Shown here piece by piece: positions 1 through 64,000 of a DNA stretch of 64,000 bases (positions are counted from its first letter, which is position 1; each line of letters starts with the position of its first letter). The stretch is from an uncultured Enterobacteriaceae bacterium (lineage in GTDB: Bacteria; Pseudomonadota; Gammaproteobacteria; Burkholderiales; SG8-39): NCBI GenBank assembly GCA_964461055.1, contig CAYWSG010000004.1, positions 32,792-96,791 on the forward strand, read 5' to 3'. Made by a program: the position numbers and the translations under genes. The notes beneath the pieces were generated by a model. It was not told the origin of the DNA. It worked only from the letters and a program-made list of their open reading frames with translations, and made no database searches.

Positions 1-2
1 GC

Positions 3-650
3 GTGTACTTCATCATGATCACGCTCGCCTTCGCGCAGATGGCCTACTACCTCGTCAACTCGATGAAGGCCTACGGCGGAGACGAGGGGCTCACGCTCGC
101 GCACCGCGCCCAAATCGGGCTCGGGCTCGATACGGCAAGCGAGCCCGTCTTCTACTACGTCGTGCTGGCGTTTCTCGCGCTCGTGCTCATCCTGCTCCAC
201 CGGCTCTCCGGCGCGCGCTTCGGCCGCGTGATTGCCGCGATCCGCGACAACGAGACGCGCGCCGAAGCCATCGGCTTCCCGACGTTCCGCTACAAGCTCG
301 CCTGCTTCGTGATCGGCGGCGCGGTCGCCGGGCTTGCCGGCGCGCTGCTCGCGAGCCACGGCCGCTACGTCAATCCGGGCGTCCTGCACTGGACGCAGTC
401 GGGGACGCTCATGATCATGGTCATCCTCGGCGGCGTCGGGCGGCTGTGGGGCGGCGTCATCGGCGCCTTCGTGCTGCTCACCCTTGAGCACGTCGTCGCG
501 GACTACCCGATGCCATGGCTTTCGGCGCTCGCGCCCAACTACCAGCAGCATTCCGCGCTCGCCGTCGGCATCGTCCTTCTTGCCATCGTGCTCTTCGCCC
601 CGCAGGGCATCGCCGGGCTTCTCGCGCGCAAGGGCCATGCTCGTCCTTGA
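3..650 (+). CDS. livM: LivM-type branched-chain amino acid ABC transporter permease, C-terminal part (5' end outside window)
   Basis: ORF is open to the window edge. Hydrophobic multi-pass sequence. Directly followed by LivG/LivF-type ATPase genes. Confidence 0.8.
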   Translation: MYFIMITLAFAQMAYYLVNSMKAYGGDEGLTLAHRAQIGLGLDTASEPVFYYVVLAFLALVLILLHRLSGARFGRVIAAIRDNETRAEAIGFPTFRYKLACFVIGGAVAGLAGALLASHGRYVNPGVLHWTQSGTLMIMVILGGVGRLWGGVIGAFVLLTLEHVVADYPMPWLSALAPNYQQHSALAVGIVLLAIVLFAPQGIAGLLARKGHARP

Positions 651-1380
651 GCGCGTCCTCCGGCGCTTCGGCGGGCTCGTCGCCACCGACGAAGTCTCGC
701 TCGAAGTGCGCGCGGGCGAGGTCCACGCCCTGATCGGCCCGAACGGCGCGGGCAAGACCACACTCGTCAACCTCATCTCCGGCGGACTCGCGCCCGATGC
801 GGGCACGATCCGCTTCGACGGCCGGGACGTAACGCGCCTCACCCAGCACGCGCGCGTGCTCGCCGGGCTTGCGCGCAGCTACCAGGTGACCAGCATCTTC
901 CGCGGCTTCACGGTGCAGGAAAACCTCGCCCTGGCCGTGCAGGCGCGCAAGGGCACGAGCTTTTCCTTCTGGAGGCCGGTGGCACGCGAGCGCGCGCTTT
1001 TCGACGAGTCGGGGTCCCTGCTCGCGGACATCGGGCTCGAGCACAAGGCGCACGCCCTCGCCGCCACGCTCGCGCACGGCGAGCAGAGGGCGCTGGAGGT
1101 GGGCCTCGCGCTGGCGACGAATCCGCGGCTCCTCCTGCTCGACGAGCCGATGGCCGGCATGGGGCCCGAGGAGTCGCAGCAGGTGGTCGCGCTCATCGAG
1201 CGCGTGCGCGCCCGCGTCACCGTTCTCCTCGTCGAGCACGACATGGATGCGGTGTTCCGGCTCGCCAACCGCATCTCGGTGCTGGTCGGCGGGCGCATCA
1301 TCGCCACGGGCGCCCCGCAGGAAATCCGCGCCAACGCCGAGGTGCGGCGCGCCTACCTGGGAGACGAGCTTGCTGCTTGA
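637..1380 (+). CDS. livG: LivG-type ABC transporter ATP-binding protein
   Basis: ATG 637 inside the longer TTG-ORF 484..1380. Walker A GPNGAGKTT, Walker B LLLLDEP. Start overlaps the permease stop by 14 nt. Confidence 0.9.
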   Translation: MLVLERVLRRFGGLVATDEVSLEVRAGEVHALIGPNGAGKTTLVNLISGGLAPDAGTIRFDGRDVTRLTQHARVLAGLARSYQVTSIFRGFTVQENLALAVQARKGTSFSFWRPVARERALFDESGSLLADIGLEHKAHALAATLAHGEQRALEVGLALATNPRLLLLDEPMAGMGPEESQQVVALIERVRARVTVLLVEHDMDAVFRLANRISVLVGGRIIATGAPQEIRANAEVRRAYLGDELAA

Positions 1381-2074
1381 GGTGACGGGCCTCGAGACGG
1401 CCTACGGCCAGAGCCAGGTGCTCTTCGGCCTGGACCTGCGCGTCGGCGAAGGCGAGACCGTGACGCTGCTCGGGCGCAACGGCATGGGAAAGACCACCAC
1501 CGTGCGCTCCATCCTCGGCCTTACGCGCGCGCGGGCCGGCGCCATCGTGTTCCGCGGGCGGCGCATCGAGCGCGAGCGGCCCGACCGCATCGGCCGCCTC
1601 GGCATCGCGCTCGTCCCGGAGGGCCGGCAGATCTTCCCGAACCTCACCGTGCTCGAGAACCTCGCGGCGTTCGCCGACAACCGCTCGGGACGGACCGGCC
1701 CCTGGACGGTGGCAAAAGTTTTTTCCCTCTTCCCGGCGCTCGATTCAAGAAAGAACAACTTCGGAAACCAGCTCTCGGGCGGCGAGCAGCAGATGCTCGC
1801 CATCGGGCGGGCGCTCGTCACGAACCCGCACCTGCTCGTGCTCGACGAGGCCACCGAAGGCCTGGCGCCGCTCATCCGCGAGGAGATCTGGCGTTGCCTC
1901 GCCCGCCTGCGCGAGGAGGGCCAGAGCATCATCGTCATCGACAAGTACATCGAGCGGCTGCTGCCCCTCGGCGACCGGCACACCATCATCGAGCGGGGCC
2001 GGGTCGCGTGGCGGGGGACTTCCGCCGAGCTCGCCGCCGACCGGACGCTCTGGCAGCGTTACCTCGGCGTTTGA
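1370..2074 (+). CDS. livF: LivF-type ABC transporter ATP-binding protein
   Basis: Conserved N-terminus LLLEVTGLETAYG begins at TTG 1370 (in frame with ORF 1247..2074) and overlaps the livG stop. Walker A GRNGMGKTT, signature LSGGEQQ, Walker B LLVLDEA. Confidence 0.85.
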   Translation: MLLEVTGLETAYGQSQVLFGLDLRVGEGETVTLLGRNGMGKTTTVRSILGLTRARAGAIVFRGRRIERERPDRIGRLGIALVPEGRQIFPNLTVLENLAAFADNRSGRTGPWTVAKVFSLFPALDSRKNNFGNQLSGGEQQMLAIGRALVTNPHLLVLDEATEGLAPLIREEIWRCLARLREEGQSIIVIDKYIERLLPLGDRHTIIERGRVAWRGTSAELAADRTLWQRYLGV

Positions 2075-2164
2075 GACCGCCGGGTACCGGGCAGGCCGCC
2101 GGCTTATGTGCGCTTGCACGGGATGCGTGGTGCGCTGCACCAAGGAAATGCCTGCCGCAAACTG

Positions 2165-2176
2165 TTGCAAATGCAA
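2165..2176. promoter_or_regulatory. AT-rich dyad TTGCAaaTGCAA upstream of the MarR/Rieske operon; candidate operator
   Basis: 5-bp inverted arms read directly, 26 nt upstream of ATG 2202, in an otherwise GC-rich spacer. Confidence 0.3.
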
Positions 2177-2201
2177 TTAACTCGGCGTACGGTCGCCCGG
2201 G

Positions 2202-2678
2202 ATGAGGCCCGCGTCCGCACCGACCTTCGAGCTCGAGCGCCACGTCTTCTTCTGGCTCACGCAGGCGATCGAAAGCCGCGACCGCAGGCTCGCGCAGGAG
2301 CTGCGCGAGGCGGGGCTGCGCGTGCCCGAATGGCGCGCGCTCGCGGCGCTCTACGCGCGCGGGGGCTGCTCCATGAGCGAGCTCGCCGACCTCGCCTCCA
2401 TCGACCGCACGACGCTCACCCGCACCGTCGACCGCATGGAGAAGGCCGGCTGGGCGACGCGCCTCTCCGACGCCGAAGACCTGCGCGTCACCCGCCTTGC
2501 GCTCACCGCCGCGGGCGAGCGCCTCTTCGCGCGCATCTGGCCGACGGTGGAGCGCCTCAACCGCGCCGCGGTGGAGGGCCTGCCGGCGGGCGCGGTGGAG
2601 ATGCTGTGCTGGACCCTCGAGCGCATGAAGACCAACCTGGACGCCTACGTTTCCGAAGGAGAAACCCATGCTGCGTGA
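2202..2678 (+). CDS. MarR family transcriptional regulator
   Basis: 158 aa. Winged-helix core ...MSELADLASIDRTTLTRTVDRMEKAGW..RL.D..D.R...L.LT..G. Its 3' end overlaps the Rieske alpha start by 11 nt. Confidence 0.85.
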   Translation: MRPASAPTFELERHVFFWLTQAIESRDRRLAQELREAGLRVPEWRALAALYARGGCSMSELADLASIDRTTLTRTVDRMEKAGWATRLSDAEDLRVTRLALTAAGERLFARIWPTVERLNRAAVEGLPAGAVEMLCWTLERMKTNLDAYVSEGETHAA

Positions 2679-3993
2679 AGCCATTCCGGACCTCGGCAAG
2701 ATGGTGGAGCCGGACCGCGTGCGGCGCGAGCTCTACACCGACCCGCAGATCTTCGAGCTCGAGATGCAGCGCATCCACGAGACGGTCTGGATCTACTGCG
2801 GCCATCTTTCGCAGATCCCCAAGGCCGGCGACTACTACACCCTGCAGATCGGCCGCCAGCCCATGGTCATGGTGCGCAAGGCCGATGGCGGCGTGAGCGT
2901 GCTCTACAACCGCTGCCCGCATCGAGGCGCCATGATGTGCGGCGACCTGAAGGGCAACACGGGCGAGTTCTTCCGCTGCTCGTACCACGCGTGGACGTTC
3001 CACCACGACGGCAAGCTGAAGAACATCCCGATGATGGAGTCGGGCTACCAGGGCACGCGGCTCACACGCGACAACCCCGACTGCAGCATGAAGCCGGCCG
3101 CCCGCGTCGACGTCTATCGCGGCTTCGTCTTCGCGAGCCTCGCCAAGGACGGGCCGTCGCTCAAGGAGTTCCTCGGCCCGAGCATCGTCGCGTTCGACGA
3201 CATGTGCGACCGCGCGCCCGAAGGCGAAGTGGAGATCGTGCCGAACTGCTTCCGCGTCATCCAGCACTCCAACTGGAAGCTCTTCATGGAGAACCAGATC
3301 GACGCGCTGCATCCGTCGGTCACGCACCAGTCCACCGGCCGCGCGGCGCACGAGGTGGAGAAGGAGATCGCGAAGAACACGAAGAGCGGCGAGGCGCCGC
3401 TCTCGTACCACATGCTGTCGGCCTTCGCGACGGTGACGATCGACAAGTGGGACAGCTTCCAGACGATCAACTACCCGTACGGCCACTGCATCCTCACCGG
3501 CTACATGGGCTTGCGGCCGCAGGACCCGGACACGCTCGCCTACGACAAGATCATGATCGAGAAGTACGGCAAGAAGCGGTTCGAGGAGATCGTGGGGGTG
3601 AACATCCACCACGTCCTCGTCTATCCGGGCCTCTCGGTGCAGTCGCCGCTGCAGCAGCTGCGCGCGGTGCGGCCGCTCTCGGTGGACCGCACGCTCACGG
3701 AGATCTGGCACTTCCGCCTGAAGGGCGCGCCCGAGGCGATCTACCGCCGCTCGCTCGCCTACTACAACCTGGTGAATTCGCCGGCGACGCTCATCAACGC
3801 CGACGACCTGGAGAATTTCTGGAAGTGCCACCAGGGGCTCGCGTCCGACGGCGGCGACTGGGTGAGCTTCGCCCGCCATTTCGGGCGGGACATCGAAAAG
3901 AACGGGGTCGTGGAGAGCGGACCGAACATGGGTACGTCGGAAGCGCCGATGCGCAACCAGATGAAAGCCTGGGTCCAGTACATGAAGGGATGA
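2668..3993 (+). CDS. Rieske-type aromatic ring-hydroxylating oxygenase, alpha subunit
   Basis: Rieske [2Fe-2S] motif CPHRG...CSYHAW. Mononuclear iron motif DALHPSVTH. SD GGAG upstream of ATG 2668. Confidence 0.9.
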   Translation: MLREAIPDLGKMVEPDRVRRELYTDPQIFELEMQRIHETVWIYCGHLSQIPKAGDYYTLQIGRQPMVMVRKADGGVSVLYNRCPHRGAMMCGDLKGNTGEFFRCSYHAWTFHHDGKLKNIPMMESGYQGTRLTRDNPDCSMKPAARVDVYRGFVFASLAKDGPSLKEFLGPSIVAFDDMCDRAPEGEVEIVPNCFRVIQHSNWKLFMENQIDALHPSVTHQSTGRAAHEVEKEIAKNTKSGEAPLSYHMLSAFATVTIDKWDSFQTINYPYGHCILTGYMGLRPQDPDTLAYDKIMIEKYGKKRFEEIVGVNIHHVLVYPGLSVQSPLQQLRAVRPLSVDRTLTEIWHFRLKGAPEAIYRRSLAYYNLVNSPATLINADDLENFWKCHQGLASDGGDWVSFARHFGRDIEKNGVVESGPNMGTSEAPMRNQMKAWVQYMKG

Positions 3994-4481
3994 CGATGGC
4001 GAAACTCGAAACGCAGCACGCGGTCGAGCAGTTCCTCTACCGCCAGGCGGAGTTGCTGGACGGCAGGCAGTGGCAGGCCTGGATCGACCTTTTCACCGAC
4101 GACGGCATCTACTGGATGCCGCCCGAGCCCTCCCATACCACCTGGGAAGGCATGCCGGCGATCTTCGCCGAGGACAAGAACCTCATGAAAGTGCGCATGG
4201 GCCGCGTGCTGCACCCCGACGCCTGGTCTCAGCGGCCGCTCTGGGGCACGAACCACGTGGTTTCCAACGTCCAGGTCGTTTCCGAAGACTCGAAAGGCAA
4301 CATCGAGGCTCGCTCGCGCTTCCACATGATGGAGCTGCGGCGCGACGACGTGCGCCATTTCGCCGGCTCGTATCTCCACAAGCTCAAGAAGACCGGCGAC
4401 GGCTACCGCATCCAGCTGCAGCGCGTCGACATGACCAACGCCCAGGCGGCCTACGACTACGTGCTGCAGGTCTGGGTGTGA
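3990..4481 (+). CDS. Ring-hydroxylating oxygenase beta subunit (SnoaL/NTF2-like fold)
   Basis: MTMAKLETQHAVEQFLYRQAELLD..W..W..LF..D..YW is a typical beta-subunit N-terminus. ATGA overlap with the alpha stop; ATG 3996 is an alternative start. Confidence 0.85.
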   Translation: MTMAKLETQHAVEQFLYRQAELLDGRQWQAWIDLFTDDGIYWMPPEPSHTTWEGMPAIFAEDKNLMKVRMGRVLHPDAWSQRPLWGTNHVVSNVQVVSEDSKGNIEARSRFHMMELRRDDVRHFAGSYLHKLKKTGDGYRIQLQRVDMTNAQAAYDYVLQVWV

Positions 4482-4508
4482 AGTAGGGAATTCCTGAAGG
4501 CGCCATCA

Positions 4509-4590
4509 GTCGTCGTTCCCCGCGTAGGCGGGAACGCGGCTTTCCTGGTTGAAAAGCAACATGGGCCCCCGCCTTCGCGGGGGCGACGAG
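4509..4590. repeat. Inverted pair of REP-like GC-rich hairpin units between convergent operon ends
   Basis: Unit 1 is gtcgtcgttccccgcgtaggcgggaacg (4509..4536). Unit 2 is gggcccccgccttcgcgggggcgacgag (4563..4590). The reverse complement of unit 2 resembles unit 1, and each folds into an 8-bp stem with a tetraloop. Confidence 0.5.
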
Positions 4591-4637
4591 CATGTGGTCT
4601 TTTTAGGCCGAGGCGCAGCCCTCGAGGTCTTCCCAAG

Positions 4638-6119
4638 TCAAGACGCAACCCTCGCGGCGCTTGCTCCGGCGATCTTTCCGAACACGGCGCCGTTGGTGAG
4701 CCCGGTGCCGCCGGGGTAGTTGAAGTAGAAGATGCCGCCCACCAGCTCGCCGGCCGCGAAGAGCCCGGGAATGGGCTCGCCGTCGGTGGAGATGACCTGC
4801 GCGTCGGTGTTCACGCGCAGGCCGCCGAAGGTGAAGGTGATCCCGCAGGTGACGGCGTAGGCCTCGAAGGGCGCCGTGTCGAGCGTGTTGGCCCAGTTGG
4901 ATTTGTTGATTTTGAGACCTTCGGTACGTCTTCCGTCCTTCACGTTCGGATTGAAGGGGATATCGGTCCGAACTGCCGCGTTGTAGGCCTTCAGCTCCTC
5001 GAGCGCCGCCTTGCCGTCGGTGTCCTCGAGCTTCGCGCAGAGCTCCTCGAGCGTATTGGCGGTCACCTTGGTGACCTGGCGGATCTTGTACTCGTCGCGA
5101 AGCTGCGCCTTCACCTTGGCGTCGAAGATCTGCCAGGCGAACTGGCCCGGCTGGCCGAGGATCACGCGGCCATACTTGGCGTAGGTGTAGTTGCGGAAGT
5201 CGGCCCCCTCGTCCACGAAGCGCTTGCCGTGCGCGTTGATGTAGACGCCCCAGGGGTAGGAATGCTTCTGGAACTGGTCGCCGACCGCGAGATCGCCGAA
5301 CTCCGGGGCGTTGCGCTCCCAGGCCACCGCGTGGCAGCCGGACCAGTTGCCCACCGGGGCGGCGCCGATGTCGAGCGCCATGCGAATGACCTCGCCCGTG
5401 TTGAAGCGCGTGCCGCGCACCTTGGCGAGCTCCCAGCCGGGGCCGAGGTAGCGGGCCCGCATCTCCGGATTGGCCTGGAAGCCACCAGCGGCCAGGACGA
5501 CGGTTTTGCTTTTGATGTCCTTCGTCTTGCCCTGATGGCGAACGCGAACACCGTGAACCCCGTTGTCGTCGGCGAGCAACGAAACGGCGCGGGCGCCGTA
5601 CCAGATCTCGATGCCGTTCTTGCGCGCGATGGCCGTCAGGTTCTCGACGAGGCCCGGGCCGCCGCCCACGGCCTCCACCGTGAGGCCGCCCCAGAACTTG
5701 AAGCGCCCGCCGACTTTGAACGCCTGCCGGCCCCAGGCCGCGGTGAAGCGCAGGCCCTTCTCGCGCATCCACACCACGGTCTTCAGGCTTTCCTTTACCA
5801 GGATTTCCGTCAGATCGGGGTCGCAGCGGTATTCGGTAACGCGCGCCATGTCGTCGAGGAACTGGTCCTGCGTATAGGTACCGAAGTCGGTGCGCTCGAT
5901 CTCTTCCCGCGTGAGGTCGGGGATCACCTTCTTCAGGTCCTCGACGCCGTCGTAGGCGACGCGGAAAAGCCCTGCGGTGAAGCGCGAGTTGCCGCCCGAC
6001 TCGTCCTCGGGCGCGCGCTCGAGGACCAGGATCCTCTTCACCGCTTCCGAGGCGGAAAGCGCTGCACACAGCGCCGCATTGCCGGCGCCCACCACGATCA
6101 CGTCATACGCTTGCGTCAC
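4638..6119 (-). CDS. TcuA-like FAD-binding dehydrogenase (fumarate reductase/succinate dehydrogenase flavoprotein superfamily)
   Basis: GTG 6119 with SD GGAGAAAGGGAG upstream. N-terminus (M)TQAYDVIVVGAGNAALCAAL...GGNSRFT and C-terminal GLFAAGE motif. GTGA overlap with the upstream gene. Confidence 0.85.
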   Translation of the reverse strand: MTQAYDVIVVGAGNAALCAALSASEAVKRILVLERAPEDESGGNSRFTAGLFRVAYDGVEDLKKVIPDLTREEIERTDFGTYTQDQFLDDMARVTEYRCDPDLTEILVKESLKTVVWMREKGLRFTAAWGRQAFKVGGRFKFWGGLTVEAVGGGPGLVENLTAIARKNGIEIWYGARAVSLLADDNGVHGVRVRHQGKTKDIKSKTVVLAAGGFQANPEMRARYLGPGWELAKVRGTRFNTGEVIRMALDIGAAPVGNWSGCHAVAWERNAPEFGDLAVGDQFQKHSYPWGVYINAHGKRFVDEGADFRNYTYAKYGRVILGQPGQFAWQIFDAKVKAQLRDEYKIRQVTKVTANTLEELCAKLEDTDGKAALEELKAYNAAVRTDIPFNPNVKDGRRTEGLKINKSNWANTLDTAPFEAYAVTCGITFTFGGLRVNTDAQVISTDGEPIPGLFAAGELVGGIFYFNYPGGTGLTNGAVFGKIAGASAARVAS

Positions 6120-7576
6120 TTGGATTGGCTCCCTTTCTCCTGCGCGGCGAGGCGGCCGGCGCGCCGCCCCGACACGAACGCCCAGGCGAGATGATGGCCA
6201 TGGCCCTTGAGCAGCAGCCCGCCCTGCCCGGTCGCGCCAGCGGCATAGAGCCCCGGGATCGGCCGATCTCCTTCGCCGAGCACGCGATGCTGCGCGTCCA
6301 CCGCGAGGCCGCCCTCGGCATGCACGAAAACCGCGCGCACGGGCCCGAGCGCGATGAGCGGTCCCCGCGCGAGGCGCGCCCGGGGCGCGGAAGCGAGGCT
6401 CTCCTCCAGCGCGCGCGGCTGCATGCCGAGCTTCTGCGCGAGCGCCTCGAGGCTCGAGGCCTCGGTGTAGACGTCGGGCCGATTGCGCTTGTAGTCCGGC
6501 ATATAAGCGTACGCCACGCCCGGCGCCGTGGAGACGAAATGCGGCCAGGCGGAGAACTGCGCCGCCAGCATGGCATCGAGGACAATGTACGCGCACTTGC
6601 CGGGCTGGTCGGGCACGCGCCAGGCGGCATGGTCGAGCTCGTCGCCGAAGCGCTCGCCGTGCCGGTTCACGAGGATCGCGCCCGCCTTGAAGAGCTCGAG
6701 CGAGGGCGCGAGCGCCGTGGCGAGGAACTGCATGAGGAAGGGCCGCAGGATGGCCGAGGGGACGTGGTCCATCGACCATTGCATGAGCGCGGCAAGCGAG
6801 CGCCACGGCGGCAGGCGCCGAACGAGCCTCTCGCGCGCCGGCGCGAGGAAGCGAAGCTCCGGCCCCAGCGCCAGATCGCCGTTCACGATGCGTGCGCCGA
6901 GCGCCTCGGCCATGCGCTGGCCATCCCCGGTGGCGGTGGGATTGACCCCTTCGACCTTCGCTTCCTGCGGCCCCATGAAGCGCAGCTTCAGCTCCGGGCT
7001 GCTCGTGAAGTCGCCGGCGGCGAGGACAACGGCGCGACGAGCGCCGTAGGTGTCGCCCGCCTCCGTCGATACGCCCACGACACGTCCCGACGCGCTCTCC
7101 AGCCGGGAAGCTTTCACCCCTGTTCGGATTTCCACTCCTGCGCGCCGGGCGCGGCGCTCGAGGTGATAGACGTAGGCACGGGAGTTCGGCAGGACGTTAT
7201 GCATGCGCGGCTGCCGGTGCGGCGGCTCGGGCATGGGCCCCATGAAGCGCACCCCCGAGTCGATGAGCCACTGGAAAGCGGCCGGCGCCTCGTCGCAGAG
7301 CACCCGGCGAAGCTCGTCGTTGTCGCGCTCGGCGAGGGCGCCGGCGAAGGCCGGCATGTCCTCCCAGTGGGCCTGCGGATCGTCCTCGATGCCGCGGGCG
7401 CGCTGGTGCGGCGTTCGCGTCGCGCTGATGGAGCCGATGGACCAGGCGGTGGACCCGCCGAGCCTGTCGTTCTTCTCGAGCAGGAGGACGCTCGCGCCTG
7501 CGGCGCGCGCCTCGATGGCGGCGGCGAGGCCGGCGCCGCCGCCGCCCACGACGACAATGTCGGACGCCTCCGTCAG
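6116..7576 (-). CDS. FAD-dependent oxidoreductase (FrdA/KstD-like flavoprotein)
   Basis: Dinucleotide fold DIVVVGGGGAGLAAAIEA...LLEK...GGST and C-terminal GLYAAGA. Start is ambiguous: CTG 7576 (CTGA overlap with the SDR stop) or GTG 7618. Confidence 0.8.
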   Translation of the reverse strand: MTEASDIVVVGGGGAGLAAAIEARAAGASVLLLEKNDRLGGSTAWSIGSISATRTPHQRARGIEDDPQAHWEDMPAFAGALAERDNDELRRVLCDEAPAAFQWLIDSGVRFMGPMPEPPHRQPRMHNVLPNSRAYVYHLERRARRAGVEIRTGVKASRLESASGRVVGVSTEAGDTYGARRAVVLAAGDFTSSPELKLRFMGPQEAKVEGVNPTATGDGQRMAEALGARIVNGDLALGPELRFLAPARERLVRRLPPWRSLAALMQWSMDHVPSAILRPFLMQFLATALAPSLELFKAGAILVNRHGERFGDELDHAAWRVPDQPGKCAYIVLDAMLAAQFSAWPHFVSTAPGVAYAYMPDYKRNRPDVYTEASSLEALAQKLGMQPRALEESLASAPRARLARGPLIALGPVRAVFVHAEGGLAVDAQHRVLGEGDRPIPGLYAAGATGQGGLLLKGHGHHLAWAFVSGRRAGRLAAQEKGSQSK

Positions 7577-8286
7577 ATCAGTCCGCCGTTCGGCTGCACG
7601 ACCTGGCCGTGAATCCACGAGGCCCTGTCCGAAGCGAGGAACGCCACGACGGCGCCGACCTCTTCCGGGCGGCCGATGCGGTTGAACGGGCTCATGGCGG
7701 CGGAGCGGGCAATCGCCTCCTCGTTCTTGCCGGCGCGGAAAAGGTCCGTGTCGACGGGGCCGGGGGCGACCGCATTCACGCGCACCTTGCGCGGCGCGAG
7801 CTCCTTCGCCAGGGAGCGGACCATGCATTCCACGGCCGCCTTGCTGCCGCTGTAGGGTCCGAGTCCCGGCGCGGCGTGGCGCACGAGCGAAGTGGAGAGG
7901 GCGATGATGCTGCCGCCGTCGGCGACGCGCCGCGCGGCCTCCGCGAGCACGTTGAACGCGCCGACGATGTTCACCTCGACGAGCTTGCGGAAGCTGCCGG
8001 CATCGAACTGCGCCATCGGCCCGGGAGGCACGTTGATCCCCGCGTTCATCACGACGCAGCTCGTCTGCACGCCGAAATCGCGCTCGGCGTGGTCGAAGAC
8101 CGCCTGCACTTCCTTCGGGTCGCCGATGTCGGCGCGGTAGGCGCGGACCAGGTCCCGGCCGCGCGAGGGGGAGGTGCTCACGTACGTGAAGCCGACTTCG
8201 AAGCCGTCAGCGGCAAGCGCCTCCACGCAAGCGGCGCCGATGCCGCGCGAGCCGCCGAAGACCAGTGCCAGTCTTGCGTCCGCCAT
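7573..8286 (-). CDS. Short-chain dehydrogenase/reductase (SDR)
   Basis: ATG 8286. FGGSRGIG cofactor motif, NAG, YSGSK catalytic motif. TGATG junction with the upstream gene. Confidence 0.9.
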   Translation of the reverse strand: MADARLALVFGGSRGIGAACVEALAADGFEVGFTYVSTSPSRGRDLVRAYRADIGDPKEVQAVFDHAERDFGVQTSCVVMNAGINVPPGPMAQFDAGSFRKLVEVNIVGAFNVLAEAARRVADGGSIIALSTSLVRHAAPGLGPYSGSKAAVECMVRSLAKELAPRKVRVNAVAPGPVDTDLFRAGKNEEAIARSAAMSPFNRIGRPEEVGAVVAFLASDRASWIHGQVVQPNGGLI

Positions 8287-10076
8287 CACGCCACCCACGG
8301 CTTGCCGAAGACGGGTTCCTTGTACGGCGTCGGCGGCAGCTGCCAGGTGCCGGTCGAGGGCGGCCTCACTTCCGCGTCGACGTGCACGTCGAGGACGCAC
8401 GGCCGCTTGTTGCGGATCGCCTGCTCGAGCGCGCCGGCAAGGTCCTCGCTCTTCGCGATGGTGACGCCGTCGGCGCCACAGGCGCGCGCCCAGGCGGCGA
8501 AATCGGGGTTGTACGGCTTTTTCATGTCTTTCCCATAGAAGGCGGTGCCGAGCTCGCGGCCGCCGAACATGCCGATCTGGATGTCGCGGATCGCCGCCCA
8601 GCCGAAATTGTTCCAGATCACCCAGACGCACGGCAGATCGTATTCCACCGCGGTGGCGACCACGTAGGGCGTCATCGAGAAGCCGCCATCGCCGCATACG
8701 GAGATGCAGGGCCGCTCCGGCGCCGCGAGCTGCGCCCCCATGACGCTGCACACACCGAAGCCCATCGACGAGTAGCCCCAGCTGTTCAGCATGCTCTGCG
8801 CTCGACGGGGGCGCCAGAACTGCATGAACCAGTTGTGATGCACGCCCGAGTCGCAGGTGAGAATCGCATCGTCGGGCAGCACCTTCTGCATCGCATCCAC
8901 GACATACTCCGGCCGCAGCGGGCTGGTGCGCCTGGAGAAATTGGGGCGCACGAACGCATCCCACTCCTTCTGCCAGGCGGCGATCTCCGCGCGCCACTCC
9001 GAGAACTGGCGCCTGAGCGGCACCGCGCCGGCCTGCTCGCGCCGACCGAGCGCTGCCAGGAGCTGCGCAGCAAACACCTTGGCGTCGGCGATGATGCCGA
9101 CGGTCGGCGGATAGTTGCGGCCGAGCTCCTGCGGGTCGAGATCGACGTGCACGAGCCTCGTCTTCGGAAAATTCCACGAGTAGCCCGGATGCCAGCTGGA
9201 GGACGAGCGGTCGTCGAAGCGCGTGCCGATGGTGAGCACGAGGTCGGCATGGCGGCCCGCCTGGTTCGCCGGATAGGCGCCATTGCGGCCGATGAAGCCG
9301 AGCGTGAGCGGGTCGTCGGCCGGGACGCACCCCATGCCGTTCGGCGAAGTGATGACGGGAATGCCGTAGGTCTGCTGCAGCTCGGTGATCTCGGGCCCCG
9401 CCTCCGAGAGCGTCGCTCCGTGACCGATGAAGATGACGGGACGCATCGCATCGGCCAGCAGGGATACGACCGCCGAAAGATCGGCGTCGGAGGCGCCGGG
9501 GCGGTGCTGGCCCAGCACATGCGAGGCGGGCGGCACCTCGACATCGTCTTCCTCCTGGTAGACGTTGTAGGGAACGTCGATGTTGACCGGTCCCGGACGG
9601 CCCGTGACCATCGTGTCGAACGCCTGGCGCAACGCGAGCGGCAGCATGTCCACGCGCGTGGGCTGGAACGCCCGCTTCACGACCGGGCGCACGACCGAGG
9701 GGAAGTCGGCCTGGTTGTGCTTGTAGATCTCCTGGAAGGGCGCCCGGTTCATCTGCGAGGTCGGCACGTTGGAGGTGATGGCCAGGAACGCCGACGAGTC
9801 GGCAAGCGCGGTCGCCATCGCCATCACCAGGTTCGCCGAGCCCGGTCCGGTCGAAGTCAGCGTCGCCACCGGCTGGTGCTTCACGCGGAAGTAGCCGTCG
9901 GCCATGTGGCCGGCGCACTGCTCGTGGCGCGGGGAGACGAGCTTGAGCTTGTCGCGCACGGCGTGCAGGGGATCGAGGATCCCGACGTTGCCGTGGCCGC
10001 AGATGCCGAAAAGGTACGGCACCTTCTGCCGGATCAGATACTCGACGATGAGCTCGCCGCCTTTCATTCTCGCCAT
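8286..10076 (-). CDS. Thiamine-diphosphate-dependent enzyme, acetolactate synthase / glyoxylate carboligase family
   Basis: ATG 10076 with SD GGAAGGAAG. 596 aa. N-terminal PYR domain (GICGHGN...HEQCAGHMADGY) and ThDP motif GDGGFSM...NN. Confidence 0.9.
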   Translation of the reverse strand: MARMKGGELIVEYLIRQKVPYLFGICGHGNVGILDPLHAVRDKLKLVSPRHEQCAGHMADGYFRVKHQPVATLTSTGPGSANLVMAMATALADSSAFLAITSNVPTSQMNRAPFQEIYKHNQADFPSVVRPVVKRAFQPTRVDMLPLALRQAFDTMVTGRPGPVNIDVPYNVYQEEDDVEVPPASHVLGQHRPGASDADLSAVVSLLADAMRPVIFIGHGATLSEAGPEITELQQTYGIPVITSPNGMGCVPADDPLTLGFIGRNGAYPANQAGRHADLVLTIGTRFDDRSSSSWHPGYSWNFPKTRLVHVDLDPQELGRNYPPTVGIIADAKVFAAQLLAALGRREQAGAVPLRRQFSEWRAEIAAWQKEWDAFVRPNFSRRTSPLRPEYVVDAMQKVLPDDAILTCDSGVHHNWFMQFWRPRRAQSMLNSWGYSSMGFGVCSVMGAQLAAPERPCISVCGDGGFSMTPYVVATAVEYDLPCVWVIWNNFGWAAIRDIQIGMFGGRELGTAFYGKDMKKPYNPDFAAWARACGADGVTIAKSEDLAGALEQAIRNKRPCVLDVHVDAEVRPPSTGTWQLPPTPYKEPVFGKPWVA

Positions 10077-10186
10077 CTCTCGCTTCCTTCCGCCTTGTTG
10101 CGCTTCGCGGCCGAAGCCGCGCCGCGGTGAACGCATCGTCGAGGCGCCGGGTAAAGATACCGCAGGCCGGACCGCAGTCGTGGAAT

Positions 10187-10576
10187 TCACTCGAGCGGGA
10201 CGTCGTCGGCTGGCGAGGTGACCACCAGGAACACCAGGCCGCCAAGTCCCGTGTTCGTGAAGCTGTGGCGCACCCCCGGCGGCACGTAGACGTAGTCGTG
10301 CGGACGCATGAGGTGGCTTTCGTCGTTCAGCGTGAGGATGCCCTCGCCTTCCAGCACGTAGTAGATCTGCTCCTGGACCTCGTGGACGTGCTCCTGCACG
10401 TAGGCCATGGGCGCATACCGGGAAATGCGGAAATCGAGAAGCCTCGAGCCGGAGTTCTCCGGTCCCACCAGCGCCTTCGACAGCGCGCCGCCGAAATGGC
10501 CGGGGAACTCCTGCCAGGCGATGCGCGCCATGGCCTCGACGAACGCGGTCTCCCGCCGCTTCCGTGGTTTCTCCAT
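10187..10576 (-). CDS. Cupin domain protein
   Basis: 129 aa. Cupin motifs HVHEVQEQIYYVLEGEG and YVPPGVRHSFTNTG. Confidence 0.8.
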   Translation of the reverse strand: MEKPRKRRETAFVEAMARIAWQEFPGHFGGALSKALVGPENSGSRLLDFRISRYAPMAYVQEHVHEVQEQIYYVLEGEGILTLNDESHLMRPHDYVYVPPGVRHSFTNTGLGGLVFLVVTSPADDVPLE

Positions 10577-10597
10577 CGGATGCTCCTTTCAGGCTGT

Positions 10598-10765
10598 TCA
10601 GAACTGGTAGCGCCGCAGGCCGCCATCCACCGGAATGACGGCCCCGGTGATGTGGCGCGCAAGCGGCGAAGCGAGAAAGCACACGAGGCTGGCGATGTCG
10701 CCTCGTCCGATGCCCGCCGAAGCGCCCGTCACGAGCGCCGTCTTCCCCGCAATCGAAAGGTCCAT
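10598..10765 (-). pseudogene. SDR remnant with a large internal in-frame deletion (55 codons)
   Basis: MDLSIAGKTALVTGASAGIGR (SDR N-terminus with Gly-rich loop) is joined directly to GDIASLVCFLASPLARHITGAVIPVDGG (SDR C-terminal strand). The catalytic core is absent. Confidence 0.6.
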
Positions 10766-10832
10766 TGGGCCAAGCCAGCAAATGATGGGAACGGGCGAAT
10801 GGTGCATCGAAGGCCGCCGCGCTTCCAATAGA

Positions 10833-10859
10833 ATTTCTCCTTCCAGCATTTCTCCTTCC
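10833..10859. promoter_or_regulatory. 12-bp perfect direct repeat ATTTCTCCTTCC x2 (period 15) in a divergent promoter region
   Basis: Copies at 10833..10844 and 10848..10859, read directly. Followed by TTCCGGAA and the SD of the VOC gene. Confidence 0.3.
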
Positions 10860-10874
10860 GGAAGCGGAGGACCC

Positions 10875-11465
10875 ATGCCGCGAGGCGTCGTTGATCTTGA
10901 CGGATTGAGAAGCCCGGAAGCCGAGGCGCTGCGCCGGGCGGCGCCGCCGCCGGGGCTGCCCTTCGCCGTGCGCAAGCTCGGTCACGTCGTGCTGAAGGTG
11001 AAGGACCTGCAGCGCTCGCTCGACTTCTATGTCGGCCTGCTCGGGTTTCGCGTCTCCGACGTCTATCCGGACACCATGATGAAGGGCGGCATGGTGTTCC
11101 TGCGCTGCAACACCGACCACCATTGCCTCGCGCTCGTGGGCGGCGCGAAAGAGGAAGGCGCCGCCCGCGAGCTTCACCATCTCGCCTTCGAGCTCGCCAC
11201 GCTCGAGGAGCTCGTACGCGCGCGCGACCACCTGCGCCGGCACGGCGTGACAATCGACTACGAGGGGCGGCGGCGCGCCGGGTGCCAGATCGCGGTGGAA
11301 TTCCGCGATCCGGACAACCACTTTCTCGAGCTCTACTGGGGCCTCGACCAGGTCGGCAGCGACCACCGCGTGCGCCCGCCGGAGGAGTGGCGCGAGGAGG
11401 CTTCGCTCGAGGACGCGATCGCCCATCCGCCGCCTGGTCAGGACACCAAGCTTCACGGTCGATGA
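10875..11465 (+). CDS. VOC (glyoxalase / extradiol dioxygenase) family protein
   Basis: ATG 10875 after SD GGAGG. LGHVVLKVKDLQRSLDFYVGLLGF... and HHLAFE, FRDPDNHFLEL motifs. Confidence 0.8.
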   Translation: MPRGVVDLDGLRSPEAEALRRAAPPPGLPFAVRKLGHVVLKVKDLQRSLDFYVGLLGFRVSDVYPDTMMKGGMVFLRCNTDHHCLALVGGAKEEGAARELHHLAFELATLEELVRARDHLRRHGVTIDYEGRRRAGCQIAVEFRDPDNHFLELYWGLDQVGSDHRVRPPEEWREEASLEDAIAHPPPGQDTKLHGR

Positions 11466-11520
11466 GCCGGTTTCTCTGCAGGCGTAGCCAACTCCCGGCC
11501 GGGCGAATACCTTCGGGATC

Positions 11521-12738
11521 ATGAAGAAGGCCCGCAACGCAGTACCCGTCGTCGTGGCCGGCGGCGGCATCGGCGGCCTTGCCGCCGCCCTCGCGCTGGC
11601 GCGCAAGGGCTTCCGCTCCGTCGTGCTCGAGCAGGCGCGCGAGTTCGGCGAGATCGGCGCAGGCATCCAGCTCGCGCCCAACGCCTGGCACGCGATCGAC
11701 GCGCTCGGCGTAGGGGAGCTCGTCAAAAAGGAGGCCGTGTTCATCGAGCACGTGCTCCTCATGGACGGGGTGACGGGCGAGACCGTGATCGACATTCCGC
11801 TCGACGAGCGCTTCGCCCGGCGCTTCGGCAACCCCTACGCGGTCACGCACCGCGCCGACATCCACGGCTCGCTCCTCGACGGCTGCCGCGCAAGCGGGCT
11901 CATCGAGCTGCGATCCAATACAAGGGTGCTCGGCTTTTCGCAGGATGAAGGGGGCGTAAAGGTCAGGACGCAAAGCGGCGAGACGCTCGAGGCCGTGGCG
12001 CTCGTCGGCGCGGACGGCGGGCGCAGCATCGTGCGAGAGGCGATCGTCGGCGACGGCGAGCCGCCCGCCTCCGGGCACATGTGCTATCGCGCCGTCCTGA
12101 AGACCGAGGAGATGCCCGAGGACCTGCGCTGGGCCTCCGCGACGCTGTGGGCGGGCACCAACACGCACATCGTCCACTATCCGCTTCGCGGCTGGAAGCT
12201 CTTCAATCTCGTGGCGACGGTCGTGCGCCCCGAAGCGCTCGACGCGAGCGGCCACAACGAGGAAGCGCCGCCCGAAGAAGTGCTGCCGCTCTTCGCGCAC
12301 AACTGCGAGAAGATCCTGGCGCTCTTGCGCGTGCCGGGAAGCTTCAAGCGCTGGATGCTGCACTTCCGCGAGCCGGTGGAGCGCTGGACCGAGGGCCGCG
12401 TCGCGCTCCTTGGCGACGCCGCCCACCTGATGCTCCAGTACCTGGCGCAGGGCGCGGCGACGGCGCTCGAGGACGCCGTGTGCCTCGGCGCCTGCGCCGA
12501 TGCCGCCGACGGCGATTTCGCGAAGGCTTTCGCTGAGTACCACGCCGCCCGCCTCGTGCGCGCCTCGCGCGTGCAGATGTCGGCCAAGCTCCTGGGAATG
12601 GTCTTCCACGCGGCCGACGGCGTGCCCCGGCTCGTCAGAAACAGCATCTATCAGGGCCGGTCCGCCGAGCGCTACTACGACGCGCTCGAGTGGCTCTTCA
12701 TGCCGCCCGACTACGTTCGCCACTTCCAGAAGAAGTAG
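11521..12738 (+). CDS. FAD-dependent aromatic monooxygenase, 3-hydroxybenzoate 6-hydroxylase / salicylate hydroxylase family
   Basis: GGGIGGLAAALAL, ADGGRS and GDAAHLMLQYLAQGAATALEDA motifs. YAVTHRADIH and HYPLRG resemble 3-hydroxybenzoate 6-hydroxylases. Confidence 0.85.
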   Translation: MKKARNAVPVVVAGGGIGGLAAALALARKGFRSVVLEQAREFGEIGAGIQLAPNAWHAIDALGVGELVKKEAVFIEHVLLMDGVTGETVIDIPLDERFARRFGNPYAVTHRADIHGSLLDGCRASGLIELRSNTRVLGFSQDEGGVKVRTQSGETLEAVALVGADGGRSIVREAIVGDGEPPASGHMCYRAVLKTEEMPEDLRWASATLWAGTNTHIVHYPLRGWKLFNLVATVVRPEALDASGHNEEAPPEEVLPLFAHNCEKILALLRVPGSFKRWMLHFREPVERWTEGRVALLGDAAHLMLQYLAQGAATALEDAVCLGACADAADGDFAKAFAEYHAARLVRASRVQMSAKLLGMVFHAADGVPRLVRNSIYQGRSAERYYDALEWLFMPPDYVRHFQKK

Positions 12739-12766
12739 GCAGAAGCGAGGGCTGTCCCCGATCGCC

Positions 12767-13909
12767 CTACTTCGCGACGAGATCGGCGGTGATCTCTTCG
12801 GATGAGCGCACGCCGCAGAGCTTCATGGCGCGCTCGTATTCGCCTGAGAGGATCTCGAGCGCACGCGCCGCGCCCGCTTCGCCGCCCGCCATGACGCCGA
12901 AGAGCGTCGCCCGCCCGACGAGCACCGCCTGAGCGCCCAGCGCGCGCGCCTTGAGGATGTCCACGCCGCGGCGCACGCCGCCGTCGAGAAGGACGGTCAT
13001 CCGCTCGCCCACTGCGCGCACGATGGCGGGCAGCGCATCGAGCGAAGCGACCGCGCCGTCGAGCTGGCGCCCGCCATGGTTCGAGACGACGACGCCGTCG
13101 CAACCGATGGCCGCCGCGCGCTCGGCATCGTCGGCCCGCGCGACGCCCTTGACGAGGAGCTTGCGCGGCCAGAGCTCGCGCAGGCGCTTCAGGTATTCCC
13201 AGTCCACGGAGGCGTCCATCTCGCGACCGACCGCGGTGGCAATGTCGGTGACCGCAGTGCTCGAGAACTTGTAGCCCTCGAAGTTCGCCATCTGCGGCAG
13301 CCCGGCGCGCAGGATGTCGAGGAGCCACGCGGGCTTGCGCCAGATGTCGTGCGAATTGCGCAGGCCCGGCCGATACGGCGTGACGAAGCCGTTGCGCGGA
13401 TCGCGCTCGCGCTTGCCGGAGACGGCGAGGTCCACGGTGACGAGAAGCGCCTCGTAGCCCGCATCGCGGGCGCGCGCGACGAGCTTCTCGCGAAACGCCT
13501 GGTCGCGCACGAGGTAGAGCTGGAACCAGCGCCGGCCGCCGACCTCGGCGACGGCCTCGATGCTCGCCGTGCCGGGCGTGGCGAGGGTGAAGGGAATGCC
13601 GGCGGCCTTGGCCGCCCGCGCGAGGGCGAGGTCGGCCCCGGGGCGGCCGGCGCCGATGCCGCCGGTCGGCCCGATGGCGAGGGGCAGGCTCGTCGCCTGG
13701 CCGAAGAGCGTCGTTCGCATGTCGACCTGCGCGACGTCGACGAGCACGCGGGGGAGCAGCCGCACGCGCTCGAAGGCAAGGCGGTTGTCGCGCAACGTCA
13801 CCTCGTCCTCGGCGCCGCCGTCGAAGAAGTCGAAGATGGCGCGGGGCAGCCGCCGCCGCGCCATGGCGCGCAGGTCCTCGATGTTGATCGCCTTCGCCAG
13901 CTTGCCCAT
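12767..13909 (-). CDS. FMN-dependent alpha-hydroxy acid dehydrogenase/oxidase (LldD / mandelate dehydrogenase family)
   Basis: 380 aa. N-terminus ...IEDLRAMARRRLPRAIFDFFDGGAEDEVTLRDN..AF and VVSNHGGRQLD active-site motif. Confidence 0.9.
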   Translation of the reverse strand: MGKLAKAINIEDLRAMARRRLPRAIFDFFDGGAEDEVTLRDNRLAFERVRLLPRVLVDVAQVDMRTTLFGQATSLPLAIGPTGGIGAGRPGADLALARAAKAAGIPFTLATPGTASIEAVAEVGGRRWFQLYLVRDQAFREKLVARARDAGYEALLVTVDLAVSGKRERDPRNGFVTPYRPGLRNSHDIWRKPAWLLDILRAGLPQMANFEGYKFSSTAVTDIATAVGREMDASVDWEYLKRLRELWPRKLLVKGVARADDAERAAAIGCDGVVVSNHGGRQLDGAVASLDALPAIVRAVGERMTVLLDGGVRRGVDILKARALGAQAVLVGRATLFGVMAGGEAGAARALEILSGEYERAMKLCGVRSSEEITADLVAK

Positions 13910-13977
13910 GATCCTCGCCCCTCGTTCTTCGGCGCCTATAATCGGGATTGCACTCTACCCGAAACGAGCCCCTTTCC

Positions 13978-14916
13978 ATGAAGCCCGCCCACGCCAAAGT
14001 GAAGCGCATCGAAGGCGTCCTCTCGCCCGTCGTCACGCCGTTCAAGCCGGACTATTCCCCGGATGCCGGACGCTTCGTGCGCCACTGCCGCTGGCTGCTG
14101 AAGAGCGGCTGCGCGGGCCTCGCGGTCTTCGGCACGAACAGCGAGGCGAACTCGATGTCGGTGGCCGAGAAGCGCGCGCTCCTCGAGGCGCTCGTAGCCG
14201 GCGGGGTGCCGGCGTCCGCGCTCATGCCGGGGACCGGCCACTGCGCGCTTCCGGACTCGATCGAGCTCACCCGCGCGGCGGTCGAGATCGGCTGCGCCGG
14301 CGTCCTGATGCTGCCGCCCTTCTACTACAAGGGCGTCTCCGACGAGGGCCTCTACCGCAACTTCGCCGAGGTGATCGAGCGGGTGGGCGACGAGCGCCTG
14401 CAGCTCTACCTCTACCACATCCCGCCGGTGTCCCAGGTGCCCATCACCCTGTCGCTCATCGAGCGGCTGCTCTCCAAGTACCCCGGCATCGTCGCCGGCG
14501 TGAAGGACTCCTCCGGCGACTGGTCCAACACCAAGGCGATGCTCGACGCCTTCTCGAAGGACGGCTTCGACGTGTTCGCCGGCAGCGAGGAGTTCCTGCT
14601 TGCGAACCTCCGCCACGGCGGCAAGGGCTGCATCACCGCCACGGGCAACGTGAACCCGGGCGCCATCGACAATGTCTTTCGAAACTGGCGCTCGGCGGAC
14701 GCCGACAAGCTGCAGGCGGGCATCACCGCGACGCGCAAGATCATGCAGAAGCAGCCGATGATCCCCGCACTGAAGGCAACCATCGCGCACTTCGGCAACG
14801 ACGCCGGCTGGAAAAAGGTGCGCCCGCCGCTCGTCGAGCTTGACGCCGCGCAGGAAGAGCAACTGATCCGCGAGCTGAAGGCGAACGGCTTCGCCATGCC
14901 GGGGCTCGCCGCCTGA
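13978..14916 (+). CDS. Dihydrodipicolinate synthase / N-acetylneuraminate lyase family (class I aldolase-type) protein
   Basis: GVLSPVVTPF, GTNSE, YYK and GVKDSSG motifs. ATG 13978 is preferred over TTG 13948. Confidence 0.85.
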   Translation: MKPAHAKVKRIEGVLSPVVTPFKPDYSPDAGRFVRHCRWLLKSGCAGLAVFGTNSEANSMSVAEKRALLEALVAGGVPASALMPGTGHCALPDSIELTRAAVEIGCAGVLMLPPFYYKGVSDEGLYRNFAEVIERVGDERLQLYLYHIPPVSQVPITLSLIERLLSKYPGIVAGVKDSSGDWSNTKAMLDAFSKDGFDVFAGSEEFLLANLRHGGKGCITATGNVNPGAIDNVFRNWRSADADKLQAGITATRKIMQKQPMIPALKATIAHFGNDAGWKKVRPPLVELDAAQEEQLIRELKANGFAMPGLAA

Positions 14917-15623
14917 GCGCCGGCGCGGCTCACGGGACTGCGCTCGTCACCGGCGCGGGCCGGGGCATCGGCCTTGCGACGGCCCGGCGCTACCTGGAGG
15001 CCGGCTGGCGGGTGCTCGCGCTCGACAAGGACTTCTCCGCCTGCACGCTCGGCCCCGGGGCCGAGCGCGTCGCGTTCGACCTGCGCAAGCTGGGCGCGAT
15101 CCCGAAGCTCGTCGCCGGCCTCGGCCCGATCGACGTGCTCGTCAACAACGCGGGCGTGCTGTATTGCCATGCGCCCGACGCCTTTCCCGAGGACGACGTG
15201 CTGGAGATCCTGACGGTCAACCTGCGCGCGCCGGTGGCGCTCATCGAGGCGGTCGCGCCGGGCATGCGCGCGCGCCGCGCCGGGCGCATCGTCAACGTGG
15301 CTTCCGTCGCCGCCTTCACCGGGCATCCGGATCTCTGGTATGGCGCCACGAAAGCCGCGCTCCTCAACATCACCAAGAGCTACGCGGGCTACCTGGGGCG
15401 CGACGGCATCCTGGTCAACGCGGTCGCGCCCGGGCCGACGCTCACCGCCATGTACGAGCAGCTGCCGCAATCGCGAAAGGACGCGGTCATGCGCTCGGTG
15501 GTGTCCGGCCGGCCGTGCCAGCCGGAGGAAGTGGCCGAGGCCGTCTTCTGGCTCGGCACCGCGAGCCCCGAGTACGTGAGCGGCGCCACCATGGACGTCA
15601 ACAACGGCTCGTACCCTCGCTAG
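14913..15623 (+). CDS. Short-chain dehydrogenase/reductase; probable CTG start
   Basis: The ORF track starts at GTG 15012, but the in-frame upstream sequence encodes the essential TALVTGAGRGIG loop. The only start-like codon between the in-frame stop (14841) and that loop is CTG 14913. NNAG and Y..TK motifs are present. Confidence 0.75.
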   Translation: MSAGAAHGTALVTGAGRGIGLATARRYLEAGWRVLALDKDFSACTLGPGAERVAFDLRKLGAIPKLVAGLGPIDVLVNNAGVLYCHAPDAFPEDDVLEILTVNLRAPVALIEAVAPGMRARRAGRIVNVASVAAFTGHPDLWYGATKAALLNITKSYAGYLGRDGILVNAVAPGPTLTAMYEQLPQSRKDAVMRSVVSGRPCQPEEVAEAVFWLGTASPEYVSGATMDVNNGSYPR

Positions 15624-15624
15624 C

Positions 15625-16311
15625 ATGAAGACCGCCCTGGTAACCGGGGCCGCGCGCGGCATCGGCCGCGCAACGGCCGTCGCGCTGGCTGCGGCCGGCG
15701 TGCGCGTCTACGCCCTCGACCGCGACTTCCCCGAGCCGCTGCCGGGCGTGGAGACGCTCGTCCACGACCTCATGGACCTCGGCGGCCTCGCGCCGCTCGT
15801 CGCTTCGCTCGGCGCCCTCGACGTGCTGGTGAACAATGCCGGCGTCCAGCCGGCGCTGCCGATCGACCAGTACACGGACGAGGCGCGCAAGCGCGTGCTG
15901 CGCGTGAACCTCGAGGCGCCGGTCGAGCTCATCCGCGCGGCGAGCGGCCCGATGAAGGCGCGTCGCGCCGGGCGCATCATCAACCTCACTTCGGTGGCGG
16001 CCTATGGCGCGCATACCGACATCTGGTACGCCGTCACCAAGGCGGGGATCGTCAGCTTCACGCGCAGCTTCGCCGCCGCCCTCGGGCCGCATGGCATCCA
16101 GGTGAATGCCGTCGCGCCCGGTCCCGTCGACACCGAGCTCATGCGCAACGCCCAGCCCGAGCGCATCGCGCAGCTCATGAAGGCCGTCTACACCCGTCGC
16201 GCGGGTCGCCCCGACGAGATCGCCGAGGCGATCCGCTGGCTCGCCCTCGACGCGCCCGAGATCCTGAACGGCGCCGTCCTCGACATCACCGACGGGAGCT
16301 TCCTGCGCTAG
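15625..16311 (+). CDS. Short-chain dehydrogenase/reductase (tandem paralogue of the preceding gene)
   Basis: MKTALVTGAARGIG, NNAG, YAVTK and PGPVDT motifs. Starts 1 nt after the preceding stop. Confidence 0.9.
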   Translation: MKTALVTGAARGIGRATAVALAAAGVRVYALDRDFPEPLPGVETLVHDLMDLGGLAPLVASLGALDVLVNNAGVQPALPIDQYTDEARKRVLRVNLEAPVELIRAASGPMKARRAGRIINLTSVAAYGAHTDIWYAVTKAGIVSFTRSFAAALGPHGIQVNAVAPGPVDTELMRNAQPERIAQLMKAVYTRRAGRPDEIAEAIRWLALDAPEILNGAVLDITDGSFLR

Positions 16312-16359
16312 CGCTCGTCAGCGCTCCGACGATGTCACGACGGAAAGCAGAGCCGAAGA

Positions 16360-17973
16360 TCAGTACGCGCGGAAGCGGATCGCGGGGTCGCGCTTGATCT
16401 GCTCGACCAGCCCGACTTCCCAGTCAAGGTAGGCCCGGGCGTGCTTCTCGTAGTCCCTGGCGTGGTCGTACGCCTTGTACGCCACGTCGTCGAGGCTCGT
16501 CGTGGGACGCTGCATGCCTTCCTCGGTCGGCAGCCCCGCGGCGAACCAGGCGGCGTTGCCGCCCTCGAGCACCAGCACGCGGGCGCCCGGCCATAGCGCC
16601 GCAGCTTCCGGCGCCGCATAGTGGGCGAGGATGCCGTCCTCGGATGTGAGAACCAGCCTCTTCGGTTCTCCCTGCTCGGCCAGCTTCTGCTTCGCCTCGG
16701 CAAGCCGGGAACGCACGCCCCACCAGGCGCCGGGGATGTGACGCGCGCGGTACTTGAGGCTGGTGGCGAGGTCCAGCACGGCTGTTCCGGGTTCTCCTCT
16801 TTTGTTCTCTTTACTCAAAATTTCTGGCGCGATGGCGTTCCACGGCCGGAAGTCGAGGAGCGTGGGGCGCGCCGGCCCGCTTTCCGTTCGGGCGGCGCCA
16901 AAGCCGTCCGCGCCCTCCGGCTCGAGCACGAACACGTCCTCCCAGCCCATCTGCACGAGCCAGGAGGCGGTCATGACCGAGCGCACGCGCTCGGGGTCGA
17001 CGAGCACGATGCGGCTGCCGCGCACGGCGACGTATTCGTCGGTGGCCTGCACGAGCTGCCCGCCGGGCCCGTGGCGCGAGCCCGCCAGCCGTCGGGCCTC
17101 GAACTCCTCAAGGGGGCGCACGTCGAGCACGTAGAGGGTGCGTCCTTCGTCGCGCTTGAACGCCTCGAGCTGCGCGAGCGTGATGAACCGGACGCCGAAT
17201 CGCGCGGCGACGCGCTCGGCGGCGGCTCTCGCCTTGGCCCGACCCGCTTCCGAAGGCGGCGGGGCAACGCGCGTGGCGCCGCGCTCGACCTGGAAGCCGG
17301 CGAGCTCCCAGCCCATGGTGCCGTCCTTGAGCGCCACCACCTCGTTCGGGATGCCGGCGTTGCGAAGCGACTGGCAGCCGATGATCGAGCGCGTGCGGCC
17401 GGCGCAGTTCACCACCACCAGCGTGTCGGGATCGGGAGCGAGGTCGTGCACCCGCCAGGCGAGCTCGGCGCCCGGCGCGTCGACGCCGCCCGGAATGTTC
17501 ATGCGGTGGTACTCCTCGAACGGCCTCGAGTCCAGGATGACGAGCGTTCGCCGCGCTTTCAGCTCGTTCAGCTCGGCGGGCGTGATGCGCGGCGTGCCGT
17601 AGTGGTGCTCCACGAACTCGCCGAAGGCCTTCGACGGCACGTTGACGCCGCCGAAGAGCTCGCCGCCGGCCGCCTGCCACGCGGCGCAGCCGCCTTCCAG
17701 GACGGCAACGTCGGTGTAGCCGAGCGCCTGCAGCCGCTCGGCCGCCTTCCCGGCGAATCCCTCGTCGCCGCCGCCGTCGAGCACGATGATCGGCACGGAG
17801 CGCCGTGGCAGGAGATCCGCCGCCCGCAGCTCGAGCTGCGAGAGCGGCAGCGGTACCGCGAAAAACGGATGTCCCTTGTAGTGCACCCCCTGCTCGCGCG
17901 CGTCGAGCAGGGCGAGCTCCGCGCGCTCCTGCAGCCGCTGCCGCAGCTTGGAGACTGAGACCGGGCGCGTCAT
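16360..17973 (-). CDS. Four-domain rhodanese-like sulfurtransferase
   Basis: ATG 17973 (ATGA overlap with the upstream gene). Four rhodanese-like repeats; only the second keeps the catalytic loop CAGRTRS. Confidence 0.85.
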   Translation of the reverse strand: MTRPVSVSKLRQRLQERAELALLDAREQGVHYKGHPFFAVPLPLSQLELRAADLLPRRSVPIIVLDGGGDEGFAGKAAERLQALGYTDVAVLEGGCAAWQAAGGELFGGVNVPSKAFGEFVEHHYGTPRITPAELNELKARRTLVILDSRPFEEYHRMNIPGGVDAPGAELAWRVHDLAPDPDTLVVVNCAGRTRSIIGCQSLRNAGIPNEVVALKDGTMGWELAGFQVERGATRVAPPPSEAGRAKARAAAERVAARFGVRFITLAQLEAFKRDEGRTLYVLDVRPLEEFEARRLAGSRHGPGGQLVQATDEYVAVRGSRIVLVDPERVRSVMTASWLVQMGWEDVFVLEPEGADGFGAARTESGPARPTLLDFRPWNAIAPEILSKENKRGEPGTAVLDLATSLKYRARHIPGAWWGVRSRLAEAKQKLAEQGEPKRLVLTSEDGILAHYAAPEAAALWPGARVLVLEGGNAAWFAAGLPTEEGMQRPTTSLDDVAYKAYDHARDYEKHARAYLDWEVGLVEQIKRDPAIRFRAY

Positions 17974-18557
17974 TCGGCCGCGGCGCGCGCTTCGCGGATG
18001 TCGGTGTGAGGGGGAAACACCTTCCAGTCGCGCTCGGCCGCACGGTAGTACTCGCGGCGGTGCAGCTGCTCGAGCGCGAGGCCGTACATGTGGAAGTTGA
18101 GGAGCGGCGCGCGGATGTGGATGGAGTGCAGATCGTCCGGCAGGAACGCCACCCCGGTGCCCTGGCGCACCACGAACTCGCCGGTCTGGCGCACGCCGCC
18201 TTCCTCGGTGCGCTCGTAGAAGCGGTTGTGCTCCTCGCCCGACACGCCGACGATCACGGCCCACGTGGTGTGGTTGTGCGCGGGCGTGTCGTACTGGCCG
18301 CAGGCCGCGTTGGCATAGAGCGCGAAGCGGTGGTCGTCGTCCTCGGAAAGGCGGTAGAGGCACGAAGTGCGCTTGCCGCCCGGGGCGGGGGGCGGGAAGT
18401 CCTCGAGCGTGAAGAGGTCCGTGCGCGACGCAAGGCGCACGAGGCGCGCCTTGATTTTCTCGAGCGCCTGCGGCGTCACGCCCTCGCGCTTCTCGATCTC
18501 GCGCACGTCCGCCACGGCGGCGGCAACCTCGCGCGCCCTTTCCCGAGCCTTGTCCAT
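17970..18557 (-). CDS. Cysteine dioxygenase-like cupin (thiol dioxygenase-type metal-binding protein)
   Basis: ATG 18557 after SD GGAGGAAG. Cupin His motifs PAHNHTTWAVI and DDLHSIH. Coupled to the rhodanese gene. Confidence 0.7.
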   Translation of the reverse strand: MDKARERAREVAAAVADVREIEKREGVTPQALEKIKARLVRLASRTDLFTLEDFPPPAPGGKRTSCLYRLSEDDDHRFALYANAACGQYDTPAHNHTTWAVIVGVSGEEHNRFYERTEEGGVRQTGEFVVRQGTGVAFLPDDLHSIHIRAPLLNFHMYGLALEQLHRREYYRAAERDWKVFPPHTDIREARAAAE

Positions 18558-18583
18558 GGTCTTCCTCCGAATTCGCGCCGCCC

Positions 18584-19072
18584 TCAGCGGACGCGGTAGA
18601 TCTCTTCCGAGAAATTGCCCCTCGACACCGAAAGCTGCGAGCGCTTCTCCTGCAGCGGCGCCACCAGCACCGCGCTGTCGCCGCCGCTCTCCCAGCGCGC
18701 CTTGTAGATCCTGCCGCCGTCCTTGCCGAGGTCGTTCGCCTCGGCGGTGGGCGGCCCGTAGCGCTTCTGCAGGACCTCCTTGAGGCGCGGAAGGTGGCGC
18801 GTCTCGAAGCGCAGGTCGAACGCCTGCACGGCGTCCTTCTTCAGGTAGAACGTGATGCGCCCGCTCACGCCGCCGAAGGAAACCTCCGCGTCGTCGCAGC
18901 GCCGGTCGGCGGCGCGGCTCTGCCACTCGAGCGGCTTGCAATACGCGCTCGGAAAGGCGTTGCGGACGTCGCGCTCGCTCGCGCCGAGCGCGACGCCGTT
19001 CGCGTCGTACGCCGCCCACGCGCCCGAGGCCGCGAGAAGCATGACCGAGAAAGACCAGCTAGCCCTGCGCAT
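18584..19072 (-). CDS. Hypothetical secreted protein
   Basis: MRRASWSFSVMLLAASGAWAAYD is a signal-peptide-like N-terminus. No recognisable domain. Confidence 0.55.
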   Translation of the reverse strand: MRRASWSFSVMLLAASGAWAAYDANGVALGASERDVRNAFPSAYCKPLEWQSRAADRRCDDAEVSFGGVSGRITFYLKKDAVQAFDLRFETRHLPRLKEVLQKRYGPPTAEANDLGKDGGRIYKARWESGGDSAVLVAPLQEKRSQLSVSRGNFSEEIYRVR

Positions 19073-19628
19073 CGATTTCCCTGCGGCGAAAGCACCGCCA
19101 CTCATGGTCGTTCACCATGCCGACGGCCTGCATGAAGGCGTACATGATAGTCGATCCGACGAAGCGGAAGCCGCGGCGCCTGAGATCCGCCGAAAGCGCG
19201 TCGGAGACCGCGTCCCGGGCCGGCACATCGGCCCGCCCGCGACGGCGCGGGCGGCGCGGCTCGCCGTCCACGAAGCGCCAGACATAGCGCGAGAAGCTGC
19301 CGTGCTCCCGCCTGACCGCCAGGAACGCCCGCGCATTGAGGACGGTCGCGTCGATCTTGGCGCGGTTGCGGACGATGCCGGGATTGGCGAGCAGGCGCCG
19401 CTTCTCGGCCACGCCATAGCGCGCGATCTTCTCGAAGTCGAAGCCGTCGAGAGCGGCGCGGTAGTTCTCGCGCTTGGCGAGGATCGTGTCCCAGGAGAGC
19501 CCGGCCTGCGCGCCCTCGAGGATCAGGAACTCGAACAGCTTGCGGTCGCGCCGCACCGGCACGCCCCACTCCCGGTCGTGGTACCGGATGGCGAGCGGAT
19601 TGCGCGCCCAGGCACAGCGGTACGTCAT
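19059..19628 (-). CDS. tag: DNA-3-methyladenine glycosylase I
   Basis: RC.WA..P....YHD.EWGVP..D...LFE.L.LEG.QAGLSW.TIL.KR signature. 189 aa. Confidence 0.9.
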   Translation of the reverse strand: MTYRCAWARNPLAIRYHDREWGVPVRRDRKLFEFLILEGAQAGLSWDTILAKRENYRAALDGFDFEKIARYGVAEKRRLLANPGIVRNRAKIDATVLNARAFLAVRREHGSFSRYVWRFVDGEPRRPRRRGRADVPARDAVSDALSADLRRRGFRFVGSTIMYAFMQAVGMVNDHEWRCFRRREIDAQG

Positions 19629-19631
19629 CGG

Positions 19632-22001
19632 CTACGCGGCGCGCTTGGCGCCGGGCTTGTCGTCCTTCATCGCCGACTCGTCCTTGACCTCGTGGCTCGC
19701 GGGCCGGGCGCGCAGGCGCACGTCGCGGAGCTCCGCGCGCTCGCGCTCGGCGAGGCGGAAAGCCTGGTCGCGGCCCGCGAGGTACTGCGGCGGCCAGTAC
19801 TGCGGCAGGTGCTGGTACCACGCGGAGGCCTGCAGCGTGAAGTACGGGTTGGAAAGGTGCGGCCGCGCGAGCGCCACGAGGTCGGCCTTGCCGGCGGCGA
19901 GCAGCGTGTTCACCTGATCGGCAGTCGTCACCGCCCCCACCGTCATGGTGGCGATGCCCACCTCGTTTCGCACCCAGTCCGAGAACGGCGCCTGGTACAT
20001 GCGCCCGTACACCGGGCGCTGCGTGGGCACCGTCTGGCCCGTGGAGCAGTCGATGAGGTCGCAGCCCGCCGCCTTCAGCATGCGCGCGAGCGCCACGAGG
20101 TCCTCGCCGGAAAGCCCGCCCGGCGCCCAGTCGGTGGCCGAGATGCGCACCGACATGGGCTTCGCCTCCGGCCACGCCGCCCGGCAGGCGCGGAAGACCT
20201 CCAGCGGAAAGCGCATGCGGTTCTCGATGCTGCCGCCGTAGTCGTCCGTCCTGCGGTTGGTGAGCGGCGAGATGAAGCTCGCGAGCAGGTAGCCGTGCGC
20301 CATGTGGATTTCCAGCATGTCGAAGCCGGCCTCGTCGGCGAAGCGCGTCGAGCGCACGAACTGGTCGACGACGGTCTTCATCCCCCCCCGGTCGAGCTCG
20401 ATGGGGACCTGGGAGACGCCCTCCAGATAGGGAATCGGCGAGGCGGACACGACGGGCCAGTTGCCGGCCTCGAGCGGGTGATCCATCCGCTCCCAGCCGA
20501 GCTGCGTCGAGCCCTTGCGGCCCGAGTGGCCAAGCTGCATGCAGAGCTTCGCTTTCGAGTGCGCGCGGCAGAACTCGACGATGCGCTTGAAGGCGTCCCG
20601 CTGGGCTTCGTTCCAGAGCCCCGTGCATCCGGGCGAGATGCGGCCCTCGGGCGAGACGCAGGTCATCTCCACGTAGACGAGCCCCGCGCCTCCGATGGCG
20701 CGGCTTCCCAGGTGCACGAGGTGCCAGTCGCCGGGCACGCCGTCGAGCGCCGAATACTGGTCCATCGGCGAGACCACCACCCGGTTCTCCACTACCATGT
20801 CGCGCAGCCGGAACGGCGTGAACATGGGCACCGGCGGGTTCTCGAGGTCGATGTCGAAGCCCTGCTCCTTCACCTTGCGCGCGTACCAGCGATGCACCTC
20901 GCGGACGAAGGCGGGGTCGCGCAACTCGAGGTTCTCCCAGGTGATCTGCTTGGAGCGCGACATCACGCCGAAGGCGAACTGCTGGGGCTCCATGCCCCAG
21001 TAGCGCTTCATGTGCTCGAACCAGGCGAGCGAGACGTTGGCCGCGTGCTGGGTCTTCTCGACTTCCTCGCGCCTTGCCCGGTCGTAGTGGCCCAAGGCGC
21101 CTTTCACGTCGGGGTACTTCCTGAAGGCCTCGAAAAGCGCGATGGCGTCTTCCATGGCGAGCTTGGTGCCCGAGCCGATGGAGAAATGCGCGGTGGCTTT
21201 CGCGTCGCCGACCAGGACGGCGTTTTCCATGACCCAGGTGCGGTTGGTGATGGTCGGGAAATTGCGCCACAGCGACCGGTTGGCGATGAGCGGATGGCCG
21301 TCGAGCTCCTCGGCGAACACGCGCTCGAGCACGGGCAGCATCTCCTGCTCGCCCAGGCGGTCGAAGCCGAAGTTGCGCCAGGTCTGCTCGTCGGTCTCGA
21401 TGACCCAGGTGGAGCGGTTGGCCTCGTACTGGTAGCAGTGGGCGAGGATGATGCCTTCGGGCGTCTCGCGGAAGAAGTACTTGAAGGCGTCGAGCGGCCG
21501 GGTGGAGCCGAGCCAGGTGAACTTGTTCGGCCGCAGGTCGACGCTCGGCTGGAAGTGCGCCTCGTAGCGGGTGCGGATCCTCGAGTTGATCCCGTCGGCG
21601 ACCACGATGAGGTCGGCGTCCGGGAACTCGGTGATGTCCTCCACCTCGCGCTGGAAGCGCATCTCGACGCCGAGCTCGCGCCCGCGGTCCTGCAGGATGT
21701 TGAGCAGCGCCACGCGCGAGCAGCCGCAGAACCCGTTGCCCTCGGAGCGCAGCCGCTCCCCCTTGTACACCACGTCGACGCCGCCCCAGTAGGCGAAGCG
21801 CCGCCGGATGCGCTCGTAGGTCACGGCGTCGTAGGCCTTGAACGTGTCGAGCGTCTGGTCGGAGAAGACGACGCCGAAGCCGAAGGTGTCGTCCGGGCGG
21901 TTGCGCTCGTAGACGGTGACGTCCCAGCGCGGCCAGGCCTTCTTCGCCAGCACGGCGAAGTAGAGCCCGCCCGGCCCGCCGCCGATGATCGCCACTTTCA
22001 T
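19632..22001 (-). CDS. Bifunctional aryl-CoA monooxygenase/reductase (2-aminobenzoyl-CoA monooxygenase/reductase or salicylyl-CoA 5-hydroxylase type)
   Basis: 789 aa. N-terminal FAD monooxygenase ([16 protein letters not shown]...) fused to a C-terminal Old-Yellow-Enzyme/TIM-barrel reductase (...[26 protein letters not shown]). Confidence 0.88.
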
Positions 22002-22423
22002 GCCGCGCCTCCCCGGGGGCTCGCGTGAGGCACGACCGCGGTCGCCTCGATCTCGAGGCGGGCGGCGTCCTCGATGAGGCCGCCGACCTGCAGCACCGCC
22101 ATGGTCGGATAGTTGCGGCCCATCAGCTCACGGTAGGCCTTGCCGACCTCGGCGAGCGAGTTGAGGTACTCCTGCTTGTCGAGCACGTACCAGGTCAGGC
22201 GCACGATGTGCTCCGGGCCGCCGTTCGCTTCCTTCAGCACCTCGAGGATGTTGGCGAGCGCCTGGCGGAACTGCCCGGCGAAATCGCGTGCCTCCCACTT
22301 GCCCTCGCCCGTCCAGCCGACCTGCCCGGCGATGAAGACGAGGCGCCCCTCGCAGGCGATGCCGTTGGAGAAGCCCTTGGGCCGGGCCCAGCCCGGTGGC
22401 TGAAGGATCTGAAAGGTGCTCAT
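21998..22423 (-). CDS. RidA/YjgF family enamine/imine deaminase
   Basis: 141 aa with typical RidA core (...VFIAGQVG...RLEIEATA). ATGA overlaps on both sides. Confidence 0.88.
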
Positions 22424-24054
22424 CGGGCGGCCTCCTCGCGCAGCTTGAAGCGCTGCAGTTTCCCGGTCTCGGTGCGCGGCAGCGAGTCGACGAAGGCGAC
22501 GGCGCGCGGATATTTGTAGGGGGCAATGGTGGACTTCACGTGCTCCTGCAAGGCCTTTGCCGTCTCGGCATCCCTGTGGAAGCCTTCCTTAAGCACGACG
22601 AACGCCTTGACGATGGTGCCGCGCTCGGCATCCGGGGCGCCGACCACGCCGCATTCGGCGACTGCCGGATGCGACAGGAGCGCCCCCTCCACCTCGGGGC
22701 CCGCGATGTTGTAGCCCGCGGAGATGATCATGTCGTCGGTGCGCGCCTGGTAGAAGAAATAGCCCTCGGCGTCCATGACGTAGGCGTCCCCGGTGATGTT
22801 CCAGCCGCGCGATTCTCCTTCGGTGAGCACGTAGTTCTTCTGCCGGTCGTCGGCCAGGTAGCGGCACCCGGTGGGTCCCTTGACGGCGAGCCTGCCCACC
22901 TCGCCGGGGGCGCACGGGCGCCCCTCCTCGTTCAGCACCGTCGCGCGGTAGCCGGGGATGGCGTAGCCGGTCGCGCCGCGGCGCACCCGCTCCGGCGTAT
23001 GCGAGATGAAGATGTGGATCATCTCGGTGGAGCCGATGCCGTCGATGATCTCGATGCCGGTCGCCTCCTTGAAGAGCTGGCGCGTCGCATCCGGCAGCGC
23101 CTCGCCGGCCGAGACGCACTTCCTCAGCGAGGCAAGGTCGTGCCGCGAGGCGATGGCCGCCATCTGGCGGTACATGAGGGGCGAGGTGAAGCAGGTGGTC
23201 GCGCGAAAGCGGCCGATCGTCTCGAGGAGCGACTCGGGCGTGTGCTTCTCGGCGAGCACGGTGGAGGCGCCGAAGCGCAGCGGGAAGCACAGCATCCCCC
23301 CCAGCCCGAACGTGAACGCGAGCGGCGGCGTGCCGCAGAAGATCTCGTCCTTCTGCACCTTGAGGATCGAGCGCGGAAAGCAGTCGCACATCGCGACGAC
23401 GTCGCGATGGAAATGCACGGTGCCCTTCGGCCGGCCGGTCGTGCCGGAGGTGAAGGCGATGAGCGCGACGTCCTCCGAGGCGGTGGGCACGTTGGTGAAC
23501 CACAGCGGCTGCCTGAGCGCGAGGTTGTCGAGCGAGTCGGGCCGGTCGTCGTACCAGTAGCGCAGCTCCTGGAGCGAGGGGCAGGCGCGCGCCGCCTCGA
23601 GGAGCTCGCCGGCGAGGCGCAGGTCGCACAGCGCGTGGGAAATCTCGGCCTTCTGGATGATCTCGGTGAGCTCCTTCGCCCGCAGGAGCGGCATGGTCGC
23701 GACGCAGATGCCGCCCGCCTTCATCACCGCGAACCAGCAGGCGGCCATCATCGGGTTGTTCGGGCCCCGTAGCAGCACGCGGTTGCCAGGCTTGAGACCC
23801 ATGTCGCGCACGAGCACGTTGGCGAGCCGGTTCGCCTGCGTGAAGAGCTGCGTATAGGTGCACTCGCCCTCCGGCGTGCGCAGCGCGACGCGGTGGCCGT
23901 GGCCGCGCGTCACCGGCTTGTCGAGGAGCTCGGTGGCGCAGTTCATGCGGCCCGGGTACTGGAGCTCCGGCAGCTCGAAGAGAAGCTCGGGCCACAGGTC
24001 ACGCGGCGGCAGGTTGTCGCGGGCGAAAGTGTCGGTGTGGGCGGTGTAACTCAT
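22420..24054 (-). CDS. Aryl-CoA ligase (2-aminobenzoate/benzoate-CoA ligase family, AMP-forming)
   Basis: ATG 24054. AMP-binding motifs [14 protein letters not shown], and C-terminal PRT.TGK. The N-terminus [12 protein letters not shown] resembles 2-aminobenzoate-CoA ligases. Confidence 0.9.
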
Positions 24055-25163
24055 GGCGTTGTCTTCAACAGGTCGCGAGCGATGATGAGCTTCTGGACTT
24101 CGGTGGCGCCTTCGTAGATGCGAAGCGCCCGTACCTCGCGGTAGAGGCGCTCGACCGGGTGCCCCTGCATCACGCCGAGGCCGCCGCAGATCTGCACCGC
24201 ATCGTCGATCACTCGCTGCGCGGACTCCGTGGCGAAAAGCTTGGCCATGGCCGCCTCGCGCGTGATGCGCTTGCCGTTCGCGTCGCGCTCCCAGGCGGCA
24301 CGGTACACGAGGAGGGCGCCGGCCTCGATCGCGGTCGCCATGTCGGCGAGCTTCGCCTGCGTCATCTGGAAGTCCGACAGGCGCTGGCCGAACAGGTTTC
24401 GCGCGCGGGAGCGCTCGAGCGCCTCGTCGAGCGCCCGGCGCGCGAAGCCGAGCGCGGCGGCGCCGACGGTGGGACGAAACACGTCGAGATTGCGCATCGC
24501 CAGCTTGAAGCCCTGCCCCGCCTCGCCCAGCAGCTCCGCGCGCGCCGAGCTCAGCTTCACGACCGCCATGGGATGGGGCGCGACGATCTCGATGCGCTCG
24601 GTCGCGTCGACTTCCGCGGCGTCGACGACGAACGCGCTGATGCCCTCTTCCGCCTTGGCGAAGACGACGTAGTAGTCGGCGATGCCGCCATTGGAGATCC
24701 ATGTCTTGGTGCCGTCGAGCCGCCAGGCCGTGCCTTCCCGCCGCGCCTGCGTCGAGATCGCCTGCACGTCGGAGCCGGCTTCCGGCTCGGACAGGGCAAA
24801 CGCCGCGATCGCCTCGCCAGCGGCCGTTTTCGGCAGGTACTTTTTCTTCAGCGCATCGCTGCCGGCGAGCGAGATCGGCCCGCTCCCGAGCCCCTGCATC
24901 ACGAAGGCGAAATCGGCAAGCCCGGCATGGTAGGCGAGCACCTCGCGCAGGATCGCGATCGAGCGCACGTCGGGCGCCTCGCCGACGCAGCGGTGAAGAT
25001 AGCCGGCGCAGCCCAGGTCGGCCACGAGGCGCCGGCAGATGGCGTCGGCATCGGCGCCGTGCGCGTGCGCCAGGTTCTCGCGCGCCCAGGCATCGGCTTC
25101 CCGAGCGAGCGCGGCGTGGCGCGGCTCGAAGAAGGGCCAGCCGTAGTGCGCGAAGCGGTCCAT
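24051..25163 (-). CDS. Acyl-CoA dehydrogenase
   Basis: ATG 25163. 370 aa. [10 protein letters not shown] and ...IYEG..EVQ motifs. Confidence 0.9.
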
Positions 25164-25954
25164 CAGTCGCCTTCGAAGACGGGCTTGCGCTTCGCGGCGA
25201 AGGCCTCGTAGGCCCGCCGGAAATCGTTGGTCTGCATGCAGATCGCCTGCGCCTGGGCCTCCATCTCGATCGCTTCGTCGACGCCCGCGTTCCACTCCTG
25301 GTGCAGCATCTTCTTGGTGATGCCGTGCGCGAAGGTGGGGCCGGCGGCGAGCTCCGCGGCGAGCCCGATCGCCGCCGGCAGCACCGGCTCGACGACGCGG
25401 TTGTAGAAGCCCCAGGCGAGCCCCTCGTCGGCGCCGAAGGAGCGGCCGGTATAGAGGAGCTCGGCCGCGCGGCCCTGGCCGATCACGCGGGGCAGCATGG
25501 CGCACGCGCCCATGTCGGCGCCGGCGAGCCCGACGCGCACGAAGAGGAACGCGCACTTCGCCGAAGGCGCCGCATAGCGCAGGTCGGAAGCGAGCGCGAT
25601 CAGGGCGCCGGCTCCGGCGCAGACGCCCTCGATGGCGGACACCACGGGCTGCGGGCAGTGGCGCATCGCCTTGACAAGGTCGCCGGTCATGCGCGTGAAG
25701 GCGAGGAGCTCGGGCATCGCCATCTTCGTGAGCGGACCGATGATCTCGTGCACGTCGCCGCCGGAGCAGAAATTGCCGCCGGCGCCGGTCACGACGACGC
25801 TCTTGATCGAGGGCTCGTGCTGCAGGGCGCGGAAGAAGTCGCGCAGCTCCGCGTACGACTCGAAGGTGAGCGGATTCTTCTTCTCGGGGCGGTTCAGCGT
25901 CACGACGCCGACCTTGCCCTCCGTGCGCCAAAGGAAATGCCGGGGCTTCATCAT
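25163..25954 (-). CDS. Enoyl-CoA hydratase/isomerase (crotonase) family protein
   Basis: ATG 25954. [19 protein letters not shown] and [10 protein letters not shown] oxyanion-hole motifs. Confidence 0.9.
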
Positions 25955-26439
25955 GTTGCGGTCTCCGCTGCGCTGGACTTCACCCGGGCCAGCAGCCGGA
26001 GGAGCTCCTCGTGCTCGCGGCGCGTCAGGCCGCCGAGGAGCTCCACGATCCATTCCTCGTGCGCGCGCGCCATCTCGGCGAAGCTGCGCTCGCCCGCCCG
26101 CGTGAGCCGGATGCGGAAGGCGCGCCGGTCCCCGGGCGCGGCCAGCCGCTCGACCAGCCCTTCCTTCTCGAGCTGGTCGACGATGCCGGTGACGTTGCCG
26201 CCGGTCACCATGAGCAGGCGCGAGAGCGCGCTCATCTTCAGGCCCTCGGGATGGCGCTCGAGCTGCGCCATCAGGTCGAAGCGGGGCAGCGTCGTGCCGA
26301 AGCGACTGCGAAGCCGCGAGCGCACCGTGCGCTCGATGAGCTGCGTGCAGGTGAGGAGCCGCAGCCAGATGCGCAGCGCCCGGTGGTCCTGCGAGCGAGC
26401 GATGGACTCGCGATCGACGGCGAGGTCGGGCGCGTTCAG
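25951..26439 (-). CDS. MarR family transcriptional regulator; probable CTG start
   Basis: The ORF track starts at GTG 26325, but in-frame upstream codons encode a MarR-like helix 1 ([23 protein letters not shown]). No ATG/GTG/TTG lies between the in-frame stop (26509..26511) and 26325. CTG 26439 has SD GGAG 8 nt upstream. Confidence 0.7.
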
Positions 26440-26472
26440 GGGCGGGACTCCACGGCGGCGGCCACTTGCTCC

Positions 26473-26493
26473 AAGCTTAAATACATTAAGCTT
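26473..26493. promoter_or_regulatory. AT-rich perfect palindrome AAGCTTAA-ataca-TTAAGCTT; candidate MarR operator/promoter element
   Basis: 8-bp inverted arms with a 5-nt spacer, read directly. Lies 34 nt upstream of the proposed MarR start at the head of the aryl-CoA operon. Confidence 0.45.
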
Positions 26494-26573
26494 GAAGGAA
26501 TTGGCCTGTCAACCGTGCGCGCGCCCGGCTCCTGCAGAAGGGCTGCGGCAGGCCCGGCTACCGCCAGGTCCGG

Positions 26574-26951
26574 CTACTGCAGATCCTCATGCAAGCAGAG
26601 GATGTTGCCCTCGGGATCCTGGAACCAGGCCGCCTTCTCCGAGCCGAGCACGCACACGTGCTCCACGGTCCTGAGCCCCGGCAGGTCGTAGTCGGCGAAC
26701 GCGACGCCGCGCGACTCCAGGTCGCGGATGGTCGCGGCGATGTCGTCGACCTTGAAGCTGAGCGCCGTGTGCTCGGCCTTCGTTCCTTCCGGCTTGGGAA
26801 AGAGGGCGATCTCCGCCCCGCCGCAGCGGTAGACGAACTTTCCGTCGGGCTTCGCGCCGAGCGCCTCGAGGCCGAGCTGGTCCTCGTAGAAGCGGCGCGC
26901 GCGCTCGAGGTCCTTGACGGGGAGCAGACAGGTGACTTGAGAGGTTCTCAT
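26574..26951 (-). CDS. VOC (glyoxalase/bleomycin-resistance) family protein
   Basis: ATG 26951 after SD GGAGG. 125 aa. LPVKDLERARRFYEDQLGL and FQDPEGN motifs. Confidence 0.8.
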   Translation of the reverse strand: MRTSQVTCLLPVKDLERARRFYEDQLGLEALGAKPDGKFVYRCGGAEIALFPKPEGTKAEHTALSFKVDDIAATIRDLESRGVAFADYDLPGLRTVEHVCVLGSEKAAWFQDPEGNILCLHEDLQ

Positions 26952-27059
26952 CCGGGCACCTCCATGTTGACGGCGCCTCCCTTGTACGCCCCGCGCCCCC
27001 GGAGCGCCATAGGCAGAAATGCGTACGCCCCGCGCGCCTGGTGTGCGAAACTTGCGCGC

Positions 27060-27455
27060 ATGAAAAAGGCTCTCTGCGGACTCTGCCTGGCGCTCGCGCT
27101 CCTCGCCCCGGCGCTGCCCGTCGCGGCGCAGCAGGCGACAGAGGCCCAGACCGAAGTCCTGATGGAAGTCGCCCAGTGCCTCGCGGCAGGGCTCCCGGAC
27201 AACTGGGAGCAGGCCGAGATGCTGGTCGAGCTCGAGAAGCCGGGCGCCGAGAAGGGCAATGTCCGCTATCTCGTCCGGCGGCGTCTCTCGGGCGGCCAGT
27301 TCGAGCCGTTCCGGCCCTGCGACGAGCGCAAGGCCGCGCACGCCCTCGTCACCGAGTTCCGCGCCCTCCAGGCGCCGGATCGCCGCGGCTGGAGGGGCGC
27401 CCGCTTCGTCGTCCACCGCGACGGCAACTTCAACATCACCTTCGACTACCCGTAA
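27060..27455 (+). CDS. Hypothetical secreted protein
   Basis: ATG 27060. Signal peptide MKKALCGLCLALALLAPALPVAAQQ. No recognisable domain. Confidence 0.55.
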   Translation: MKKALCGLCLALALLAPALPVAAQQATEAQTEVLMEVAQCLAAGLPDNWEQAEMLVELEKPGAEKGNVRYLVRRRLSGGQFEPFRPCDERKAAHALVTEFRALQAPDRRGWRGARFVVHRDGNFNITFDYP

Positions 27456-27470
27456 CGGCACGCAGCGGCG

Positions 27471-27878
27471 CTAGGCGTCGCGCGAGGGGATCCTGTAGAG
27501 CCATATCGCCAGCACGACGCCGAAGAGCGCGAGCGCGACCTTTGCCGCCGGATAGGGGACGAAGAAGATGATCGAGATGGCGAGGCTCACGGCCATGAGC
27601 CCGATCGCCCAGTACTTGGTGCGGCGCGCGATGCTGCGATGCGCGCGCCACTCGCGCAGCGTCGGCCCGAACGTCTCGCTGTTCATGAGCAGGTTGTAGA
27701 ACCGGCGCGAGGCGCGCGCGAAGCACGCGGCGGCAAGGAGCATGAAGGGGGTCGCGGGAAGGACCGGCACGAAGATGCCCGCCACGCCGATCGCCGCGAA
27801 GACGAACCCCGCGAAGCCGAATGCGGCGCGGACGACCCCAAGCCGGTGCTCGCGGACCTCGTCCGAGTAGTCGTTCAA
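27471..27878 (-). CDS. DUF454 / YbaN-like inner-membrane protein
   Basis: TTG 27878 (TTGA overlap with the dehydratase stop). GIFVPVLPATPFMLLAAACFARAS.RF...L is typical of YbaN. Confidence 0.7.
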   Translation of the reverse strand: MNDYSDEVREHRLGVVRAAFGFAGFVFAAIGVAGIFVPVLPATPFMLLAAACFARASRRFYNLLMNSETFGPTLREWRAHRSIARRTKYWAIGLMAVSLAISIIFFVPYPAAKVALALFGVVLAIWLYRIPSRDA

Positions 27879-29584
27879 GCCTTGCGCAGAAAATCGAAGT
27901 CGCAGCCGTGCTCGGCCTGCAGCACGTGGTCCATGTAGAGCTTGGCGTACCCGCGGCCGGGCGCCACCGGCGGCTTCCAGGCGGCCTTGCGCCTGGCGAG
28001 CGTCGCTTCGTCGACGAGAAGGTCGATGCGCCGGTCCTTCACCGAAAGGCGGATGCGGTCGCCGCTCTGCACGAGCGCCAGGGGGCCGCCCACGGCCGCC
28101 TCCGGCGAGACGTGGAGCACGATGGTGCCGTACGCGGTGCCGCTCATGCGGGCATCCGAGATCCGCACCATGTCCTTGAGGCCCGCCCGGGCGAGCTTCT
28201 GGGGAATGGGCAGGTAGCCGGCCTCCGGCATCGCGTAGCCGGACTTCGGCCCGGCATTCTGCAGCACCATGAAGTCGTCGGGGCCCACGTCGAGATCCGG
28301 GTCGTCGACGCGCGCCGCGAGGTCGTCGAGCGACCGGAAAACGACCGCGCGGCCTTCCTTCTCGAAGAGCGACGGATCGGCCGCCGAGCGCTTGAGGATC
28401 GCGCCGTTGGGCGCGAGCGAGCCGAAGAGGGCGACGAGCCCGCCCTGCGGCGAGATCGGATCGGTCATCGGCCGCACGATCGCGCGGTCCACCCACGCGT
28501 CGGCCTCGTGCTCGAGCCGCTCGCCCAGCGTCTCGCCGGTGACCGTCATGCAGTCGAGATGCAGGAGCGGCTTGAGCTCCCGAAGCACCGCGCCGATGCC
28601 GCCGGCGGCGTACAGGTCCGACATGTAGTGCTGCCCGGTCGGCTTCAGGTCGACGAGCACCGGCGTCGAGTCCGAAATCGCGTTGAGGCGCGCGAGATCG
28701 ACCGCCACCCCCGCGCGCCCGGCGATGGCAGTCAGGTGAACGATCGCGTTCGTCGACCCGCCGATTGCGAGCAGCACCCTGAGGGCGTTCTCCACCGACT
28801 TTTCGCTGATGATCTGCGAAGGCTTCAGCTGGGACTTCGCCATCGAAACAGCGAGGCGACCGCTCGCTTCCGCCGCGCGCAGGCGGTCGGCGTGCACGGC
28901 GGGAATCGCCGCGGTGCCGGGCAGCGCCATGCCGAGCGCTTCCGCGATGGAAGCCATGGTCGACGCGGTCCCCATCACCGCGCAGGTACCGGCCGTAGTC
29001 GCGAGGTTCCCTTCGATGGTCTGGATCTCGGCGGAACTCACCTTTCCGGCACGATGCGCGGCCCAGAATCGCCGGCAATCGGTGCACGCGCCGAGACGCT
29101 CGCCCTGGAACGAGGTCGGCATCATGGGACCGGCGAGAAGCTGCACCGCGGGCAGGTCGGCCGAGACCGCGCCCATCAGCTGCGCGGGCACCGTCTTGTC
29201 GCAGCCGCCCACGAGCACGACCGCGTCCATCGGCTGCGCGCGGATCATCTCCTCGGTGTCCATCGCCATCAGGTTGCGGAACATCATCGAGGTCGGCGAC
29301 AGGAACACTTCGCCGAGGGAGACCGTGGGAAACTCGAGCGGCAGCCCGCCCGCCGCGATCACGCCGCGCTTGACCGCATCGATGAGCTCGGGGAAATGAC
29401 GGTGGCAGTTGTTGAAGCCGCTGCGCGAGTCCGCGATGCCGACCACCGGGCGCGAGAGCATCTCGCCGGAGTAGCCCATGCTCTTCGCGAACGAGCGGCG
29501 CAGGTAGAGCGAAAAGCCCGCGTCGCCGTAGTTGGTGAGGCCCCGTGCAAGGCCGTGCTTGGGTTGATCCGCCATACTTTCCAT
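27875..29584 (-). CDS. IlvD/Edd family dehydratase (dihydroxy-acid / sugar-acid dehydratase)
   Basis: 569 aa. GGCDKTVPA, TAGTCAVMGTA and LLAIGGSTN motifs. Confidence 0.9.
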   Translation of the reverse strand: MESMADQPKHGLARGLTNYGDAGFSLYLRRSFAKSMGYSGEMLSRPVVGIADSRSGFNNCHRHFPELIDAVKRGVIAAGGLPLEFPTVSLGEVFLSPTSMMFRNLMAMDTEEMIRAQPMDAVVLVGGCDKTVPAQLMGAVSADLPAVQLLAGPMMPTSFQGERLGACTDCRRFWAAHRAGKVSSAEIQTIEGNLATTAGTCAVMGTASTMASIAEALGMALPGTAAIPAVHADRLRAAEASGRLAVSMAKSQLKPSQIISEKSVENALRVLLAIGGSTNAIVHLTAIAGRAGVAVDLARLNAISDSTPVLVDLKPTGQHYMSDLYAAGGIGAVLRELKPLLHLDCMTVTGETLGERLEHEADAWVDRAIVRPMTDPISPQGGLVALFGSLAPNGAILKRSAADPSLFEKEGRAVVFRSLDDLAARVDDPDLDVGPDDFMVLQNAGPKSGYAMPEAGYLPIPQKLARAGLKDMVRISDARMSGTAYGTIVLHVSPEAAVGGPLALVQSGDRIRLSVKDRRIDLLVDEATLARRKAAWKPPVAPGRGYAKLYMDHVLQAEHGCDFDFLRKA

Positions 29585-29612
29585 TGTATGCGCCGGCGCG
29601 CGGGCCGGCGGC

Positions 29613-30284
29613 CTACCACTCGTACTTGTAGCCCACGCCGTAGAGCGAGTGGATGACCTCGCGGCCGGGCTGCACGGCCTCGATCTTGCGCCGGAGCTTC
29701 TTGATGTGGCTGTCCACGGTGCGGTCCGACACGACGCGCTCGTCGCGGTACATGGCGTCGATCAGCTGGTCGCGCGTGAAGATGCGCCCGGGCTGCGCGT
29801 GCAGGACCTTGAGGAGCTGGTACTCGATCGCCGTGAGCCCGAGGTCCCGGCCGCCGATGCTCGCCTTGAATCCGGCATCGTCGAGGACGAGCCCATCGTC
29901 CGGCGCCGCGCTGCCGCGCCGCGCGCGCCGCAGGACCGCCTTCACGCGCGCCACGACCTCGCGTGGGCTGAAGGGCTTGCAGATGTAGTCGTCGGCGCCG
30001 AGCTCGAGGCCGAGGAGCCGGTCCACCTCGTCGACGCGCGCCGTCACCATGATGATCGAGAGCTGCGGGGATGCGGCGCGCAGCGCCTTGCACACCTCGA
30101 GCCCGCTCTTGCCCGGGAGCATGAGGTCGAGCAGCACGAGATCCACGGGGCTGGCGCGGACGAAATCCTCCACCTCGTCGCCCCGGTGCAGGACCGACAC
30201 CGCATAGCCCTCCTGCGCGAGGTAGTCGCGCAGGAGCCCTGCGAGCTTTTCCTCGTCTTCGACGACGAGAACGTGTTCAGGCAT
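29613..30284 (-). CDS. OmpR-family response regulator
   Basis: Receiver domain (VLVVEDE...LDLMLPG...) plus winged-helix output domain (...YGVGYKYE). Confidence 0.9.
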   Translation of the reverse strand: MPEHVLVVEDEEKLAGLLRDYLAQEGYAVSVLHRGDEVEDFVRASPVDLVLLDLMLPGKSGLEVCKALRAASPQLSIIMVTARVDEVDRLLGLELGADDYICKPFSPREVVARVKAVLRRARRGSAAPDDGLVLDDAGFKASIGGRDLGLTAIEYQLLKVLHAQPGRIFTRDQLIDAMYRDERVVSDRTVDSHIKKLRRKIEAVQPGREVIHSLYGVGYKYEW

Positions 30285-31635
30285 GGGTCGGAATGGTCTC
30301 CGCCGGAAAGGACAGGACGAGCCGCAGGCCGCCCAGGGCGCTCGCGCTCGCCGTAAGCGTACCTCCGTGCGCGGTCACGATGGCGTGCGCGATGGCGAGG
30401 CCAAGGCCCGAGCCGCCGCCGGCGCGGCTGCGCGAGCCGTCCACGCGGAAGAGCCGCTCGGTCAGGCGGGCGAGGTCCTCCGCCGGCACGCCGGGGGCGC
30501 TGTCCTCCCAGAGGAGCCGCAGCCGAGCGCCGTCGCGCTCGAGGGTCACGGCGACGGCGCCCGGCGAATCGGTGTAGCGCAGGCTGTTCTGCAGGAAATT
30601 CACGAAGACCTGGGAGAGCCGGTCGGCGTCGCCCAGCATCATGGCCTTGTCGCCAAGCCGCAGGGAAAGCCTGAGGCCCCGGTCCTGCAGCGCGCCGCGA
30701 TGCGCGGCCACGACGTCCTCGACGACCTCCGCGAGGTCGATCGGCTCCTTGTGGTAGGTGAGCGCGCCGAGATCCGAGAGCGACAGGGTGTGCAGGTCCT
30801 CCACGAGGCGGGAAAGGCGCGCCGTCTCGCTCGCGAGCGAGCCGACCGCCTCGGCGGTGAGCGGACGGACCCCGTCCTGGAGGGCCTCGATCTCGCCCCT
30901 CAGGATGGCGAGCGGCGTGCGCAGTTCGTGCGCGATGTCGGCAATCCATTGCCGACGGGCGTGGCTCGCGGCGTCCAGCGTGCCGGCGAGCGTATTGAAG
31001 TCGGCAGCGAGGCGCGCGAGCTCGTCGTGCCCGGTCGGCTGAACGCGCACGGCGTAATTGCCCCGGATGAGGCTGTTCGTCGCCTCGGCGAGGCTGCGGA
31101 TGCGCCGCGAGAGCCAGTGCGCGAGCCCGGCGCCCAGGAGAAGCGCGGCGACGAGCATGCCCAGGGCGATCGCCGCGAAAGCGCCGTGCTGCCGGTTGAG
31201 GTAGAGCCGCTCGATCGGCTCGAGCGCCTCGGGGCGCGGCACGACGCCCAAGTAGCCCACCGTGCGGCCCTGCCAGTCGATCGGCTTGAGGACGGCGAGG
31301 CCGGCATCCTCCGCGCGCCCGATCAGCCGCCCGCCGGCGTCGTCGAAGAGCATGAGGCGGGGGTCGATCGTCACCGGCCGCACGTCCACCGTCTCGCGGA
31401 TGAGCCGGTACCACTCGCGCCGCTCCCCGGCGATCCAGTCCCAGCTGCCCTCGCGGCCGTAGCCCTCAGCGAGCGCGGCGATGAGCGGCTGCAGCCGCGC
31501 CTCGTCCGCCTCCCGCACGTACTGCTCGAAGCCCCGCGCGAAGCTCCAGCTGAACACGAGGTAGGCCGCGAGCGCGAGCGCCGCCGTGGCGCCGGCGATG
31601 AGAAGAAAGAGCTTGACGCGAAGCGAGACGCGCAT
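30277..31635 (-). CDS. Sensor histidine kinase (BaeS/CpxA-like: two TM segments, HAMP, HisKA, HATPase)
   Basis: H-box IADIAHELRTPL, N-box LQNSLRYT, G-boxes. Overlaps the response-regulator start by 8 nt. Confidence 0.9.
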   Translation of the reverse strand: MRVSLRVKLFLLIAGATAALALAAYLVFSWSFARGFEQYVREADEARLQPLIAALAEGYGREGSWDWIAGERREWYRLIRETVDVRPVTIDPRLMLFDDAGGRLIGRAEDAGLAVLKPIDWQGRTVGYLGVVPRPEALEPIERLYLNRQHGAFAAIALGMLVAALLLGAGLAHWLSRRIRSLAEATNSLIRGNYAVRVQPTGHDELARLAADFNTLAGTLDAASHARRQWIADIAHELRTPLAILRGEIEALQDGVRPLTAEAVGSLASETARLSRLVEDLHTLSLSDLGALTYHKEPIDLAEVVEDVVAAHRGALQDRGLRLSLRLGDKAMMLGDADRLSQVFVNFLQNSLRYTDSPGAVAVTLERDGARLRLLWEDSAPGVPAEDLARLTERLFRVDGSRSRAGGGSGLGLAIAHAIVTAHGGTLTASASALGGLRLVLSFPAETIPTHA

Positions 31636-31678
31636 GGCACGAGCCTACGCGGCGAATGCGGAAGAACTTCGCAAGCGA

Positions 31679-31697
31679 CTTCCACAATTCTTCCACA
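31679..31697. promoter_or_regulatory. Direct repeat CTTCCACA-n3-CTTCCACA (11-bp period); candidate OmpR-type response-regulator box
   Basis: Copies at 31679..31686 and 31690..31697, read directly, in the 95-bp divergent spacer between the kinase gene and macA. Confidence 0.35.
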
Positions 31698-31730
31698 GTG
31701 CTTGCGCCGTTGCCGGCAAGACTGGCGGCC

Positions 31731-32887
31731 ATGAAAAAAGCCCTCCTCGCCCTGCTGGTGGTGGCCGCCGCGAGCGGCACGGGATACGGCGCCTGGCTCG
31801 CGTGGGGGAAGCCTGCGCAAAGCGCCACCCCGCGGGCCACCGCCGTGGCGGAGCTCGGGGATCTCGAGGACACCGTCTCGGCCACCGGCACGTTGCAGCC
31901 GCGCGACTACGTTGACGTAGGCACCCAGGTATCGGGGCAGGTGAAGGCGCTGCACGTGGACATCGGCGACACCGTGACGAAGGGGCAGCTCCTCGCCGAG
32001 ATCGACCCGACGGTCTACCGCTCCCGCGTGGAGGCAAGCCGCGCGCAGCTCCTCAACCTCCAGGCGCAGCTTGTGCAGCGGGAAGCCCAGCTCAAGCTCG
32101 CCGAGCAGCGGGCGAAGCGCCAGGCCAACATGATGCGCGAGAACGCCACCACGCTCGAGGCCGTTCAGACCGCGCAGGCGGAGCTGCAGTCGGCGAAGGC
32201 GCAGGTGCAGCAGCTCCAGGCGCAGATCCAGCAGACGCGCTCCACGCTGCAAGGCGACGAGGCGAACCTGGAGTACACCAAGATTCATGCCCCGATGGCG
32301 GGCACCGTCGTCTCGCAAAGCGCCAAGGTGGGCCAGACGCTCAACGCCAACCAGTCGGCGCCCATCGTGCTTCGCATCGCCGATCTCAGCATCATGACGG
32401 TGCAGGCGCAGGTGTCCGAGGCCGACGTCTCGCGTCTTCGCATCGGCATGCCTGTCTACTTCACGACCCTGGGCGAGGGCTCGAAGCGCTGGCGCGGGAC
32501 GCTGCGGCAGATCCACCCGACCCCCGAGGTAGTGAACAACGTGGTGCTCTACAACGCGCTCTTCGACGTTCCGAACCCGGACGGCGCGCTGATGACGCAG
32601 ATGACCACGCAGGTCTTCTTCGTGGTGGACGAGGCGAAGGACGCCGTGCTCGTGCCCGTCGCCGCTTTCCAGCAAAGGCTGCGCGACGGCCAGGCGACCG
32701 TGCAGGTCGTGAGGCCGGACGGAAAGACCGAACTGCGCACCGTGGTGGTCGGCGCGACCAACCGCGTCATGGCCCAGATCGTCTCGGGCCTGCAGCCGGG
32801 CGAGCGGGTCGTCACGACCGAGCGCGCGCGCCCGGGCGCCCGCGACGCCTCGGCGGCGCGTCCGCCCCGCATGATGGGACCGCGCCT

Positions 32888-32891
<4 letters not shown>
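31731..32891 (+). CDS. macA: MacA-like periplasmic adaptor (membrane fusion protein)
   Basis: ATG 31731 gives the signal/anchor [16 protein letters not shown]. Coiled-coil hairpin (QAQL...QLQAQ) and beta-barrel domains. GTGA overlap with macB. Confidence 0.85.
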
Positions 32892-34807
<1,916 letters not shown>

Positions 34808-34811
34808 ACCC

Positions 34812-36200
34812 ATGAAAAAGCTTCTCGTCATCGTCCTGTCAGCTTCCATCGCCGGCTGCGCGACGACCTCGCCGGTGCTGCAGCCGCAGCTCGCCGCGCC
34901 GGCGGCCTGGAACGAGGCGCCGGCGCGGGGGGCCGCCGCGCTGAGCGCCGACTGGTGGACGGCATTCGGCTCGGCAGAGCTGCACGCTCTGGTGGAACAG
35001 GCGCTTGCGGGGAGCCCGGACCTCGCCATCGCAGCCGAGCGCGTGCGGCAGGCGGAATCGCAGGTGCGCGCCGCGGGCGCGTCGCTCTTCCCCTCCGTGG
35101 ACCTCGGCGCGAGCAGCTCCGCGCGGCGCACCCGGCACGAAGACACCGGCCGCTTCGATTCCGAGTCCTCGGGCACCACGCTGAGCGCGAGCTATGAGCT
35201 CGATCTCTGGGGCGCCAATCGCGCCGGGGTGCGGGGGGCCGAGGCGTCGCTGCAGGCCACGACGTTCGATCGCGACGCGGTTCAGCTCACGCTGGTGGCC
35301 GCGGTGGCGAGCGCCTACTTCGAAGTGCTGTCCCTGCGCGGCCGCATCGCCGTGGCCCGGGAGAACCTCGGCCTCGCGGAGCGGGTGCTGTCGCTCGTGC
35401 AGGTGCGGGCCCGCGAAGGCGCCGTCTCGCCCCTCGACCTCGCGCGACAGGAGGCGGCGGTGCTCTCGCAGCGCGCCGCCGTCGTCTCCCTCGAGCAGCA
35501 GGAGCGGCAGGTCCTGACGGCGCTCGCCGTGCTCACGGGCCGCCTGCCCGAGGGCTTCCAGGTCGAGGCGCAGGGGCTCTCGGATCTCGCCGTGCCCGCC
35601 ATCGCGCCCGGGCTGCCGGCCGATCTTCTGGTGCGCCGTCCCGACCTCGCCTCGGCGGAGGCACAGCTCGTGGCGGCGAACGCCGACCTCGCCGCCGCGC
35701 GCGCGGCGCTCCTGCCCTCCATCCAGCTCACCGGCTCGGCTGGCGTGGCGAGCGGCGCGCTCCTCAACTTCCTCGGCGGCCCGACGACCACCGTGGCGCT
35801 CGCCGCCTCGGTGCTGCAGCCCATCTTCGACGGCGGGCGCCGGCGCGCCGGCGTGGCGATCGCCGAGTCGCGCGAGCGCGAGCTCGTGGAGCGCTACCGC
35901 GCCGCGATCCTCGCCGCCTTCGGCGACGTGGAGACGGCGCTCGCCGCAGCGAGCCGCCTGCGCGAGCGCGAGGCGCTGCAGGTCCAGGTCGAGGCCCGCG
36001 CGCGTGAGGCGCTGCGCTTGGCCGAGGTGCGCTACCGCGAGGGCGCCGACGATCTCCTCTCGGTGCTCGACGCGCAGCGCACGCTGTTCGACGCCCAGCA
36101 GCAGCTCGCGCTCGTGCGCCTGGACCGCCTCGACGCCGCGGTGTCGCTCTTCAAGGCGCTGGGCGGCGGCTGGCAGGCGCGCACCGACCTCGCCGCCCGG

Positions 36201-36215
<15 letters not shown>
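34812..36215 (+). CDS. NodT-family outer-membrane efflux lipoprotein
   Basis: Lipobox LSASIAGC, followed by tandem OEP repeats. Confidence 0.9.
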
Positions 36216-38154
<1,939 letters not shown>

Positions 38155-38155
38155 C

Positions 38156-38605
38156 GTGGCGGGGGTCTACGGCCGGCTGCTGAAGGTCCTCGCCGCCTGC
38201 GCGGCCATCCTGCTCGGCGTCACGGCGCTCGCCGTGACGCTCGACGTGGTGGCGAGGAACGTAGGCCTCGGCTCCCTGCCGTGGATCCTGGAAGTCTCCG
38301 AGTACGTCCTGCCGCTCGCCACCTTCCTCGCGGCGCCCTGGCTTCTCTATCGCAATGAGCACATCCGGCTGGACGTCCTCCTCGGCAGCCTGCCCTGGCT
38401 GCGGTACGTCGTCGACCTCGTCGGCCTCGCGGTCTGCGGCGTGCTCGTGGTCTATGGCGTGCGCACGATCCAGAATTCGCTCGCGCAGGGCTCCATGGTC
38501 TTCAAGAGCGTGGTCTTCCCGGAGTGGTGGCTCTTCGTCCCCGTGCCCATCTGCTTCGGGCTGCTCGCCATCGAGTTCGTGCGCCGGCTGGCGACGCGCG
38601 CATGA
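38156..38605 (+). CDS. dctQ: TRAP transporter small permease (DctQ family)
   Basis: 149 aa with four hydrophobic helices. Positioned between the dctP and dctM genes. Confidence 0.85.
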   Translation: MAGVYGRLLKVLAACAAILLGVTALAVTLDVVARNVGLGSLPWILEVSEYVLPLATFLAAPWLLYRNEHIRLDVLLGSLPWLRYVVDLVGLAVCGVLVVYGVRTIQNSLAQGSMVFKSVVFPEWWLFVPVPICFGLLAIEFVRRLATRA

Positions 38606-39918
38606 CCTGGTGGGTTGCGGCGTGTCTGCTGTTCGGTGCGCTGACGGTCCTCTTCGCCGCCGCGGTACCCGCGGCGTTCGCCTTCCTCGGCATCAACATC
38701 GCCGGCGCATGGTTCTGGCTGGGCAAGGACGTGGGCCTCATCCAGCTCGTGCGAAACGGCGTCGCCTCGATCTCCTCGTTCTCGCTCATCCCGATCCCGT
38801 TCTTCGTGCTGATGGGCGAGGTGCTGTTCCACACGGGCGTGGCGCTCAAGGCGATCGACGCGATCGACCGGCTGATCTGGCGGGTGCCGGGGCGCCTCGC
38901 GGTGGTCGCGGTCGTGGCCGGCACCATCTTTTCGGCCATCTCGGGCTCGACCATCGCCACCACCGCGCTCCTCGGCAGCGTGCTGCTGCCCCAGATGCTG
39001 AAGCGCGGCTATCACCCGCGGATGGCGATGGGCCCCATCATGGCGGTGGGCGGCGTCGACATGCTGATTCCCCCCTCGGCGCTCGCGGTGCTGCTCGGCA
39101 GCCTCGCGCAGATCTCGATCGCCGAGCTGCTCATTGCCGGCATCGTGCCGGGCGCCCTGCTTTCCGTGCTCTTCGTGGGCTGGATCGTCCTTCGCGCCAC
39201 CATGAATCCCGCCCTCACGCCGCCGTTCGAGCACGAGCGCGTGCGGGCCTGGGAGCGCTGGAAGCCGCTCCTTGTCTACGTCCTGCCGCTGGTGCTCATC
39301 TTCGTGGTCGTGGTCGCCGCAATGGCGGCGGGGTGGGCGACGCCCACCGAGGCGGCGGCCGTCGGCGCGGTCGCGACGGTGGCCGTCGCCTGGATCTATC
39401 GCGCGCTGACGTGGTCGAATCTGATGCAGGCACTGATGGGAACGGCAGCCATTTCCGGGGCGATCCTCTTCATCATCCTCGGCGCGACCACCTTCGCGCA
39501 GATCCTGACATTCTCGGGCGCGACGAACGGGCTGGTGAGCGCGATCCAGCAGGCGGACCTCGGCCGCTGGATGGTGCTCGCCGCGATGATGGTGATCCTG
39601 CTCACGCTCGGCTGCTTCGTCGACCAGGTGAGCATGATGCTGATCGCCCTGCCGTTCTTCATGCCGCTCGTCGCCGCCTACGGCTTCGACCCGGTCTGGT
39701 TCGGGGTGCTGTTCCTGTTCTGCATGCAGCTCGGCCTCCTTACCCCGCCGTTCGGCATGCTGCTTTTCACGATGAAGAGCGTGGCGCCGAAGGACATCGC
39801 GATGCAGCAGATCTGGATCGCGGCGACGCCCTATGTGGTGATGGGCCTGCTCGGGCTCCTCGCCGTCATCCTTTTCCCGGGGCTTGCGACGTGGCTGCCC
39901 ACGGTGCTGATCAGGTAA
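38602..39918 (+). CDS. dctM: TRAP transporter large permease (DctM family)
   Basis: ATG 38602 (ATGA overlap). 438 aa. SGST.AT and multi-helix DctM pattern. Confidence 0.9.
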   Translation: MTWWVAACLLFGALTVLFAAAVPAAFAFLGINIAGAWFWLGKDVGLIQLVRNGVASISSFSLIPIPFFVLMGEVLFHTGVALKAIDAIDRLIWRVPGRLAVVAVVAGTIFSAISGSTIATTALLGSVLLPQMLKRGYHPRMAMGPIMAVGGVDMLIPPSALAVLLGSLAQISIAELLIAGIVPGALLSVLFVGWIVLRATMNPALTPPFEHERVRAWERWKPLLVYVLPLVLIFVVVVAAMAAGWATPTEAAAVGAVATVAVAWIYRALTWSNLMQALMGTAAISGAILFIILGATTFAQILTFSGATNGLVSAIQQADLGRWMVLAAMMVILLTLGCFVDQVSMMLIALPFFMPLVAAYGFDPVWFGVLFLFCMQLGLLTPPFGMLLFTMKSVAPKDIAMQQIWIAATPYVVMGLLGLLAVILFPGLATWLPTVLIR

Positions 39919-39921
39919 GGC

Positions 39922-42009
39922 ATGGAAAGATCGTTCAAGGAAGAAGTCGCCAAGCTGAAGCTCGGTGAGGGCGAGACGTTTCACGGCGAGGGCATCCTCG
40001 CGGTCACGAAAGCCCTGCTGCAGTCGGGCGTCGCGTATGTCGGCGGCTATCAGGGCGCTCCGGTCTCGCACCTGATGGACGTGCTGCAGGACGCGCGCGA
40101 CATCCTGGGCGAGCTCGGCATCCACGTGGAGGCGAACGCCAACGAGGCGGGCGCCGCCGCGATGCTGGGCGCCTCGATCAACTATCCGGTGCGCGGCGCG
40201 GTCACCTTCAAGTCGACCGTCGGCACGAACGTCGCCTCCGACGCGCTTTCGAACGTCGCCTCCGCCGGCGTGAAGGGCGGCGCGCTCATCGTGCTGGGCG
40301 AGGACTACGGCGAAGGCTCCTCCATCATCCAGGAGCGCAGCCATGCGTTCGCGATGAAGTCGCAGATCTGGCTGGTGGACCCGCGCCCCAGCCTGCCGAA
40401 GATCGTGGAGATGGTCGAGCGCGCGTTCGAGCTGTCCGAGGCCTCGAGCGCGCCCGTCATGCTGGAGCTTCGCATCCGCGCCTGCCACGTCCATGGCACC
40501 TTCCGCACGAAGGCGAACAGGCCCTCGCCGATCTCCAAGCGCAACGTCCTCCAGGACCCCGACTTCGACTACGGCCGCATCTGCCTGCCGCCCGCCACGT
40601 ACGCGCAGGAGAAACACAAGATCGAGGTGCGCTGGCCCGCGGCCGTCGACTTCATCCGCCGCCACGCGCTGAACGAGGTGTTCGAGGGCGAGCGCCGCGA
40701 GCTCGGCATCATCTGCCAGGGCGGCCTCTACAACGCCGTCATCCGCGCCCTCCAGCTCCTCGGCCTCGCCGACGCGTTCGGCGCGTCCCGCGTTCCGATC
40801 TACTGCCTCAACGTGACCTATCCCCTCATCCCGGAGGAAATCGTCGCGTTCTGCCAGGGCAAGCAGTCGGTGCTCGTGGTGGAGGAAGGCCAGCCGGCCT
40901 ACATCGAGGAGGCGATTCTCGCGGCGCTGCGCCGCGCCGAGGCGCACGGCGTGAAGGTGCACGGCAAGGATGTCCTGCCGCTCGCCGGCGAGTACACGGG
41001 CGAAGTGATGCTCGCGGGGCTTTCGCGCTTCTTCGGCGACGAGCGCCGCATCGGCGAGGTGCGCGCGCTCAAAGCGCAGGCCGCCGAGCTGCTCGGCTCG
41101 GGGCTGCCGGTGCGCCCGCCGGGCTTCTGCGTCGGCTGCCCGGAGCGGCCGGTGTTCTCCGCCATGAAAGTCCTCGAGAAGGAGACGGGCCGGTTCCACG
41201 TCTCCGCGGACATCGGCTGCCATCTCTTCTCGAGCCTGCCGCCTTTCAACCTGGGCAACACGGTGCTCGGCTATGGCCTGGGCCTCGCCTCCAACTCGGC
41301 GGTCAACCCGCTCTTCGGCAAGCGCACCTTCACCATCATGGGCGACGGAGGATTCTGGCACAACGGCCTCACGACCGGGATCGCGAGCACGGTCTTCAAC
41401 AAGAACGACGGCATCCTCGTCATCATGAAGAACGGCTACAGCTCGGCCACCGGAACGCAGGAGCTGCCCTCCTCGCCGCAGCATTCGGAGCACAAGAGCC
41501 CGGTCAGCATGGAGCGCGCATTGCAGGGCATCGGCGTAGGCTGGGTGCGCACCGTGGACAACTACCGCGTCGGGGCCGTGGCGAAGACGCTGAAGGAAGC
41601 GATGACGAGCGACTACCAGGGGCTCAAGGTCATCATCGCCGACGGCGAATGCCAGCTCGAGCGCCAGCGCAAGCTCAAGCCCCTGACGGCAAAAAAGCTG
41701 GCTTCTGGAGAGCGCGTTGTCCGGGTGAAGTACGGGGTGGACGAGGACACCTGCACGGGCGATCACTCCTGCATCCGGCTCTCGGGCTGCCCGACGCTCA
41801 CCGTCAAGGACAACCCCGACCCGCTGCGCCGCGAGCCCGTGGCCACCGTCATCGACGGCTGCGTAGGCTGCGGCCTGTGCGGCGAGAACGCGCACGCCGC
41901 CGTCCTTTGCCCGTCCTTCTACCGCGCGGAAGTGGTGCAGAACCCGACCGCGCTCGATCGATTGCTGCATGGCCTGAGGAATCTGTTTCGTGGAACGGCA
42001 GTTCACTGA
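39922..42009 (+). CDS. iorA: Indolepyruvate/arylpyruvate:ferredoxin oxidoreductase alpha subunit, copy 1
   Basis: 695 aa. GGYQGAPVSH, ThDP motif GDGGFWHNG, C-terminal Cys clusters CTGDHSC..SGCP and CVGCGLCGE...LCP. Confidence 0.9.
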   Translation: MERSFKEEVAKLKLGEGETFHGEGILAVTKALLQSGVAYVGGYQGAPVSHLMDVLQDARDILGELGIHVEANANEAGAAAMLGASINYPVRGAVTFKSTVGTNVASDALSNVASAGVKGGALIVLGEDYGEGSSIIQERSHAFAMKSQIWLVDPRPSLPKIVEMVERAFELSEASSAPVMLELRIRACHVHGTFRTKANRPSPISKRNVLQDPDFDYGRICLPPATYAQEKHKIEVRWPAAVDFIRRHALNEVFEGERRELGIICQGGLYNAVIRALQLLGLADAFGASRVPIYCLNVTYPLIPEEIVAFCQGKQSVLVVEEGQPAYIEEAILAALRRAEAHGVKVHGKDVLPLAGEYTGEVMLAGLSRFFGDERRIGEVRALKAQAAELLGSGLPVRPPGFCVGCPERPVFSAMKVLEKETGRFHVSADIGCHLFSSLPPFNLGNTVLGYGLGLASNSAVNPLFGKRTFTIMGDGGFWHNGLTTGIASTVFNKNDGILVIMKNGYSSATGTQELPSSPQHSEHKSPVSMERALQGIGVGWVRTVDNYRVGAVAKTLKEAMTSDYQGLKVIIADGECQLERQRKLKPLTAKKLASGERVVRVKYGVDEDTCTGDHSCIRLSGCPTLTVKDNPDPLRREPVATVIDGCVGCGLCGENAHAAVLCPSFYRAEVVQNPTALDRLLHGLRNLFRGTAVH
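41719..41949 (+). repeat. 231-bp perfect direct repeat, copy A (3' end of iorA copy 1)
   Basis: Identical base-for-base to 43808..44038 by my alignment of the two stretches. Confidence 0.9.
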
Positions 42010-44083
42010 GGAGATCAAGGCGCTGAAGCTCGGCGCGGGGGAGACTTTCCACGGCGAGGGCATTCTTGCCGTGACCAAGGCGCTCCTTCAGTCGGGCGTC
42101 TCCTATGTCGGCGGCTACCAGGGTGCGCCCGTCTCCCACCTGCTCGACGTGATGGTGCAGGCGAGGGAATACCTGGACGGGCTCGGCGTGCACGTCGAAG
42201 CGTGCACCAACGAAGCCGCCGCGGCCGCCATGCTGGGGGCCTCGGTCAACTACCCCGCGCGCGGCGCCGTCACGTGGAAGTCCATCGTCGGCACCAATAT
42301 CGCCTCCGACGCGCTCTCGTACCTGTCGAGCGCGGGCGTGATGGGCGGCGCGCTCATCATCGCGGGCGAGGACTACGGCGAGGGCGCGAGCGTCGCCCTC
42401 GAGCGCACGCACGCCATCGCCCTCAAGTCCTCGATGTGGCTGCTCGATCCGCGCCCCAACCATGCGACGATCGTCCGCCTCGTCGAGAAGGGCTTCGAGC
42501 TCTCCGAGGCGAGCAACACGCCCGTGATGGTGGAGCTGCGCATCCGCGCCTGCCACCTGCGCGGCTCTTTCGAGGCCAAGGACAATCGCACGCCCGTTGT
42601 GTCGCTGCGCAACCGCCTCGACGGGCCGCCCGCGGAGTTCGTCTACGACCGGCTCGCGCATCCGCCCGCCACCTTCCGGCAGGAGAAGCTGAAGGCCGAG
42701 GTGCGGCTTCCCGCCGCCCGGCGCTTCGTGGCCGAGCAGCACCTGAACGAGACCTTCGACGGCGCCGAAAAGGACGTCGGCATCATCGTCCAGGGCGGCC
42801 TCTACAACGGCGTCGTGCGGGCGCTGCAGACGCTCGGCCTCGCCGACGGCTTCGGCGGCTGCCGCATCCCGATCCTCGCCCTCAACGTGGTCTATCCGCT
42901 GGTGCCGGAGGAGATCAGCGGGTTCTGTGCGGGCAAGAAGGCGGTGCTCGTCGTCGAGGAGGGCCAGCCCGAGTTCATCGAGCAGGAGATCGCGACGCTG
43001 CTCCGCCGGGCCGACGTGCAGACCCGGCTCCACGGCAAGGACTGCCTGCAGATGGCGGGCGAGTACACCGTGGAAGTCATGACCCGCGGCCTCATCGCCT
43101 TCCTCGCGCGCCACGGCGGCCATCTCGATACGAGTCGTGGCGCGGCCTGGCTTCAGCGCGCGGAGTCGATTCGCAAGGAAGCCGCGGACCTGCTCGCGGC
43201 GCCGCTGCCGCAGCGCCCGCCGGGCTTCTGCATCGGCTGCCCCGAGCGCCCGGTCTTCTCGGCCATGAAGCTCATGGGCCGCGAGATCGGCAAGCCGCAC
43301 GTGTCGATGGACATCGGCTGCCACTCGTTCGCCTCGTTCGAGCCGTTCTCCCAGGGCAACACCGTGCTCGGCTACGGCATGAGCCTCGCCGCCTCGGCCG
43401 CCGTCGGCCCGATGTCGAGCCGCCGCCCGGTGGCGATCATGGGCGACGGCGGTTTTTGGCACAACGGGCTCCTCTCCGGCGTCGCCTCCCGGCTGCTCAA
43501 CGAAGGCGACGGGGTGCTGGTCATCATGAAGAACGGCTACAGCTCGGCCACGGGGACGCAGGATCTCCTCTCCTCGCCGAAGAACAGCGCGCAAAGCATC
43601 GAGAGCGCCTTGAAGGGCCTCGGCGTGAAGTGGATGCGCACCGTGGACAACTACCGCGTCGACGAGGTAAAGAAGACGCTCACGGAGGCGATGACCTCGG
43701 ACTATCAGGGGCTCAAGGTCGTCGTCGCCGAGGGCGAATGCCAGCTCGAGCGCCAGCGCAGGCTCAGGCCTCTGGTTTCCGAGAAGCTCAAGAAGGGTGA
43801 TCGGCACGTCCGGGTGAAGTACGGGGTGGACGAGGACACCTGCACGGGCGATCACTCCTGCATCCGGCTCTCGGGCTGCCCGACGCTCACCGTCAAGGAC
43901 AACCCCGACCCGCTGCGCCGCGAGCCCGTGGCCACCGTCATCGACGGCTGCGTAGGCTGCGGCCTGTGCGGCGAGAACGCGCACGCCGCCGTCCTTTGCC
44001 CGTCCTTCTACCGCGCGGAAGTGGTGCAGAACCCGACCCTGCTCGACCGCGTGGTCGCGAAGCTGAGAGGAGTATTCGCATGA
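41990..44083 (+). CDS. iorA: Indolepyruvate/arylpyruvate:ferredoxin oxidoreductase alpha subunit, copy 2 (tandem paralogue)
   Basis: GTG 41990, 20 nt inside copy 1. 697 aa with the same motif set as copy 1. Confidence 0.9.
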   Translation: MERQFTEEIKALKLGAGETFHGEGILAVTKALLQSGVSYVGGYQGAPVSHLLDVMVQAREYLDGLGVHVEACTNEAAAAAMLGASVNYPARGAVTWKSIVGTNIASDALSYLSSAGVMGGALIIAGEDYGEGASVALERTHAIALKSSMWLLDPRPNHATIVRLVEKGFELSEASNTPVMVELRIRACHLRGSFEAKDNRTPVVSLRNRLDGPPAEFVYDRLAHPPATFRQEKLKAEVRLPAARRFVAEQHLNETFDGAEKDVGIIVQGGLYNGVVRALQTLGLADGFGGCRIPILALNVVYPLVPEEISGFCAGKKAVLVVEEGQPEFIEQEIATLLRRADVQTRLHGKDCLQMAGEYTVEVMTRGLIAFLARHGGHLDTSRGAAWLQRAESIRKEAADLLAAPLPQRPPGFCIGCPERPVFSAMKLMGREIGKPHVSMDIGCHSFASFEPFSQGNTVLGYGMSLAASAAVGPMSSRRPVAIMGDGGFWHNGLLSGVASRLLNEGDGVLVIMKNGYSSATGTQDLLSSPKNSAQSIESALKGLGVKWMRTVDNYRVDEVKKTLTEAMTSDYQGLKVVVAEGECQLERQRRLRPLVSEKLKKGDRHVRVKYGVDEDTCTGDHSCIRLSGCPTLTVKDNPDPLRREPVATVIDGCVGCGLCGENAHAAVLCPSFYRAEVVQNPTLLDRVVAKLRGVFA
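43808..44038 (+). repeat. 231-bp perfect direct repeat, copy B (3' end of iorA copy 2)
   Basis: Identical to 41719..41949. Offset 2089 bp. Confidence 0.9.
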
Positions 44084-45540
44084 GCCTTCCCGAGCGCCCC
44101 CTCACCATCCTCATCGCCGCCCTCGGCGGCGAGGGCGGCGGCGTCATGGCCGACTGGCTGATGGAGGCCGCCACCCGCTGCGGCTATCCGGCCCAGGCGA
44201 CGTCGATCCCCGGCGTCGCGCAGCGGACCGGCGCGACCACGTACTACCTGGAGATCTTCCCGGCCACCCGCGAGGCGCTGGGCGGGCGCGAGCCGGTTTT
44301 CTCGCTCACCGCCAGCCCGGGCAACGTGGACCTCATGGTCGCCTCCGAGCTGGTCGAGGCCGGCCGCGCCATGCAGAACGGCTACGTGAGCCCCGACCGC
44401 ACGACGCTGATCGCCTCCACCCACCGCATCTACGCCACCATGGAGAAGATGCAGATGGGCGATGGCCGCTTCGACAGCGACCGGATCCTGGAGGCGGCGC
44501 GGCGGCTCGCCAAGCGGCCTGTGCTCTTCGACATGCGCTCGCTCGCGCAGCAGAGCGGCACGGTCATCAACGCGGTGCTCTTCGGCGCGATGGCGGGAAG
44601 CGGCGCGCTTCCGCTCCCTCGCGAGGCCTGCGAGGCCGCCATCCGGCGCGCCGGGCGGGGCGCCGAAGCGAGCCTGCGCGGGTTCGCGGCCGGCTTCGAC
44701 ATCGCCGCGGGCGCGAAGCCCGCGCCGCAGCCCGCCCCGCCACCCAAGCGGGCGACCGAGCTCGAGGAGATCGTCCGGCTCGGACGCGAGCGCCTCACCG
44801 ACTACCAGGGCGAGGCCTATGCCGCGCTTTACCTCCGGCGCCTCGAGCCTTTCATGGAGGGAGACTCCCGGGTCGCGGCCGAGGTCGCGCGCCAGCTCGC
44901 CCTCTGGATGGCCTTCGAGGACATCATCCGGGTTGCGGACCTGAAGACGCGCGCGAGCCGCTTCGAGCGGGTGCGGCGCGAGGTCGGCGCCAAGGAAGGC
45001 GAGCCCGTCGTCGTCATCGACTACCTCAAGCCCGGCCTCGAGGAGTTCGCCTCCGTGCTGCCCGCCGCGCTCGGCCGGCGCCTGCACGACTGGGCCGAGC
45101 GGCGCGGCAAGCTCGACGCGTTCCACATCGGCATGCACATCAAGACCTCGAGCATCAGCGGCTACCTGCTCGTACGCTCGCTCGCGTGGCTGAAGCCGCT
45201 GCGCCCGTACAGCTACCGCTTCCAGGAGGAGCAGCGGCTCATCGAGCGCTGGCTCGCGCTCGTCGCCGAGGCGGCTCGCCGCGACGCAGCCCTCGCTTTC
45301 GAGGTCGCCGCCTGCGCGAGCCTGGTGAAGGGCTACGGCGAGACCCACCGGCGCGGCAAGGGCAACTTCCTCGCCATCATGGACGCCCTCGTCGAGAACG
45401 CGCCGGTCGACGACCCGAAAGAGCAGGCACGCGCGCTTCGCAAGGCGCGGGAGGCGGCGCTCGCCGACCCCGAAGGCCAGGCGCTCGGCAAGACCCTCGG
45501 CAAGCCGGTCGTCTGGCTGAAGCCCGTGGCGCACACGTAG
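44080..45540 (+). CDS. iorB: Indolepyruvate:ferredoxin oxidoreductase beta subunit (long proteobacterial form)
   Basis: ATG 44080 (ATGA overlap). N-terminal ILIAALGGEGGGVMADWL of the POR-gamma/IorB type. 486 aa. Confidence 0.85.
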   Translation: MSLPERPLTILIAALGGEGGGVMADWLMEAATRCGYPAQATSIPGVAQRTGATTYYLEIFPATREALGGREPVFSLTASPGNVDLMVASELVEAGRAMQNGYVSPDRTTLIASTHRIYATMEKMQMGDGRFDSDRILEAARRLAKRPVLFDMRSLAQQSGTVINAVLFGAMAGSGALPLPREACEAAIRRAGRGAEASLRGFAAGFDIAAGAKPAPQPAPPPKRATELEEIVRLGRERLTDYQGEAYAALYLRRLEPFMEGDSRVAAEVARQLALWMAFEDIIRVADLKTRASRFERVRREVGAKEGEPVVVIDYLKPGLEEFASVLPAALGRRLHDWAERRGKLDAFHIGMHIKTSSISGYLLVRSLAWLKPLRPYSYRFQEEQRLIERWLALVAEAARRDAALAFEVAACASLVKGYGETHRRGKGNFLAIMDALVENAPVDDPKEQARALRKAREAALADPEGQALGKTLGKPVVWLKPVAHT

Positions 45541-45564
45541 AATCGGTTTTTTCGGGACACTCCC

Positions 45565-46611
45565 ATGGCCAGCGTTCCGCAGGCAGACCTCCAGGCCGAG
45601 CGCAAGGCGCTCTACCGGCGCATGGACAAGCAGAACCTCGCTCCCCTTTGGGAGGTGCTGCATGCGCTTATTCCGAACCAGCCCGAAACGCCGTGCAAGC
45701 CCGCGCTCTGGCGCTATCGCGAGGCGAGGCCCTACCTCATGGAGGCGGGCAAGCTCATCACGGCCAGGGAAGCCGTGCGTCGCGTGCTCATCCTCGAAAA
45801 CCCCGGCATGCGGGGCAAGTCGTGCATCACGCAGAGCCTGTACGCCGGGCTGCAGCTCATCCTGCCGGGCGAGGTCGCCCCGAGCCACCGCCACGCGCAG
45901 TCGGCCCTGCGTTTCATCGTGGAGGGCTCCGGCGCCTACACGGCGGTGGACGGGGAGCGCACGACGATGCACCCGGGCGACTTCATCATCACGCCCTCGT
46001 GGACCTGGCACGACCATGGCAATCCGGGCAACGAGCCGGTCGTGTGGCTGGACGGCCTCGACATTCCCATCGTTCAGGCGCTCGCCGCGCAGTTCCAGGA
46101 GCCCCACGAGCAGGAAGTGCAGCCCGTGTCGCGCAGTGAAGGCGCGGCCGCAGCGCGTTTCGGCAACGGCCTGAAGCCGCTCGGCGCGGCTTCCCCTTTC
46201 GGCAGGACCTCGCCGGTCTTCAACTATCCCTATGCCCGTAGCCGGGAGTCGCTCGCCGGCCTCGCGCAAGATTCGGACCCCGATCCCTGCCACGGCTGGA
46301 AGATGCAGTTCGTGAATCCCCTCACCGGCGGGCACGCCATGCCGACGATCGGCGCCTTCATCCAGCTCCTGCCGAAGGGCTTTGCCGGGCAGGCGGTCCG
46401 CGCCACCGACGGCACCGTCTACTCCGTCGTGGAAGGCCGCGGCACCGTGACGGTGAACGGGGAGACCTTCGACTTCGAGCCGCGCGACACCTTCGTCGTG
46501 CCTTCCTGGATGCCCTGCGCCCTCGCGGCGCAGGACGAGACGGTGCTCTTTTCGTTCTCCGACCGTCCCGTGCAGGAGGCCCTCGGGCTGTGGCGCGAGC
46601 AGCGCGGCTAG
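45565..46611 (+). CDS. Gentisate 1,2-dioxygenase (bicupin)
   Basis: 348 aa. [27 protein letters not shown] and WHDHGN motifs typical of gentisate dioxygenases. Confidence 0.9.
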
Positions 46612-46613
46612 CG

Positions 46614-47465
46614 ATGGAGGCCCTGGGCGCCGATCTCGAGCGCGAGTACAACAACCGGGCGCTCGTTCCCGACCACGCGGACTATTTCGCCCGCTGGGCG
46701 GAGAGCTCGGAGCGCGCCCGGCGGACCATGACCCGCCACCTCGACCTGCGCTACGGCGACATGCCGGGAGAGACGCTCGATCTCTTCCCCGCGCGCAAGG
46801 GCGACGGCACCTGCATGCTGTTCATCCATGGCGGCTACTGGCGCGCCCTCGACAAGAAGGACTTCTCTTTCCTTGCGCCGACCTGGGTGGACGCCGGCGT
46901 TTCCCTGGCGGTGGTGAACTACGACGTCTGTCCCGCGGTGACGATCGAGGAGATCGTGCGCCAGATGCTGCGCGCGAGCCGCTGGCTCTGGCTGAACGCG
47001 GAAGCCTACGGCATGGACCAGGACCGCCTCTATGTCAGCGGGCACTCGGCCGGCGGCCATCTCACGGCGATGATGATGTGCGCGCTTTTCCCCCGGTTCG
47101 ACCCCCGGCTTCCCCGCGACCTCTGGAAGGGCGGCCTCGCCGTCAGCGGGCTCTACGACCTGCGGCCGCTCCTGCAGGTGCCCTTCCTCCAGCAGGACCT
47201 GCGCCTCGACGAGGAGTCCGCGCGCCGGCTTTCGCCGGCCTTCATGCCGCCGGCGACCCGCGCCCCGGTCATGACCTGCGTCGGCGGGGACGAGTCCTCC
47301 GAGTTCCACCGCCAGAATCGGCTGCTCGGGGAGCGCTGGCGCTCCGCCTTTGCCGGCGACATCGCGATGCCGGGCAGGAACCATTTCTCCGTCATGGACG
47401 GCCTTGCCGAGGCCTCGAGCGCGCTCTTCCAGGGCGCCCGGCGCCTCATGAAGCTCGACAAATGA
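46614..47465 (+). CDS. Alpha/beta hydrolase (HGG plus GHSAGG; arylformamidase/esterase-like)
   Basis: ATG 46614, 3 nt after the dioxygenase stop. FIHGGYW oxyanion motif and nucleophile elbow GHSAGGH. Confidence 0.8.
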   Translation: MEALGADLEREYNNRALVPDHADYFARWAESSERARRTMTRHLDLRYGDMPGETLDLFPARKGDGTCMLFIHGGYWRALDKKDFSFLAPTWVDAGVSLAVVNYDVCPAVTIEEIVRQMLRASRWLWLNAEAYGMDQDRLYVSGHSAGGHLTAMMMCALFPRFDPRLPRDLWKGGLAVSGLYDLRPLLQVPFLQQDLRLDEESARRLSPAFMPPATRAPVMTCVGGDESSEFHRQNRLLGERWRSAFAGDIAMPGRNHFSVMDGLAEASSALFQGARRLMKLDK

Positions 47466-48100
47466 ACGACGACCTGAAATCGACGCCTTTCATCGACAGC
47501 GACCATCCCGCCGTAGCGGCCTTCGCGCGCGCGCACGCCAAGGGCGACTCGGAAGTCGAGCGTGCCATCGCGCTCTACTACGCGGTGCGCGACGACATTC
47601 GCTACAACCCGTTCCTCGATTTCAGCGACCCGGAGGTTTATCGCGCCTCCGCCGTGCTCGCCAGGGGCGAGGGCTTCTGCGTCGGCAAGGCCGCGCTCCT
47701 CGCCGCCACGGCGCGCGCGTCGGGCATCGCCGCCCGGGTGGGCTTTGCGGACGTGAAGAACCACCTCACCACGCCCCGGCTTGCCGAGACGATGGGCTCG
47801 GACCTCTTCATCTACCACGGCTTTACCGAGCTCAAGCTCGGGGGACGGTGGGTGAAGGCCACGCCCGCGTTCAACCTCGCGCTCTGCCAGCGCTTCCGCG
47901 TGAAGCCGCTCGAGTTCGACGGCGTGAACGACTCGATCTTCCATCCGTTCGACGAGGACGATCGCCGGCACATGGAATATGTGCGCGACCGCGGCAGCTT
48001 CACCGACGTTCCGGTGGCCGAGATCCAGGCGGCATTCCGCGAGGCTTATCCGAAGTTCTATGGCCTCGGCCGCGAGGCGGCCAAGGAGACCTTCGGCTGA
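47462..48100 (+). CDS. Transglutaminase-like (Cys-His-Asp fold) protein
   Basis: ATG 47462 (ATGA overlap). GEGFCVGKAALLAA core with downstream His/Asp. 212 aa. Confidence 0.7.
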   Translation: MNDDLKSTPFIDSDHPAVAAFARAHAKGDSEVERAIALYYAVRDDIRYNPFLDFSDPEVYRASAVLARGEGFCVGKAALLAATARASGIAARVGFADVKNHLTTPRLAETMGSDLFIYHGFTELKLGGRWVKATPAFNLALCQRFRVKPLEFDGVNDSIFHPFDEDDRRHMEYVRDRGSFTDVPVAEIQAAFREAYPKFYGLGREAAKETFG

Positions 48101-48123
48101 GCGCGCCCGTCGATGGCGCGCAG

Positions 48124-49380
48124 ATGCGTGCGCTCCTCGAAGAAAGCTTTCGCGCCGCCGTCGCGGCGGCCGACCCGCAGCGCATTCTGACCGCCCATCT
48201 GCCACGGCCGCCCAAAGGCCGCACCTACGTCGCCGCGGCCGGCAAGGCCGCAGCCGCCATGGCCGTCGCGGTGGAGTCCGCCTGGGACGAGCGCTGGCCG
48301 CTCGAGGGGATTGCGATCACGCGGTATGGGCACGGCCTGCCCACCCGCCGCATCCGCGTGGTCGAGGCCGGCCATCCGGTGCCCGATGCGGCAGGCGAGG
48401 AAGCCGCGCGAGCGATCGTCGCGCGGGTGCGCGAGCTGGGGAAGGACGATCTCCTGCTCGCCCTGCTCTCGGGGGGCGGCTCGAGCCTGCTTTCGCTACC
48501 GGCCGATGGGATCTCCATGGCCGACCTGAAGGCGGTGACGCGCGATCTCCTGCGAAGCGGCGCTGCGATCCAGGAGATGAATACCGTGCGCAAGCACCTC
48601 TCCGCGATCCACGGCGGGCGCCTCGCCGCCGCCAGCGGCGCGCCGGTGGTCGCGCTCATCATCTCCGACGTCACCGGCGACGATCCCACGCACATCGCCT
48701 CCGGACCCTGCGCGCCGGATCCGACCACCTACGCCGACGCGCTCGAGATCCTGGAGCGCTATCGTGTCACGCCGCCGCCGGCCGTGCGGGCACGGCTGGA
48801 AGAGGGCGCCGACGAGACGCCGAAGCCCGGCGATCCGGTGTTCGAGCGGGTACAAAACAAGGTCATCGCCACCGCGCACCGCTCGCTCGAGGCGGCGGCG
48901 GCGGTGTTCGAAAGACACGGCATTCGGCCGGTGATCCTGGGCGACACGATCACCGGCGAGGCGGCCGAGGTCGCGAAGGTCATGGCCGCCCTGGTTCGCG
49001 AGATCAGGACCCACGCCTCTCCATGGAAGGCGCCGGTGGCGCTCATCTCGGGAGGCGAATGCACGGTCACCGTGCGGGGGGAAGCGGGCCGGGGCGGACG
49101 CTGCAGCGAGTTCCTGCTCTCGCTGGGGATCGAGCTGGAGGGCGTGGCGGGCGTGTTCGCGCTCGCGGCCGACACGGACGGCATCGACGGCTCCGAGGAC
49201 AATGCCGGCGCCTGTCTCGGGCCCGAGACGCTGGCGCTCGCGCGCCGCCAGGGCGTAGATCCGCGCGCGGCGCTTGCCTCGAATGACAGCTACGGAGCGT
49301 TCGCGGCGGCCGGTGCGCTACTGGTCACCGGCCCCACGCGGACCAACGTGAACGACTACCGGGCGATTCTGGTCGCCTAG
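48124..49380 (+). CDS. MOFRL-family glycerate 2-kinase / hydroxypyruvate reductase (TtuD-like)
   Basis: 418 aa. [25 protein letters not shown] and TGPT.TNVND motifs. Confidence 0.85.
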
Positions 49381-49850
49381 GCGGCGGCCTTCTTCGCTTC
49401 GGCCTTCTTCGAGCCCTCGGCTTTCTTCGAGCCTTCCTTTTTCGCCGGCTTCTTCCTTTTCTCTTCCGCGGGCGCGGCGGCAGCCGTCTCTTCCCCGCGC
49501 TCGACGAGCATCACCAGCGCGAGGGGGGCGTTGTCGCCCTTGCGGAAGCCCGTCTTGAGGATGCGCAGATAGCCGCCGTTCCTCTTGGCGAAGCGCGGGC
49601 CGAGGTCGTCGAACAGCTTGACCACGATCTCCCGGTCGCGCAGCCGGTCGAAGGCGAGGCGCCGGTTCGCGAGCGAGGGCTTCTTGCCGAGGGTGATCAT
49701 CGGCTCGACCACCCGCCGGAGCTCCTTCGCCTTCGGCAGCGTCGTGCGGATCTCCTCGTGGCGCAGCAGCGAGACGGTCATGTTGCGAAGCATCGCGAGC
49801 CGGTGGCTCGACGTGCGGTTGAGCTTGCGAAGTCCGTGTCCGTGGCGCAT
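49377..49850 (-). CDS. rplQ: 50S ribosomal protein L17, with Lys/Ala-rich C-terminal tail
   Basis: [17 protein letters not shown]. Last gene of the alpha operon. 157 aa. Confidence 0.95.
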
Positions 49851-49906
49851 GGGACCTGTTTCCGATTCGTGCGTTCTTGGTGTGCGTTCCTGCCGGCTTG
49901 CGTGCC

Positions 49907-50887
49907 CTAGGCGCGGTGCTCGAGGCCGGCCGGCGGCCAGTTCTCGAGCTTCATCCCGAGCGTGAGGCCGCGCGAGGCGAGCACTTCCTTGATCTCGTTG
50001 AGCGACTTGCGGCCGAGGTTCGGCGTCTTGAGGAGCTCGGTCTCGGTGCGCTGGATCAGGTCGCCGATGTAGTAGATGTTCTCGGCCTTGAGGCAGTTGG
50101 CCGAGCGCACCGTGAGCTCGAGGTCGTCCACCGGGCGCAGCAGGATCGGGTCGACCGCCGGCGACTTCGGCTGCTCGGCGGGCAACGCGGTGCCCTCGAG
50201 CTGGGCGAAGACGGAGAGCTGGTCGACCAGCACGCGCGCGGCGTACCGGATGGCCTCTTCGGGCTCGATGGCGCCGTTCGTCTCGATGTCCATGATCAGC
50301 TTGTCGAGGTCGGTGCGCTGCTCGACGCGCGCGGACTCCACCGCGTAGGAGACGCGGCGCACCGGGCTGAACGAGGCATCGAGGATGATGCGGCCGATGC
50401 CCTTGGTCTCCTCGGGCAGGTAGCGCATGTTGCCCGGGACGTAGCCGCGCCCGGACTCGACCTTGATCTGCATCTCGAGCTTGCCGCCCGAGGCGAGATG
50501 GGCGATGACGTGGTCCGGGTTGACGACCTCGACGTCGTGCGACGGCTCGATGTCGGCCGCGGTGACCGGTCCTTCGCCGCTCTTCTTCAGGCTGAGGACG
50601 GCCTCGGCGCGGTTGTGCAGGCGGAACACGACGCCCTTCAGGTTGAGAAGGATGTCGACCACGTCCTCGCGCACCCCGTCGAGCGTGGAGTACTCGTGCA
50701 CGACGCCCGCGATCTGCACCTCGGTGGGCGCATAGCCCGGCATGGACGAAAGCAGCACGCGCCGCAGCGCGTTGCCGAGCGTGTGCCCGTAGCCGCGCTC
50801 GAACGGCTCCATGGTCACCCGTGCGTGGTTGGCCGAGAGGTTCTGGACATCGACAATCCGCGGCTTGAGAAATCCCGATTGCGGCAT
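49907..50887 (-). CDS. rpoA: DNA-directed RNA polymerase alpha subunit
   Basis: 326 aa. ...[15 protein letters not shown]... and C-terminal domain [12 protein letters not shown]. Confidence 0.97.
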
Positions 50888-51004
50888 GGTGTTTAGGGTC
50901 CTATGTGCTTCGCGCGGTCCCGCGCGGTTGCTACGCCAAAGCGCTACGCATCTACCAGCAGGGCGCCGTCGATCCGGCCGCGGCGCCCCGCGTGTTCCTT
51001 CGTG

Positions 51005-51634
51005 TTACTTCGAGTACAGCTCGATGATGAGGCTCTCGTTGATCGAGGAGGAGAGATCGGCGCGCGCCGGCAGGCTCTTGAAGGTGCCTTTCAGCGCCTT
51101 GACGTCGACTTCCATCCAGTCGGGCAGCCCGCGCGACTCGGCCGCCTCGGCGGCCGCCTTGATGCGAAGCTGCTCCTTCGCCCGGCTGGCGACCTCCACC
51201 ACGTCGCCCGGGCGCACCTGGTAGGACGGGATGTTCACCCGCTTGCCGTTCACCAGGATGCCGTTGTGCCGCACGACCTGCCGCGCTTCCGCGCGCGAGG
51301 CGCCGAAGCCCATCCGGTAGGCGACCGTGTCGAGCCGCGTCTCGAGGCGCTGGAGAAGCTGCTCGCCGGTCACGCCCTTGCCGCGCGCAGCCTCGGCATA
51401 CGTGTTGCGGAACTGCCGCTCGAGCACGCCGTAGATCCGGCGCATCTTCTGCTTCTCGCGCAGCTGCTTGCCGTAGTCGGAGAGGCGAGCGCCGCTTTTC
51501 TGGCCGTGCTGGCCGGGGGCGTAGGCGCGCCGCTCGACCGCGCACTTGTCCGTGAAGCACTTCTCGCCCTTCAGGAAGAGCTTCTCCCCCTCCCGGCGGC
51601 ACTGGCGGCACTTGGCGTCTAGGTTTCGGGCCAT
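51005..51634 (-). CDS. rpsD: 30S ribosomal protein S4
   Basis: [26 protein letters not shown]. Operon position. Confidence 0.96.
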
Positions 51635-51652
51635 GTCTGTTGCGTCTCCTTG

Positions 51653-52078
51653 CTATACGCGCCGGCGCTTGGGCGGGCGGCAGCCGTTGTGCGGGATCGG
51701 GGTCACGTCGGAAATGCTGCCGATCTTGAGGCCGATGGCGTTCAGCGCGCGCACCGCGGACTCGCGGCCCGGGCCCGGGCCCTTGATGCGCACCTCGATG
51801 TTCTTCACCCCGCATTCCTGCGCCGCGCGTCCGGCGCGCTCGGCGGCCACCTGCGCCGCGAAGGGCGTGGACTTGCGCGAGCCCTTGAACCCCGCGTTGC
51901 CGGAAGTCGCCCAGGAGAGCGTGTTGCCCTGGCGGTCCGTGATCGTGATGATGGTGTTGTTGAACGACGCGTGCACGTGGGCGATGCCCTCGGCGACGTT
52001 CTTCTTGACCTTCTTCCGCGCGCGCGCGGCGGCCGTCTGCTGGAGTTCCTGCCGGGTCGGTTGGTTTCTGCTTGCCAT
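51653..52078 (-). CDS. rpsK: 30S ribosomal protein S11 (N-terminally extended)
   Basis: ...[22 protein letters not shown]. 141 aa. Confidence 0.95.
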
Positions 52079-52101
52079 GTGGTTTCCTGGTTACCGGCGC
52101 C

Positions 52102-52485
52102 TCAGCCCATCTTGCCGGCCGGCGTGTTGAGCTTCACGGCGGCCTTGCGCGGCCCCTTGCGGGTGCGGGCGTTCGTGCGCGTGCGCTGCCCGCGCACCGG
52201 CAGGCCCTTGCGGTGACGCATGCCGCGATAGCAGCCGAGGTCCATCAGCCGCTTGATGGACATCGAGACCTCGCGGCGCAGGTCGCCCTCGACGGCGAGC
52301 TTCGACACGTTGTCGCGCAGGCGGTCGAGCTCCGCGTCGGTGAGGTCCTTGATCTTGCGCGAGCCCTGCACGCCCGCGGCCTGGCAGATCGCCTGCGCCC
52401 GCGCGCGGCCAATGCCATAGATTGCGGTCAGCGCGATTTCCGCGTGCTGGTGATTCGGTACGTTGATGCCGGCGATGCGTGCCAT
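52102..52485 (-). CDS. rpsM: 30S ribosomal protein S13
   Basis: [26 protein letters not shown]. Confidence 0.96.
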
Positions 52486-52497
52486 AGGGAACCCGAG

Positions 52498-52527
52498 ATT
52501 ATATCCGTATTAACAATGCTTTAGCAA
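52498..52527 (-). promoter_or_regulatory. Candidate alpha-operon promoter TTGCTA-n18-TATAAT
   Basis: Read on the minus strand in the AT-rich 52-bp rpmJ-rpsM spacer. The -10 ends only 12 nt before the rpsM ATG. Confidence 0.35.
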
Positions 52528-52537
52528 CCGCGCCGCC

Positions 52538-52651
52538 TCAGCCCTGGCGCTGCTTGTGCCGCGGGTCGGAGCAGATCACCCGCACCACGCGCTTGCGCCG
52601 CACGATCTTGCACTTGCGGCAGATCTTCTTCACCGATGCCATGACTTTCAT
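52538..52651 (-). CDS. rpmJ: 50S ribosomal protein L36
   Basis: Not in the ORF track (37 codons). My translation is [37 protein letters not shown]. Confidence 0.93.
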
Positions 52652-52662
52652 AGTTCCTTCCT

Positions 52663-52881
52663 CTACTTCGCTCTGAACGTTATGCGGCCCTTGGTGAGGT
52701 CGTACGGCGTCAGCTGGACCGTCACCTTGTCGCCGGGAAGGATGCGGATGTAGTTCATGCGCATCTTCCCGGAGATGAAGCAGTGGATGACGTGGCCATT
52801 CTCCAGCTTCACCCGGAACGTCGCGTTGGGCAGGTTCTCGACCACCTCCCCCTGCATTTCGATCACGTCTTCCTTGGCCAT
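52663..52881 (-). CDS. infA: Translation initiation factor IF-1
   Basis: ATG 52881. [30 protein letters not shown]. 72 aa. Confidence 0.95.
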
Positions 52882-52882
52882 G

Positions 52883-54205
52883 TCAGCGCACGGGCATTCC
52901 ACCCTTGAAATTGGCCTTGCGCAGCAGGCTTTCGTACTGGTGGGTCATCACGTAGGACTGGACCTGCGCCATGAAGTCCATCGTCACGACCACGATGATG
53001 AGGAGCGACGTGCCGCCGAAGTAGAAGGGCACGTTCCAGCGAAGGATGAGGAACTCGGGCAGCAGGCAGACCAGGGTCACGTAGATCGAGCCGGCGAGGG
53101 TCAGCCGCGTCAGGATGCGCTCCAGGTAGCGGGCGGTCTGCTCGCCGGGCCGGATGCCCGGGACGAAGGCGCCCGACTTCTTCAGGTTGTCCGCCGTCTC
53201 CTTGGGGTTGTACTGCAGCGCCGTATAGAAAAAGCAGAAGAAGATGATCATGGCGCCGTAGAGCAGCACGTAGATCGGCTGCCCGGGCGAGAGCATGCCG
53301 GCAAGGTCGCGCAGCCAGACGAGGCCCTCCGCGGAGCCGAACCAGCCGAGGAGCGTCGCCGGAAAGAGGATGAGCGAGCTCGCGAAGATCGGCGGAATGA
53401 CCCCCGACATGTTGAGCTTGAACGGCAGGTGCGAGGTCTGGCCCCCGTAGACCCGGTTTCCGACCTGTCGCTTGGCGTAGTTCACCAGGATCTTGCGCTG
53501 GCCGCGCTCGACGAAGCAGACGAACGCCGTCACGACGACGACGGCGATGGCGATGAGGAGCGCCGTAAGCGGGTGCATGGCGCCCGTGCGCACGAGCTCG
53601 AGCGTCCCGGCGATGGCGCTCGGCAGTCCCGCGGCGATGCCGGCAAAGATGATGAGCGAGATGCCGTTGCCCAGCCCGCGCTCGGTGATCTGCTCGCCGA
53701 GCCACATCAGGAACATGGTGCCGGTGACGAGCGTGGTGACCGTGGTGATGCGGAACATGAGCCCGGGGTCGAGCACGAGCCCCGGCTGCGACTCGAGCGC
53801 CACCGAGATGCCGGTCGCCTGGAAGAGGGCGAGGAACACCGTCCCGTAGCGCGTGTACTGGGTGATCTTGCGCCGGCCCGACTCGCCTTCCTTGCGCAGC
53901 TGGTCGAGCTGCGGGCTCACCGCCGTCATGAGCTGCATGATGATGGCGGCGGAGATGTAGGGCATGATGCCGAGGGCGAAGATCGTGAAGCGCGACAGGG
54001 CGCCCCCGGAGAACATGTTGAACATGCCGAGGATGCCGCCCTGCTGGCCCTGGAAGAGGTCGGCGAGGACGTTCGGGTCGATGCCGGGCACCGGAATGTG
54101 CGCGCCCACGCGGAAGACGGCGAGCGCGCCGAGCAGGAAGAGCAGCCGGCGCTTGAGGTCGCCGTACTTCGCCCCCTTGCCGACGTTGGGAAGAGCGGTC
54201 GCCAT
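52883..54205 (-). CDS. secY: Preprotein translocase subunit SecY
   Basis: 440 aa with ten hydrophobic helices. Operon position. Confidence 0.96.
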
Positions 54206-54705
54206 CAGCCGGCTTGCGCGCCCTCTGCTTTAGGCTTCTTCTGGAGCTTGCCGGGCGCGGCGGCCTGCGGCGCCGCCTCGACCGCTCCGCCGGCCGCCTC
54301 GATGGCCTGGCGGGCGCCCTTCGACACGCCGAGGTGCTTCAGCGTGATCTTGCGCGTCAGCTTGCCGGACAGGATCACCTTGGCGGAAAGGGCCCGCTGC
54401 GGGATGACCCGCTCGGCCTTGAGCGCGGCGAGGTCGATCGCCGTCGCCTTCATCGCCTCGAGCTCGCTCGTGCGCACTTCGTGCACGTCGTCGCGGGTGG
54501 GCGAGGTGAAGCCGCGCTTCGGCAGCCGCCGATGCAGCGGCATCTGGCCGCCCTCGAAGCCGACCTTGTGGAAGCCGCCCGAGCGCGCGCGCTGGCCCTT
54601 GTGGCCGCGCCCCGCGGTCTTGCCCCAGCCGGAGCCGACGCCGCGACCGATGCGGTGGCGGGTCTTCTTCGAGCCCGGCGCGGGCTTCAGGTCATTCAGT
54701 CTCAT
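54205..54705 (-). CDS. rplO: 50S ribosomal protein L15 (C-terminally extended)
   Basis: [14 protein letters not shown]...GRGHKGQ. 166 aa. Confidence 0.95.
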
Positions 54706-54727
54706 AGCGATTCCCTCGGGGATTCCT

Positions 54728-54904
54728 TCAGGCGTCGATGCGCACGAGGTACGCGACCTTGTTGATCATTCCCCGGACCTCGGGGGTGTCGGCGAGCTCG
54801 GCCACGCTGTTGATCCGCTTCAGGCCCAGGCCGCGGATCGTGTCGCGGTGGTCCCGGCGGGTGCCGGCGAGCCCCTTCACGAGGCGAACCTTGATCTTCT
54901 TCAT
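54728..54904 (-). CDS. rpmD: 50S ribosomal protein L30
   Basis: ATG 54904 (ATGA overlap with the rpsE stop). [28 protein letters not shown]. Confidence 0.93.
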
Positions 54905-55419
54905 CCGAGGATCTCCTCGACCGTCTTGCCGCGCTTCGCGGCGATCTCGGCCGGCGTGTTCATGGCCTGCAGGCCGTTCAGCGTCGCCCGCACCACGTTG
55001 TAGGGGTTGGTCGAGCCGAAGCACTTGGCGAGGATGTTGGTCATGCCCATCACCTCGAAGACCGCCCGCATGGGGCCGCCCGCGATGATGCCGGTGCCCT
55101 CGGTCGCCGGCTGCATCAGCACCTTGGCCGAGCCGTGGCGGCCGATGACGGCGTGGTGCAGGGTGCCGTTCTTCAGCTTCACCTTGAAGAGCTTGCGGCG
55201 GGCTTCCTCCATCGCCTTCTGCACGGCGACGGGCACCTCGCGGGCCTTGCCCTTGCCCATGCCGATGCCGCCGTCGCCGTCGCCGACCACGGTCAGCGCG
55301 GCGAAGCCGAGCACCCGGCCGCCCTTCACGACCTTGGTCACGCGATTGACCGCCACCATCTTCTCGCGCAGGCCGTCGCCGCGCTCTTCCTGCTGCATCC
55401 TGGGCTGGATCTTTGCCAT
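54901..55419 (-). CDS. rpsE: 30S ribosomal protein S5
   Basis: ...[19 protein letters not shown]. Confidence 0.96.
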
Positions 55420-55429
55420 GTCGGTTTCC

Positions 55430-55786
55430 TCAGAACTTCAGTCCGCCGGCGCGCGCCGCCTCGGCGAGCGCCTTGACGCGGCCGTGGTAGCGGTAGCCGG
55501 CGCGGTCGAAGGCCACCTGCTCGATGCCCTTCTCCTTCGCCTTCTGCGCGATCCGCTGGCCGATCAGCTCGGCGGCCTTGCGGTTGCCGCCGTGCTTGAG
55601 CTGGCTGCGCACGTCCTTCTCGAGCGAGGAGGCGGCCGCGATGACCTTGTCCCCCGTCGGCGTGGTGATCTGCGCGTAGATGTGGCCGTTGGTGCGGTGC
55701 ACCGTGAGCCGCGCCGCCGCGACTTCGCGGATGCGCAGGCGCGTCTGTCGCGCGCGGCGGAGTCGTGCAATCTTCTTGTCGCTCAT
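55430..55786 (-). CDS. rplR: 50S ribosomal protein L18
   Basis: ATG 55786. [16 protein letters not shown]...[16 protein letters not shown]. Confidence 0.95.
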
Positions 55787-55791
55787 GGCCG

Positions 55792-56325
55792 TTACTTCTT
55801 CTTCGTCTCTTTCAACACGATGACCTCGTCGGCATAGCGCACGCCCTTGCCCTTGTAGGGCTCGGGGGGGCGAAGGCCGCGCACTTCGGCGGCCACCTGC
55901 CCTACGAGCTGCTTGTCGATGCCCGAGATGACGATCTCGGTCTGCGTCGGGGTCGCCACCTTCACGCCCTTGGGCATCTGGTGCACGACCGGATGCGAGA
56001 AGCCGAGCGAGAGATTCAGCTTGTCGCCCTGCGCCTGGGCCCGGAAGCCGACGCCGACGAGCGAGAGCTTCTTCTCGAAGCCCTTCGTCACGCCCGTGAC
56101 CATGTTGGCGACGAGCGCCCGCATGGTGCCGGACATGGCGCTGGCATGGTTGGAGTTCCCGAGCGGCTTGCACAGAAGCTCGTCGCCCTCGCGCTCGACG
56201 GCGACGTTCGGGTCGGCCGCGCGCGCGATCGCGCCAAGCGGGCCTTTCACCGAGATCTGGCCGGCGGCGACGGACACTTCGACGCCCTTCGGGACCGGGA
56301 TCGGGTACTTTGCGATGCGGGACAT
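55792..56325 (-). CDS. rplF: 50S ribosomal protein L6
   Basis: [17 protein letters not shown]. Confidence 0.96.
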
Positions 56326-56338
56326 GGTTCTCGCTTCC

Positions 56339-56734
56339 TCAGGCCACGATGCAGAGCACTTCGCCGCCGACGCCGTCGGCGCGCGCCTTGCGATCGGTCA
56401 TCACGCCGCGCGAGGTCGACAGGATCGCCACGCCCAGGCCGTTCATGACCCTGGGGATGTCGTCGCGGCCGCGATACACGCGCAGCCCCGGCTTCGACAC
56501 GCGCTCCAGGCGCTCGATCACCGGCTTGCCCGCGTAGTACTTGAGGCCGATGCGCAGCTCCTTCTTCGGGCCTTCCTCCCGCACCGCGAAGTCCTCGATG
56601 TAGCCCTCGTCCTTGAGGACCTTGGCGATGGAGGCCTTCAGCCGGGAGGCCGGCATCGCCACTTCCGGATGGCCCACCATCTGGGCATTGCGGATACGCA
56701 CCAGCATGTCGGCGATCGGATCGGTCATGCTCAT
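56339..56734 (-). CDS. rpsH: 30S ribosomal protein S8
   Basis: [17 protein letters not shown]. Confidence 0.96.
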
Positions 56735-56744
56735 CGAGGTCTCC

Positions 56745-57050
56745 TTACCAGCTCGCCTTGATGACGCCGGGCACCTCGCCCCGCAGGGCGAGCTCGCGCA
56801 GCTTGTTGCGCCCCAGGCCGAACTTGCGATAGACGCCGCGCGGGCGTCCCGTCATCGCGCAGCGGTTGCGCAGGCGCACGGGCGAGGCGTCGCGCGGCAG
56901 CTTCTGCAGCTTCGCGCGCGCGATCTCCTTCGCCTCGTCCGAGGCGCGGGGGTCGTAGATCACCTCGAGCAGCTCCAGGCGCTTCGCCTTGAACTTCTCC
57001 ACCGTCTTGCGCCGCTTCTGTTCCCGGAGCTTGAGTGCGAGCTTGGCCAT
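56745..57050 (-). CDS. rpsN: 30S ribosomal protein S14
   Basis: [13 protein letters not shown]...KASW. 101 aa (long, non-zinc form). Confidence 0.95.
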
Positions 57051-57059
57051 GGGTCTCTT

Positions 57060-57731
57060 TCAGTTTCTGAAGGGGAAGCGGAACGCGCCGAGGAGCGCGC
57101 GCGCCTCGTCGTCCGTCTTCGCCGTGGTTGTGATGGCGATGTTCATTCCCCGCAGCGCGTCGATCTTGTCGTACTCGATCTCGGGGAAGATGATCTGCTC
57201 CTTGATGCCGAGGTTGTAGTTGCCCTGCCCGTCGAAGGCGCGGGCCGACACGCCGCGGAAATCGCGGATGCGCGGGATCGCGATGTTGACCAGGCGGTCG
57301 AGGAACTCGTACATCCGGGCGCCGCGCAGCGTCACCATGCAGCCGATCGGGAAGCCGGCGCGCACCTTGAAGTTGGCGATCGACTTGCGCGCCTTCGTCA
57401 CCACCGGCTTCTGGCCGGCGATCCGGGCCATGTCGGCCACCGCGTTGTCGAGGATCTTCCGGTCGGCGGTCGTCTCGCCCACGCCCATGTTGAGCGTGAT
57501 CTTGCGGATGCGCGGCACCTGCATGACCGTCTTGTAGCCGAACTTCTGCATGAGATCCGGCACGACCTTCTCGCGGTAGAGCACGGCGAGCCGCGGCGGG
57601 GGCCCTTTCTGCTCGGGGCCGCCGGCGGGCGCTGCGGCCTGCTTGGCCGCCGCCTCCTTGCGCGACGCCTTTGCCGGCTTCGCCTGCACCTGCTTGTCCT
57701 GCTTGGGTTTTGCTTCCTTTTCCTTGGCCAT
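57060..57731 (-). CDS. rplE: 50S ribosomal protein L5 with ~45-aa Lys/Ala/Pro-rich N-terminal extension
   Basis: Core ...[38 protein letters not shown] 57731 lies 22 nt after the rplX stop. Alternative internal GTG at 57584. Confidence 0.9.
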
Positions 57732-57753
57732 GGGCTAGCTTCTCGCGGTTACC

Positions 57754-58071
57754 TTAGGCTTCGACCTGCTCGCCGTTCGCCTTGAAGACGCGCACCTTGC
57801 GACCGTCCTGCAGCGTCTTGATGCCGACGCGGTCGCCCTTCTTCGCGGCGGGATTGAAGAGCGCCACGTTGGAGACGTGGATCGGCTTGTCGAGGTCGAC
57901 GATGCCGCCCGTCACGCCCTTCATCGGATTGGGGCGCTGGTGCTTCTTCACCCGGTTCACGCCCTCGACGACGACGCGGTCGGCGCCCACGCGCCGCAGC
58001 ACCGTGCCGCGCTTGCCCTTGTCGCGGCCGGCGATCACCACCACCTCGTCACCTTTGCGAATGCGTTGCAT
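57754..58071 (-). CDS. rplX: 50S ribosomal protein L24
   Basis: [22 protein letters not shown]. Confidence 0.96.
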
Positions 58072-58104
58072 CTCGGATTCCGTCTGGTTCGCGTTGGAGG
58101 ATCG

Positions 58105-58473
58105 TTAGAGAACTTCGGGCGCGAGCGACACGATCTTCATGAACTGCTCGGTGCGCAGCTCACGCGTCACCGGGCCGAAGATGCGGGTGCCGATCGGCTC
58201 GAGCTTGGCGCTGAGGAGCACGGCCGCATTGTGGTCGAAGCGGATGAGCGAGCCGTCGGCGCGGCGAACGCCCTTGGCGGTGCGCACCACGACCGCGTGG
58301 TAGATCTCGCCCTTCTTCACGCGCCCGCGCGGCGCAGCGTCCTTGACGCTCACCTTGATGACATCGCCGATCGAGGCGTAGCGCCGCTTCGAGCCGCCGA
58401 GCACCTTGATGCACATCACCGAGCGCGCGCCGGTGTTGTCGGCGACGTCCAATACGGACTGCATCTGAATCAT
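58105..58473 (-). CDS. rplN: 50S ribosomal protein L14
   Basis: [17 protein letters not shown]. Confidence 0.97.
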
Positions 58474-58588
58474 TGTTGTTTCTCCACTCCAACTTGCACC
58501 GCCAGGCGGTGCAGTTTTGGATCCCGTCCGGGTCTAGGCCGGCCGCGCGGCTTTGCCGGGCCGGCCAGAAAAACGTAAGGGCGGGATT

Positions 58589-58894
58589 TTAGACGCCCTT
58601 CGATTTCTCCACAAGCCTCGTGACGCGCCAGGACTTCGTCCGCGACACGGGGCGGCACTCCGCGATCTCCACCAGGTCGCCGTCGGCGTACTCGCCGGCC
58701 TCGACGTGGGCGTGGTACTTGCGCGAGCGCGTGATGGTCTTGCCCATGAGCGGGTCGCGCACGCGCCGATCGACGCGCACGACCACGGTCTTGCGCATCT
58801 TGGTGCTCGTCACCCGCCCGATCAGCTTGCGCTGCGTCTTCGTCGGGACGGCTGCTTTCTGCTCCGGGGCCTGCCCGGCGGCGGCGGCGTTCAT
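58589..58894 (-). CDS. rpsQ: 30S ribosomal protein S17 (N-terminally extended)
   Basis: ...[20 protein letters not shown]. 101 aa. Confidence 0.94.
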
Positions 58895-59082
58895 CTGGCG
58901 GCCTTCTCCTTCATGACGGTGCGCACCCGCGCGATGTCGCGGCGCACCTTCTTCAGTTGGCTGGTGTTGCTCAATTGCTGGGTGGCGATCTGCATCCGCA
59001 GGCCGAACTGCGCCCGCAGCAGCCCTTCCAGCTCCTTCTGCAGGTCCTCGCCGCTCTTGGCGCGAAGCTCGCTCGCTTTCAT
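58891..59082 (-). CDS. rpmC: 50S ribosomal protein L29
   Basis: [18 protein letters not shown]. Confidence 0.95.
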
Positions 59083-59107
59083 GTCGTGCGTCCTGTGGCG
59101 GAGGGGG

Positions 59108-59524
59108 TCAGGCGCCCAGCATGCGCTGGACGACCACGGTGCGGAACGGCAGCTTGGCGGCCGCGAGCGCGAACGCCTCCCGCGCGAGCGCCTCGGTGAC
59201 GCCGTCCATCTCGAAGAGCACCTTGCCGGGCTGGATCTCCGCGACGAAGTACTCGGGGTTGCCCTTGCCGTTGCCCATGCGCACCTCGGCGGGCTTGGTC
59301 GAGATCGGCTTGTCCGGGAAGACCCGGATCCAGATGCGCCCGCCGCGCTTGATGTGGCGGGACATCGCGCGCCGGGCAGCCTCGAGCTGGCGCGCCGTCA
59401 GGCGGCCCCGGCTCAGCGCTTTCAGCCCGTGCTCGCCGAAGGACACCTTGTTGCCGCGCGTGGCGATGCCCGTGTTGCGGCCCTTGTGCTGCTTGCGGTA
59501 CTTGGTTCTTGCCGGTTGAAGCAT
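59108..59524 (-). CDS. rplP: 50S ribosomal protein L16
   Basis: [19 protein letters not shown]. Confidence 0.97.
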
Positions 59525-59526
59525 GG

Positions 59527-60417
<891 letters not shown>

Positions 60418-60426
60418 GAGCTTTCC

Positions 60427-60756
60427 TCAGTCGCCTACCGTGATGAAGATGTGGCAGGTCTGCTTGGTGACGCGGTTGCCGCGCCCCTTGGCGCGGGCCT
60501 GGAAGCGCTTCAGGAACATGCCGCGCTCCACGTGGATGGTCTTCACCTTCAGCGTGTCGATGTCCGCGCCGTCGTTGTGCTCGGCGTTGGCGATGGCCGA
60601 CTCGAGCACCTTGCGCACGATGGCGGCCCCCTTCTTCGGCGTGAAGGCGAGGATGTTGATCGCCTGGTCGACGGGCTTGCCGCGGATCAGGTCCGCGACC
60701 AGCCGGCCCTTCTGGGCGGAGAGCCGCGCGCCGCGGAGAATTGCCTTGGTTTCCAT
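60427..60756 (-). CDS. rplV: 50S ribosomal protein L22
   Basis: [26 protein letters not shown]. Confidence 0.96.
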
Positions 60757-60766
60757 CGCCTGCTCC

Positions 60767-61078
60767 TTACTTCGGCGCCGCCGGGGCCGCCGGCTTGACG
60801 GCCTGGTCGGTGCGCTTGCCCGCCGCCGAGTGGCCCTTGAAGGTGCGCGTGATCGCGAACTCGCCGAGCTTGTGCCCGACCATGTTCTCGGTGACGTACA
60901 CGGGAATGTGCTGCTTGCCGTTGTGCACGGCGATCGTCAGGCCGACGAAGTCGGGCACGATCGTCGAGCGGCGCGACCAGGTCTTGATCGGGCGCTTGTC
61001 GTTGGTGCTGCGGGCCTTCTCGACCTTGGCCATGAGGTGGAGGTCGACGAACGGTCCCTTCTTGATTGAGCGTGCCAT
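60767..61078 (-). CDS. rpsS: 30S ribosomal protein S19 (C-terminally extended)
   Basis: [15 protein letters not shown]. 103 aa. Confidence 0.96.
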
Positions 61079-61090
61079 GTGCGGCCTTCC

Positions 61091-61918
61091 TTATTTCACT
61101 CGCCGGTCGCGCACGATCATGGACTGCGTGCGCTTGTTGCGGCGGGTCTTGAAGCCCTTGGTCTGCAGTCCCCAGGGCGATACCGGGGGCTGCGCCGCCG
61201 CGGTGCGGCCCTCGCCGCCGCCGTGCGGGTGGTCGATGGGGTTCATCGCCACGCCGCGCACCGTCGGGCGCACGCCGCGCCAGCGCTTGCGGCCTGCCTT
61301 GCCGATGGACTCGAGGTTGTGCTCGTTGTTTCCGACCTCGCCGATGGTCGCGCGGCAGTCGACGTGCACCTTGCGGATCTCGCCGGAGCGCAGGCGAAGC
61401 TGTGCGTGCGAGCCCTCGCGGGCGAGGAGCTGCGCGCCCGCGCCCGCGGAGCGGGCGAGCTGCGCGCCCTTGCCCGGGAGCATCTCGATGCAGTGGATCG
61501 TCGTGCCCACGGGAATGTTGCGAAGGGGCAGCGCGTTGCCCGGCCTGATCGGCGCCTCGGACCCCGACAGGAGCTGGGTGCCGACCGGCACCCCCTTGGG
61601 CGCGATCACGTAGCGGCGCTCGCCGTCGGCGTAGAGCAGCAGCGCGAGGTGCGCGCTGCGGTTCGGGTCGTACTCGATGCGCTCGACGCGGGCCGGGATG
61701 CCGTCCTTGTTGCGGCGGAAGTCGACGATCCGGTAGTGCTGCTTGTGGCCGCCGCCCTTGTGCCGCATCGTGATGCGGCCGTGGTTGTTGCGGCCGTTGG
61801 CCTTCGACTGGCGCCGCAGGAGGGCCCAGTGCGGCTCTCCCTTGTGCAGCTCCGGGGTAACGACCTTGACCAGCGCCCTGCGGCCCGGCGAGGTCGGCTT
61901 GACTTTGACGAGTGGCAT
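61091..61918 (-). CDS. rplB: 50S ribosomal protein L2
   Basis: [14 protein letters not shown]...HPHGGGEG. Confidence 0.97.
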
Positions 61919-61928
61919 GGGCGTCTAC

Positions 61929-62243
61929 CTATTCCGTCGCGGCGAAGTTGATTTCCTGGCCTTCGGCGAGCCGCACGTAGGCTTTCTTCCAGTTGCGCTT
62001 GCGGCCCTCGATGCGGCCGAAGCGGCGCTTCTTGCCGTGGACGTTGGTCACGGTCACGGCGTCGACCTTGGTCTTGAACATGAGCTCGATCGCCGCCTTG
62101 ATCTCGGGCTTGGTGGCACGGTCGGAGACGCGAAACACGTACTGCCGGTTCCGGTCGGCCACGAACGTGCTCTTCTCCGAGACGACGGGAGCGAGCACCA
62201 CGTTCATCAGCTGCTCGGCGTTGTACCTCTTGGGCGCGCTCAT
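61929..62243 (-). CDS. rplW: 50S ribosomal protein L23
   Basis: ATG 62243. ...[12 protein letters not shown]. Confidence 0.94.
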
Positions 62244-62857
62244 TTGAGCATCTCCTCCAGCCTGGCGACGGCGCCCCGCGTGAGGAGCACATTGGGAAAG
62301 TGCACGAGGGCGAGCGGGCTCGCGTTGCGCACGGACATCACCGCGACGTTGCGAAGATTGCGCGACGAGAGCATGAGGTTCTCGTCCACTTCCTCGGTGA
62401 TCACCAGCACCTGGTCGAAGCCCATGGACTTCACCTTCTGCGCGAGGAGCTTCGTCTTCGGCTGCTCGACGCTGAACTCGTCGACCACGCGGATGCGGTC
62501 CTCGCGGGCGAGCTGCGACAGGATGGACGCCATGCCGGCGCGGTACATCTTGCGGTTCACCTTCTGCGAGAAGTTCTCGTCGGGCGAGTTCGGGAAGATC
62601 TTGCCGCCGCCGCGCCACAGCGGGCTCGAGGTCATGCCGGCGCGGGCGCGGCCCGTGCCCTTCTGCCGCCAGGGCTTCTTCGTCGAATGCTTCACCGCGC
62701 CGCGATCCTTCTGGGCGCGCGAGCCGACGCGGGCGTTCGCCTGGTAGGCGACCACGATCTGGTGCACGAGCGCCTGGTTGAAGTCGCGGCCGAAGAGCTC
62801 GTCGGACGCGTTGAGGGTGCCTGCCGCGCCCTTGTCGTTGACCATTTTCAGTTCCAT
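62240..62857 (-). CDS. rplD: 50S ribosomal protein L4
   Basis: ATG 62857. ...[15 protein letters not shown]. Confidence 0.95.
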
Positions 62858-62867
62858 GGCGCGCGCC

Positions 62868-63578
62868 TCACTTCTTCGCCGCGGCCTTGGCCGCCGGCTT
62901 GCCATCGGCCTTGGGCTTGGCGCCCGGCGAGCCCGCGCGGGCCGGCTTGATGGCCGGACGCACGATGACGTCGCCCCCGCTCGAGCCGGGCACGGCGCCC
63001 TTGACGAGCAGGAGCTGCCGCTCGGCGTCGACGCGCACGACCTCGAGGTTGAGCGTGGTGCGGCGCGCGTTGCCCAGATGCCCGGCCATGCGCTTGCCGG
63101 GAAAGACGCGGCCCGGATCCTGGTTCTGGCCGGTGGAGCCGGGGCGGTTGTGCGAGATGGAGTTGCCGTGCGTCGCCCGGTTCGAGCCGAAATGGTGGCG
63201 CTTGATGACCCCGGCGAAGCCTTTGCCGATCGTCACGCCCTGAACGTCGACCTTCTGCCCGACCTTGAAGATCTCCACGCCGATCTTGCCGCCGACCTTC
63301 AGCTCGGCGAGCTCCTCGGGCCCCGCGCGGAACTCGCGCAGCACGCGGCCCGCCTCCACGGCGGCCTTGGCGAGGTGCCCGGCTAGGGGCTTGCGCACGC
63401 GGCTCGGCCGCCGCTTGCCGAAGGCGACCTGCACGGCGCCATAGCCGTCGCTCTCGACGCTCTTGATCTGGGTGATGCGGTTGTCGGACACGTCAAGCAC
63501 CGTGACGGGGAGCGTCGCTCCGTCGTCCGTGAAGATGCGCGTCATGCCGACCTTGCGGCCGACCAGTCCTATCGTCAT
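62868..63578 (-). CDS. rplC: 50S ribosomal protein L3 (Lys/Ala/Pro-rich C-terminal tail)
   Basis: [20 protein letters not shown]. 236 aa. Confidence 0.96.
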
Positions 63579-63655
63579 ACCTTCCTCTTCTCATTTGTCC
63601 CCGCCTGCGCGGGGATGCCGGCTTCAATTGGCCAGCCCTTCACCTATTGCTTCGA

Positions 63656-63967
63656 CTACTGAACCTTGATCTCCACGTCCACGCCGGCCGGAAGATCCAG
63701 CTTCATCAGCGCGTCCACCGTCTTGTCGGTGGGATCGATGATGTCCATCAGCCGCATGTGCGTGCGGATCTCGAGCTGGTCGCGGGAGGCCTTGTCGATG
63801 TGCGGCGAGCGCAGCAGGTCGAAGCGCTGCTTGCGTGTCGGCAAGGGCACCGGCCCGCGAACCACGGCGCCGGTCCTTTTCGCCGTATCGACGATCTCGA
63901 GCGCCGACTGGTCGATCAGCCGGTAGTCGAACGCCTTGAGACGGATACGGATTTTCTGGCTTTGCAT
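63656..63967 (-). CDS. rpsJ: 30S ribosomal protein S10
   Basis: [34 protein letters not shown]. First gene of the S10 operon. Confidence 0.97.
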
Positions 63968-64000
63968 GTCGGCTTCTGGCCTCGTTACGTTTCGCGCGCT

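Follow-up and report, generated by a model that had tools for sequence, protein, structure and literature searches.

In an uncultured soil Burkholderiales bacterium, we found an operon that encodes two full-length IorA-like alpha subunits (A1 and A2) and a single, long IorB-like beta subunit, located in a 64-kb window, the whole stretch of DNA that was analysed. Sequence comparison indicates that A1 and A2 represent two old paralogous alpha lineages that diverged anciently, and we favor, with a probability of roughly 0.55, the reading that they are alternative catalytic subunits, probably differing in the substrate pocket, that share the one beta subunit. The features of the locus are as follows.

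36201..37127, minus strand: LysR-family regulator, divergent (PF00126 and PF03466; same position in the metagenome contigs L160-L162; 68-85% identity across related loci)
37132..37161, plus strand: sigma-70-like promoter match, TTGACA-18-TACATT, 28 nt before dctP (consensus match only)
37189..38154, plus strand: DctP, TRAP solute-binding protein, 321 aa with signal peptide (PF03480)
38156..38605, plus strand: DctQ, TRAP small permease (PF04290)
38602..39918, plus strand: DctM, TRAP large permease, 438 aa (TIGR00786, PF06808; gene call on the metagenome contig of the window)
39922..42009, plus strand: A1, IorA-like alpha subunit of core type 1, 695 aa, ATG start (PF02775)
41719..41949, plus strand: gene-conversion tract, A1 copy, covering the ferredoxin-like domain in full (A1 residues 600-676)
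41990..44083, plus strand: A2, IorA-like alpha subunit of core type 2, 697 aa, GTG start (PF02775)
43808..44038, plus strand: gene-conversion tract, A2 copy, 231 nt identical to the A1 copy
44080..45540, plus strand: IorB-like beta subunit, single and long, 486 aa, ATG start (PF01558, the POR domain or OFOR domain III, and PF20169, DUF6537)
45565..46611, plus strand: gentisate 1,2-dioxygenase, bicupin (TIGR02272, 538.9 bits versus a cut-off of 442.1; adjoins the beta gene in related loci)
46614..47465, plus strand: alpha/beta-hydrolase of the hormone-sensitive-lipase type, an esterase or thioesterase candidate (PF20434, PF07859; NF058665 at 203 bits, under its cut-off)
47462..48100, plus strand: transglutaminase-core-like protein (PF01841; ATGA overlap with the esterase gene; kept in L042 and L160-L162)
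48124..49380, plus strand: DUF4147/MOFRL protein, glycerate 2-kinase-like (PF13660 and PF05161; NF041176 under its cut-off; kept in L042, L062 and L160-L162)
49416..49433, plus strand: terminator-like hairpin with T-run, directly 3' of the last gene

Both alpha reading frames are open over their full length, at the coordinates given in a preliminary description of this DNA. The GTG start of A2 lies 20 nt within A1 and is preceded by a ribosome-binding site, GAGGAA, at 41976-41981; from this start the product aligns with A1 and with the whole family from residue 1 (MER.F..E), and in eight other genomes A1 and A2 overlap by 20 or 28 nt, with an ATG, GTG or TTG start at the same spot. The stop of A2 and the start of IorB overlap as ATGA, and this coupling, like that of A1 and A2, recurs in related loci. 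Neither an additional alpha nor an additional beta copy was found within the 64-kb window. The computed identity between A1 and A2 is 68% for protein, inside the 65-80% that had been estimated by eye, and 74% for DNA, and GC3 is 0.92-0.93 in both genes, like that of the adjacent ones. The start sites, the single 486-aa beta and the motifs that the preliminary description had reported for both copies were likewise borne out.

The ten-gene operon comprises the TRAP transporter, A1, A2, the beta subunit, gentisate 1,2-dioxygenase, the esterase candidate, the transglutaminase-like protein and the glycerate-kinase-like protein. The divergent LysR gene is its likely regulator. One sigma-70-like match was found in 36000-49900 versus 0.7 expected by chance, and terminator-like sites were not significantly enriched (2 found versus 6.1 expected); the hairpin after the last gene is consistent with one transcription unit. 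The esterase candidate has an alternative start at GTG 46590 and is called as 284 aa in L160-L162.

The ThDP motif GDGGFWHNG is present in both A1 and A2. In an alignment of 56 family members, G474-D475-G476 and N504, characteristic of the ThDP-binding PP domain of OFORs, are invariant, and both alphas contain PF02775. Also invariant, and kept in A1 and A2, are the ligands of the proximal [4Fe-4S] cluster (C403, C406, C433 and C577) and the cysteines of the C-terminal ferredoxin-like module (C611, C617, C623, C647, C650, C653 and C663), so that all cofactor residues invariant in the family are intact in both copies. The module has the make-up of a two-cluster ferredoxin, the type of the first cluster being tentative, as Asp614 stands in its motif in place of the expected fourth Cys. 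In IorB, PF01558 spans residues 16-206 and PF20169 residues 228-435; OFOR domain III is thus found on a separate subunit, in its N-terminal half. IorB scored 579.9 bits against NF006179 ("indolepyruvate oxidoreductase subunit beta family protein", long form), versus a cut-off of 348. The locus is predicted to encode a 2-oxoacid:acceptor oxidoreductase that belongs, within the OFOR superfamily, to the IOR branch.

The archaeal indolepyruvate:ferredoxin oxidoreductase IorAB is an alpha2beta2 enzyme, and IOR activity is defined as the oxidative decarboxylation of indolepyruvate or arylpyruvates with CoA. The alphas of this locus resemble its alpha subunit from end to end, including the ThDP motif, the proximal-cluster cysteines and the C-terminal ferredoxin-like domain, and the beta subunit shares its POR domain. 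The equivalog model of IOR alpha, TIGR03336, aligned over nearly the full length of the alpha (residues 26-655, E = 6e-82), but its scores of 275.8 bits for A1 and 236.4 bits for A2 are far under the cut-off of 650.9; both alphas are homologous to archaeal IOR alpha, yet they are not archaeal-type equivalogs. The same holds for the short archaeal beta model, TIGR03334, against which IorB scored 40.7 bits versus a cut-off of 205.8; this model has 189 positions, whereas the beta subunit here has 486 aa and includes DUF6537. Further differences from archaeal IorAB are the first ferredoxin motif (C-x2-D-x2-C...CP, giving seven Cys and an invariant Asp), the YPITPS-type motif, which reads YQGAPVS here, the aerobic-type betaproteobacterial host, and the presence of two alpha genes per beta gene.

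No solved structure for this enzyme clade was found in the PDB, and the alpha sequence profile gave weak matches there (E = 0.01-0.1). The AlphaFold2 model of the alpha was weak (mean pLDDT 56.3, confident for residues ~230-350 only). With this low-confidence model as a query, the best geometric matches in Foldseek were OFOR alpha chains (8ys5_A, 9bt4_A, 5c4i_A and 6n2n_A), with TM scores of 0.38-0.61 when normalised to target length over ~380-410 columns.

The preliminary description had called A1 and A2 tandem, diverged alpha subunits; the phylogeny of their cores contradicts a picture of two copies of one gene. When residues 1-590 are compared, A1 falls among alphas from A-B operons of other genomes and A2 among alphas from B-A operons, and the two were recovered as sisters in 0/100 neighbour-joining and 0/500 four-cluster bootstraps; in 500/500 four-cluster bootstraps each core lay nearer to single-alpha enzymes from other genomes than to the core next to it. 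Core identity between A1 and A2 is 63-64%, versus 61-64% to unrelated single-alpha enzymes, and reaches 77% between A1 and single-alpha type-1 enzymes and 72% between A2 and single-alpha type-2 enzymes. A recent tandem duplication was considered and rejected on these values (63% between A1 and A2 versus 72-77% to enzymes of the same type). Between the two alpha types, 27 positions are type-specific, among them N111Y and I136A, derived in type 2 at positions otherwise invariant in the family, and a cluster at 437-443, directly after the proximal-cluster ligand C433. Placed by motif-level alignment to PFOR, the lineage-specific positions probably lie in loops near the substrate pocket. The motifs GGYQGAPVSH and KNGYSSATGTQ, as well as F436, which are near the substrate, are identical in A1 and A2.

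The C-terminal domain has a different history. Nucleotides 41719-41949 are identical to 43808-44038 over 231 nt, with sharp edges and dense mismatches on either side. Identity in this domain is 92-93% among alphas that occur with a type-I beta and 83-92% among those with a type-II beta, versus 71-73% between the two sets. In the triplet clade, the identity of the tract between A1 and A2 equals that between orthologues (87%), and its within-genome A1-A2 identity was 0.897 versus 0.870 (permutation p = 0.0002, window excluded). Over residues 1-600, A1/A2 identity is equal within and between genomes, and no concerted evolution is seen in that part. Because the C-terminal domain follows the beta lineage and not the alpha core, these comparisons indicate that gene conversion recurrently homogenises the ferredoxin-like domain of A1 and A2, although the homogenisation could be neutral, as conversion favors the most similar segment. 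Neither the identical stretch nor the fact that A1 and A2 are not mutual closest relatives had been noticed in the preliminary description.

A survey of related genomes, as that description had envisaged, recovered the A1-A2-B order in at least nine other species-level MAGs and in three metagenome contigs (L160-L162). Other loci have the order A1-B-A2 (L013, L015 and L019) or an A1 gene separated by 6 kb from A2-B (L038/L093), so that two alphas with one beta occur in at least 12 other assemblies from different projects and in three gene orders. Locus counts are lower bounds, the A2 genes of L006 and L007 being absent from one collection listing. A1 alone is found in A1-B-GDO-esterase operons (L008-L011) and A2 alone in B-A2-GDO-esterase operons (L042, L060, L062 and L066), where the second alpha was judged absent at the operon only and the MAGs are incomplete. 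Since either alpha type can be the only one beside a beta in this kind of operon, each appears competent with beta alone. Across nine genomes, dN/dS was 0.196 for A1, 0.198 for A2 and 0.24 for beta, and metagenome proteins of each alpha type, clustered at 90% identity, give more than 120 clusters. A1 and A2 are under equal purifying selection, and the unit of two alphas and one beta is conserved and no accident of this genome.

In the mechanism that we propose, each alpha chain would consist of a Pyr domain, domain II, the ThDP-binding PP domain with the ligands of the proximal [4Fe-4S] cluster, and the C-terminal ferredoxin-like domain; with all these domains in one chain, each alpha would be a complete module of active site and electron wire. 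The sole missing part, the CoA-side domain III, would be supplied by the long IorB. A1 and A2 most likely accept different, related 2-oxo acids, with candidates that are probably aromatic and would be imported by the TRAP transporter, and the acyl-CoA products may feed the downstream genes of gentisate-type ring cleavage. We infer that both alphas dock physically onto one shared beta and onto a common electron acceptor via the ferredoxin-like domain, which alone would be kept interchangeable between them by recurrent gene conversion. In solved OFORs, the ferredoxin domain occupies a pocket that domains III and VI enclose, the dimer interface is formed by domains I, II and VI, and domains III and V are surface-exposed (PMC5020499). 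We count the co-variation of the alpha C-terminal domain with beta type as indirect support for sharing; against it, coupled translation at 1:1:1 would leave beta sub-stoichiometric if each alpha needs its own.

A different use of the two alphas, which we consider doubtful, is an obligate or preferred hetero-oligomer A1·A2·beta2 in which the alphas pair across the interface of domains I, II and VI and form two active sites that are not equivalent, which could for instance work in alternation or serve two substrates. The overlap of 20 nt, which couples the translation of A1 and A2 tightly and is kept in nine genomes, would suit such an assembly, as would the equal constraint on both alphas and the fact that three independent gene orders each combine two alphas and a single beta. 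The ThDP sites of OFORs are ~16 Å apart and may communicate (PMC5020499), and the core distance between types 1 and 2 (0.508) is slightly below the cross distances to other groups (0.555-0.565). However, the A1-only and A2-only operons, in which the genes for the transporter, the dioxygenase and the esterase are also present, speak against a heteromer that is obligate; neither alpha looks like a structural partner, since both keep all catalytic and cofactor residues, and the interface-forming domains fall within the part that evolves without concert. It is similarly unlikely that a heterodimeric OFOR core connects two distinct active sites to ferredoxin-like exit domains that are identical, with beta and acceptor compatibility selecting for the domain-restricted conversion. 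If true, the heterodimer would be the first asymmetric OFOR, with concerted evolution confined to one interface domain.

That A1 and A2 are redundant isoenzymes with the same substrate range, retained to meet dosage needs or to cover conditions that differ, for example in oxygen or temperature, seems to us quite improbable. All three kinds of operon, A1-only, A2-only and two-alpha, carry the same downstream pathway genes, and most substrate-proximal motifs are the same in both alphas, as redundancy would have it; nevertheless, separate regulation is impossible for two genes that are translationally coupled in one operon, a core divergence of ~36% has persisted while both lineages were under purifying selection, the changes N111Y and I136A affect otherwise invariant positions, and dosage would be served by a recent duplicate, which this pair is not. 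A non-functional copy, either a paralog in decay or an artefact of assembly or binning, is very improbable, for although the A2 gene of one genome (L001) has an in-frame TAG where all others encode Tyr, both reading frames here are full length with high GC3, dN/dS is ~0.2 for both, and neither the recurrence in more than 12 independent assemblies nor the abundance of both types in metagenomes fits such an origin.

The sharing of one beta by two alternative alphas has a parallel in archaea. The preliminary description had known of no characterised example, which stands for IOR, no paper describing a two-alpha IOR being found in the literature, and fails for OFORs in general, as POR and VOR of Thermococcales (Pyrococcus furiosus, Thermococcus guaymasensis) have been shown biochemically to share the gamma subunit Por/VorG (PMC4058850). 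The arrangement of this locus is thus akin to a sharing of subunits that had been known from related archaeal enzymes. In both cases two paralogous catalytic sets lie side by side with one domain-III gene per cluster, and the Thermococcales sets differ in 2-oxoacid specificity. Their gamma subunit is OFOR domain III and belongs to PF01558, the Pfam family that also makes up the N-terminal half of this IorB, which has DUF6537 in addition. The catalytic part in Thermococcales is split into alpha, beta and delta, each enzyme having its own ferredoxin-like delta, whereas here a single chain includes the ferredoxin-like domain, which gene conversion keeps identical in A1 and A2; porG is its own transcription unit, whereas beta is here translationally coupled to A2; and physical sharing, biochemically established there, is deduced here from the genes.

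Fused bacterial proteins of the IOR family (~1170 aa, NF009589/NF009588) combine alpha-like and beta-like parts at a fixed 1:1 ratio, and as single polypeptides they allow no subunit sharing. Residues 37-515 of A1 align with positions 56-545 of the fused model and residues 5-304 of beta with positions 726-1034, with scores of 135 and 77 bits versus a cut-off of 816 bits.

IadA and IadB, annotated as IOR alpha and beta, are encoded in the iad operon for aerobic auxin degradation of Variovorax, Achromobacter and Bradyrhizobium (PMC9613470, PMC12852158); both papers give this annotation and neither assigns IadAB a function. Like the present locus, iad places an alpha and a beta of IOR type in an operon for the catabolism of aromatic acids, and its hosts are aerobic Proteobacteria. 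However, a single alpha is encoded in iad operons, together with a MarR regulator and the Rieske dioxygenase IadCDE, whereas the present locus combines two alphas with a LysR regulator, the TRAP transporter and gentisate 1,2-dioxygenase. Its assignment as an iad operon was rejected on its neighbours (LysR, DctPQM, gentisate 1,2-dioxygenase, esterase, transglutaminase-like and MOFRL proteins). In the two retrieved Variovorax loci that we examined, an FMN-dependent alpha-hydroxyacid dehydrogenase was found instead.

Analysis of the window (G+C approximately 69%) placed two IorA-like alpha genes, A1 (core type 1) and A2 (core type 2), and a single IorB-like beta gene (B) in the middle of a ten-gene block transcribed from one strand. 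The genes of the region are as follows.

Features around the A1-A2-B triplet
30277-31635, minus strand, histidine kinase
31656-32891, efflux adaptor
32888-34807, efflux fused ATPase-permease
34812-36215, efflux outer-membrane factor
36201-37127, divergent from the operon, LysR regulator
37189-38154, plus strand, DctP, TRAP transporter
38156-38605, plus strand, DctQ, TRAP transporter
38602-39918, plus strand, DctM, TRAP transporter
39922-42009, plus strand, A1, open reading frame of 695 aa with an ATG start
41990-44083, plus strand, A2, open reading frame of 697 aa with a GTG start
44080-45540, plus strand, B (IorB), 486 aa, with PF01558 (POR) and PF20169 (DUF6537)
45565-46611, plus strand, gentisate 1,2-dioxygenase (GDO), TIGR02272 above cut-off
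46614-47465, plus strand, hormone-sensitive-lipase-type alpha/beta hydrolase
47462-48100, plus strand, transglutaminase-core-like protein
48124-49380, plus strand, DUF4147/MOFRL (glycerate-kinase-like) protein

Both alpha frames are open over their full length, as the preliminary description of this DNA had claimed, with a GC3 of 0.92-0.93 that equals that of real genes. Their translations share the N-terminus (MERSFKEE... in A1, VERQFTEE... in A2), the GDGGFWHNG motif and the C-terminal cysteine motifs reported earlier, and the identity then estimated by eye at 65-80% was computed as 68% for the proteins and 74% for the DNA. The GTG of A2 at 41990 does lie 20 nt within A1, downstream of a GAGGAA sequence (41976-41981), and the ATG of the 486-aa B at 44080 overlaps the A2 stop as ATGA; no additional alpha or beta copy was found within the 64-kb window. 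The sole promoter-like match of the region falls in the gap between the LysR gene and dctP, and a terminator-like hairpin follows the last operon gene, each being a consensus match only, while an Rfam scan of 35000-50000 detected no RNA family.

To survey related genomes for such triplets, a check already proposed, contigs from one genome per species were scanned with A1 and with A2 as the query, followed by tblastn surveys. The A2-query scan missed at least the A2 genes of two triplet loci (L006 and L007), and absences in these scans are thus not proof. The triplet was found in at least nine species-level MAGs and on three metagenome contigs, and several other arrangements of the same genes were recovered.

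Gene arrangements at related loci (L numbers); all rows after the first refer to the matches listed
A1-A2-B: at least nine species-level MAGs (L001, L002, L003, L004, L006, L007, L020, L040, L041)
A1-B-A2: L013, L015, L019
A1, 6 kb, A2-B: L038/L093
A1-B-GDO-esterase: L008-L011
B-A2-GDO-esterase: L042, L060, L062, L066
B-A2: L096, L107
Plain A-B pairs: all remaining loci, in many Alpha-, Beta- and Gammaproteobacteria

All nine triplet MAGs are uncultured Burkholderiales or "uncultured bacterium", with no cultured carrier of the triplet among the matches listed, and two further loci cut at the contig edge (L005 and L031) are compatible with the same order. Hosts of plain A-B pairs include named Variovorax, Ottowia, Hydrogenophaga, Ramlibacter, Hylemonella and Bordetella. 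The full ten-gene operon was present on all three long metagenome contigs (L160-L162) picked from the A1 matches, two of which adjoin rplQ-rpoA as in the window, and an ENA metagenome contig carrying the same set of genes also encodes the window A1 protein itself. Soil metagenomes are rich in this clade. At 75% or higher identity to the query, each alpha type comprises more than 120 clusters of proteins (90% identity), most of which come from JGI and ENA metagenomes and all named simply "indolepyruvate ferredoxin oxidoreductase alpha subunit". The two-alpha, one-beta operon is real and conserved. One triplet locus (L002:12192-14516) differs from the other triplet operons in that the esterase gene comes directly after the beta gene, with no GDO detected in between.

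Both alphas appear to be functional genes. Across the nine triplet genomes the median dN/dS was 0.196 for A1, 0.198 for A2 and 0.239 for B, and the start of A2 (ATG, GTG or TTG), with an overlap of 20 or 28 nt, is conserved. A 56-sequence family alignment contains at least 150 invariant columns, including the GDG...N ThDP motif, the putative proximal-cluster residues C403, C406, C433 and C577 and seven cysteines of the ferredoxin-like domain, and all of them are kept in A1 and A2, so that neither copy carries an inactivating change in a cofactor ligand. A pseudogene or an assembly artefact is ruled out by the dN/dS values and by the complete operon on L160-L162. The closest GTDB relative, MAG "s9_12", has an in-frame TAG at codon 560 of A2 (L001:10046-12139), a Tyr codon (TAC) in all other sequences; a sequencing error or a lineage-specific loss or inactivation of A2 accounts for it. 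The first ferredoxin motif (window 41752-41791 and 43841-43880; A1 residues 611-624) reads C-T-G-D-H-S-C-x5-C-P, a C-x2-D-x2-C...CP pattern in which an Asp, invariant in the family, occupies the place of a Cys in classical 2x[4Fe-4S] ferredoxins. With seven Cys and one Asp in the domain, one cluster may be [3Fe-4S] or Asp-ligated.

The age of the pair was assessed over the core (residues 1-590). Triplet A1 cores share 77% identity with the alphas of A1-B-GDO operons and 73% with the first alpha of A1-B-A2 operons, and triplet A2 cores share 72% with the alphas of B-A2 operons and 70% with the second alpha of A1-B-A2. A1 and A2 are 63% identical to each other, and either is 61-64% identical to unrelated plain A-B alphas. 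A clade joining both alpha types appeared in none of 100 neighbor-joining (NJ) bootstraps. The hand-defined "type 1" and "type 2" bipartitions had NJ bootstrap values of only 16% and 15%, because the membership of borderline single-alpha sequences is unstable; a four-cluster test substituted for the exact bipartitions was decisive: in all 500 bootstraps, A1 fell with one single-alpha set and A2 with a second. The phylogeny of the two alphas, which had been suggested as a check, thus shows that they are not sisters: the pair is old, a recent tandem duplication is ruled out, and "tandem diverged copies" misdescribes their evolution. On these data the two-alpha state would either predate the split between A1-A2-B and A1-B-A2 or have been assembled from two lineages.

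The C-terminal domain has a different history. Positions 41719-41949 of A1 and 43808-44038 of A2 are identical over 231 nt, with dense mismatches directly on either side, and code for residues 600-676, the entire ferredoxin-like domain. In other triplet genomes the A1 and A2 copies of this tract share 87-91% identity, compared to approximately 67% for the rest of the gene. When the tract was compared as motif-anchored segments, identities were 87.5% between A1 orthologues, 87.2% between A2 orthologues and 87.1% between A1 and A2 of different genomes, values so indistinguishable that the paralog signal is gone, whereas within-genome A1-A2 identity was higher than between genomes (0.897 vs 0.870; permutation p = 0.0002, window excluded). 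At the protein level the domain exists as two types that follow the beta lineage and not the alpha core. Where the neighboring beta is of type I, with 67-100% identity to that of the window, the alphas (triplet A1, triplet A2, A1-B-GDO and the A2 of L093) share 92-93% in this domain. Where it is of type II, with 64-100% identity to that of L062, the alphas (those of B-A2, of A1-B-A2 in both positions, and of L016-L018) share 83-92%, and the two sets are 71-73% identical to each other. As type-2 cores carry type-I domains and type-1 cores carry type-II domains, divergence alone is impossible; the domain has moved between paralogs at least once per lineage, with a further, very recent transfer in the window genome. 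At 86-88% identity to A1 tracts and A2 tracts alike in the closest relatives, the window tract fits either gene as donor. This gene conversion, which affects the ferredoxin-like domain alone and follows the beta lineage, is the most interesting new element of the locus. Past the tract, the A1 and A2 tails (41950-42009 and 44039-44083) are wholly different; the A1 tail overlaps the ribosome binding site and start codon of A2, and the A2 tail those of B, which may explain why the tract ends at 41949.

Descriptions of the 2-oxoacid:ferredoxin oxidoreductase (OFOR) superfamily portray its enzymes as symmetric dimers in which the protomers are identical, and those of its indolepyruvate branch (IOR) as either alpha2beta2 or a single fused chain. 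Homology of the alphas to archaeal IorA spans the full length, but they score 276 (A1) and 236 (A2) against an equivalog cut-off of 651 bits, and were therefore filed as IOR-like OFOR members, not as IOR equivalogs; B passes the "beta family protein" model NF006179 (580 vs 348 bits) and does not meet the short archaeal IOR_beta model. A phmmer search of the PDB with A1 gave no match, and a 56-sequence profile gave only marginal ones (E = 0.01-0.1; ThDP enzymes and the PFOR PP domain), so residue-level mapping to a solved OFOR is impossible. An AlphaFold2 model of A1, built from a 66-sequence alignment of only two sub-families (66-90% identical to A1), was poor (mean pLDDT 56, pTM 0.53). Geometrically, this poor model came closest to OFOR alpha chains, for example OorA, M. 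acetivorans PFOR and oxalate oxidoreductase, at TM values of 0.56-0.61 (normalisation by target length). Literature searches for two-alpha IOR (iorA1/iorA2), IOR with gentisate and DUF6537 found nothing relevant.

Solved OFORs (PMC5020499) hold ThDP between domains I and VI, and domain VI houses the proximal cluster. Their dimer interface is built from domains I, II and VI; domains III and V lie at the surface, and the ferredoxin module fits into a pocket that III and VI border. One alpha chain would here combine domains I, II and VI with the ferredoxin-like domain, and the beta contributes domain III, so that each alpha-beta pair would make a complete protomer. A1 and A2 would each assemble with the single beta, and the ferredoxin-like domain, presumably facing the beta and the external acceptor, would be kept alike in both alphas while their catalytic cores stay different. 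Twenty-seven positions are at least 90% conserved within each alpha type and different between types. Among them are N111Y and I136A, where type 2 has replaced residues with 100% and 92% conservation elsewhere in the family, and a cluster at 437-443 directly past the cluster ligand C433. Motif alignment to PFOR, anchored on YPITPS (YQGAPVS here), the ...EQD loop and residues Cys840-Ile843 of the D. africanus enzyme, would place these loops near the substrate pocket.

The functional alternatives of the preliminary description, an alpha/alpha'/beta enzyme or two alphas sharing one beta, are sensible. An obligate heteromer of A1 and A2 is unlikely, as operons of the same context with A1 alone or A2 alone exist among the loci listed, which argues that each type works with a beta on its own. 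These comparative data favour two isoenzymes sharing the beta (probability about 0.55); mixed A1/A2 dimers may also form. Sharing of one beta by A1 and A2 would have a precedent in the Por/VorG gamma subunit, common to the POR and VOR of Thermococcales (PMC4058850). The two-alpha, one-beta organisation is thus a variation on the known theme of OFOR modularity and shared subunits.

The constant partners of the alphas are the TRAP transporter, GDO, the esterase-type hydrolase, the transglutaminase-like protein and the MOFRL protein, with an additional FAD monooxygenase gene in L013 and a Rieske oxygenase gene in L018. In two Variovorax loci, plain A-B genes are followed by an FMN-dependent alpha-hydroxyacid dehydrogenase (PF01070; L139:11802-13004 and L024:12796-13938) and also by a TRAP or ABC transporter. 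The dehydrogenase fits a route from 2-hydroxy acid to 2-oxo acid to acyl-CoA, and hints that the wider family oxidises 2-oxo acids derived from imported 2-hydroxy acids. For the triplet enzyme, an aromatic 2-oxo acid (aryl-glyoxylate or aryl-pyruvate) would be a reasonable guess, whose aroyl- or arylacetyl-CoA product might be hydrolysed and then ring-cleaved by the dioxygenase. Aryl-glyoxylates (2,5-dihydroxyphenylglyoxylate to gentisyl-CoA), aryl-pyruvates and the 2-oxo end of maleylpyruvate were considered, and the data favour none of them. IorAB-like IadAB are markers of an aerobic auxin-degradation operon (PMC9613470, PMC12852158); membership in such an iad operon is ruled out by the domain content of the window neighbor genes.

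A conserved operon with two old, equally constrained alphas and one beta would mean that bacterial IOR-like enzymes, here those of aerobic soil Burkholderiales, likewise evolved the sharing of a domain-III subunit, which to our knowledge had been known from archaeal POR and VOR alone. The domain that tracks the beta while the core diverges provides a pointer, from sequence only, to the part of the alpha that matches the shared partner, and A1/A2 offer a clean natural example of domain-restricted concerted evolution. Conservation of the operon with a gentisate-type ring-cleavage module probably marks an uncharacterised aromatic-acid catabolic route. As we know of no characterised member of this enzyme family in aerobes, the related IadAB of auxin degraders included, any biochemical result would be new.

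Beyond the operon, the cluster for ribosomal proteins and the RNA polymerase alpha subunit (rplQ, rpoA, rpsD, rpsK, rpsM, secY ...) adjoins it on the minus strand (49377-64000). The same junction is found on the metagenome contigs L161 and L162, indicating a stable chromosomal position of the catabolic operon in the clade. Immediately upstream of the LysR gene, 31656-36215 encodes a MacA/MacB/NodT-type tripartite ABC efflux system. Divergence of the TRAP cassette (37189-39918) is not co-linear with that of the enzyme genes in comparisons with L160, L161, L162 and L001. DctPQM of the window and of L160 are of one type (82/67/82% identity), yet in L161, which is nearest to the window in A1, A2 and B (85-90%), DctPQM are only 66/43/61% identical to those of the window, which suggests a swap of the uptake module between close relatives.
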